From Cyanobacteriota bacterium (GTDB taxonomy: Bacteria; Cyanobacteriota; Cyanobacteriia; Thermostichales; Thermostichaceae): a stretch of DNA of 25,320 nucleotides. Each line of letters begins with the position of its first letter. Position 1 is the stretch's first letter. A model generated the notes under the pieces. It was not told the DNA's origin. It did not search any database and was given only the letters and a program-made list of their open reading frames with translations. Shown here in pieces: positions 1 through 25,320 of the stretch. The position numbers and the translations under genes were made by a program. Where the stretch lies: the NCBI GenBank assembly GCA_033764955.1, contig JANRIL010000003.1, positions 1 through 25,320 on the forward strand. The letters are read 5' to 3'.

Positions 1-96
1 GTGATGCATGAGCGCAATGCCCACAACTTCCCGCTGGATTTGGCGGCGGCTGAGGTGTCTCCTGTGGCTCTCTCTGCTCCGGCTGTGCATGGTTAA
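1..96 (+). CDS. psbA: Photosystem II D1 protein, C-terminal fragment (gene starts before window)
   Basis: Frame 1 reads [31 protein letters not shown]: the invariant D1 C-terminus plus a 16-aa cyanobacterial cleavable extension. Confidence 0.97.
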
Positions 97-143
97 TTGT
101 TGGCCTGAGCTGACTATTACGTATACGTAGACAAACAAAAAGC

Positions 144-188
144 AAATAAGGGATCCCTTCCTATCAACAGGGATCCCTTATTTTTTTT
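144..188 (+). terminator. Intrinsic terminator of psbA
   Basis: AAATAAGGGATCCCT (144-158) pairs with AGGGATCCCTTATTT (169-183) and runs into a T tract; both arms contain GGGATCCC. Confidence 0.8.
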
Positions 189-240
189 AGCCAATTGATT
201 CTTAATATACTGGGTCGTACTTATTAGGTCGTGTTGATCT

Positions 241-336
241 TTATAGTCATTCCAAATAAGAATGCGACCACCTAAATCCTGATATCTAAGCTTTGAGAGA
301 TTTTAGGGTTCTCAAACTAAATTGGAACGACTATAA
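241..336. mobile_element. MITE-like element with terminal inverted repeats
   Basis: TTATAGTCATTCCAA (241-255) and TTGGAACGACTATAA (322-336) are inverted repeats with one mismatch, with TA at both outer ends. No ORF inside. Confidence 0.55.
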
Positions 337-351
337 CAAAGCAACCGGAGT

Positions 352-428
352 GATCCCCTCTAGCCCCCCTTTCTTAAGGGGGTAACTGGATTCAATGTCC
401 CCCTTTTTAAGGGGGATTTAGGGAGATC
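352..428. repeat. Cyanobacterial short dispersed palindromic repeat (CCCCCTT..AAGGGGG type)
   Basis: Two internal hairpins (CCCCCTTTCTTAAGGGGG, CCCCCTTTTTAAGGGGG) enclosed by GATCCCCTCTA...TTAGGGAGATC; resembles a common cyanobacterial intergenic repeat. Confidence 0.65.
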
Positions 429-498
429 CGAGACTAGAACCGGCGGTATTTTCTGATTAAAGGAAAAGATCAACAGAACCTAGCTTATTACAGTATTC

Positions 499-1470
499 CT
501 ACGGCGCTTTCAAATTGGCTCGCGGGTCATAGGATTGTATCCGCAAAAGTTGCTCATATAACTCTCGTTCTTGAGGGGAAATCTTATCGGGTACGGTTAT
601 CTGAAGGATAACCAATTGATCCCCCCGCTCACCGGCTCGCTTGGGAAAACCGCGCTGACTCATCCGTAATTTTTGCCCCGTTTGCACTCCGGCCGGGATC
701 CGCAATTTGACCGGACCATCCAAGGTGGGAACCTCAACTTGTCCCCCCAAAACCGCCTCGCTGGGGCTAATCGGTAGATCGCAATAGAGATCGGATCCGT
801 CTAGGCGATAGAAAGGATGTTCCCGCAGCTCTACCTTTAAATACAAATCTCCATTGCCTCCATTGGGGTTGGGGTGGCCTTGTCCCCGCAGGCGGATTTT
901 TTTGCCCGAACCGATCCCCGCAGGGATAGCAATTTCTAAAACTTTTCCCCCCTCCACCCGCAACTTACGTTTGCCCCCCACATAGGCTTCGGGGATGGTG
1001 AGTTGAATGCTAGCTTCAGCATCGTAGCTGGTGCTGCCACTACCGCCCGTAAAGCCAGCGGCTCGTTGTCCCCCTCCCGCCGGGGATCCACCACCCACTC
1101 GACCTAGGAGTTGATCGATAAAATCCTGAAAATCATCAAACTGGGTGAAGTCAACATTGTTAGGAAATCCACCTAAGCCAAAATCATCCCCACCAAATGG
1201 ATTACCCCCAAAGGGACTGCCGCTGCCCCCTCGGAAGCCCCCCTGTTGATAATATTGTCCAAATTGATCGTATTGCCGCCGCTTGGTAGTATCGGATAAT
1301 ACCTCATAGGCTTCGTTGACATCCTTAAACTTCTCTTCGGCTTGAGGATCGTTGGGATTGACATCAGGATGATATTTGCGAGCCAGCTTACGGAATGCCT
1401 GCTTGACCTCATCCATGCTGGCTTGTTTGGGGATCCCTAATATTTGGTAGTAATCCTTAAAGTTTTGCAT
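499..1470 (-). CDS. DnaJ-class co-chaperone, type II (CbpA-like)
   Basis: J-domain with HPD (KYHPDVN), G/F-rich linker and DnaJ C-terminal domain; no CxxCxGxG zinc finger. Confidence 0.92.
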
Positions 1471-1574
1471 AGTCTAAGTATCACCTTTCGTCTAAACCTT
1501 GAGTGATTAAGGGATCTATTGGTATTCAACCCTAGGGAGACAAGAGAAAATATCCGCAAAGCTATCCCGAGATG

Positions 1575-1619
1575 GAGAAACATCCAGGGTATGCGGAGTG
1601 ACACAACCTGGATGTTCTC
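1575..1619. other. Intergenic stem-loop between dnaK and dnaJ
   Basis: AACATCCAGG (1579-1588) pairs with CCTGGATGTT (1607-1616); possible terminator or mRNA stabiliser. Confidence 0.45.
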
Positions 1620-1680
1620 ATCATCGCCTACCTAATACTGGTCAAGCCGCTAGATCATTCCCTATCTCACGCTAGTCCGA

Positions 1681-3579
1681 CTACTTGCTTTCGGTAAAAT
1701 CAGCATCAATCACATCATCCCCACCGCTGCCGCTACTGGTAGATGAACCAGGGGCAGCATCAGGAGAACCACTGGGTGTTTGCTGATAAAGATCACTGCT
1801 CATGGCATAGAGAGCCTCTTGCAGGGCAGTTTCTTTAGCTTGGATGGCGCTGTCGTCCTCCCGCTGGATGGCGTCCCGCAGATCCTTAAGGAGGGTTTCG
1901 AGGTTGGCCTTTTTGTCGGCAGGAATTTTGTCCCCCAGTTCTTTGAGCTGTCGTTCCGCTTGATAGGCGAGGGAGTCCGCTTTATTGCGGCGCTCGATTT
2001 TTTCGCGGCGCTCACGATCCTCCGCCGAGAATTTCTCGGCTTCCGTTACCATCCGCTCTACTTCTCGACTGTCTAGGGTAGAGGCTCCCGTAATCGAGAT
2101 GCGCTGCTCCTTGCCGCTGCCTTTATCTTTGGCGGTGACGTTGAGAATGCCATTGGCATCAATGTCAAAGGTCACTTCGATTTGAGGAACGCCGCGAGGA
2201 GCCGGAGGGATCCCGTCAAGCTTGAAGCGACCCAAGGATTTATTATCCCGTGCCATCTCCCGCTCCCCTTGGATGACATGGATTTCCACCGAGGTTTGCC
2301 CGTCTTCGGCAGTGGAGAAGGTTTCCGACTTGCGGGTCGGAACGGTGGTGTTGCGGGGAATCAGCTTGGTAGAGACGCCGCCCAGAGTTTCCACACCCAG
2401 GGAGAGAGGAGTGACATCCAAAAGTAGGACATCCTTGACTTCGCCAGCCAATACCCCCGCTTGAATGGCAGCTCCCACGGCCACCACTTCGTCAGGGTTC
2501 ACCGACTCGTTAGGCTCTTTGCCGATCAACTCTTTCACCAGCGCCTTCACCGCCGGGATGCGAGTGGATCCCCCTACCAAGACCACTTCGTCGATCTCTT
2601 CTTTGTTCAGCTTGGCATCCCGCAGCGCCTGCTCCACAGGTCCACGGCAACGCTGGAACAAATCCGCACAGATGTTTTCAAATTGTGCCCGTGACAGTTT
2701 CAGATCGAGGTGCTTGGGACCATCCGCTGTAGCCGTAATAAAGGGCAGGTTAATACTGGTTTCTGCCACACTCGATAGCTCAATCTTGGCCTTTTCGGCA
2801 GCTTCCGTCAGCCGTTGTAGGGCTTGCCGATCTTTTCGCAGATCCAGACCCTCCATTTTGAGAAACTGCTCCGCTAGCCAATCCACGATTTTTTTGTCGA
2901 AGTCGTCACCCCCCAACTGGGTGTCCCCACTGGTGGATTTCACTTCAAACACACCGTCGCCCACTTCCAAAACCGAAACGTCGAAGGTGCCTCCGCCCAA
3001 ATCAAACACCAGAATAATCTCGTTGTTCTTGCGATCCAGCCCATAAGCCAAAGAGGCCGCGGTGGGTTCATTCAAAATCCGCTTCACATCAATACCCGCG
3101 ATTCGTCCGGCATCTTTGGTGGCTTGCCGTTGCGAGTCGTTGAAATAAGCCGGAACCGTGATCACCGCCTCCGTAACCGGCTGACCGAGATAACGGCTGG
3201 CTTCATCCACCAGCTTACGCAGCACCATCGCCGAAATTTCTTCGGGTGCATACTCTTTGTTCATGCGCGGTGCCGAGACTTTCACGTTGGCCTTATCGTC
3301 CCGCACCACTTTATAGGCTACTTGCTTCGACTCAGCCGACAACTCATCATATTTGCGGCCAATAAATCGCTTCACCGAATAAAACGTGTTTTCGGGGTTC
3401 AGCACCGCTTGGCGACGAGCCATCTGCCCCACCAATCGTTCGCCATCTTTGGTAAAAGCAACGACTGATGGTGTGGTGCGAGTACCCTCAGCGTTTGCAA
3501 TTACAGTGGGTACACCCCCTTCCATCACCGCCACCACCGAGTTGGTGGTTCCTAGGTCAATTCCGACTACCTTTCCCAT
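1681..3579 (-). CDS. dnaK: Hsp70 chaperone DnaK
   Basis: [27 protein letters not shown] and C-terminal DDVIDADF. Start placed at MGKVVG (ATG 3579) after an AGGAG RBS. Confidence 0.97.
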
Positions 3580-3834
3580 GCCTGTTTGGTCTCCTTCTGC
3601 CTGCAATTGCTTGAGCATGTTTCACACTAGAGTCATCCTAGCCAGCCCATTTTTCTGTCTGGGGACGGCATCCCGCCCATTTGTTAGACGTGGGTACAGC
3701 CCTGCCATGCGGATCCCCGTACCTAGGGAGGGTCTACTGGGTGAGCTACGGGATCCCTGGAGAATAGCGGAATTTATGGTGGAAAATAAAGATATGTAAA
3801 TGACTCCTCATCCAAAGACTAGGGATCCCCACCT

Positions 3835-5460
3835 ATGGCCAGACCAACCCCTCCGATCCCCCCCCTGGATCTCCCCCATCAGCCTCCCTCCCCAGGGTTA
3901 CCTTCCATCCACAAGATTCTTTACATTCGCCTACCCTGCAACCCGATTTTTCCGATTGGCGTAGTCTATCTGGCGGATCACATCCACAAACAATTTCCCC
4001 AGATTGAACAGCGTATTTTTGACATGGGAACCTTTCCGCCATTGGATTTTCGCCGCAAGATGCTGGAGGAAATTGATGGCTTTCAACCGGATTTATTGGT
4101 GTTTTCTTGGCGGGATATTCAGGTCTATGCACCCGTTAACGGACGAGCTGGCAATATTTTGCAGCACTCCTTTGAGTTTCTCTATTCCCCCAGCCTTTGG
4201 GGTAAGTTGCGGGGATCCCTGAATAGCTTTCGCTTGGTGGCTGCCTACTACGGAGAAATTCGCCGCAATACGAGCCTGGTTCGCCAGGGAATTCGGCAGG
4301 CACAGCGCTATCGCCCACAAGCTCAGGCGGTTTTAGGGGGAGGAGCGGTGAGTGTTTTCTATGAACAGTTGGCCCGTTCCCTGCCCCCCCGCACGATTGT
4401 TTCGGTGGGAGAGGGAGAAACCTTATTGGAGAAAGTGATCCGGCGGCAAAGTCTGGCGCAAGAGCGCTGCTATGTGGTGGGAGCATCCGACCCGCGCCCC
4501 GGTTTGGTGCATGAGGATCCGCAACCGTTCCAAAAAACCGCCTGTGACTATACTTATATTGAGAGTATTTGGCGGGAGTTTCCTTATTATTTGGAGGGAG
4601 GAGATTTCTATATTGGGGTGCAAACCAAACGGGGCTGTCCTCACAACTGTTGCTACTGCATCTATACCGTCATCGAAGGGAAACAAGTCCGCATCAATTC
4701 GTCGGATGAAGTGGTGCGAGAAATGCGTCAACTTTATGATCGTGGTGTGCGTAATTTCTGGTTTACCGATGCTCAATTTATTCCGGCGCGCCGCTATATT
4801 GCCGATGCCATCGATCTACTGCAAAAGATCTTAGATGACGGCATGACCGACATTCATTGGGCTGCCTATATTCGTGCCGATAACCTCACCCCTGAGCTGG
4901 CCAATCTGATGGTCAAAACGGGCATGAACTATTTTGAGATCGGTATCACTAGTGGATCCCAAGAGTTAGTGCGGAAGATGCGGATGGGCTATAATCTGCG
5001 AACTGTCTTGGACAGTTGCCGCTATTTGAAACAGGCTGGGTTTGAGGATCTGGTTTCTGTCAACTATTCCTTTAATGTCATTGATGAACGACCGGAAACA
5101 ATTCGACAAACCCTTCGTTATCATCGAGAGTTGGAGGCAATTTTTGGTCGTGAAAAGGTAGAACCAGCCATCTTTTTTATCGGGCTTCAACCCCACACCC
5201 ATTTGGAAGACTATGCTTTTAAGCAGGGCATAGTGAAAAAAGGCTACAACCCAATGTCAATGATGCCTTGGATGGCTCGCAAAGTGTTGTGGAACCCAGA
5301 ACCTTTAGGATCCTTTTTTGGCGAGGTATGTTTGGCCGCTTGGGAGCGCAATCCCCAGGATTTTGGGCGGGAGGTGATGGCCATTTTGGAGGAACGGTTG
5401 GGGCTAGCCGATCTAGAGGCAGCGCTGTCGGCTCCCTTAGCAGGAGTTTACATATCTTGA
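3835..5460 (+). CDS. B12-binding radical SAM protein (slr0320-like PSII high-light acclimation family)
   Basis: CxxxCxxC motif (RGCPHNCCYC) and N-terminal RLPCNPIFPIG segment recalled for this cyanobacterial family; start uncertain. Confidence 0.8.
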   Translation: MARPTPPIPPLDLPHQPPSPGLPSIHKILYIRLPCNPIFPIGVVYLADHIHKQFPQIEQRIFDMGTFPPLDFRRKMLEEIDGFQPDLLVFSWRDIQVYAPVNGRAGNILQHSFEFLYSPSLWGKLRGSLNSFRLVAAYYGEIRRNTSLVRQGIRQAQRYRPQAQAVLGGGAVSVFYEQLARSLPPRTIVSVGEGETLLEKVIRRQSLAQERCYVVGASDPRPGLVHEDPQPFQKTACDYTYIESIWREFPYYLEGGDFYIGVQTKRGCPHNCCYCIYTVIEGKQVRINSSDEVVREMRQLYDRGVRNFWFTDAQFIPARRYIADAIDLLQKILDDGMTDIHWAAYIRADNLTPELANLMVKTGMNYFEIGITSGSQELVRKMRMGYNLRTVLDSCRYLKQAGFEDLVSVNYSFNVIDERPETIRQTLRYHRELEAIFGREKVEPAIFFIGLQPHTHLEDYAFKQGIVKKGYNPMSMMPWMARKVLWNPEPLGSFFGEVCLAAWERNPQDFGREVMAILEERLGLADLEAALSAPLAGVYIS

Positions 5461-5721
5461 GTGTTTTATGGGTGCTGCCCTGTTTACATCCCTTGCCTTC
5501 CCCTACTAGGCAGGTAAGGGGATCCCAGATAGTAGCGACATAATATACTGGCCGCCATCACCCCAAGCTTGAAGCTATCGGGATTTTTCTGGGGGTTGCC
5601 CTTTGCACGGAACTGATGAGGTATAGAATAGGAGACATCATATTGATGATTTGTAACAGTGATCTCGCTAGCACTGCTCATTGATATCGGTGCCTAAACT
5701 AACCTTCATTTTTTGAAGCCC

Positions 5722-6477
5722 ATGACATCGGAAGAAAAGCAACCCATTCCCCCTGAAGATGCTTATCCTGAGCTTGTGGAAGAAGAGCTAACCGAGGATG
5801 GAGCGTTGGAGGAACTAATCCTAGAGGAGGAGGAAGCCCAAGCTCCTGTAGCTGCTCCCACTGAAAGTGCTGGAGCGGCACCCACAGAAGCGCTGAGCAA
5901 GCTACAGCACGAGGCGGAGGTTCTGCGCCAGCAGATCAAAGACAAGGAAGAAAACTACATTCGCCTCTACGCTGACTTTGAAAACTTCCGCCGTCGCACC
6001 CAGCGGGAAAAAGAGGAGTTAAGTCTACGGGAGAAACAAAAATATATTTTAGAAATTCTGCCTGTGGTGGATAACTTTGAGCGCGCCCAACAGCAGGTCA
6101 AGCTAGAAACTGAGCGGGAACACGCCATCCATAACAGCTACCAGAGCGTCTATCGCTTGTTGGTGGAGGCTCTCAAAAAAATGGGGGTCTCTCGTATGAA
6201 GGCGGTGGGACAACCCTTCGACCCCAACCTGCATGAGGCTATTGCCCGCCAGCCCAACAATGATGTTCCGGAAGATACCGTGCTGGTGGAATATCAGCCG
6301 GGATATCTGTTGGGAGAGCTGGTGGTTCGCCACGCTATGGTAACTGTCTCGGCTCCCTCTGATGAAGACTCTAGCCCTCCTGCCGACGTGCCTGTAGCCA
6401 GCTCAGAACCCAGTCCGCCAGTTGCCCCTGAGATAGATTCTCCTCCTCCCGATGGGGATCCCTCACCGGCAGGCTAG
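5722..6477 (+). CDS. grpE: Nucleotide exchange factor GrpE
   Basis: ADFENFRRRT, LPVVDNFERA, FDPNLHEA and GY..RHAMVTVS motifs; upstream of dnaK. ATG at 5722 chosen as start. Confidence 0.95.
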   Translation: MTSEEKQPIPPEDAYPELVEEELTEDGALEELILEEEEAQAPVAAPTESAGAAPTEALSKLQHEAEVLRQQIKDKEENYIRLYADFENFRRRTQREKEELSLREKQKYILEILPVVDNFERAQQQVKLETEREHAIHNSYQSVYRLLVEALKKMGVSRMKAVGQPFDPNLHEAIARQPNNDVPEDTVLVEYQPGYLLGELVVRHAMVTVSAPSDEDSSPPADVPVASSEPSPPVAPEIDSPPPDGDPSPAG

Positions 6478-6680
6478 ATACGCTATCCCTCTTCCCCAGA
6501 AATAAGCTTAGATAGAAGCAAGACTTGTGTGTTAGGTCAGCAAATCAGGATTTCCGGATCAACCCAGTGATCCTAATGCGATGAAGGATTATGTTTCTAT
6601 TTTGGGCATGATGCTCCTAAGTGAGCTTCCGTGAAACCACGAATCTCTTTGTTCCACACGTTCTAGCGAAGTCAGGGGAT

Positions 6681-8492
6681 ATGGGTAAAGTTATCGGCAT
6701 TGATTTGGGAACCACAAATAGTTGTGTGGCAGTGCTAGAGGGCGGTCAACCGGTGGTGATTACCAACACGGAAGGGGGGCGCACCACCCCCAGTATCGTC
6801 GGCTTTGCCAAAAATAATGCCCGCTTGGTGGGGCAACTGGCAAAGCGGCAGGCGGTGACCAATGCCGAAAACACCGTCTTCAGTATCAAGCGGTTTATGG
6901 GGCGGAGCTGGCTAGAAACCGAGATCGAGCGAAGCCGCGTTCCCTACAAGGTGGTGGTGGGCAAGGACAATATGGTAGAGGTGGCGATTCAAGACCGCAC
7001 CTATACCCCCCAAGAAATTTCCGCGATGATTTTGCAAAAACTCAAGTCAGACGCCGAGTCTTACCTGGGAGAGGCCGTTACGCAGGCTGTGATTACGGTG
7101 CCCGCCTATTTTAGCGATGCCCAACGACAGGCCACCAAAGATGCGGGCACCATCGCAGGCTTAGAGGTGTTGCGGATCATCAATGAACCAACGGCAGCCG
7201 CCCTTGCTTATGGCTTGGATAAACAGGATCAAGACCAACGAATTTTGGTTTTTGACCTAGGCGGTGGCACCTTCGATGTTTCAGTGCTGGAGCTGGGGAA
7301 CGGTGTCTTTGAAGTGAAAGCCACGGCAGGCAACAACCACTTGGGAGGGGATGACTTTGATCAACGGATCGTCGATTGGCTGACCGAGCAATTTATGCAA
7401 AATGAGGGGATTGACCTATCCCAAGATCGGATGGCGTTGCAACGGATGCGGGAAGCTGCCGAAAAAGCCAAAATTGAGCTTTCCAGCACGCAGGCCACCT
7501 CCATCAACCTGCCCTTTATTACCGCTGATGATTCTGGCCCCAAGCATCTGGAGGTGGAACTAACCCGTGGCAAATTTGAAGATCTCGCGCGGGATCTGGT
7601 GGATGCCACGATAGATCCTACGGAACAGGCTGTCTCCGATGCCAGCGTTAGTCTCGACTCGATTGATAAGGTGATCTTAGTGGGAGGCTCCACACGGATC
7701 CCGGCCATTCAAGAGAAGCTCAAGCAGATGTTTAAGGGCAAATCGTTGGATCGCTCCGTTAATCCCGATGAAGCGGTTGCCCTGGGGGCCGCGATTCAGG
7801 CTGGGGTGATGGGGGGTGAGGTCAAAGATCTCCTGCTGTTGGATGTGATCCCCCTTTCCATAGGCGTAGAAACGTTGGGGGGAGTTTTTACCCGCATCAT
7901 TGAGCGCAACACCACCGTTCCCACCAGCAAATCACAAATTTTCTCGACAGCCACTGATGCCCAAAGTGTTGTGGAAATCCATGTCTTGCAGGGGGAACGA
8001 GCGATGGTCAAAGACAACAAATCCCTGGGAAAGTTTCAACTGACCGGGATCCCACCAGCTCCACGGGGCGTTCCCCAAATCGAAGTAGCCTTTGATATTG
8101 ATGCCAACGGCATTTTGAATGTTTCCGCCCGCGACAAAGGCACAGGTATTGAACAAAGCGTCAAAATTACCAACAACGGGGGGTTAAGCCAGACGGAAGT
8201 AGAGCGGATGCGGCGGGAGGCGGATGCCTATGCCGAAGATGATCGTCGCCGCCAGCAGGTGATCGAAGCGCGCAACCAGTCGGATAGCCTGCTCTACAAC
8301 TACGAAAAAACCCTGGAGGAACACGGTAGCCGGATTAGCCCCGGACGGCAAGAACGGGGGGCAGCATCAGCCGGACGGTTGAGGGGACTGCTGTCAGATG
8401 ATAACGTAGATTTATCAACTTTACGTTCCGCAATGGAAGACTTGCGGGTAGTTTTGTTGGAGATGGGGGGAGAGATCTACGGTTCCCGCTAG
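6681..8492 (+). CDS. dnaK: Hsp70 chaperone DnaK, second paralogue with short C-terminus
   Basis: All Hsp70 motifs present; start MGKVIG at 6681; lies in grpE-dnaK-dnaJ order. Confidence 0.95.
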
Positions 8493-8533
8493 ATTGATGA
8501 CGACAGAAATCCTGCACCTGAAATATTTCTACT

Positions 8534-9742
8534 ATGGCTCGTGATTATTACGAATTGTTGGGTGTTAGTCGTGACAGCTCTAAGGAAGACATCAAGAAAG
8601 CTTATCGGCGCTTAGCCCGCAAATACCACCCTGATGTCAACAAAGAGCCGGGGGCGGAGGATCGATTCAAGGAGATCAATCGTGCCTATGAGGTTCTTTC
8701 CGATAACGACCTGAAAAGTCGCTATGACCGTTTTGGCGAGTCTGGATTGGGAGGAGCCGCAGCAGCGGGGGGCTTCCAGGACATGGGTGGTGTGGGATTT
8801 GCCGATATTTTTGAAAGTTTGTTCACCAATTTTGGTGGGGGATCCGGCTCCTACACCCGCAGCCGTACCGGCCCTGTGCGGGGGGATGACCTGCGCTTTG
8901 ATCTGAAGCTGGAGTTTTTGGAAGCTGTTTTTGGGGGTGAAAAACAAATTCGCATCAGCCACCTGGAAACCTGTACCGTCTGTCAAGGCAGTGGTGCCAA
9001 ACCGGGAACGGATATCAAGACCTGTAGCAACTGTGGTGGAGTCGGGCAGGTGCGGCGAGCCACGCGTACTCCTTTCGGCAGCTTCACCCAAGTGTCAGTT
9101 TGTACGAGCTGCAATGGGGTAGGGCAGGTGGTGGAGGAGCGCTGTCATAATTGCAGCGGCGAAGGGCTTGCTCAAAATACCAAAAAGCTTCGTATCACCG
9201 TTCCAGCCGGGGTTGATAGTGGCACCCGTCTGCGGATTTCGGGCGAAGGGGATGCCGGACGGCGCAGTGGCCCTCCCGGCGATCTCTACGTCTATCTGTT
9301 TGTTGAACCGGATCCTGACTTTCAGCGGGATGGACAGGATATCTTGTCGGAAGTAAGAATCAGCTATTTGCAGGCGATTTTGGGAGCCAAGGTGATGGTT
9401 CCTACCCTTGACTCGCGGGCAGAATTGGAGGAGGAAACCGAGTTAACGATTCCGGCGGGCGCACAGCCGGGGGCTATCCTCACACTGGAGGGCAAGGGAG
9501 TACCGAAGATTGGCAACTCGGTGGCGCGGGGGGATCACCGCATTACGCTGGTCATAGACATTCCTACCCGCATCAGTGGGGAGGAGCGGGAGCTGTTGGA
9601 GCGGCTGGCGGAGATTCATGGTCAAAAAACTGGACGGGGAGGTCGGGACGGCTTCCTGGGCAATTTGTTAAGAGGATTGGCTCAACCCAACCGTGAACGG
9701 GGTGAGAACCGCCCCCAGGATCCCCACGAGGATAAGGGCTGA
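8534..9742 (+). CDS. dnaJ: Chaperone DnaJ, type I
   Basis: HPD J-domain, G/F region and four CxxCxGxG repeats. Confidence 0.96.
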
Positions 9743-9747
9743 GGGTC

Positions 9748-9987
9748 ATGGTCAGTGTGACGGATCCCCTAGTTATGGATCTGAGAGGGATCCCTTGTCC
9801 CCTCAACTTTGTCAGAACCAAGCTGAAATTGGAAAAGCTGGCGGTCGGGGATCACTTAGAGGTTTGGCTGGATGCGGGAGAGCCGATCCAGCAGGTTCCC
9901 GATAGCCTGAGGGTGGCAGGGCACCATATTCATAAGCTAGAGGAGCAGCCGGAAGGATTTTTTGTCCTGGTTGTGGAGCGAGGATAA
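9748..9987 (+). CDS. TusA/SirA-family sulfur carrier protein
   Basis: DLRGIPCPLNFV motif; 79 aa. Confidence 0.88.
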   Translation: MVSVTDPLVMDLRGIPCPLNFVRTKLKLEKLAVGDHLEVWLDAGEPIQQVPDSLRVAGHHIHKLEEQPEGFFVLVVERG

Positions 9988-9991
9988 AATC

Positions 9992-11068
9992 ATGCCTCTT
10001 GCCACGCAGACGGGTTGGGTATTGGGTTGGGTGCAGGCAGTACAGGCTAATTTTTATCGGGTGAGACTGGTGGGGGATCCCTATCAAGCGAGGGGGCAGG
10101 ATATTTGGTGTACTCGCCGTGCCCGCCTGAAAAAGTTGGGGCAGCAGATTGTAGTAGGGGATCGGGTGCAGGTGAGTGTGGCGGCTAGGGATAGCCAAGG
10201 GGTGATCGAAGCCGTTTTAGCCCGTGAGAGCTTTTTACCCCGTCCGGCCATAGCCAATGCCGACCAAGCGTTGTTGGTGTTTGCCCTGCGAGAGCCACCG
10301 CCGGAAGCAACCCACTTAAGCCGATTTTTGGTACAGGCGGAGAGCAGTGGTCTCACGGTCTGCCTGATATTTAACAAGTGTGACCTGGTGGATGAGCCTA
10401 TCCAGCAGCAATGGCAGGAGCGGATCGGGCAGTGGGGGTATGATCTGCACCTGATTAGCGCCAAAACAGGCATGGGGATCCCACGATTGCGAGCATCTTG
10501 TCAGGATCGCATCTCGATTGTGACAGGGCCTTCTGGAGTAGGAAAATCTAGCCTCTTAAACCGTCTTTTGCCGGATCAGCAGTTGCTCACTCAAGCGGTT
10601 TCTGGGCGGTTGCGCCACGGTCGCCATACTACCCGCCATGTAGAATTATTTGCGTTAAATGAGAGTAGCTGGATTGCCGACTCACCGGGATTTAATCAGG
10701 TGGAGCGATTTTATTGCTCTGCCGAGGGATTGATGCAAGCTTTTCCTGAAATTCGTCCTCATTTGGGATCCTGTCAATTTCGCAACTGTCTACATCAGCA
10801 GGAACCGGGCTGCCAGATTCGCCCATTGCCGTGGGAGCGCTATCCCATTTATCAAGAACTGTTGCGGGAGGTGATCCAACAGGAACCGCAGGATGGAATG
10901 GTGCTCTCAGAGCCGACAGGCTCCTCCGAACCGTCTTCCCCTCGAGCAGCGGCTAAGCCTTCTCCTCCCCATTTGCCCACTCACTATCGCCACCGCTCCC
11001 GCCGCCAAGAACGCCAACGATTGCGAGCCTGGTCGGTGGATGACCTGACGGATGCCAGTGAAGGGTAA
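9992..11068 (+). CDS. rsgA: Ribosome small subunit-dependent GTPase A
   Basis: Circularly permuted GTPase motifs NKCD, GPSGVGKSS, GRHTT, DSPG and a C-terminal CQFRNCLHQQEPGC zinc site. ATG at 9992. Confidence 0.93.
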   Translation: MPLATQTGWVLGWVQAVQANFYRVRLVGDPYQARGQDIWCTRRARLKKLGQQIVVGDRVQVSVAARDSQGVIEAVLARESFLPRPAIANADQALLVFALREPPPEATHLSRFLVQAESSGLTVCLIFNKCDLVDEPIQQQWQERIGQWGYDLHLISAKTGMGIPRLRASCQDRISIVTGPSGVGKSSLLNRLLPDQQLLTQAVSGRLRHGRHTTRHVELFALNESSWIADSPGFNQVERFYCSAEGLMQAFPEIRPHLGSCQFRNCLHQQEPGCQIRPLPWERYPIYQELLREVIQQEPQDGMVLSEPTGSSEPSSPRAAAKPSPPHLPTHYRHRSRRQERQRLRAWSVDDLTDASEG

Positions 11069-11118
11069 GGGGAGCAGGGTAGGATGGGGAAGATATTGGC
11101 ACGGATCCCCTAGCAGCA

Positions 11119-12225
11119 ATGGCAAATGGTAATTCTTTCGGCATCCTCTTTAGCGTGACCACCTATGGAGAGTCCCACGGTGGGGCGATTGGAGTGGTGG
11201 TGGATGGGTGTCCACCCCGCCTCCCCCTCACGCCAGAGGAGATTCAACAGGAATTGGATCGCCGTCGCCCCGGTCAAAGTCACATCACCACCCCCCGCCA
11301 AGAAAGTGACCGCTGCGAGATTACCTCCGGCTTATTTGAGGGGAAGACAACGGGTACGCCCATTCACATCATGGTGCGTAATCAGGATGCCCGTTCCCAG
11401 GACTATAGCGAGATGGAGCAAACCTTTCGTCCCTCCCACGCCGATGCCACCTATGAAGCCAAATACGGGATCCGCAACTGGCAGGGGGGAGGACGAGCCT
11501 CAGCGCGGGAGACCATTGGGCGGGTGGCAGCGGGGGCGATTGCCAAAAAGATCCTGCGGCTCGCGGCTGAGGTGGAGATTTTGGCCTACGTCAAGCGGGT
11601 GCATAAACTGGAGGCCATAGTGGATCCTGCTCAGGTGACGGCGGCAGCGATTGAGTCTACCCTTGTGCGGTGCCCCGATCCCGATATGGCGGCACAGATG
11701 ATCCAGGCGATTGAACAGGCTGGGCAGGCAGGAGACTCGTTAGGGGGCGTGGTGGAGTGTATAGCCCGCCGCGTGCCACGAGGATTGGGATCCCCTGTCT
11801 TTGACAAATTGGAGGCGGATCTGGCAAAAGCTGTCATGTCGTTGCCCGCCAGCAAAGGCGTGGAGGTGGGATCCGGTTTTGCGGGAACCTATCTGACGGG
11901 CAAAGAGCATAACGATGAATTTTTTATGCAGGGAGAGACTTGGCGCACCCTCACCAACCGCTCTGGCGGTATTCAAGGGGGAATTTCTAACGGCGAAGAT
12001 ATTATCCTGCGGGTGGCCTTCAAACCCACCGCCACGATCCGCCAGGAACAAAAAACCGTCACCCGCTCCGGCACAGAAACCCTTCTAGCCGCCCGTGGCC
12101 GCCATGATCCCTGTGTGTTGCCCAGGGCTGTGCCGATGGTGGAAGCGATGGTGGCTTTGGTGCTCTGTGATCACCTGCTGCGGCAACAGGCTCAGTGCCA
12201 GACGTTGGTTTTTGGGGAGGGTTGA
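11119..12225 (+). CDS. aroC: Chorismate synthase
   Basis: [31 protein letters not shown] and GRHDPCV motifs. Confidence 0.97.
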
Positions 12226-12240
12226 TCTCCAGGGATCCCC

Positions 12241-13281
12241 TCAACTGTTGTCAGCCAAGATAGCGGCGTTTAACTTCTCCACTTGTTGTTCCAGTTGCCT
12301 GACTTTTTTGAGTAGATCGGGCAGGTTGCGCTCGATAGCAACCAGGCGTCGCCATTGGGCTGCCGATTGATGGGGATAGCCAGAAACCGTTTCTCCCGCT
12401 GCCACAGAGCTAGTGATGCCCGTTTGTCCCGTGGCGATCACCCGATCCCCGATCGTGATGTGACCGACAATGCCCACTTGTCCTGCCAGGATGACATGGT
12501 TACCCAACTGGGTACCCCCGGCAATCCCTACCTGCGAGACAATCACACAATGGGATCCCATTTTGACCCCATGCCCAATCTGCACTAAGTTATCAATCTT
12601 TGTCCCTCGGCCAATGCGGGTTTCTCCCACGGCAGGGCGGTCGATGGTGGTGTTGCTCCCCACATCCACATCGTCTTCTAGCACCACATGTCCCGACTGC
12701 ATCATGCGATACCAGCGTCCGTCCGCTTGGGGCACATGACCAAACCCATCATCCCCGATCACCGCTCCACTGTGGATGAGGCAGCGATGGCCAATGATCG
12801 TCCGTTCATGGATCACACAATTGGCAAACAACTGACAGCCTTCCCCAATCTGCACCTGCGGATAAATCGTGACATTGGCGTGGATGTGCGTATGGCTGCC
12901 GATCACCACCCCCGCCCCCAACACCACATGGCTGCCAATGGAAACCTGCTCTCCCAGTTGCACATCAGGGGCGATGACTGCCGTCGGGTGAATGCCCAGG
13001 GGGGGCTGATAGGGCTGATAAAACAGTTCGATAGCTTGGGCAAAGGCCAGTCGTGGATCCCTTGCCCGCAAACAAGCTATTGGAGGGGGAGCCACCGTTT
13101 TTTCATCCAAAACGAGAGCGCTGGCTTGGGTTTGTTCCAGCAAGGGCAGATATTTGGGATCGCTAACAAAGCTCAATTGCCCCGGCTGAGCCTCCCCCAG
13201 CGCGGCTACCCCCGTAATCTCTAGGGTGGGATCCCCTTCCAGCGCAAGATGGAGGCGTTGGGCAATAGTCTGAAGCTGCAT
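12241..13281 (-). CDS. lpxD: UDP-3-O-acyl-glucosamine N-acyltransferase
   Basis: Hexapeptide repeats, GDDGFG, TIDR and KIDNLVQIGHGV. Confidence 0.95.
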   Translation of the reverse strand: MQLQTIAQRLHLALEGDPTLEITGVAALGEAQPGQLSFVSDPKYLPLLEQTQASALVLDEKTVAPPPIACLRARDPRLAFAQAIELFYQPYQPPLGIHPTAVIAPDVQLGEQVSIGSHVVLGAGVVIGSHTHIHANVTIYPQVQIGEGCQLFANCVIHERTIIGHRCLIHSGAVIGDDGFGHVPQADGRWYRMMQSGHVVLEDDVDVGSNTTIDRPAVGETRIGRGTKIDNLVQIGHGVKMGSHCVIVSQVGIAGGTQLGNHVILAGQVGIVGHITIGDRVIATGQTGITSSVAAGETVSGYPHQSAAQWRRLVAIERNLPDLLKKVRQLEQQVEKLNAAILADNS

Positions 13282-13358
13282 AGGTTGGAAGGGGGAAAGA
13301 CGGGTTCAGCCAATTAAGATATTAAGATACTGGGTAGAGATGGGGGTAGTTTTCGGGG

Positions 13359-13898
13359 ATGAGTGGGATCCCGACGATTCGCATAGCCAATCTGGAGGAT
13401 GCTGAGCTACTAACTGGGCTGGCACGGCAAACCTTTCAAGAGACGTTTGGGGCACAAACTCACCCCCAGGATTTGGCGCTCTACCTCCAGCAGTCCTTTC
13501 ATCCTCGCCAACAACAGCAGGAATTAGCGGATCCCCTCACCATTACTCTATTGGTGGAGGTGGCGGAGCAGACTGTGGGCTATGCCCAGTTACGAGTGGC
13601 AGATACCCCTGCTTGCATTCAGGGCAACCATCCGCTGGAAATTGGCCGAATTTATCTGTTACAAGCCTGGGTCGGACGTGGCCTTGGCAACCTTTTGATG
13701 AAAACCTGCCTGGAGGCCGCCCAGATGAGCGGATTTCAGACGGTTTGGCTGGGGGTTTGGGAACATAACTATCTGGCACAAGCATTTTATGAAAAATGGG
13801 GGTTTTGCAAGGTCGGAGAACATATTTTCCCGGTAGGAAACGACCCTCAAGTGGATTGGCTGATGCAACGGTCTTTAGAGCCTGTCATCCATTCATAG
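13359..13898 (+). CDS. GNAT N-acetyltransferase (PaiA-like)
   Basis: RIYL..GRGLG acetyl-CoA motif and VWLGVWEHN..AQAFYEKWGF. Confidence 0.88.
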   Translation: MSGIPTIRIANLEDAELLTGLARQTFQETFGAQTHPQDLALYLQQSFHPRQQQQELADPLTITLLVEVAEQTVGYAQLRVADTPACIQGNHPLEIGRIYLLQAWVGRGLGNLLMKTCLEAAQMSGFQTVWLGVWEHNYLAQAFYEKWGFCKVGEHIFPVGNDPQVDWLMQRSLEPVIHS

Positions 13899-14013
13899 CT
13901 AGTAACACTGCGGATCCAACTGCTCTACTTTCCTTCTTTGCCTAGGAGGGATGGGTTCATCCACAGGGGATAGCATCCTGAGCTGACGTTCAATAACCGT
14001 GGAGACTATCCTT

Positions 14014-14275
14014 GCTGTCTAACCGGCTTTTTGGGAATCTCAGGCGGCGATGCCATGGAGATTACCTCTAGAAAATGGCTGAGCTTTGCCGTCTAAAACA
14101 CTGAATCGGGGTGTTATGGCATAGATCTCGCGGCTAGTATACTTTAGATGGGTATTAAACTGCGCTTGGCTGTCTAATACTTCGTTGGGTATCTTAGACC
14201 CCAAGGATAGCCCACCTCATTGGCAAAATTGCCGAGGTTTGCCGTCTCATAGGCTAAATCGGATGATTAGACTGA
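14014..14275. repeat. Array of four degenerate ~35-bp palindromic units, period 72-81 bp
   Basis: GCYGTCTMA-N16/17-(TTAGAC-like) units start at 14014, 14088, 14169 and 14241. Units 1+2 and 3+4 align as a diverged ~154-bp tandem duplication. Confidence 0.55.
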
Positions 14276-14368
14276 ATTATTCTTGAGTACAACGCCCCCA
14301 CATCTGGTATTGGAGCACGTTTGTCAATCTAAACTGACCTAAACAGAAGAATTAGGCTGCAACTTGCA

Positions 14369-14387
14369 GTTTAATAACTGGTTAGCT
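14369..14387 (+). other. attI-like recombination site, left boundary of the cassette array
   Basis: GTTTAAT-AACTG-GTTAGCT: degenerate inverse core, 5-bp spacer and GTT core. GTTAGCTGGC (14381-14390) is the exact reverse complement of GCCAGCTAAC (16501-16510) at the first attC. Confidence 0.6.
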
Positions 14388-14444
14388 GGCTTTGATTCTG
14401 GGTTGTGACAGTTCTGTCATATCCTTCACTGCATAGGTTCAATG

Positions 14445-15242
14445 CTATTCCTCCGTTTCACTAGCTTGATTAAGGAAAAAGCTAGTCACTATCTGGTTTA
14501 GCAGATCATGAGGATCTGAGTTAGTGCTGGCTGCAATTTGCCTAAGTCTGGAAATGTTATCTGAAGATAGACGGAGTGGAGCAAACCGTTCAGGAAAAGC
14601 CCAACTACATATCTCGCACTCTAATTGACATCCACGACACGATGTACTTTTGAAATTATTGCACTCATCACAAAGGGGTTGCCAATTGCTTAGTTCGTTA
14701 CCTCCGCCTCTAGTGCGCGGGATCTTGTGGTCTTGCTGAAAACGAACTTCTGGCTCAGATCGGTTACATACCGGACATCTATGTTGATAAGTGTCTAGGA
14801 TTCTTAGCCAGTCTAGATCAGAAAGTTTAATTCGTGGCACTCTCTTTTCACTCAAGGATAAGCTCACAAGCTGGTATGTTTTACCTTCTCTACCGATTCC
14901 GGTAATGCCTTCCTCGCCTTGTAATTCTCGCAACCGCCGAAAAACGTCTATATAAGGTTTATAGGGTTGGGTGCCTAAATGCTGATTTCTTCTGAAGCGG
15001 TTAATCGCTTCTCTCAGTTCTTCCTCTTCAACACGCGGACCTGGAATACCATGCCCCGCAGGCCACAGTTCTTCTAAAAGCACTCGATAGTAGGACTTAT
15101 TCGCCTCACTGGGACATACAAATTTTTGACAAACTTCCTCAATCCAGACTTCTCGGTTGATGTTTCCTGGCACTTCCTGCTCACTTACAGGTGCAAGAGG
15201 TAAAAACTTTTGTCGCCCACGGCTTTTCCGCTCGGTTGCCAT
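14445..15242 (-). CDS. HNH endonuclease, putative restriction enzyme
   Basis: CPVC...DHKIP..RGG.N..SNWQPLCDECNNFK HNH motif followed by CRGC..CEIC; divergent from a C5 methyltransferase. Confidence 0.8.
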   Translation of the reverse strand: MATERKSRGRQKFLPLAPVSEQEVPGNINREVWIEEVCQKFVCPSEANKSYYRVLLEELWPAGHGIPGPRVEEEELREAINRFRRNQHLGTQPYKPYIDVFRRLRELQGEEGITGIGREGKTYQLVSLSLSEKRVPRIKLSDLDWLRILDTYQHRCPVCNRSEPEVRFQQDHKIPRTRGGGNELSNWQPLCDECNNFKSTSCRGCQLECEICSWAFPERFAPLRLSSDNISRLRQIAASTNSDPHDLLNQIVTSFFLNQASETEE

Positions 15243-15475
15243 TAGTTATCTCCCCGTAGTAGCCAGATGGGGTCGATATCCAACACCTTGGAGATGGCAT
15301 CAAGTTCATAATCTTTCAGAGATCTGACTTGACGCTCAATCTCTGAGATGTCGGACTGTTCTAGCTTGATTCCATAATCAACATTGAGAGCGGCGGCTAA
15401 TTCAACCTGGTCTAAATTATTTTTCAGCCTTACCTGACGAATTCTTGCTCCACTGATATTTTGCTTGTCTCCCAT
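15242..15475 (-). CDS. XRE-family HTH regulator (controller/C-protein-like)
   Basis: IGARIRQVR-type start and QSDISEIER helix. GAGG RBS before ATG 15475. The stop overlaps the HNH start (TAATG). Confidence 0.82.
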   Translation of the reverse strand: MGDKQNISGARIRQVRLKNNLDQVELAAALNVDYGIKLEQSDISEIERQVRSLKDYELDAISKVLDIDPIWLLRGDN

Positions 15476-15526
15476 AGCTAACACCTCAACCTCATAGTGA
15501 GATGTTATTTAAGAGAGAATTGATTC

Positions 15527-15545
15527 GTAGACGATTTCCGTCTAC
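15527..15545. promoter_or_regulatory. Candidate operator in the divergent controller/MTase promoter region
   Basis: Perfect inverted repeat GTAGACG-ATTTC-CGTCTAC. Confidence 0.4.
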
Positions 15546-15611
15546 AGTAGCTTTTAGGAACTAAATCATTTATGATTAGCCCCATTATCAGACCCTGTAT
15601 CTAGTTTTGAT

Positions 15612-16520
15612 ATGCGTGTCTCCTCCTTCTTCGCTGGCATTGGCGGCTTTGATCTTGGCTTTGAAAGAGCAGGGATGAATGTCGTATTTCAATGTGAAAT
15701 AGATCCTTTTTGCCAACAAATCCTTAAGCGCCACTGGCCACATATCCCCTTACATGAAGACATCACAACCCTCGACCCAACAACTATCCCTCCCTCTGAC
15801 TTGTGGTGTGCCGGATGGCCTTGCCAAGACCTCAGCACTGCCAACACAGATCGCCCAGGACTTGCTGGAAAGCGAAGTGGTCTATTCTTCGCGTTTATGG
15901 ACTTGGTTAGAGAAGTTCATCCAGCGTGGTTGGTCATGGAAAATGTGCCGGGGCTACTCTCCGCAGAGCAAGGAACCGCTCTTGAAACAGTTATCGACAC
16001 GCTCGAAGAGAATGGGTATTTGGGGGGATGGGTATCGTGTAACGCTGTCCATTCGGGCTTACCCCATAATCGAGACAGAGTGTTCTTTGTCGCAAGTTTT
16101 AGATCGGAACGTGCCTATCACTTCTTTACTGACAGTCGCGAATTGTCTGGGGATACTACGTCGAGAGAATCGAGCAAAACGCAAACTAGATCCAATTTTC
16201 GTCAAGGCACTCTCGGAGACAATCCGCTTGTGGTACAACGTCGCGGCGGCTTCGGGTACACCATGGCAAAAAGCATCTGCCCCACGTTACGTGCCCAAAC
16301 TGGAGGACATCAAGGAGGTCATTCAGACAGACCAATACTCTGTGGCGAGAAACTTGACGTGGACAGAGTGGGAGAGGCTTATGGGGTTTCCTCCCGGATG
16401 GACGGTCGTCGAGGGAGACTCCTTGGCAATGCTGTCGTCCCCGCAATTAGCGAATGGATCGGAAGACGAATCTTAGAAATTGAAATGATGTCAGATGCCA
16501 GCCAGCTAACAAGTCGATGA
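15612..16520 (+). CDS. DNA (cytosine-5) methyltransferase, alpha polypeptide (lacks motif IX)
   Basis: Motifs I FAGIGG, IV GWPCQD, VI ENVPG, VIII PHNRDRVF and X LGNAVVP are present; no R.LT..E..RL.GFP in this frame. The stop codon lies inside attC1. Confidence 0.92.
   Translation: MRVSSFFAGIGGFDLGFERAGMNVVFQCEIDPFCQQILKRHWPHIPLHEDITTLDPTTIPPSDLWCAGWPCQDLSTANTDRPGLAGKRSGLFFAFMDLVREVHPAWLVMENVPGLLSAEQGTALETVIDTLEENGYLGGWVSCNAVHSGLPHNRDRVFFVASFRSERAYHFFTDSRELSGDTTSRESSKTQTRSNFRQGTLGDNPLVVQRRGGFGYTMAKSICPTLRAQTGGHQGGHSDRPILCGEKLDVDRVGEAYGVSSRMDGRRGRLLGNAVVPAISEWIGRRILEIEMMSDASQLTSR
15754..16476 (+). CDS. DNA (cytosine-5) methyltransferase beta polypeptide, overprinted in the +1 frame
   Basis: 240-codon open frame inside the alpha gene containing RNLTWTEWERLMGFPPGWT (motif IX) and ECSLSQVLD, which resembles M.EcoHK31I beta as I recall it. 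True start uncertain. Confidence 0.8.
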   Translation: MKTSQPSTQQLSLPLTCGVPDGLAKTSALPTQIAQDLLESEVVYSSRLWTWLEKFIQRGWSWKMCRGYSPQSKEPLLKQLSTRSKRMGIWGDGYRVTLSIRAYPIIETECSLSQVLDRNVPITSLLTVANCLGILRRENRAKRKLDPIFVKALSETIRLWYNVAAASGTPWQKASAPRYVPKLEDIKEVIQTDQYSVARNLTWTEWERLMGFPPGWTVVEGDSLAMLSSPQLANGSEDES

Positions 16521-16589
16521 AGCGGACGGTCGATAGATCTCGGTGAAAAGGCAAAGGTTATCTGCCGCCGCTTATCTTGGTCGTTAGAC
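16504..16589 (+). other. attC site 1 (86 bp)
   Basis: R'' AGCTAAC, then GATGAAGCGGACGG pairing with CCGCCGCTTATC with two extrahelical bases, then R' GTTAGAC. Confidence 0.9.
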
Positions 16590-16753
16590 CTCAATCCCTG
16601 GGCGGGGTAGTAGCTTGGGGGCGATCGGGTATTGTTGTAGTGAAGTCACATTTTCTGTTCCATCGCTCATTGCACTCCAAACTTTACAAAAAACCGACCT
16701 TTTGGTCGGAAGAGAGTGGAGAGGATTTCTGGGATTTAATTAGCTTGAAGCCT

Positions 16754-16999
16754 TTAACCAAGCAATCTGATCTGAACAATTAGAACTCCGACAATACCTG
16801 ATGCAGCGATCGCGAATAAGAGGTTAGTGAAGCGCCGACCTGCTTTGGGGTTCAACCCCAAGATCTTATCTTCCTGTCCCGCAGTGAATAGTAAAGACCA
16901 AGATTGAGTAGCGTTGATAAGCTCGAAGGTGTTGAAAGCAGGTCTGAAAATAACGGAACCGAACAAGCTGGGATTTCTGAAGTCAAAGTCAGTGATCAT
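16754..16999 (-). CDS. Small hypothetical membrane protein
   Basis: 81 aa with a C-terminal hydrophobic helix; AGGA RBS; directly downstream of the Psb34-like gene. Confidence 0.6.
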   Translation of the reverse strand: MITDFDFRNPSLFGSVIFRPAFNTFELINATQSWSLLFTAGQEDKILGLNPKAGRRFTNLLFAIAASGIVGVLIVQIRLLG

Positions 17000-17046
17000 T
17001 GTGATTCCTTGGATAGGGCTGATCGTGAGATTGTAAGAGAGATGCC

Positions 17047-17403
17047 CTAGCTAACAGAAAAAGCAATCAATCCAGTCAGGGTGACTAGCAGGGCAGCAAT
17101 CGCCCCTTGAAAAACGTAGCGGCGTTGTGCTTCAGGCGTAGGATATCCGGCAAAATACATCGCAGGCTCAATGGAGTAGGCATTGACGAGTCCCTCATCG
17201 TCTACGGTATAGCCAGCCATCTGAGGTGCATCCGGCAATTGACCACCATTACGGTGTATCTTGGCTTGCACCTCTGCGGGAATTAGCTCACTGCCATCAC
17301 TATAGTGACGTACCTCAGTCTCCGAGATTTTCTCTAGAGCAGCGATCTCAGCGATGCGCTCCTGGAGGGTAAGAGCAGTTTTTTCTTTGTTGATGGTGTA
17401 CAT
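17047..17403 (-). CDS. Psb34/Ssl1498-family PSII assembly protein, N-terminally extended
   Basis: C-terminal YTVDDEGLVNAYSIEPAMYFAGYPTPEAQRRY plus one TM helix ending AFSVS matches the family pattern. ATG 17403 follows an AGGA RBS. Confidence 0.75.
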   Translation of the reverse strand: MYTINKEKTALTLQERIAEIAALEKISETEVRHYSDGSELIPAEVQAKIHRNGGQLPDAPQMAGYTVDDEGLVNAYSIEPAMYFAGYPTPEAQRRYVFQGAIAALLVTLTGLIAFSVS

Positions 17404-17624
17404 TCTGTGTTTCCTGTTTCTCTTGGACATCCTTAATGTAACATGTTTTTGCAAAATATTGTTTTTCTGCTTGTTAACTGAGATAATGAAAAGTTTTAAT
17501 AAATTTAGTTTTTGTGTTACACTCTCTCAGAAAGTCATTCCAGACTGCTAAAATCCATTAGGCAACGGCACAATCTCGCTTGACTTTAAGACAGACGGCT
17601 CTTACCTGAGAAGGGGGCTAGCAT

Positions 17625-18089
17625 GTGCAGGAATATACGATCGAGCGTTCCGTGGAGGTAGACATCACTTGTTCGGTAGAGGAGGTTTACAATCTCTGGG
17701 AGAATTTGGAGAATGTGCCGCGTTGGATCCCCCTTGTAAAGGAAGTCAAGGTTTTACCTGGTTCTGAACAGCTATCGCGCTGGAAGTTTGGGCTGGGGGC
17801 ACCTCTACTGACCGAGTGGACTTCGCGCATTACCCAACGCATTCCCATGCAGTTAATTGCTTGGGAGTCAGTCTCTGGTTTGCCAAACCATGGCTGTGCC
17901 CAGTTCTTCCCAACTGATCGAGGGTGTCGTTTACGCCTTAAGCTTGCCTTCAATCTACCAGGGGGAATTGTGGGTACACTGATTAAAGGTATTGGAGTAG
18001 AACGCTGGTTAGAAGCCAATCTGGTAGAGAGCTTGAAACGGTTTCAAACTCTGATCGAAGAAGAGGTGCTTCGCAAAGCAGTCAGATAA
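17625..18089 (+). CDS. SRPBCC/START-family (polyketide cyclase-like) protein
   Basis: VEEVYNLWENLENVPRW, WTSRIT..IAWESVSGLPNHG and a C-terminal LKRFQTLIE helix. Confidence 0.85.
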   Translation: MQEYTIERSVEVDITCSVEEVYNLWENLENVPRWIPLVKEVKVLPGSEQLSRWKFGLGAPLLTEWTSRITQRIPMQLIAWESVSGLPNHGCAQFFPTDRGCRLRLKLAFNLPGGIVGTLIKGIGVERWLEANLVESLKRFQTLIEEEVLRKAVR

Positions 18090-18167
18090 ATAGGTTGACA
18101 GGATGTGGAAAACTACTGCCTATCTGTCCATAGAATCATTATCACTTCTGCACCTGTAGCGTGAACG

Positions 18168-18255
18168 GTCTAACAACCGCGCTGCACCGGAACGCTCCAA
18201 TACAGTCGGTTGGGTGGCAAAGTTTATCTGCGTCCGGTGAGCACGACCGTTAGCT
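18168..18255 (+). other. attC site 2 (88 bp)
   Basis: R'' GTCTAAC, GCTGCACCGGAACGC pairing with GCGTCCGGTGAGC, then R' GTTAGCT. Confidence 0.92.
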
Positions 18256-18357
18256 GGCTTCGTTTGATCGGTTGGGGTGTTCTCAAGAGGCGATTTGTCA
18301 TGGCAAGAGTTAATATCTGCAGAGCAAGTTATTTGTGATGACCGAGAGGCTGAGTTT

Positions 18358-19401
18358 ATGTCACAGACCTACACCCCTACCTCAATTTCTCCTGAACTAG
18401 TGCATCGCCTTCGCGCCATGCCAAAAGCAGAGATTCACGTTCATATTGAGGGAGCAACAGACGCAGAGACGTTTTACCAAATGGCGCAGCGAAACCAAGT
18501 GGAGTTACCAGCAGACTCACTGGAGGAGTGGAAATCATTTTTTGAATTTCGCGATTTTCCCCATTTCATTCAGGTTTATGCAGCAGCGGTTCAGTGCTTA
18601 CAAACGCTAGAAGACTATGCACTGATGATTGAACGGTTCTACAAGCGTCAAGCTGAGGAAAACATTCTCTATACGGAAGCCTTCTTGAGTGCATCATTTC
18701 TGACTCAAAAGTTTGAGGATCAAGAAATTTTGAATGCGATCGCGGTGGGGTGTGCGACGGGAGAAGCCAAATATAGCTGTCAAGTGAATTTGATTCCTGA
18801 TATTGCGCGTGAAATTCCTGACTCTCAACATCGCGTTCTAGAATTTGTCATGAAAGGGAAAGAACGCGGATTATTTATTGGTTTAGGAGTTGGAGGACTT
18901 GAAATTGGATATCCACCAGAATTGTTCACAGAGACTTATGTAGAAGCTCACCGACAGGGGCTTAAAGTTGTTGCTCATGCGGGTGAAGCTGTTGGAGCAG
19001 AGAGTATTTGGGGTGCGGTAAATACCTTGAAAGCCGAACGCATTGGACATGGCATTCGATGTTTAGATGATCCAAATTTGGTTGAGATGCTCCGTCAGCA
19101 TCGGATTCCGTTGGAAGTGTCACCTCAAAGCAACTACTGTTTAGGGGTTGTGGCACAAGAGCAACCTCACCCAATCCGCAGAATGGTCGATACTGGGCTT
19201 TATTGCACCGTCAACTCGGATGATCCAGCCATGTTTTCAACGAGTTTGACCAATGAGTATTTGACACTTGCGAAACAAGGATTTAGCTGGGAAGAATTGT
19301 GGCAACTCAACCTGAATACCTTAGAAGCGACGTTTTTAGGTGAAGCGGAAAAGGGTAAATATCGTGTGGAGTGGGAGAAATTCATACGAACAGCCAGCTA
19401 A
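18358..19401 (+). CDS. add: Adenosine/adenine deaminase
   Basis: PKAEIHVHIEG, HAGE, RIGHG and NSDDP motifs. ATG 18358 follows GAGAGG. The TAA stop lies within R'' of attC3. Confidence 0.88.
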   Translation: MSQTYTPTSISPELVHRLRAMPKAEIHVHIEGATDAETFYQMAQRNQVELPADSLEEWKSFFEFRDFPHFIQVYAAAVQCLQTLEDYALMIERFYKRQAEENILYTEAFLSASFLTQKFEDQEILNAIAVGCATGEAKYSCQVNLIPDIAREIPDSQHRVLEFVMKGKERGLFIGLGVGGLEIGYPPELFTETYVEAHRQGLKVVAHAGEAVGAESIWGAVNTLKAERIGHGIRCLDDPNLVEMLRQHRIPLEVSPQSNYCLGVVAQEQPHPIRRMVDTGLYCTVNSDDPAMFSTSLTNEYLTLAKQGFSWEELWQLNLNTLEATFLGEAEKGKYRVEWEKFIRTAS

Positions 19402-19482
19402 CAATTTGGTTGGAGCGGATGTAAGATGCCTTTCCGTCTATCGTTCGAGTCTGTTCGTCACCGCTCAACCGGAACGTTATAC
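19396..19482 (+). other. attC site 3 (87 bp)
   Basis: R'' AGCTAAC, GGTTGGAGCGG pairing with CCGCTCAACC (one extrahelical G), then R' GTTATAC. Confidence 0.88.
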
Positions 19483-19600
19483 GGCACCGCACGAGCATCT
19501 GATTTTTAACCACAGCGAGATTATATTTCCTTCGGAAAGCCCCTAATAATCTTGCAGATGATATCGTTTCAATATCAGTTAAAACTCATAAATAGGGAAA

Positions 19601-22600
19601 ATGAAATTGATTAAAACTGATTGGGGTATATTTAAAGCAAAGTTCTCAGCAAATCCACAAAATGCTTTTGAGTGGATGTGTTATCTCCTTTTCTGCAATG
19701 AATTCAGCGTGAAAACTGGCATTTTTCGCTATAAAAACCAATCGGCTATGGAAACCAATCCAATTTCCTCAAATGGAGTTAATGTTGGTTGGCAAGCTAA
19801 ATTTTATGACGCCGCATTATCTAGCCATAAAAATGACATACTAGAAACGATTACAAAAGCAAAACGTGATTACCCTGATTTAAATAAAATAATTTTTTAC
19901 ACAAATTCAGAGTGGGGCCAAAACAAAGGAAAGGAACCACAAGGAAAAATAGAAGCAGAAAAAATAGCAAAAACAAACAACCTAGGAATTGAATGGAGAT
20001 GTTGTAGTTTTTTCGAATCACCGTTTGTTGTTGATGAATGTAGCCGGATCACTTCGTACTTCTTTACTCAATCTGATAATTTATTTGGACTTTTGGAGTC
20101 GTTCGAGTCTCATACAGGTGCAATTCTGGACGATATTGAAACTGCTATAACTTTTGGCGACCAAGATGTTTCAATCAATCGCTCTAATATTATATCTGAA
20201 ATTGAAAAGTCAGATGCTAGCGCGTTAATTATAAGTGGCAAAGGCGGCACGGGAAAAACAGCCTTGATAAAAGAGCTGTATGGAGACAAAGGAAAAAATG
20301 ATGCTTTTTATGTCCACAAAGCGACAGAATTTTCTGTTAGTAGCTTGAATGTATTTTTGTCAGGTGTTTTTCTAAAAGATTTTATTGGAGCACATGAAGG
20401 AGCTGACAATAAAACAGTTGTTATTGACTCTGCTGAACACTTGCTTGCTTTGGAAAATACTGATCCTATTAAAGAGTATCTATCCAATTTAATCAAAGCT
20501 GGATGGAGGGTGTGGTTCACCACGAGAAATACCTACCTAAATGATTTAATTTTTCAGCTATATGAAGTATACAAAATTAGCTTTAAGTCGGTGCATCTAG
20601 AAAACCTGAATGAATATACATTATTCGAACTTGCCAAAAAGCATAATTTTGTCATCCCTGTTGACAAAAGGCTCAAAGCGCTCATATTGACTCCATTTTA
20701 TCTTAGGGAGTATTTGAAGCATTACCAAGACAACAAGGGCGCAAGCTACTTTGAATTCAAAGATTTTTTATGGCCAAGAGTCATTGCGAAACGATCCCCG
20801 CAACGAGAACAATTTTTCATACATCTTGCTAAAGAAAGAGCTAATTCAGGAAGGTTTTTCGTTAATCCAGATCATAGCTACTCAAATGAAGCGGTAGAAA
20901 AATCGTTGGTTTCCGATGGAATAATTAGCTATGAGTCTACTCGCGGTTATTTTATTACTCATGATATATATGAAGAATGGGCACTTGATAAATTCGTTGA
21001 GAGTAATTATTTATCCTCAGAAAATGCTGAAATATTTTTTGATAGAATACAACAGTCTTTGCCCATAAGAAGGGTTTTCAGGCGGTGGCTATCAGAGAAA
21101 CTTAGTGCGGCCAATGAAGAAGTTAGCCATCTTATTGTAGAAACCTTGTCGTCTCACAAAGTATCTAATTTGTGGAAGGATGAAGTGCTAGTTTCCATGC
21201 TTCTATCCGACTATTCCGATTATTTTTTTGCCGTTAATAAAAATTTACTATTGGAAGACGATTTCAGACTTCTAAAACGGATATGCTTGTTGATACGAAT
21301 AGGATGCAAAGAGATAGATAATAGTATTTTTGATAGACTTGGAGTGAGAACGCCAGATATTTTATCAATGGAATATATAATAACCAAGCCGAAAGGAAAC
21401 GGGTGGAAATCGCTTATCAAGTTCATCAATGACAATCTCGAAAAGATAGGTGTTAATAATCTCAGTTTTGTATTGCCCGCCCTCTACGACTGGAACAGCC
21501 ACAACAAGTCTGGCGACGCAACTAAATATTCCAGCCTAATTGCATTATCGTTTTACAAATCGGTAATCGAAAACAACGTCTATATTAGGGATGATGGTTT
21601 TTCCAAGGAGTTAATCCTTACCATTTTGTATGGGGCAGGTGAAATTAAAAGTGAACTTGAAGCTATCATTGATGAAATTATTCTAAAAAATTGGAAGCGA
21701 CATAACGATCCATATCATCTAATGAGTGAATTCATTTTAACAAAAATGGAATACTTTAATGTTGCTATTGAAATTCCGAAAAAAGTGATTGCTCTAGCTA
21801 AATGCCTTTGGGTGTATGAACCACCAAAAAACGACAATTATTTTTATGGATCAAGACTAGAGATAGATCATGAATTTGGTGTTGAGAATGGACATCAAGA
21901 CTATTATCCCGCCAGTGCTTATCAAACACCCATATACGCCCTGCTGAAAGCCAATTTAGAATTAACATTAAACTTCATTACCGACCTAATTAATTATGCT
22001 TCAAAAAAATATGCAGAATCCAGCCTTGATAAGGGCCTGGTTGAAACGGCAACACTATTACTAGATGATGGGAAGAAAATTGATCTGCCTATTTCAAACC
22101 GTCTTTGGTGCATGTACCGAGGAACACAGGTAAACCCTGATTTACTTGAATCAATATTAATGTCTCTAGAACGCTTCTTTCTTGAGAGAGGAAAAAATAC
22201 CAAATCTGAAACACTTGAATTTTATCTAAATTATATTCTAACAAGATCTGAATCTTCTGCGCTCGTGGATGTTGTTGCAAGCATAGTATGTGCTTTTCAC
22301 GAGAAAACATTTAATGTAGCCAAAACTCTATTCAGGACAAAAGAATTTTTCTTCTATGACACATCTAGAATGATGTTGGATCAAACACATAAAACTCAAC
22401 TTACTTCGCTCAAAAATTTTAGCATCAACCGGATGAATGAGCTTCATGAGAATGAAAGGATAAGTGCCTGCGATCAAAAACATCGAAAAAAATCACTAGA
22501 AAATATAGCGCTTCAGTATCAGTTTTTCAGGGCAGAAGAAGTGAGCGAAGAAGAATCTGAGAAAAGGCTTCGAGAAATTTGGGATATTTGGGATATTCAC

Positions 22601-24322
22601 TACAAAAACTTACCGGGGAAAGAACTAGAAAATCATCGCGATAAAACTTGGCGTCTATATTTAGCCCGTATGGACAAAAGGAAAATGTCGCTTGAAACCA
22701 AAGAAGTTGAAGATGGCATAACAATTGAATTCAATCCGGAAATTGATCCAGAGCTTAGGGAATATAGTGAAAAGTCTCAGCGAGAAGCGAGCAAGCATTT
22801 TGCACATTCCGGTTTAAAGATTTGGGCCGATAGTAGGCTCTATAATAGAGATGAGTACAAAAAATATGCGTCTTATGAAAATGATCCATTGACTGCTTTG
22901 AGTGAGGCACAAGAAATATGGAATCAACTTTCAGAAGGCAACGTGACGGAGGAATTACAGTTTGATCGAGCTACACCATCGTATGTGTGCGCCGTGCTAT
23001 TGCGAGACTTTAAAGGAAAGTTAGGTAAAACCGAGCTGGAATTTTGCAAGGAAGTCATATTTGAATACGCAAATATTGTTAACAATAATGATTACATGCA
23101 CCAGATCGGCGATGGCTTTGTTCCTGCGTTATTTGTACTCCCAAGATTGATAGATGATTTTCCGGAAGAAAGACTAACTATCAAGTTGCTATTAATCAAA
23201 GCGCTATTGAGGCATGACCCAATAACGATGATGGGAGTGGACAGGATAAATTCAGTAGCCATTCAAGCTGTTCTGCACTTATGGAAGAATAAACCAGATT
23301 TCATGAAGTCGCTGTACATTGGGTATTTGGTAATTGCTCAAAAACATAGAGACGTTCAGGACCGTTTAAGACAAGAGGCATATAAACAGCACAAATATGA
23401 AATTGATAACAATGACTTTGAGCGGGAGTTATTGAAAGAATTAGAGAGTGTAGCAAAGAGTATCGAAGATGAAACCATCACGGAATCCGTAATAGACAAC
23501 ATTGAAAGCATAGATAACGACATATTGATAACTGCTTTTCAGCTTGCACCATTGGATGGCGAACACAATAAAACAGTGCCGTTTGTCGAGGATATTATTA
23601 GAATAATTTCACAGCAATTGCTTTCACCAGACAGAGAAGACCGGCTTAATTATACTCTCAGATATGAATTTTTAAAGCACTATGCCCGTTTTATCCTGCA
23701 TATAGGGAATAGCGAGAAGGACAAATACCTTAAATATTTTACCGATAATTTCACCTTGAGTGAAGGCATGGCAGATTTGTTAAATGAATTTGTTAGCGCT
23801 GAAGACTCATTGAATATACCAGACTCATTTTGGTATGTTTGGAATCGATTTAAAGACCATATCGTTGATTCAATAAATAGCCAAGGTTGGAGGCATGATA
23901 AAGAACGTATAATCGAATCCTTTTTATTTGGAAGAGTCCCTTGGAAGGATGAAGCAATGACATGGCATACATTTTCACCGGAGAATAAAGCATTTTTTGA
24001 TGACCTAAGTGGCAGGATCGGTGGTGAGCCTTCTTTTATTTATAGCATTAGTAAACTCCTTTGTGGCATTGGAAGTGAATTTTTAGATGATGGTATTTAC
24101 TGGATCAGTAACGCAATTAATACTTTTTATATTGATATATCAAAGCATAAATCAGGTAATACTATATTTTATTTGGAGAGATATATGAGAAGGTATTTAT
24201 TCAAAAATCATGACAAAGTTAAACGAACACCAAATTTACGGGCAAAGTCAATGGTGGTTCTGGATTTCCTGGTTGAGCAATATTCAATTACTGGTTATCT
24301 CCTAAGAGAAGATTTAGCCTAG
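19601..24322 (+). CDS. avs4: AVAST type 4 antiviral STAND NTPase/nuclease Avs4
   Basis: N-terminus W..FKAKFS.NPQ..FEW.CYLLFC.EF...GIFRYKNQS..ETNPI...GWQAKFY matches the Avs4 Mrr-like nuclease domain as recalled. Walker A GKGGTGKT, Walker B VVIDSAE, long helical C-terminus, 1573 aa, AT-rich. Confidence 0.88.
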   Translation: MKLIKTDWGIFKAKFSANPQNAFEWMCYLLFCNEFSVKTGIFRYKNQSAMETNPISSNGVNVGWQAKFYDAALSSHKNDILETITKAKRDYPDLNKIIFYTNSEWGQNKGKEPQGKIEAEKIAKTNNLGIEWRCCSFFESPFVVDECSRITSYFFTQSDNLFGLLESFESHTGAILDDIETAITFGDQDVSINRSNIISEIEKSDASALIISGKGGTGKTALIKELYGDKGKNDAFYVHKATEFSVSSLNVFLSGVFLKDFIGAHEGADNKTVVIDSAEHLLALENTDPIKEYLSNLIKAGWRVWFTTRNTYLNDLIFQLYEVYKISFKSVHLENLNEYTLFELAKKHNFVIPVDKRLKALILTPFYLREYLKHYQDNKGASYFEFKDFLWPRVIAKRSPQREQFFIHLAKERANSGRFFVNPDHSYSNEAVEKSLVSDGIISYESTRGYFITHDIYEEWALDKFVESNYLSSENAEIFFDRIQQSLPIRRVFRRWLSEKLSAANEEVSHLIVETLSSHKVSNLWKDEVLVSMLLSDYSDYFFAVNKNLLLEDDFRLLKRICLLIRIGCKEIDNSIFDRLGVRTPDILSMEYIITKPKGNGWKSLIKFINDNLEKIGVNNLSFVLPALYDWNSHNKSGDATKYSSLIALSFYKSVIENNVYIRDDGFSKELILTILYGAGEIKSELEAIIDEIILKNWKRHNDPYHLMSEFILTKMEYFNVAIEIPKKVIALAKCLWVYEPPKNDNYFYGSRLEIDHEFGVENGHQDYYPASAYQTPIYALLKANLELTLNFITDLINYASKKYAESSLDKGLVETATLLLDDGKKIDLPISNRLWCMYRGTQVNPDLLESILMSLERFFLERGKNTKSETLEFYLNYILTRSESSALVDVVASIVCAFHEKTFNVAKTLFRTKEFFFYDTSRMMLDQTHKTQLTSLKNFSINRMNELHENERISACDQKHRKKSLENIALQYQFFRAEEVSEEESEKRLREIWDIWDIHYKNLPGKELENHRDKTWRLYLARMDKRKMSLETKEVEDGITIEFNPEIDPELREYSEKSQREASKHFAHSGLKIWADSRLYNRDEYKKYASYENDPLTALSEAQEIWNQLSEGNVTEELQFDRATPSYVCAVLLRDFKGKLGKTELEFCKEVIFEYANIVNNNDYMHQIGDGFVPALFVLPRLIDDFPEERLTIKLLLIKALLRHDPITMMGVDRINSVAIQAVLHLWKNKPDFMKSLYIGYLVIAQKHRDVQDRLRQEAYKQHKYEIDNNDFERELLKELESVAKSIEDETITESVIDNIESIDNDILITAFQLAPLDGEHNKTVPFVEDIIRIISQQLLSPDREDRLNYTLRYEFLKHYARFILHIGNSEKDKYLKYFTDNFTLSEGMADLLNEFVSAEDSLNIPDSFWYVWNRFKDHIVDSINSQGWRHDKERIIESFLFGRVPWKDEAMTWHTFSPENKAFFDDLSGRIGGEPSFIYSISKLLCGIGSEFLDDGIYWISNAINTFYIDISKHKSGNTIFYLERYMRRYLFKNHDKVKRTPNLRAKSMVVLDFLVEQYSITGYLLREDLA

Positions 24323-24448
24323 CTAAAAAACTTTGTGGCCGAGGTTTACCGAATAACCAAAGGCCTAAATCAAATACGAAGAATATATTATTTGTAGTTT
24401 GTGTCGCTCCTATCCATATGCTGATAAATGGCGACATATTTATGTGCC

Positions 24449-24520
24449 GTATAACAAGTTGCTGCACACGGATAAATTACTCGCTGTGCTCCTAATTTAC
24501 CGATGAGCAAAGCGTTAGTC
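24449..24520 (+). other. attC site 4 (72 bp)
   Basis: R'' GTATAAC, TTGCTGCACACGGATAAATTA pairing with TAATTTACCGATGAGCAA, then R' GTTAGTC. Confidence 0.92.
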
Positions 24521-24600
24521 CGCTTGAATTGTCAGTGATGACTTAGAATGGTATGACTCGTAAGCTATAGGATTTAGAGAGTCATAAGCTGAGAAGAAAT

Positions 24601-25242
24601 ATGCATCCACAGGATACAGCCACTCGATACAATCACATTGCCCAATGGTGGCAAACTCAGCATCAAGGCTCGCTTTATGGTATCGCACAGTTAGAGCAGG
24701 CCATCAAATTTACTACTAAAAAACAATCAGCTATTGATATAGGGTGCGGAAGCAGCGGACGTTTTATTAAAGTCTTAAGCGAACATGGATTTCAAGCGGA
24801 AGGACTTGATATTTCCGAGGAAATGATTGATTTAGCTAAACAACTGCATCCAGGCGTCACCTTTTACTGGTCAGACATCTGCTGCTGGAACCCTTCCAAA
24901 TCCTACAACTTGATTGTTGCTTGGGATAGCACGTTTCACCTGCCGCTAGATATGCAAGAACCTGTCACGAAAAAGCTATGCAATGCTCTTGAACCTGATG
25001 GGGTGCTTATGTTTACCTGTGGAGGTGGATACAGACAAGATGAGGTATCTGGAACATTTCAAGGTCAAGACTTTGAGTACAGCACGTTGGGCGTAAATGC
25101 TTTCTTAAAGATTCTAATTGAGCAACATTGTACTTGTCTTCACGTCGAATACGATCAATATCCTGAGAACCATGTTTACATACAGCCTATTCGACGATTA
25201 GCTAGTACAGTAACAGCACTTGGTAAACCAGTTTCTGAATGA
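24601..25242 (+). CDS. Class I SAM-dependent methyltransferase; 3' end replaced by IS sequence
   Basis: IDIGCGSSG, GLDIS and AWDSTFHLP motifs. Native sequence appears to end at HVYI (25182); the last 19 residues are read from the IS end. Confidence 0.85.
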   Translation: MHPQDTATRYNHIAQWWQTQHQGSLYGIAQLEQAIKFTTKKQSAIDIGCGSSGRFIKVLSEHGFQAEGLDISEEMIDLAKQLHPGVTFYWSDICCWNPSKSYNLIVAWDSTFHLPLDMQEPVTKKLCNALEPDGVLMFTCGGGYRQDEVSGTFQGQDFEYSTLGVNAFLKILIEQHCTCLHVEYDQYPENHVYIQPIRRLASTVTALGKPVSE

Positions 25243-25320
25243 TGCCTTCTCTACCAAATATAGTGCGATCTCTATCAGCTTTTCTATGCTTTCCATCCCC
25301 CTAGAAGGAAACAGTCGGAC
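25181..25320 (-). mobile_element. IS630-family element end with transposase C-terminus (partial)
   Basis: Minus strand 25320-25198 reads VRLFPSRGMESIEKLIEIALYLVEKASFRNWFTKCCYCTS*, matching the NWFTxCCYCTS ending of cyanobacterial IS630 transposases. The boundary is at a TA (25181-25182). Confidence 0.78.

Follow-up and report, generated by a model that had tools for sequence, protein, structure and literature searches.

How did a row of gene cassettes come to stand in a cyanobacterial chromosome with housekeeping genes at the end where, from the orientation of its attC sites, an integrase would be expected? The stretch of DNA analysed here (the window, 25,320 nucleotides) is an entire draft contig, C12, of a 48-contig genome of 89% completeness. 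With high confidence we read positions 14381-25180 as a CALIN, i.e. a cluster of two or more attC sites on the same strand in an element that lacks an integrase, and its G|TT-bordered units as having been linked in head-to-tail fashion by integron-integrase recombination. Each of the five units would be a once-circular cassette reaching from the TT of the G|TT crossover to an attC hairpin of its own. Cyanobacterial CALINs are an already known kind of element, since publications cover integrons, CALINs and an attC model for Cyanobacteria (PMC4889954, PMC8352920). Distinctive are the full-size defence cassettes and the cross-phylum sharing with gammaproteobacteria.

An earlier note on this DNA had claimed four co-oriented attC hairpins at 16504, 18168, 19396 and 24449. 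A covariance model (R1), seeded with 37 attC sites of the same genome that all lie outside the window, recovers exactly four sites, all on the plus strand, and the four coordinates fall inside their R'' boxes (Table 1). R1 is home-made and its seeds came from a scan tuned on the window's sites; over the 25-kb window it reports nothing further above 12 bits besides the minus strands of the four sites, which score at most 20 bits. Set against the consensus motifs RYYYAAC for R'' and GTTRRRY for R', with the crossover at G|TT, all four sites have TAAC and GTTA boxes, and the bases preceding AAC fit RYYY loosely only, e.g. AGCTAAC. The hairpins are imperfect and possess an L box, an unpaired spacer and extrahelical bases on the AAC arm. 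In the 37-site alignment two bulged bases lie on the top-strand AAC arm six base pairs apart, a G in 33 and an A in all 37 sites, a placement that agrees with the attC description in the accessible text of PMC5027507. A deviation that counts against the assignment is a C as first bulged base of the bottom strand, a place where G is usual in published sites. With a hand-written structure 87.6% of the cells of this alignment pair, compared with 72.3% in shuffles, and there are 106 two-sided changes compared with 36.9, a level reached by none of 500 shuffles. The structure was written by hand because RNAalifold returned 10 pairs only, a low count that we attribute to the bulges and to alignment shifts. 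Plain folding does not return the canonical hairpin for all four window sites, and a first genome scan using minimum-free-energy folds and forced R-box pairs was too strict, recovering one of the four. Rfam gives no match on the whole window at gathering thresholds or on 13850-14450 by E-value. As the complementarity is symmetric, it does not fix orientation by itself; orientation is given by the strand asymmetry of the R1 scores and by the bulged bases.

At the cassette borders, the complementarity between each cassette start and its own R'' that the earlier note had pointed out is found with all motifs in place. GTTAGCTGGCT lies at 14381 and 18249, AGCCAGCTAAC at 16500 and 19392; GTTAGACC at 16583 pairs with GGTCTAAC at 18167, GTTATACGGCAC at 19476 pairs with GTGCCGTATAAC at 24444, and the next boundary, GTTAGTCC, is at 24514. 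The perfect complementary runs of cassettes 1-4 measure 11, 8, 11 and 12 bases, which corrects the length of 10 given before for cassette 1 and leaves the other three as they were, and cutting at G|TT reproduces all four cassette sizes previously claimed (Table 1). Genome-wide, a cassette start is complementary to its own downstream R'' over at least 8 bases in 15 of 32 adjacent attC pairs, to the R'' of the same (upstream) site in none of the 32, and to unrelated sites in 2.6% of 2432 comparisons. Proof of the G|TT borders comes from independent occurrences of cassettes 1, 2 and 4 in other samples and genomes (88-98% identity), where homology begins or ends at 14381, 16583-87, 18252, 19475-76 and 24514-18. 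Sequencing run X3 holds cassette 1 over 14381-16587 with 95 differences and cassette 2 over 16583-18252 with 55, each with unlike DNA on both sides. As expected of gene cassettes, where the unit between G|TT points moves whole, cassettes 1, 2 and 4 have copies with the same borders; cassette 3 carries the signature only and has no independent copy, and it and 13500-14380 are the stretches that contigs of the sequencing runs leave uncovered. The runs were compared as assembled contigs from samples other than the source, a comparison blind to rare excision; it showed neither joints nor an excised or circular form, and no run contains half or more of the window's words.

Table 1. Features of the array and its flanks; positions are counted from the first letter of the window.
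Feature	Positions	Strand	Support and remarks
GNAT acetyltransferase	13359..13898	+	Pfam, NCBIfam; left flank, last gene before the array, outside it
Left junction G|TTAGCTGGCT	14381..14391	+	Start of cassette 1; metagenome contig homology begins exactly at 14381
Cassette 1	14382..16583	+	2202 bp; three-gene candidate type II restriction-modification unit
HNH endonuclease, candidate type II restriction enzyme	14445..15242	-	PF14279, PF01844; PADLOC REase_II E 2.8e-11
HTH controller (C) protein	15242..15484	-	PF01381; PADLOC Control_protein E 1.5e-5
C5 cytosine DNA methyltransferase	15612..16520	+	PF00145; TIGR00675 148.5 bits; PADLOC MTase_II 180 bits, residues 2-290
attC1	16499-16594	+	R1 86.7 bits, E 1.6e-20; minus strand 16.1 bits
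Cassette 2	16584..18249	+	1666 bp; three genes
81-aa protein	16754..16999	-	No family match; nearest Atlas cluster cyanobacterial, hypothetical, 0.88
Psb34-like protein	17047..17454	-	NF033486 79.3 bits, cut-off 45; C-terminal 53 residues match only
SRPBCC / polyketide-cyclase-fold protein	17625..18089	+	PF03364, PF10604
attC2	18163-18260	+	R1 73.4 bits, E 4.9e-17; minus strand 19.9 bits
Cassette 3	18250..19476	+	1227 bp
Adenosine deaminase	18277..19401	+	TIGR01430 263 bits, cut-off 216.55; PF00962
attC3	19391-19487	+	R1 60.6 bits, E 1.1e-13; minus strand 13.8 bits
Cassette 4	19477..24514	+	5038 bp; G+C 36.3%, genome 51.5%
Avs4 (AVAST type 4), full-length, 1573 aa	19601..24322	+	NF041815 2064 bits, cut-off 1500; PADLOC Avs4 2181 bits
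attC4	24444-24525	+	R1 26.3 bits, E 1.1e-4; shorter, other sequence family than the host attC sites
Cassette 5, 5' part	24515..25180	+	SAM-dependent methyltransferase, ORF from 24601; Pfam Methyltransf_23/25/11
Insertion sequence, multicopy, left end (TACAGCC...)	25181..25320	+	Contig breaks here

By family matches, the array mixes defence genes (restriction-modification, Avs4) with cyanobacterial ones (Psb34-like, SRPBCC, adenosine deaminase), as had been proposed for it. Cassettes 1-3 combine host-type attC sites with cyanobacterial-type genes. In the candidate restriction-modification unit of cassette 1, PADLOC matches the methyltransferase (180 bits), the endonuclease in its HNH region only (41.6 bits) and, weakly, the C protein (23-25 bits). 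The gene order of this unit is the same in four other cyanobacteria, and close non-cassette homologues are present in other cyanobacteria. The reading frame of the C5 methyltransferase extends into the R'' box of attC1, and the stop codon of the adenosine deaminase lies inside that of attC3. Concerning cassette 2, the true start of the Psb34-like gene is probably downstream of the listed TTG, and the 81-aa protein finds hypothetical clusters only in the Protein Atlas, all below 0.9. A terminator-like hairpin (16709-16694) follows the gene of the latter; promoter and terminator scans gave nothing beyond shuffled expectation. R1, which is tuned to this genome's sites, finds no attC beside the restriction-modification, adenosine-deaminase and SRPBCC homologues in other cyanobacteria.

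Cassette 4, with its low G+C content, a foreign attC and a predicted anti-phage NTPase/nuclease, Avs4, appears to be an import that occurs with the same borders in gammaproteobacteria. Residues 7-1572 of the protein align to positions 1-1578 of the 1579 in the NF041815 profile, a full-length match above the equivalog cut-off. Copies of the cassette with 88-95% nucleotide identity, starting at 19475/19476 and ending at 24517/24518, are found in Vreelandella, Marinicella, Zhongshania and Geitlerinema; sequencing run X1 has a 98% copy and run X11 another one, starting at 19475. In Vreelandella and Marinicella the Avs4 cassette directly follows a different attC. Because attC4 belongs to another family, it marks the imported cassette. 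The site was missed by nhmmer and is kept in the Vreelandella and Geitlerinema copies, and seven further contigs of run X1 match attC4 alone. Cyanobacterial integrases may use an attC dialect in which C replaces G as the first bulged base of the bottom strand; in the attC of the imported Avs4 cassette this C is present in both cyanobacterial copies and absent from the Vreelandella copy. A crude attC scanner, tuned to this genome's sites, detects no site beside the Avs4 genes of Acinetobacter haemolyticus, Desulfobacterium and Cellvibrio, and in A. proteolyticus its nearest attC-like match lies about 750 bases beyond the Avs4 stop codon.

Which integrase could have handled these cassettes? The earlier note had seen none adjacent and had assumed one elsewhere or since lost. 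Locally this holds, as a TIGR02249 search gives no IntI match on C12 (none at E 0.001 or better) or on C7, whereas the genome as a whole is not devoid of integrases. The genome search for IntI-type recombinases that the note had suggested yielded two intact genes, on C9 (19-960, 463 bits) and on C38 (63588-64529, 451 bits; cut-off 265 in both cases), which contain no stops, and fragments on C36 (two TAG stops), C4, C30 and C38 (182.6-182.9 kb). The protein from C9 can be aligned over its full length with VchIntIA (PDB 2a3v; E 4.6e-92). With two intact genes present, service from elsewhere is the better half of that assumption and loss the weaker one. Arrays with attC sites of the same family run away from both intact intI genes, in the orientation seen in the window, and the genome holds about 78 attC sites in total, in 15 arrays and as 31 singletons across many contigs. 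Since the intI genes adjoin arrays with attC of the same sequence family, the cassettes of the window have most likely been excised and reinserted in trans by the C9 and C38 integrases.

At the right end of the window, an insertion sequence interrupts the methyltransferase of cassette 5 at 25181. The same 140 bases terminate seven contigs with different flanks, and the matching right end (...GCTGTA) terminates five, the start of C7 included. Because the window closes on an insertion-sequence end common to seven contig ends, the statement that no integrase is adjacent cannot be read on this side from the window alone. A metagenome contig passes 25178, and its letters beyond that point agree with C7, starting at base 141 of the latter, in 22 of 26 positions when compared by eye; on a join of C12 and C7 the methyltransferase frame closes after 202 aa, 61 bases before an attC at C7:230. 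C7 is the probable continuation of the array and adds three attC sites ahead of an ABC-transporter gene; this join is one of several possible pairings of the seven left and five right ends.

The left end bears on how the array was founded. A complete integron would have intI and attI beside the first cassette; upstream of cassette 1 are the GNAT gene and, further upstream, housekeeping genes (lpxD, aroC, rsgA, grpE, two dnaK and dnaJ). R1 finds no attC site in 13900-14380, and the left junction has no similarity to the attI regions beside intI on C9 and C38. A 245-base repeat is located at 13941-14181. In 30 relatives searched for the locus downstream of GNAT, there is no close GNAT orthologue (best 38% identity). 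The array most likely goes back either to a rearrangement or to an insertion at a secondary GTT. It is quite possible, although we propose it tentatively, that an integrase inserted the founding cassette at a secondary chromosomal GTT (attG-type) and that the array grew by attC x attC recombination, never having an integrase of its own. The left junction is a plain G|TT with nothing attI-like or attC-like upstream, the array is flanked by housekeeping genes, and attC singletons and arrays are dispersed over many contigs; a secondary-site route and a GWT consensus are described in the accessible text of 10.1101/2022.09.11.507474. This route lacks an empty site for comparison, the closest relatives being without the GNAT gene, and an exact 10-base complement of the first R'' lies upstream in 5 of 46 clusters only, compared with 0.45 per round in a swapped control, so that most scattered sites cannot be shown to be intact insertions.

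Somewhat doubtful is the view that the array is a piece of a true integron, moved or split by rearrangement at repeats or insertion sequences, or still contiguous with its integron. A multicopy insertion sequence ends the contig and another copy lies about 500 bases from the intI fragment on C30, the 245-base repeat separates GNAT and array, many contigs start or stop inside arrays, and rearrangement is given as one origin of CALINs by Cury et al. (PMC4889954). However, the integrase-proximal left side is assembled over 14 kb and holds housekeeping genes, and the putative continuation on C7 reaches the ABC-transporter gene after three attC sites with no IntI match. It is improbable that a complete integron once stood here and that its integrase and attI were deleted: integrases have decayed elsewhere in the genome, as the fragments listed above illustrate, but C12 has neither an IntI-like match nor an attI-like sequence, and the DNA upstream is intact housekeeping sequence. 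That the repeats are another cyanobacterial palindromic repeat or MITE family, their complementarity being a by-product of repeat structure, can be dismissed as extremely improbable, for although similar elements of 80-100 bases occur in many cyanobacterial genomes, 71 of 104 listed places in other genomes fall on attC intervals, 31 sites of this genome are singletons and Rfam has no match, the arrays begin beside IntI genes and point away from these, the sites combine AAC/GTT boxes with covariation and a six-pair spacing of the two bulged bases, and neither the match of R' halves to the next cassette's own R'' (and not to that of the same site) nor the recurrence of whole G|TT-to-G|TT units in different contexts of other genomes would be given by a MITE.

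The locus offers a clean natural example in which an NLR-like defence gene close to 5 kb long forms an integron cassette. The Avs4 cassette appears to have moved very recently between gammaproteobacteria and cyanobacteria, which widens the presumed range of integron cargo. With two intact integrases, decayed ones and many isolated attC sites, the genome could serve as a model of how cassettes spread beyond an integron platform, and cassettes with host-type attC beside an imported one, together with the non-cassette restriction-modification homologues, provide material for studying how cassettes are made.

Compared with known systems, the attC type of sites 1-3 keeps its sequence and its structure throughout the genome and in many cyanobacterial genomes, like the taxon-specific attC sites of Ghaly et al., 2021 (PMC8352920). 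The G|TT left junction in ordinary chromosomal DNA and the many isolated attC sites in one genome resemble the attG insertions and SALINs of Loot et al. (10.1101/2022.09.11.507474); the array here has at least five cassettes instead of one. The CALINs described in 2016 (PMC4889954) share with it two or more attC sites of one orientation that have cassettes but lack an intI in the vicinity, an IntI elsewhere in the genome (in about half of the CALINs there) and an association of the array with an insertion sequence. In contrast, the gap between attC3 and attC4 measures 4957 bases here, and about 2 kb is the largest known cassette in the accessible part of that study. As this gap exceeds the published 4-kb clustering rule, default settings would probably leave attC4, and with it the Avs4 cassette, outside the cluster, suggesting that large cassettes are undercounted by surveys with this threshold. 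Darracq et al. (10.1101/2024.07.02.601686) and Kieffer et al. (10.1101/2024.07.02.601719) likewise describe anti-phage systems as integron cassettes, type II restriction systems included, with the same systems also found outside integrons. In the accessible text their cassettes are streamlined, never have more than two components and carry shorter genes than elsewhere, whereas in the present array the cassettes include a candidate restriction-modification unit of three genes and a full-length Avs4 of 1573 aa, and the host is a cyanobacterium and not Vibrio. It is quite possible, if still conjectural, that defence genes travel between phyla in integrons at full size and without streamlining, and that the ceiling of about 2 kb and the rule of streamlining are partly artefacts of the 4-kb threshold.

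The segment between the left junction at 14381 and the insertion sequence at 25181 is an integron cassette array without an adjacent integrase. This reading had been proposed from the window sequence alone in an earlier note; the observations behind it were confirmed, and the evidence supports the interpretation, subject to corrections. All motifs are found where they were claimed, and cutting between G and TT reproduces the cassette sizes of 2202, 1666, 1227 and 5038 bp, with a fifth boundary at 24514. The complementarity of the cassette ends also stands, except that it spans 11 bases in cassette 1 and not 10. Terminal complementarity is symmetric, hence the top strand is not assignable from it alone and orientation was settled separately. 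A genome scan for AAC...GTT pairs with paired arms gave 36 matches versus 18 in a shuffled control, and a sequence profile built from the scan matches outside the window, run on the genome, recovered a homogeneous family of elements of 80-100 bases. We aligned 37 members, none from the window; as RNAalifold gave just 10 pairs for them, a structure of 19 pairs was drawn manually. In this structure 87.6% of the cells are paired (72.3% in shuffles) and two-sided changes number 106 (36.9 in shuffles); none of 500 shuffles equalled the observed pairing or covariation values, and in all slid controls pairing dropped to 28-53%. From these sites came the covariance model R1, whose seeds were found by a scan tuned on the four window sites themselves and whose E-values are rough. 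It was run across the window with filters off and places all four attC sites on the plus strand (see table). Beyond the listed matches nothing in the whole window exceeds 12 bits, with no site in 13900-14380 or after 24525.

Features of the window, cargo of the cassettes and copies of cassette 4 in other genomes
Feature	Position (nt)	Strand	Description
Left flank	1-13898		Ordinary chromosomal genes: dnaJ, two dnaK, radical-SAM gene, grpE, rsgA, aroC, lpxD, GNAT acetyltransferase
Cassette 1, HNH endonuclease			Candidate restriction enzyme; PADLOC type II REase, E 2.8e-11
Cassette 1, HTH controller protein
Cassette 1, C5 cytosine methyltransferase			PADLOC MTase_II, 180 bits, residues 2-290; frame extends into attC1
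attC1	16499-16594	+	R1 86.7 bits; minus strand 16.1
Cassette 2, Psb34-like protein		-	NF033486, 79 bits, C-terminal 53 residues only
Cassette 2, 81-aa protein		-	Function unknown; then terminator-like hairpin
Cassette 2, SRPBCC protein		+
attC2	18163-18260	+	R1 73.4 bits; minus strand 19.9
Cassette 3, adenosine deaminase			TIGR01430, 263 bits vs 216.55; stop codon within R'' box
attC3	19391-19487	+	R1 60.6 bits; minus strand 13.8
Cassette 4, Avs4			NCBIfam model, matched over positions 1-1578 of 1579, 2064 bits (cut-off 1500)
attC4	24444-24525	+	R1 26.3 bits; minus strand none up to E 10
Cassette 5, SAM-dependent methyltransferase
Insertion sequence, left end (TACAGCC...)	25181-25320		Ends seven contigs with seven different flanks
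Copy in Marinicella gelatinilytica	19475-24454		95% nucleotide match to cassette 4
Copy in Vreelandella sulfidaeris	19475-24517		91.7% nucleotide match to cassette 4
Copy in Zhongshania guokunii	from 19476 to own contig end		Nucleotide match to cassette 4
Copy in Geitlerinema sp. P-1104	up to 24518		Nucleotide match to cassette 4

At E 0.001 or better, R1 finds 77 sites in the genome including its 37 training sites, 78 with attC4, and these fall into 46 clusters at a linking distance of 6 kb (15 arrays, 31 singletons). Neighbouring sites are spaced 449 to 5053 bases apart, with other large spacings on contigs C38 (3141, 3890), C30 (5005) and C11 (3132, 3243), figures that a missed decayed site could inflate. 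The isolated sites at C27:18820-18916, C27:112535-112630, C11:33777-33872 and C4:15472-15568 are each followed by the same 12 bases, GTTATCGAATTG, which suggests a recurrent insertion target or a common downstream sequence.

The cassette borders were tested on 32 neighbouring attC pairs across the genome. At least 8 bases of the cassette start matched its own downstream R'' in 15 pairs, the R'' of the same site in 0/32, and unrelated sites in 2.6% of 2432 comparisons. This pattern is the hybrid-site signature expected from G/TT recombination. Independent copies are the stronger border evidence. A protein search of species-representative genomes with cassette 4 gave eight loci. Vreelandella and Marinicella carry another, different attC directly upstream of the common G/TT, and in two Acinetobacter genomes, a Desulfobacterium MAG and a Cellvibrio MAG homology covers just ~19562-24339, the gene without cassette ends. 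IntI above cut-off occurs somewhere in the Marinicella and Zhongshania genomes and is absent from the other three genomes searched. Contigs of four public sequencing runs, each holding less than half of the sampled words, were aligned to 13500-25320. One contig of run X3 spans 14381-16587 (cassette 1) with 95 differences and another 16583-18252 (cassette 2) with 55; unlike DNA flanks both, thus the two cassettes occur there separately, in other contexts. Run X1 holds a contig of 5077 bases with 19475-24518 (cassette 4) at 98 differences, and seven more of its contigs match 24445-24518 alone, which makes attC4 a member of the site family native to that organism. A contig of run X11 starts at 19475. 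Cassette 3 is represented in none of the runs. For cassettes 1, 2 and 4 no borders away from the claimed G/TT points were found. Word depth in X3 is ~315-320 for the contigs with cassettes 1 and 2 (records 21 and 22) compared to ~12 for a contig with a methyltransferase homologue; the two cassettes there belong to a far more abundant organism or are present in many copies.

Second copies of the cassette genes are absent from the genome. The gene order of cassette 1 is also present in four other cyanobacterial genomes (L050-L053), with 80-84% nucleotide identity of the methylase, unrelated DNA past its stop codon and no attC detected by R1 at the putative restriction-modification unit. Thus, the unit exists in both forms, with and without attC, and this pairing bears on how cassettes arise.

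An integrase beside the array had been denied in the earlier note, and we find no IntI match on the whole contig C12; the suggested check for an IntI-type recombinase elsewhere revealed two intact genes without stop codons, at C9:19-960 (minus strand, 463 bits) and C38:63588-64529 (plus strand, 451 bits; NCBIfam integron-integrase model, cut-off 265), and fragments on C36 (two TAG stops), C4, C30 and C38. An alignment of the C9 protein with the integrase of Vibrio cholerae (PDB 2a3v, E 4.6e-92) runs the full length of both. Same-family attC arrays lead off from both intI genes, seven sites at C9:1689-7948 (plus strand) and four at C38:54045-61836 (minus strand). Decayed pieces at C30:655-831, C36:180-860 and C38:182627-182934, some with in-frame stops, indicate at least one more, dead integron. 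The starts of C4 and C9 overlap by 141 bases (100% identity, reverse complement), so that the 3' end of the C9 integrase gene runs on into C4 and the C9 integron adjoins C4.

The cassettes are most likely substrates of the two intact integrases. The bottom strand would fold and be cut by the integrase within the AAC triplet, between A and C, across from G/TT; a circle with one attC would be released and then reinserted at attI or another attC. Given their reverse-strand genes, cassettes 1 and 2 would have to carry their own promoters. For CALINs, clusters of attC sites without an integron integrase nearby, secondary-site insertion, integrase loss and rearrangement are named as origins (Cury et al., 2016; PMC4889954). 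We favour secondary-site insertion as the founding event, if tentatively; cassettes are reported to insert at GWT sites across genomes, isolated sites being termed SALINs (Loot et al.; 10.1101/2022.09.11.507474). Rearrangement is a possible but somewhat weaker candidate. The bulge geometry is the same in the window and in the intI-linked arrays, thus the array reads left to right and an integrase is expected left of 14381. GNAT and lpxD occupy that side. The attI regions on C9 and C38, with their common inverted repeat ending TA/GTTAG, do not resemble the 480 bases before the left junction, and loss of an integrase in situ is improbable.

The draft genome comprises 48 contigs and 3.80 Mb at an estimated completeness of 89%, and C12 in full is the window. 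The source organism is a cyanobacterium, with 11 phycobilisome-family matches; of 14 named control genomes, Synechococcus elongatus was the sole positive. The G+C content is 53.4% in bases 1-13898, 45.7-47.1% in cassettes 1-3 and 36.3% in cassette 4, compared to 51.5% for the genome. A repeat of ~95 bases resembling a MITE (window 241-336) recurs on the genome's contigs in over 30 copies, which are 79-97% identical. Between GNAT and the array lies a non-coding element of 245 bases (13941-14181) without an Rfam match; one intergenic copy (89%) is found at C7:104176-104419.

The right end is formed by a multicopy insertion sequence (inverted terminal repeats TACAGCC.../...GCTGTA) that has broken the assembly at no fewer than 12 contig ends and whose interior is absent from the assembly. 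Its left end stands on C12 and at contig ends of C6, C25, C26, C27, C30 and C33, while the matching right end closes C1, C2, C3, C7 (its start) and C46. One copy lies ~500 bases from the C30 intI fragment. The array probably continues on C7. An X3 contig of 15.8 kb carries the methyltransferase from 24563 to 25178 and then letters like C7 from base 141 (22/26 positions, by eye), and the methyltransferase frame read across the join closes at 202 aa, 61 bases ahead of an attC at C7:230. Further sites follow at 1063 and 3464. C7 encodes a 177-aa protein of unknown function, a reverse-strand pair of a ParA-like ATPase and a Schlafen/AlbA_2-HATPase_c_4 protein (1184-3405, in a 2.4-kb cassette that would follow the window's array), and then an ABC-transporter permease. 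In PADLOC, the Schlafen/AlbA_2-HATPase_c_4 protein matches Argonaute-associated proteins weakly, and the pair may be another defence pair. If the join is true, the array counts seven attC sites and lies between ordinary genes.

Among 401 evenly drawn genomes of the phylum, the present one included, 23 have IntI above cut-off and 73 some DNA match to 13899-19476; 71 of 104 places listed outside this genome lie on attC intervals (hand count). The kind of element is already known from earlier papers. Cury et al. (2016; PMC4889954) defined CALINs and reported integrons in Cyanobacteria, putting the upper size of known cassettes at ~2 kb and clustering sites at 4 kb, and a Cyanobacteria-specific attC model likewise uses the 4-kb rule (Ghaly et al., 2021; PMC8352920). 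Defence cassettes are described in mobile integrons (Kieffer et al.; 10.1101/2024.07.02.601719), and Darracq et al. (10.1101/2024.07.02.601686) give 783 cassette-borne defence systems, smaller than elsewhere and never of more than two components. Among the papers listed by a literature search, none dealt, by title and abstract start, with Avs-type genes in integron cassettes.

In the intI-linked arrays and the window, the bulged bases on the AAC-bearing arm are G (33/37 sites) and A (37/37), six pairs apart. At attC4 (24456-24470) the first bulged base is a top-strand G in the window and Geitlerinema copies, as in the host family, and C in the Vreelandella copy, a comparison of three copies, of which the two from cyanobacteria may descend from a single ancestor. 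According to Nivina et al. (PMC5027507), the top strand of an attC site has its extrahelical bases on the AAC arm, spaced six pairs apart, and the bottom strand has a conserved T. Our sites share this top-strand geometry and depart from the description at one point, a bottom-strand C as first bulged base where G is usual. Set against the papers cited, this base is new, as are a full-length Avs4 within a 5-kb cassette, a candidate restriction-modification cassette of three genes, and near-identical cassettes in gammaproteobacteria and cyanobacteria. The chief point of interest is the oversized Avs4 cassette found across phyla.

Follow-up and report, generated by a model that had tools for sequence, protein, structure and literature searches.

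A Probable Two-Chain DNA Cytosine-5 Methyltransferase Encoded by Nested Reading Frames in a Cyanobacterial Restriction-Modification Cassette

Genes and Features of the Locus

The window, i.e., the whole stretch of 25,320 nucleotides that was analysed, was found to contain a methyltransferase gene (alpha) with a second open reading frame (beta) lying for its whole length inside it in the +1 frame (Table 1). Both had been described in the initial annotation, and their coordinates, lengths, nesting and frame were confirmed by the ORF listing. Between its flanking stops, the +1 frame stays open for 257 codons (15703..16476), and 723 of the 909 bases have a dual reading. The motif names and consensus sequences used for the motif calls were those usual for C5 methyltransferases. 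Alpha comprises the large catalytic domain (motifs I–VIII), a Thr-Leu loop segment and motif X, and lacks motif IX, which was located in beta immediately 5' of motif X; at this position, the alpha frame reads GEKLDVDRVGEAYGVSSRMDG. The profile PF00145 matched residues 1–175 of alpha (profile positions 1–169 of 324, E = 3.3e-47, 161.9 bits with a cut-off of 22), and all Pfam and TIGR00675 matches to alpha were confined to residues 1–177, in agreement with the motif positions and with the earlier claim that motif IX is absent from alpha and present in the nested ORF. No match to the +1 protein was obtained in the Pfam and NCBIfam family scans, and a single weak one was obtained in PHROGs (E = 8.9e-4). 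Alpha alone is called in RefSeq records of E. coli and cyanobacteria, as 'DNA cytosine methyltransferase', so standard annotation does overlook beta, as had been anticipated.

Alpha is accompanied by a controller (C) protein gene, which in 56 of 78 related loci adjoins the methylase gene, and by an HNH nuclease gene, found in 62 of the 78, whose product is probably the restriction endonuclease. The palindrome between the C gene and alpha is a probable C-box operator; a pattern search recovered it in 53 of 70 loci, 5' of alpha, several of the misses differing by one letter. The layout resembles that of C-protein-controlled Type II restriction-modification systems.

The initial annotation had also placed the genes in an integron cassette, a remark that is now backed by core sites, by the points at which relatives diverge and by contig breaks. 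The sequence GTTAGCT at the 5' boundary (14381) is the exact complement of AGCTAAC at 16504, and the cassette begins with six letters that are complementary to the attC-like site's inverse core. Flank similarity with nine relatives (L001–L009) runs from 14364–14381 to 16558–16590 (16585–16590 in eight of the nine). The tail is common to ten close relatives, eight of which diverge right after G↓TT(A/C), with L006 and L063 diverging earlier, and contigs of other sequencing runs break at 16583–16587 or share only 16501–16607. A BLAST search for attC repeats, in which the cassette flanks were compared with the genome that they come from, returned just four matches, all short or unrelated. Two integron integrase genes above the TIGR02249 cut-off were found in the genome (contigs C9 and C38) and none in the 25-kb contig, the remaining genes of the window being housekeeping genes. 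The bounds at G↓TTRRRY core sites and the attC-like 3' end support the reading of the 2.2-kb unit as a putative integron gene cassette.

Table 1. Features of the methyltransferase locus (positions in the window).
Feature	Position	Strand	Description
Cassette	14382..16583		2.2 kb; nuclease, C-protein and alpha/beta genes; putative
HNH nuclease gene	14445..15242	-	265 aa; Pfam HNH_5 and HNH
Controller (C) protein gene	15242..15484	-	80 aa, helix-turn-helix; Pfam HTH_3, E = 6.8e-7
Palindrome	15527..15545		GTAGACG-N5-CGTCTAC; between C gene and alpha
Alpha gene	15612..16520	+	302 aa, frame 0
Motif I	15630-15647		FAGIGG; alpha frame
Beta gene	15754..16476	+	240 aa from ATG; +1 frame, whole length within alpha
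Beta leader	15754..16080	+	residues 1-109; +1 reading of alpha motifs IV-VIII; open, weakly conserved
Motif IV	15819-15836		PCQDLS; alpha frame
Motif VI	15939-15953		ENVPG; alpha frame
G6 run	16022..16027	+	alpha codons 137-139; letters dictated jointly by L-G-G in alpha and W-G-D in beta
Motif VIII	16065-16091		HNRDRVFFV; alpha frame
Beta helical module	16081..16226	+	after motif VIII; CSLSQVLD ... LGILRRENRAKRKLDPIFVKALSE; about 50 residues; alpha a mere spacer
Alpha Thr-Leu segment of variable region	16227..16346	+	GGFGYT ... CPTLRAQTGGHQGG; alpha frame selected
Beta motif IX segment	16347..16421	+	holds motif IX; beta frame selected
Motif IX	16348-16404		RNLTWTEWERLMGFPPGWT; +1 frame (beta)
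Alpha motif X helix and C-terminus	16422..16520	+	alpha frame selected; beta tail stops at 16476
Motif X	16425-16442		GNAVVP; alpha frame
attC-like site	16504..16589		inverse core AGCTAAC 16504-16510; core GTTAGAC 16583-16589

Conservation of Both Frames in Related Genes

Related loci were retrieved (n = 78), eight of which were left out before counting as partial or truncated (L064, L065, L070, L073–L076 and L078), and three (L069, L071 and L072) were handled separately; the counted set thus held 67 loci and the window (68 genes). Cultured strains named among the retrieved loci include Chlorogloea sp. CCALA 695, Lusitaniella coriacea LEGE 07167, Calothrix sp. PCC 7103, Rivularia sp. UHCC 0363 and Tychonema bourrellyi FEM_GT703. 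The +1 frame was stop-free between alpha codons 39 and 286 in 65 of these, and openness is far above chance: with an expectation derived from synonymous-codon shuffles of 45 non-redundant genes, 5 stops were observed at alpha codons 41–285 against 282 expected. Counted by each gene's own codons, the values were 1 against 86 (codons 49–110), 0 against 78 (111–165), 0 against 20 (166–205), 0 against 29 (206–245) and 0 against 37 (246–270). Upstream of beta (codons 1–38), stop avoidance was absent, with 107 stops against 103 expected in the same 45 genes, and the +2 frame, examined for comparison, held 12 stops on average. The openness of both frames in homologues, which the initial annotation had named as a check, was thereby borne out, and its description of the nested design as rare is contradicted by the 67 related loci in which both frames are kept.

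Beta was exactly 240 aa long in 53 of the 68 genes and 236–244 aa in 65. In three proteobacterial relatives (L066–L068), beta ends earlier, and in L066 and L067 the ATG at codon 48 is either missing or followed closely by a stop. This ATG, the start of beta, was kept in 62 of the 68 genes, and codon 48 was NAT in 42 of 45 genes, compared with 343 of 521 for other His/Tyr codons. No Shine-Dalgarno-like sequence was found 5' of it. Beta most likely initiates at this ATG (15754), but the actual start could lie further downstream, given the poor conservation and the predicted disorder of the leader. The G6 run was kept in 44 of the 45 non-redundant genes, and in L069, from a contig with a coverage of 2.7 according to its title, alpha passes into the beta frame at this run. 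Contigs of three RNA-library runs (two studies) and of one DNA run span the gene without an indel inside it; the RNA-library contigs are uninformative on starts, strand, level and translation, and DNA carry-over is possible in them.

Alternating Selection along the Gene

Selection was followed along the gene as the ratio, among single-base differences, of those synonymous in alpha and changing beta to those changing alpha and synonymous in beta. The ratio was 66 at alpha codons 1–47, 4.2 at codons 48–125, where amino-acid identity was 0.59 for beta and 0.77 for alpha, and 1.1 at codons 126–165. It fell to 0.04 at codons 166–205 (337 against 8660 differences; identity of 0.84 for beta and 0.53 for alpha), rose to 5.8 at codons 206–245 (5096 against 882, favouring alpha; alpha identity of 0.93), fell again to 0.10 at codons 246–270 (388 against 3849, favouring beta; identity of 0.91 for beta and 0.76 for alpha) and reached 5.4 at codons 271–287 (3466 against 642, favouring alpha). 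The codon-position diversity profile was concordant, the stretch of the helical module being most variable at alpha codon position 1. The selected frame is thus, in order, alpha (motifs I–VIII), beta (helical module), alpha (Thr-Leu loop), beta (motif IX) and alpha (motif X), and each frame in turn is under purifying selection at the protein level. The earlier view that beta supplies motif IX holds, but the most strongly selected portion of beta is the helical module 5' of it. Since this module is selected in beta besides motif IX, beta contributes more than motif IX.

Structure Models and Distant Similarity Searches

The AF2 model of alpha was confident only at residues 1–174 and 273–300 (including a confident helix at 277–301), with pLDDT values below 50 at 175–272; segment 206–245, despite its strong conservation, is modelled with low confidence in alpha by itself. 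The best structural match of the alpha model was M.HhaI (Z = 21.7, rmsd of 3.0 Å, 206 residues aligned, model 1..298 with chain 12..327), and alpha was identified as a C5 DNA methyltransferase (PF00145) by profile match and by the fold of its catalytic domain. Beta, modelled alone, was confident only at residues 111–219, with pLDDT values of 73–94 for the helical module and below 50 for nearly all of residues 1–110 (1–11, 15–75 and 86–110). The confident regions of the two models are largely complementary.

When the fold of the beta model was compared with 48,161 PDB representatives, no match reached Z ≥ 5, which is not proof of a new fold, and a phmmer search of beta against PDB sequences returned 0 matches at E values of up to 10. 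A beta profile matched C5 methyltransferases exclusively among PDB sequences, in or around motif IX, with weak E values of 0.06–1.7. The similarity of the start of the module to the in-frame TLAQLLDP..KYILTP of Shigella Dcm was negligible (0.2 bits) and is a hint at most.

Homology with an M.EcoHK31I-Like Locus

To our knowledge, a C5 methylase of two chains read from two frames has been proven so far for a single E. coli enzyme. In a locus of E. coli S43, the alpha chain has 309 aa and the +1 ORF 176 aa, with beta Met residues at positions 1, 17 and 26; the two lengths agree with those of the M.EcoHK31I chains, 309 and 176 aa. According to PMC2836561 and PMC3404938, M.EcoHK31I is an alpha/beta C5 methyltransferase of E. 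coli HK31 that recognises YGGCCR (Lee, Kam and Shaw 1995). PMC2836561 states that both alpha and beta are required, that beta is nested in alpha in another frame and is initiated independently, and that activity was abolished only by removing the beta start codon together with Met 17 and Met 26. The S43 locus fits this printed description (beta Met 1, 17 and 26) and was used as a proxy. The window alpha showed 40% identity to the S43 alpha (E = 2e-70), and an alignment of 124 residues that takes in the module and motif IX joined the window beta to the S43 beta (27%, E = 2e-12), so that the precedent invoked in the initial annotation is homologous in both frames, as far as the proxy represents it. 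M.EaeI had been named as a second precedent; a statement that it has the nested alpha/beta design was not found in the literature searched. The sequence YGGCCR is not specifically avoided in the host genome (observed/expected ratios of 0.05 for CGGCCG, 0.57 for TGGCCA and 1.34 for CGGCCA/TGGCCG), many other palindromic hexamers being avoided there to an equal degree.

Proposed Two-Chain Enzyme and Alternative Explanations

Positions 15612–16520 very probably encode two polypeptides that make up a single DNA cytosine-5 methyltransferase, part of a Type II restriction-modification system under C-protein control. Four observations support the nested alpha/beta design: both frames are conserved, selection alternates between them, both are homologous to an M.EcoHK31I-like locus and compensating errors are excluded. 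Alpha would provide the AdoMet-binding and catalytic large domain (motifs I–VIII), the Thr-Leu loop of the variable region and the motif X helix. Beta, presumably translated from 15754, would consist of a long, probably disordered leader, i.e., the out-of-frame reading of motifs IV–VIII, followed by the helical module and motif IX. Along the DNA, functional stretches of one chain would alternate with those of the other, the partner chain serving as a spacer wherever the other is functional, and the small DNA-recognition domain would therefore be built from beta and the alpha loop and docked onto the large domain of alpha. Under this proposal, alpha and beta would bind each other, alpha would be inactive without beta, and the helical module would have its role within the small domain.

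Beta might instead be translated and share the DNA without being a methyltransferase subunit, e.g., as a regulator or an anti-restriction factor. The helical module, which has neither a PDB fold match above Z 5 nor a Pfam or NCBIfam family, leaves room for such a role, and phage methylase genes with motif IX in the main frame keep the +1 module, so that the module can exist apart from motif IX. Nevertheless, the sole copy of motif IX sits in beta, alpha being without it, and the homologous E. coli-type enzyme needs beta to methylate, according to PMC2836561; this explanation is considered improbable.

If programmed ribosomal frameshifting were at work, the ribosome would change between frames 0 and +1 wherever selection switches, and a single canonical methyltransferase chain would result. 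The selected segments do follow the usual motif order (VIII, beginning of the variable region, Thr-Leu, IX and X), and the G6 run at alpha codons 137–139 is conserved. However, four shifts would be required, and the heptamer scan revealed a conserved in-register X XXY YYZ heptamer at none of the switch points. Moreover, the +1 frame is open from codon 39, more than 120 codons ahead of the first switch, an openness that frameshifting does not need, and the +1 ORF is headed by a conserved ATG; the beta of M.EcoHK31I is itself independently initiated, in the account given in PMC2836561. Frameshifting is accordingly rated as very improbable.

An assembly error or decay by two compensating indels in an ordinary single-chain methylase gene, which the initial annotation had raised against its own reading and to which the frame fusion of L069 at the G6 run (contig coverage of 2.7) lends some colour, is refuted, its probability being practically nil, by the openness of the +1 frame in relatives, the identical frame layout in 67 independent assemblies, purifying selection in both frames and four sequencing runs with zero indels within the gene.

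Phage-Type Relatives and a Wider Reading

A phage-type group of C5 methyltransferase genes, with a 'CSGIEA' motif I, was found in IMG/VR contigs, in Caulobacter phage DMCA and in Pseudanabaena phage Pan4. In these genes, a nested +1 ORF begins 11–72 codons ahead of motif IV, 18 being the commonest distance, and it too encodes the helical module, always equally far behind motif VIII. Among 80 loci retrieved, 65 with a single main ORF were counted, and 11 +1 stops were observed in the nested interval compared with 247 expected; within the helical module, selection acts on the +1 frame. The nested ORF is unannotated in both cultured phages, DMCA and Pan4. Unlike the window gene, the phage-type genes have all ten motifs, including motif IX, in the main frame, and their nested ORF ends shortly after the module. 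That single-frame phage methylases also hold a nested module suggests a general design.

A wider reading, to which we give an even chance, is that C5 methyltransferase genes of bacteria and phages throughout one clade carry a hidden +1 gene, not just a few enzymes that have lost motif IX but also genes annotated as ordinary single-chain enzymes with the ten motifs in one frame, all of them encoding two-chain enzymes, with the EcoHK31I/cyanobacterial type being derived. The conserved core of the hidden gene would be the helical module of about 50 residues opposite the spacer after motif VIII. The derived type would have moved motif IX into the second frame, making the chains mutually dependent and interleaved segment by segment, and variants with motifs I–III in the frame of beta (P0216 and L117) may represent a further re-partition.

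Long same-strand gene overlaps in bacteria are rare and disputed. With 723 of 909 bases read twice and selection passing back and forth between the frames over five successive segments, the present gene is among the clearest natural cases of overlap, and the alpha/beta gene set provides a good test set for overlap-detection methods. Genes cloned as annotated, i.e., alpha alone, may be inactive or altered. The proposed move of part of the recognition region into beta is also relevant where M.EcoHK31I serves as a split platform for targeted methylation. As judged from the sequences compared, the design of M.EcoHK31I is kept in dozens of genomes, unnoticed by annotation.

Comparison with Known Systems

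As in C-controlled Type II systems, a small helix-turn-helix gene overlaps and precedes the nuclease gene, divergent from the methylase gene, with a conserved palindrome in the intergenic region; the window methylase differs from them in being two-chain.

As in M.EcoHK31I, alpha holds motifs I–VIII along with X, and beta carries motif IX and is nested in the other frame; the helical module 5' of motif IX is likewise present in the E. coli S43 locus. The window beta has 240 aa and starts before motif IV, whereas the E. coli beta starts between motifs IV and VI. The nuclease of the window is a divergent HNH protein of 265 aa accompanied by a C protein, whereas the E. coli partner has 315 aa and is convergent, and a C gene is not annotated there. 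The host of the window is a cyanobacterium, with the genes in an integron-type cassette. The descriptions of M.EcoHK31I in PMC2836561 and PMC3404938 assign the recognition domain to alpha and nothing but motif IX to beta, whereas the selection data obtained here give beta a share of the variable region.

M.AquI of Agmenellum quadruplicatum (CYCGRG) is a cyanobacterial two-subunit C5 methyltransferase, as outlined in PMC3404938. As in M.AquI, the window enzyme is a cyanobacterial C5 methylase with two polypeptides and a variable region divided between both. M.AquI, in the same outline, is split end to end, with motifs I–VIII and half of the variable region in one chain and the other half with motifs IX–X in the other, without nesting or interleaving, whereas the chains of the window enzyme are nested and would be interleaved.

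Nested Frames and Their Conservation

The C5 methyltransferase large chain (alpha) and, entirely inside it, the 240-codon +1-frame ORF reported by the initial annotation (beta) were both found in the ORF listing, the +1 frame being open for 257 codons measured from stop to stop. Alpha contains FAGIGG, PCQDLS, ENVPG, HNRDRVFFV and GNAVVP, and RNLTWTEWERLMGFPPGWT lies in the +1 frame immediately 5' of GNAVVP, as expected from the proposal that this frame supplies motif IX; the labels I, IV, VI, VIII, IX and X follow the usual consensus for these motifs. In a Pfam scan, PF00145 matched alpha within residues 1-175 only, and the +1 product had no match.

Features of the methylase region. Ratio: single-base differences synonymous in alpha and changing beta, to those changing alpha and synonymous in beta.
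Feature	Position	Strand	Description
Spacer	13950-14380		Left of cassette; GTCTAA/TTAGAC cores
GTTAGCT	14381		Cassette left core
HNH nuclease gene	14445-15242	-	265 aa, upstream of alpha
Helix-turn-helix gene	15242-15484	-	80 aa, upstream of alpha
Palindrome	15527-15545		GTAGACG-N5-CGTCTAC, upstream of alpha
Alpha ORF	15612-16520	+	302 aa
Beta ORF	15754-16476	+	240 aa, +1 frame, within alpha
G6 run	16022-16027
RNLTWTEWERLMGFPPGWT	16348-16404		+1 frame
AGCTAAC	16504		Exact complement of GTTAGCT
GTTAGAC	16583		Cassette right core
Long ORF	19601-24322		1573 aa
Segment	alpha codons 1-47		Ratio 66; alpha only
Segment	alpha codons 48-125		Ratio 4.2; motifs IV-VI
Segment	alpha codons 126-165		Ratio 1.1; motifs VII-VIII, constraint on both frames
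Segment	alpha codons 166-205		Ratio 0.04; beta module
Segment	alpha codons 206-245		Ratio 5.8; alpha GGFGYT...PTLRAQ
Segment	alpha codons 246-270		Ratio 0.10; beta motif IX
Segment	alpha codons 271-287		Ratio 5.4; alpha motif X

A protein search returned more than 120 alpha relatives (69-96% identity, 271-338 aa), which, where named, carry only the label 'DNA (cytosine-5-)-methyltransferase'. A genome scan gave 78 related loci, mostly cyanobacterial, with a few labelled Pseudomonadota, Burkholderiales, Archangium and others. Eight partial or truncated loci (L064, L065, L070, L073-L076 and L078) were excluded; L069, in which the frames are fused, and the Providencia and Proteus loci L071/L072, at 40% identity, were set aside, leaving 67 loci which, with the window, formed a set of 68 genes. 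All of these genes but L066, L067 and L068 (65 of 68) keep the +1 frame free of stops at alpha codons 39-286, and +1 stops are frequent at codons 1-38. An ATG stands at alpha codon 48 in 62 genes, and beta is 240 aa long in 53 and 236-244 aa in 65. Among 45 non-redundant genes (pairwise <95% identical), 5 +1 stops were seen at codons 41-285 against 282 expected from synonymous-codon shuffles, and 107 against 103 at codons 1-38. Avoidance was present in all sub-intervals, including the leader (beta residues 1-109), where 1 stop was seen in own codons 49-110 against 86 expected.

Programmed frameshifting, in which the ribosome would hop from frame to frame to make one chain, would require four shifts; no conserved in-register slippery heptamer was found, and openness of the +1 frame from codon 39 onward would be needless under such a model. 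All but one of the 45 genes (44) retain the G6 run, which is accounted for by residues required there in both frames. In L069, a low-coverage assembly, the frames are fused at this run, the alpha N-terminal half being joined to the beta C-terminal half. Sequencing error, including two compensating indels, was excluded because the layout is found in 67 assemblies and the gene is free of indels in the contigs of one DNA and three RNA-library runs.

Selection and Structure Models

Codon-position diversity and the classification of single-base differences gave concordant pictures. Amino-acid identity at codons 166-205 was 0.84 for beta against 0.53 for alpha, and that of alpha at codons 206-245 was 0.93. 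From these ratios and identities, the two chains are therefore interleaved segment by segment along the gene, each serving as a spacer wherever the functional part belongs to the other. Beta had been regarded as the source of motif IX; this motif is indeed in beta, but on the substitution pattern the contribution of beta exceeds it, the most strongly selected part being the module of about 50 residues just after motif VIII (CSLSQVLD...LGILRRENRAKRKLDPIFVKALSE).

The alpha model (40 aligned sequences) was confident at residues 1-174 and 273-300, had pLDDT <50 at 175-272, and matched M.HhaI (Z 21.7, rmsd 3.0 Å, 206 residues) in an alignment extending to the M.HhaI C-terminus; alpha thus models as the large domain together with the helix of motif X. 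In the beta model (46 aligned sequences), pLDDT was <50 almost throughout residues 1-110 and reached 73-94 at residues 111-210, which are mainly helical; residues 111-219 model as an autonomous folded piece. A fold search of the PDB with the beta model gave no match at Z ≥5.

Cassette and Neighbouring Genes

Similarity with the nine closest loci starts at 14364-14381 and ends at 16558-16590. The 3' tail is common to 8 of the 10 closest relatives as far as G↓TT(A/C), where they diverge, L006 and L063 diverging sooner. Several contigs of sequencing runs match the window over 16501-16607 only; of two DNA contigs, one stops at 16587 and another starts at 16583. The boundary cores and the point of divergence fit the integron-type cassette proposed initially for the methylase unit. 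The genome has two integron integrases, both away from the window's contig; their genes, on contigs C9 (19-960) and C38 (63588-64529), are intact and above the curated cut-off, one of them lying at an extreme contig edge, and a third copy on C36 (180-860) is disrupted by two TAG stops. The spacer holds direct and inverted repeats (38 nt at 14072 and 14225; inverted pairs 14006/14194 and 14153/14346), which may be further gene-less attC-like sites, and its stretch 13954-14181 is 90% identical to part of contig C7.

Of the 78 loci, 62 have the HNH gene beside the methylase gene and 56 have the helix-turn-helix gene there; the palindrome precedes alpha in 53 of 70. This layout is that of Type II restriction-modification systems under C-protein control, with the palindrome as putative operator. 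The 5-base spacer of the palindrome switches between ATTTT/ATTTC and AAAAT among relatives (window, L001-L077), resembling a flip of the central part. The other genes on the 25-kb contig have housekeeping roles (dnaK, dnaJ, grpE, rsgA, chorismate synthase and lpxD), and for the long ORF Pfam gave no match at E ≤1e-5.

The Beta Module Beyond This Gene

A beta query against 1.84 billion representatives returned 184 proteins at E ≤1e-3, the nearer of which, if named, are 'hypothetical protein'. In the distant relatives P0149, P0157, P0177 and P0216, motifs I-III share a frame with beta-like sequence. In these and the viral contig L117, I-III, the module and IX lie in one frame, and IV-VIII, the Thr-Leu part and X in the other, with no ATG found before motif IV; this layout could be a different enzyme split or a frameshift-dependent gene.

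Phage loci were picked by aligning the main frame, a choice that took no account of the +1 frame. One ORF runs from motif IV to IX in 65 of 80 (L159-L238), and all 65 have a +1 ORF of 152-228 codons across motif VIII. In the nested interval, 11 +1 stops were seen against 247 expected (upstream, 189 against 144; downstream, 185 against 171). Among 59 non-redundant loci, the +1 frame is selected in the module (ratio 0.18; identity 0.54 versus 0.32) and the main frame dominates outside it. The annotated methylase genes of Caulobacter phage DMCA (L248) and Pseudanabaena phage Pan4 (L249) also contain the module in their +1 frame, and neither annotation lists a nested gene.

Comparison with Known Systems

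A literature search at the level of listings and abstracts returned nothing on cyanobacterial members, the beta module or a nested ORF in single-frame methylases. The segment-by-segment interleaving of both chains and the conserved beta module, nested in single-frame phage methylase genes too, go beyond the published accounts found. For M.EaeI, also credited with the nested design in the initial annotation, the literature search found no account of it. M.EcoHK31I is described as having that design, with beta inside alpha in a different frame and both needed (PMC2836561); its activity was lost only once beta Met 17 and Met 26 were removed too, and truncation of the beta N-terminus weakened association (PMC2836561). 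Plasmid names M38/C23 suggest chains of 38 and 23 kDa (PMC2836561). In the same source, beta 'contains only one conserved motif (motif IX)' (PMC2836561), and the recognition domain was assigned to alpha (PMC3404938).

Of 5426 complete E. coli genomes searched at the DNA level with the Providencia gene, 81 have a homologue. The locus of E. coli S43 (L247), taken as an M.EcoHK31I-type locus on sequence and used as proxy, has an annotated gene of 309 aa and a +1 frame of 176 aa (Met at 1, 17 and 26) that is absent from its annotation; with alpha relatives named as methyltransferase only, this agrees with the expectation that standard annotation misses beta. Annotation of the locus is limited to the alpha gene and a convergent 315-aa 'hypothetical protein', and its surroundings in S43 are IS elements and integrase fragments. 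The alpha chains of the window and S43 are 40% identical (E 2e-70), and the beta alignment spans the module and IX (E 2e-12). The window's beta starts before motif IV, whereas that of S43 starts between IV and VI, and the partner nucleases are different proteins. Judged from sequence, the window's gene pair is a real, conserved and unannotated two-frame pair of the M.EcoHK31I kind, with a predicted beta product.

Follow-up and report, generated by a model that had tools for sequence, protein, structure and literature searches.

How does a gene for a full-size immune receptor, Avs4, come to lie between two attC sites in a cyanobacterial chromosome? A first-pass annotation of the window analyzed here (the whole 25,320-nucleotide stretch) had read the locus as an exceptionally large anti-phage integron cassette imported from another phylum. 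Our answer, to which we give a probability of roughly 0.9, is that avs4 is the single gene of a 5038-bp attC-bounded cassette in a CALIN, that this cassette was acquired horizontally by integrase recombination at G|TT and circulates among Gammaproteobacteria, Desulfobacterota and Cyanobacteria, and that, by homology, it would confer portal-triggered killing of the EcAvs4 kind.

The Avs4 gene and its cassette

The gene occupies positions 19601..24322 (+ strand) and encodes 1573 residues, with an N-terminal nuclease region, a Walker A motif and a long C-terminal sensor. The protein matches the NCBIfam Avs4 equivalog NF041815.1 with 2064.1 bits (cut-off 1500), residues 7-1572 aligning to positions 1-1578 of 1579, and the PADLOC Avs4 model PDLC02169 with 2180.8 bits, residues 3-1572 aligning to 1-1569 of 1570. 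The claim of a complete Avs4 therefore holds from end to end. A Pfam search of the protein reported no domain. The match to the solved EcAvs4 structure (AVAST type 4; 8DGF chain A) is collinear, with 1347 bits over residues 3-1572 against 1-1586, and the three-part build of the characterized member is present in the same order: nuclease effector, STAND ATPase and C-terminal sensor. The two proteins are equal in length and share both the Walker A motif (GKGGTGKT at 213-220 in the window protein) and Q65-x-K67 of the nuclease region, which we take to be the catalytic motif of the EcAvs4 nuclease. They differ in that the window protein belongs to a different subclade, with about half of its residues identical (an estimate from the bit score and a partial alignment), lacks a 19-residue insertion that 8DGF has near residue 115, and is encoded by an integron cassette of a cyanobacterium. 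Comparison with six full-length copies gave dN/dS values of 0.12-0.26: the reading frame is intact and under purifying selection.

Phage portals have been reported to activate Avs4, leading to tetramers and activation of the N-terminal nuclease, according to the account in PMC11897194. By homology with EcAvs4, the C-terminal repeats of the window protein would bind the portal protein of tailed phages, the STAND ATPase would then drive tetramer assembly, and the tetramer would switch on the nuclease, killing the infected cell. We infer portal sensing, defence in the cyanobacterial host, expression of the gene and present-day mobility of the cassette.

The cassette spans 19477..24514 (+ strand; GC 0.363) and is bordered on both sides by G|TT, at the R' box of the preceding site (G 19476, TT from 19477) and at its own R' box (between 24514 and 24515). 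Its first 12 bases pair with the bases that end the R'' box of its own attC: positions 19476-19487 are the reverse complement of 24444-24455, and the 12-bp end complementarity that had been claimed is exact. Two neighbouring cassettes show the same end complementarity, over 11 and 8 bp. The 1573-residue frame is, as first described, the sole sizeable gene between the two flanking sites, the remaining frames of at least 60 residues being five antisense ones of 65-73. Upstream of it lies a leader (19477..19600, + strand) of 124 bp, close to the earlier figure of about 120, which travels with the cassette and is purine-rich just 5' of the ATG; a simple scan of this leader for a sigma-70-like promoter found none. 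Downstream, a trailer of 126 bp (24323..24448, + strand) runs from the stop codon to the attC and falls within the homology block of four related loci (L020, L021, L023 and L031). Promoter and terminator scans gave no sites in the leader and chance-level ones only in the trailer.

To identify attC sites we used a covariance model, R1, built from 16 sites that all lie on other contigs of the host genome, seven of them adjoining its two intact intI genes. These training sites were picked by eye among 31 matches of a scanner for TAAC...GTTA arms. As stand-alone evidence the scanner was rejected: its 31 genome matches compare with 10-18 in each of 10 shuffles, and this lack of specificity is why it served for candidate collection only. 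Pairing in the R1 structure reaches 89.6%, compared with 77.0% in shuffles, and double-change cells number 41, compared with 14.7. On the window, R1 found exactly four sites, all on the + strand and all scoring far above the - strand, with nothing else below E 0.4; the third and fourth, numbered attC3 and attC4 from the outset, flank the Avs4 cassette. An extra G on the left arm is visible by eye in all four. An Rfam scan of the whole window returned one sub-threshold chance match and no attC family, and a tRNA scan of the window returned nothing.

The left-hand site, attC3 (19396..19482, + strand; 54.8 bits, E 6.1e-11; - strand 17.4 bits), is of the host's own type and supplies, through its R' box, the left border of the Avs4 cassette. 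The cassette's own site, attC4 (24449..24520, + strand, 72 nt; 22.1 bits, E 0.0035; - strand 7.8 bits), lies at its 3' end and points the same way as the gene; its R and L boxes pair, with an unpaired spacer and extra-helical bases. For the circular form, folding the bottom strand of attC4 gave one imperfect hairpin of -20.6 kcal/mol, compared with -7.1 +/- 2.5 for 200 shuffles, none of which was as low. Folded in their genomic context, the four attC sites lie only weakly below shuffles and are not clearly more stable than these (z -0.65 to -2.2), and their predicted structures depart from the canonical hairpin, as is to be expected of sites whose genomic R' box is hybrid; the covariance model and the circular-form fold were used in place of this test.

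The array and the host genome

The Avs4 cassette is the fourth of at least five attC-bounded slots in a cyanobacterial chromosome. The first recognizable slot (14383..16583, + strand, 2201 bp) carries a restriction-modification unit with Pfam and PADLOC matches: an HNH restriction endonuclease (14445-15242, - strand), an HTH control protein (15242-15484, - strand) and a C5 cytosine methyltransferase (15612-16520, + strand). It is closed by an attC at 16504..16589 (+ strand; 65.1 bits, E 2.1e-13; - strand 17.3 bits), and at its left end positions 14382-14392 match, as reverse complement over 11 bp, the bases that precede its R'' box (a reading by eye that involves a one-base offset). The second slot (16584-18249) ends in an attC at 18168..18255 (+ strand; 65.0 bits, E 2.2e-13; - strand 21.3 bits). 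It is followed by an adenosine deaminase cassette (18250..19476, + strand; ORF 18277-19401; TIGR01430 263 bits, cut-off 216.6) with 11-bp end complementarity, in which the stop codon falls within the R'' box of the cassette's own site, attC3. Beyond the Avs4 cassette, the start of the next slot (24515..25179, + strand) holds a SAM-dependent methyltransferase gene (24601-25242; Pfam Methyltransf_23/25/11). Past this gene the contig enters a dispersed repeat, before the attC of the slot is reached.

The host genome, a bin in 48 contigs, is 89% complete and has a GC content of 51.5%. The array stands without a neighbouring intI, attI or Pc promoter: left of the first slot the attC model recognized no attC and no attI was seen, a tblastn search of 13250-14500 with both host IntI proteins for an integrase remnant gave a best E of 3.3, and the ORF adjoining the array encodes LpxD, followed by a GNAT acetyltransferase. 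Because no integrase is adjacent, the array is a CALIN. Elsewhere the genome carries several intI fragments and two intact intI genes, which score 463 and 451 bits (cut-off 265); these two integrases could act on the array in trans. As a separate observation, positions 13880-14181 are similar both to DNA that lies next to integrase fragments on contigs C4 and C30 and to part of contig C7; the similarity could not be resolved into a defined site and was set aside as one.

The arrangement of the array lends itself to another interpretation, which we regard as unlikely but as the strongest of the rivals: that an integrase inserted the cassette once, and that it is now frozen, perhaps a silent passenger in a decayed array, neither excised nor expressed. 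The bare left end of the array, the intI fragments (a sign of integron decay), the leader without a promoter-like site and the end of the contig in a dispersed repeat just beyond the next gene would all fit such a history, as would the less frequent recovery of large cassettes described in bioRxiv 10.64898/2026.03.17.712381. Against it, the genome retains two intact intI genes, both bounding attC sites are intact with their exact 12-bp complementarity, and the reading frame is intact and selected; limits on cassette length are, moreover, not stringent according to PMC5371416.

It is also conceivable, at a much lower level of probability, that assembly or binning joined a cassette from a co-occurring proteobacterium to cyanobacterial DNA through repeated attC sites. 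The fragmented bin and the occurrence of near-identical cassettes in many unrelated samples speak for such a join, as does the composition of the cassette: its GC content of 0.363 lies well below that of the three upstream cassettes (0.457-0.471), the housekeeping part of the contig (0.534) and the genome (0.515), from which it differs by 15 points. But the array shares its contig with cyanobacterial housekeeping genes, among them a chorismate synthase 82-83% identical to Thermostichus and Synechococcus proteins, the left attC is of the host family (54.8 bits), and the right flank enters a repeat of 140 bp that recurs, at 99-100% identity, where six further contigs of this genome end. With host-type DNA on both flanks, the artefact needs a false join on both sides. 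In the genome as a whole, PsaA and PsaB are present and PF00124 (photosystem II reaction centre) was not found, an absence that we attribute to the 89% completeness and not to host biology.

We return, then, to a genuine cassette in a cyanobacterial chromosome, and to its source. The AT-richness relative to the flanks that had been noted from the start marks the cassette as foreign, and its GC content is 0.36-0.37 in every host. Among the host's attC sites, attC4 is an outlier, with 22 bits against 55-65 bits for host-type sites. A search of 40 related cyanobacteria found the gene in 0 of them, while integron integrases above cut-off occur in 20 of 41 genomes (the host and these 40 relatives). 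In the Avs4 tree the nearest relatives are gammaproteobacterial: the window protein groups with Marinicella (support 0.996), and a Geitlerinema protein groups with one from an uncultured Zhongshania (support 1.0, 96.7% identity). Of the proposed import from another phylum, composition, attC, distribution and kinship thus uphold the import itself, not a particular donor or direction.

The same cassette in other bacteria

Is the cassette peculiar to this genome? We compared 14 related loci, with a 5' flank present in 13 and a 3' flank in 10. The unit is 85-95% identical at the DNA level in Gammaproteobacteria, a Desulfobacterium MAG and Geitlerinema. The left border recurs among the homologues as the start of homology (19475/19476) in 7 of the 13 loci, the right border as its end (24517/24518) in 3 of the 10. 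In seven other loci the leader is conserved from cassette base 1 with dissimilar DNA upstream of the border, and this upstream sequence varies from locus to locus, consisting of different attC or attI-like sites. The same unit thus stands behind different recombination sites in different arrays and hosts, which, together with the R1 sites and the G|TT borders, bears out its status as a cassette. The right-hand site, attC4, is conserved in Vreelandella, Geitlerinema and one metagenome contig. In public sequencing runs the same borders appear: contigs in three of four runs span 19475 to 24516-24518 and then diverge, and run X2 yielded gene fragments only. The cassette is therefore a widely circulating unit, not unique to this genome.

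Individual loci differ in their surroundings. The Desulfobacterium copy lies directly after a repeat region that resembles attI and is accompanied by decayed pieces of intI, and an IS4-family transposase follows the copy; the intact integrase of Marinicella sits on a contig other than the Avs4 contig; and the Geitlerinema copy is on a 4.9-kb contig whose attribution to Geitlerinema is that of the record. In 6 of the 13 loci, homology extends to the gene alone or to part of the leader. Copies in E. coli, found in 8 of 5426 genomes and on two or three plasmids, are without the attC and the first 21 bases, and one has an IS5 inside it. In two plasmid copies covering at least 80% of the cassette the attC is absent, and one plasmid region that we inspected has no integron features annotated. 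These partial loci and attC-less copies indicate that the gene also exists outside cassettes, and the cassette and the attC-less copies that share most of its leader would provide a natural case for the study of cassette birth or decay.

The E. coli chromosome and plasmid copies outside any attC context, and the insertion sequences at some copies, might be taken to mean that a transposon, phage satellite or homologous recombination moved the gene and that its attC-like flanks are incidental, but we consider this highly improbable, as the G|TT crossover is exactly where homology ends, at the rates given above, the attC or attI-like sites that serve as upstream partners differ, and neither a transposase nor an inverted terminal repeat or target duplication lies at the cassette borders in the window.

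That unrelated bacteria share this 5-kb unit, borders included, indicates that integrons can move full-size immune receptors between phyla. We extend this reading, with confidence only somewhat above even, to the clade as a whole: this Avs4 clade would be a self-contained 5-kb cassette spread worldwide in at least three phyla, having reached the two cyanobacterial records by separate transfers, and carrying an attC of the estX family that places it within reach of mobile integrons.

Cassette size and the link to mobile integrons

How unusual is a cassette of this size? The largest known cassettes measure about 2 kb in the account of Cury et al. (2016, PMC4889954), a figure behind the 4-kb rule of IntegronFinder, and the median cassette CDS given in PMC5371416 is 575 bp in mobile and 362 bp in chromosomal integrons. 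At 5038 bp, the Avs4 cassette is 2.5 times the largest size cited in PMC4889954. The defence systems of integrons are, as Darracq et al. describe them (bioRxiv 2024.07.02.601686), small and streamlined, so the epithet "exceptionally large" holds against these published accounts. According to the same preprint, 73% of the integron defence systems surveyed are in Vibrio; in bioRxiv 10.64898/2026.03.17.712381, large size is tied to poor recombination, and recovery failed for a cassette whose attC sites stood 4 kb apart. Our own literature search combining Avs4 or AVAST with integron or attC returned nothing relevant; preprint supplementary tables may name Avs cases.

The locus resembles the anti-phage cassettes of mobile integrons (BRiCs) and of Vibrio chromosomal integrons in that a defence gene lies between attC sites and occurs in several hosts, and the array holds other defence-type cargo, namely the restriction-modification unit and a methyltransferase that PADLOC matches weakly as "mad2". 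The locus differs from them in its CDS of 4.7 kb, its cassette length of 5.0 kb and its cyanobacterial host. Similarly, it agrees with the CALIN as presented by Cury et al. (2016, PMC4889954) in having four same-strand attC sites and no integrase on the contig, but the gap between the third and fourth sites, 4966 nt, exceeds the 4-kb clustering rule set out there; default IntegronFinder settings are therefore expected to split the array at the Avs4 cassette. Such cassettes have probably been overlooked, because the usual 4-kb clustering splits arrays at them.

Recent work has presented integrons as stores of anti-phage genes, with the genes small and cassettes of about 4 kb regarded as practically unable to move. 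In the case described here, one cassette with exact integron borders carries a pattern-recognition receptor of 1,573 residues, complete, from cyanobacteria to Gammaproteobacteria to Desulfobacterota. If our reading is true, integrons carry full-length NLR-like immune receptors, beyond "streamlined" defences. Should integrase-mediated movement be confirmed, the upper size limit of natural cassettes would rise, surveys that apply the 4-kb rule would be seen to undercount large defence cassettes, and a single-gene receptor that requires no host partner would appear well suited to spread by integrons.

The relationship of attC4 to known sites extends these considerations to clinical integrons. None of the copies of the Avs4 cassette that we saw lay within a class 1 integron. 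The attC4 sequence is 86.8% identical over 67-68 nt to plasmid sites located just after estX, so that the estX cassette of class 1 integrons (e.g. plasmid NZ_CP023143.1) has a related attC although its cargo is unrelated to Avs4. On the principle that attC sites are conserved within source taxa, taken from PMC8352920, a paper in which estX itself does not occur, this identity suggests that one kind of source integron gave rise to both cassettes or was traversed by them, which would tie an environmental defence cassette to the clinical integron cassette pool.

The Avs4 gene

The avs4 ORF (19601-24322, + strand; 1,573 residues) is, as the first-pass annotation had stated, the only gene between attC3 (19396-19482) and attC4 (24449-24520): the other ORFs of at least 60 aa within the cassette interval are five antisense frames of 65-73 aa. 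The host genome comprises 3.80 Mb in 48 contigs with a GC content of 51.5%, and the window is the whole of one 25,320-bp contig. GC along the ORF drops to 0.34-0.40, and the entire cassette (0.363) is indeed more AT-rich than both the three upstream cassette slots (0.457-0.471) and the housekeeping portion of the contig (0.534).

The protein is a complete Avs4, as had been proposed. It matches the PADLOC Avs4 model end to end (2180.8 bits) and the NCBIfam Avs4 equivalog with 2064.1 bits (curated cut-off 1500); a Pfam search of the protein reported no domain. The N-terminal nuclease region contains a Q-x-K motif (Q65, K67), which is catalytic in EcAvs4, and residues 213-220 form a Walker A motif. 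EcAvs4 (PDB 8DGF) is the sole solved relative; residues 3-1572 of our protein align to its residues 1-1586 (1347 bits). In comparisons with six full-length copies found in other organisms, dN/dS lies at 0.12-0.26, indicating that the gene is intact and has been under purifying selection in the past. Relative to the Marinicella copy, dS is very uneven: 0.02 in the ATPase part (codons 171-560) and 0.13-0.24 elsewhere, reaching 0.24 in the N-terminal part. This mosaic pattern of synonymous divergence suggests recombination between alleles of the Avs4 cassette.

According to the available text of PMC11897194, members of the Avs4 family are activated by phage portals and form tetramers, which activates the N-terminal nuclease. 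If the present protein works like its family, its C-terminal sensor would bind a phage portal protein, the ATPase would then drive tetramer formation, and the N-terminal nuclease would then be activated. By this analogy, a system of one protein that reads a conserved phage protein would be expected to function wherever the host has tailed phages, in keeping with the spread of Avs4 across hosts. No Pc promoter adjoins the array, and a promoter scan found no recognisable promoter in the conserved leader. E. coli copies without attC retain most of this leader, a hint that it may carry avs4's own control region.

Cassette borders and attC sites

Placing the crossover at G|TT in the R' box gives the Avs4 cassette a span of 19477-24514 (5,038 bp). 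The reported 12-bp end complementarity is exact, positions 19476-19487 being the reverse complement of 24444-24455. Such complementarity is expected after a circular form, because the cassette's first bases rebuild the R' pairing with its own R''; it amounts to 11 bp in the adenosine deaminase cassette and 8 bp in the preceding slot. In the modelled circular form, the bottom strand of attC4 folds into one imperfect hairpin of -20.6 kcal/mol, compared with -7.1 ± 2.5 kcal/mol for shuffled sequences, none of which (0 of 200) was as low.

By eye, the four attC sites of the window have in common a YTAACAA left box and a CGTTAG/T right box. To avoid circular testing of these sites, we gathered candidates genome-wide with a crude scanner, which gave 31 matches in the host genome and 10-18 in each of ten shuffled genomes. 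Sixteen of the 31, all on other contigs and of one family by appearance, were used to train a covariance model (R1); the four window sites, their near-identical paralogues at C11:16170 and C7:3472, and nine family-unlike candidates were left out. The training set was picked by eye, with the sites adjoining integrases as an independent anchor: 7 of the 16 directly adjoin the host's two intact integron integrase genes (C9:19-960, - strand, 463 bits; C38:63588-64529, + strand, 451 bits; cut-off 265). The R1 alignment backs a hairpin with an R stem, an unpaired spacer and a bulged L stem: pairing is 89.6%, against 77.0% when shuffled and 24-56% with partners slid, and double-change cells number 41 against 14.7.

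Scanned with filters off, R1 recovers four sites on the + strand of the window: 16504-16589 (65.1 bits, E = 2.1e-13), 18168-18255 (65.0 bits, E = 2.2e-13), attC3 (54.8 bits, E = 6.1e-11) and attC4 (22.1 bits, E = 0.0035); the next best match has E = 0.46. The corresponding - strand scores are 17.3, 21.3, 17.4 and 7.8 bits, which fixes the orientation of the sites, and the gene directions agree. The avs4 gene is thus bounded by a + strand attC at either end.

The description of this cassette as exceptionally large holds against the biggest cassettes known, ~2 kb in the available text of Cury et al. 2016 (PMC4889954). There, attC sites <4 kb apart are clustered, a distance stated to be twice that size, and Cyanobacteria are among the phyla with integrons; the attC3-attC4 gap here, at 4,966 nt, exceeds the 4-kb rule. 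In the portion available of Loot and colleagues (PMC5371416), median cassette CDS lengths are 575 and 362 bp and the length limit is judged not stringent; in that of a 2026 preprint (10.64898/2026.03.17.712381), recovery drops with size and failed for a cassette whose attC sites lay 4 kb from each other. The accessible part of Darracq et al. (bioRxiv 2024.07.02.601686) reports 783 cassette-borne defence systems, 73% from Vibrio, with at most two components and shorter than the same types elsewhere; it mentions Avs only in passing, for a shared nuclease domain. Our literature search, with preprint supplementary tables outside its reach, found no paper describing Avs4 as an integron cassette.

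A cassette shared among hosts

In a protein search, Avs4 clusters lie at 75-93% identity, after which identity falls to ~55% and below. The named clusters in this range are Zhongshania, Nitrosomonas, Cronobacter, Wenzhouxiangellaceae, Vibrio vulnificus, Dickeya, Photobacterium, Grimontia, Enterobacter and Geitlerinema. We compared window 18000-25320 by blastn with 14 loci with flanks, 8 from genomes and 6 from metagenomes. Thirteen loci have 5' flank, and in 7 of them homology starts right at the left border, with 19475 or 19476 as its first base: those of Vreelandella sulfidaeris (5,043 nt aligned at 91.6% identity), Marinicella gelatinilytica (4,980 nt at 95.0%), Zhongshania guokunii and a Desulfobacterium MAG, together with three metagenome contigs. 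The remaining six start at 19493, 19571 (two Acinetobacter loci), 19592, 19605 and 19607. Ten loci have 3' flank, and in 3 of them (Vreelandella, Geitlerinema and one metagenome contig) homology stops at the right border, its last base being 24517 or 24518. Marinicella homology stops at 24454, within the R'' box; both Acinetobacter loci retain an attC-like site that is shorter and carries the same R'' extension, and 4 of the 10 have only the gene in common with the window. Some homologues are attC-flanked; others share only the gene or part of the leader.

The DNA beyond the left border varies among loci. Vreelandella has a 62-nt attC (R1 21.3 bits, E = 0.021), Marinicella a long attC and another 420 nt further up (28.5 bits, E = 4e-4), and two metagenome contigs other attC-like sites. 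The Zhongshania guokunii locus has a partial integron integrase (194.8 bits) 5.8 kb upstream. In the Desulfobacterium MAG (L026), the cassette comes after a three-direct-repeat region beside integron integrase pieces (123.6 bits with one stop codon; an N-terminal ORF with 25.4 bits). The three ~16-nt direct repeats, at 3720-3890, lie between the decayed pieces and the cassette's first base, making this region a candidate attI with putative integrase-binding repeats, the layout expected of a first cassette at attI. An IS4-family transposase follows avs4 there.

Contigs from four public runs of four studies were also aligned to the window: in three of the four, contigs span 19475 to 24516-24518 with up to 98% identity and then diverge. 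GC of avs4 is 36-37% in every host examined. These comparisons show that a unit bounded by attC sites and carrying an intact Avs4 has been placed behind recombination sites that differ from host to host; rather than being a one-off, the cassette is widely shared. Several more contigs of these runs (X1, X2, X3 and X5) match only the attC (24449-24518), one at depth 62, so other cassettes with this attC type are present in those communities.

In PLSDB, 631 records match the cassette. Among those listed, avs4 is present on two E. coli plasmids, 85% identical over window 19498-24328 and lacking the attC, and in part on a third; 11 of the 15 listed match only the cassette's last 68 bases, the attC, at 86.8% identity. 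In the one attC-matching record examined, the match directly follows estX in a class 1 integron (intI1, estX, HAD hydrolase gene, aadA2, cmlA), and alignment upheld the likeness of attC4 to the estX attC. Among 5,426 complete E. coli genomes, avs4 occurs in eight, without attC.

The host itself is cyanobacterial: the chorismate synthase encoded on the contig shares 82-83% identity with proteins of Thermostichus and Synechococcus, every named match being cyanobacterial, and the genome has PsaA and PsaB. The photosystem II reaction-centre family PF00124 was not found in this 89%-complete genome, probably because of an assembly gap at the multi-copy psbA/psbD genes. Integron integrases are common in the lineage (above cut-off in 20 of 41 genomes, host included). 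No Avs4 match at E = 1e-10 or better was found in 40 relatives (22 belonging to the host's family, 7 to its order and 11 to its class). A FastTree built from 53 sequences (one locus was left out, its frame giving stop codons) places the window protein together with Marinicella and two unnamed proteins (support 0.996, 92.8% identity). The Geitlerinema protein, from a 4.9-kb contig whose organism of origin is taken from the record only, is placed with that of an uncultured Zhongshania (support 1.0, 96.7% identity), and identity between the two cyanobacterial copies is 87.5%. Taken with the low GC, the outlier attC and the lack of a match in relatives, the tree groupings point to separate imports into the two cyanobacterial records. 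Import as such, which the first-pass annotation had proposed, is thus supported.

The array and its surroundings

Left of the array lie genes for a GNAT acetyltransferase, lpxD, aroC, rsgA and chaperones. A tblastn search of 13250-14500 with both host integrases found no IntI similarity (best E = 3.3). Since no integrase adjoins, the locus is a CALIN, a cluster of attC sites lacking an integrase. The cassette is confirmed and its proposed reading supported, with the corrections that the array is not a complete integron and that the cassette is widely shared. Integrase fragments occur elsewhere in the host genome, on C36, C30, C4, C38, C11 and C28. Direct and inverted repeats before the array (13880-14380) may be the leftover of an integron platform; 13941-14181 is 89% identical to C7:104176-104419, and 13880-14090 is weakly similar to DNA beside the fragments on C4 and C30.

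The terminal 140 bp (25180-25320) match the ends of contigs C33, C26, C25, C6, C30 and C27 at 99-100% identity and an internal stretch of C7 at 80%. They form a dispersed repeat that breaks the assembly, probably an insertion sequence end, so the array is cut off and no attC is seen for the fifth slot.

The first slot (14383-16583) is a 2.2-kb unit with a whole type II restriction-modification system, comprising an HNH endonuclease and HTH control protein (- strand) and a C5 methyltransferase (+ strand). Its left border has 11 bp complementary to its own attC, and no attC or attI was found preceding it. In the second slot, a 135-aa ORF (17047-17454, - strand) has a C-terminal match to Psb34 (79.3 bits, cut-off 45), a cyanobacterial photosystem II assembly protein; its neighbours are an 81-aa ORF without a match and, on the + strand, an SRPBCC/polyketide-cyclase-like gene. 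It is unusual for a cassette slot to contain a photosynthesis gene of host type. Directly before Avs4, a stand-alone adenosine deaminase (18277-19401; TIGR01430, 263 bits) forms its own 1.2-kb cassette, matched by PADLOC only via the deaminase part of a CARF-deaminase model. At the other end of the window (1-9742), a B12-binding radical SAM gene is surrounded by grpE and two copies each of dnaK and dnaJ.
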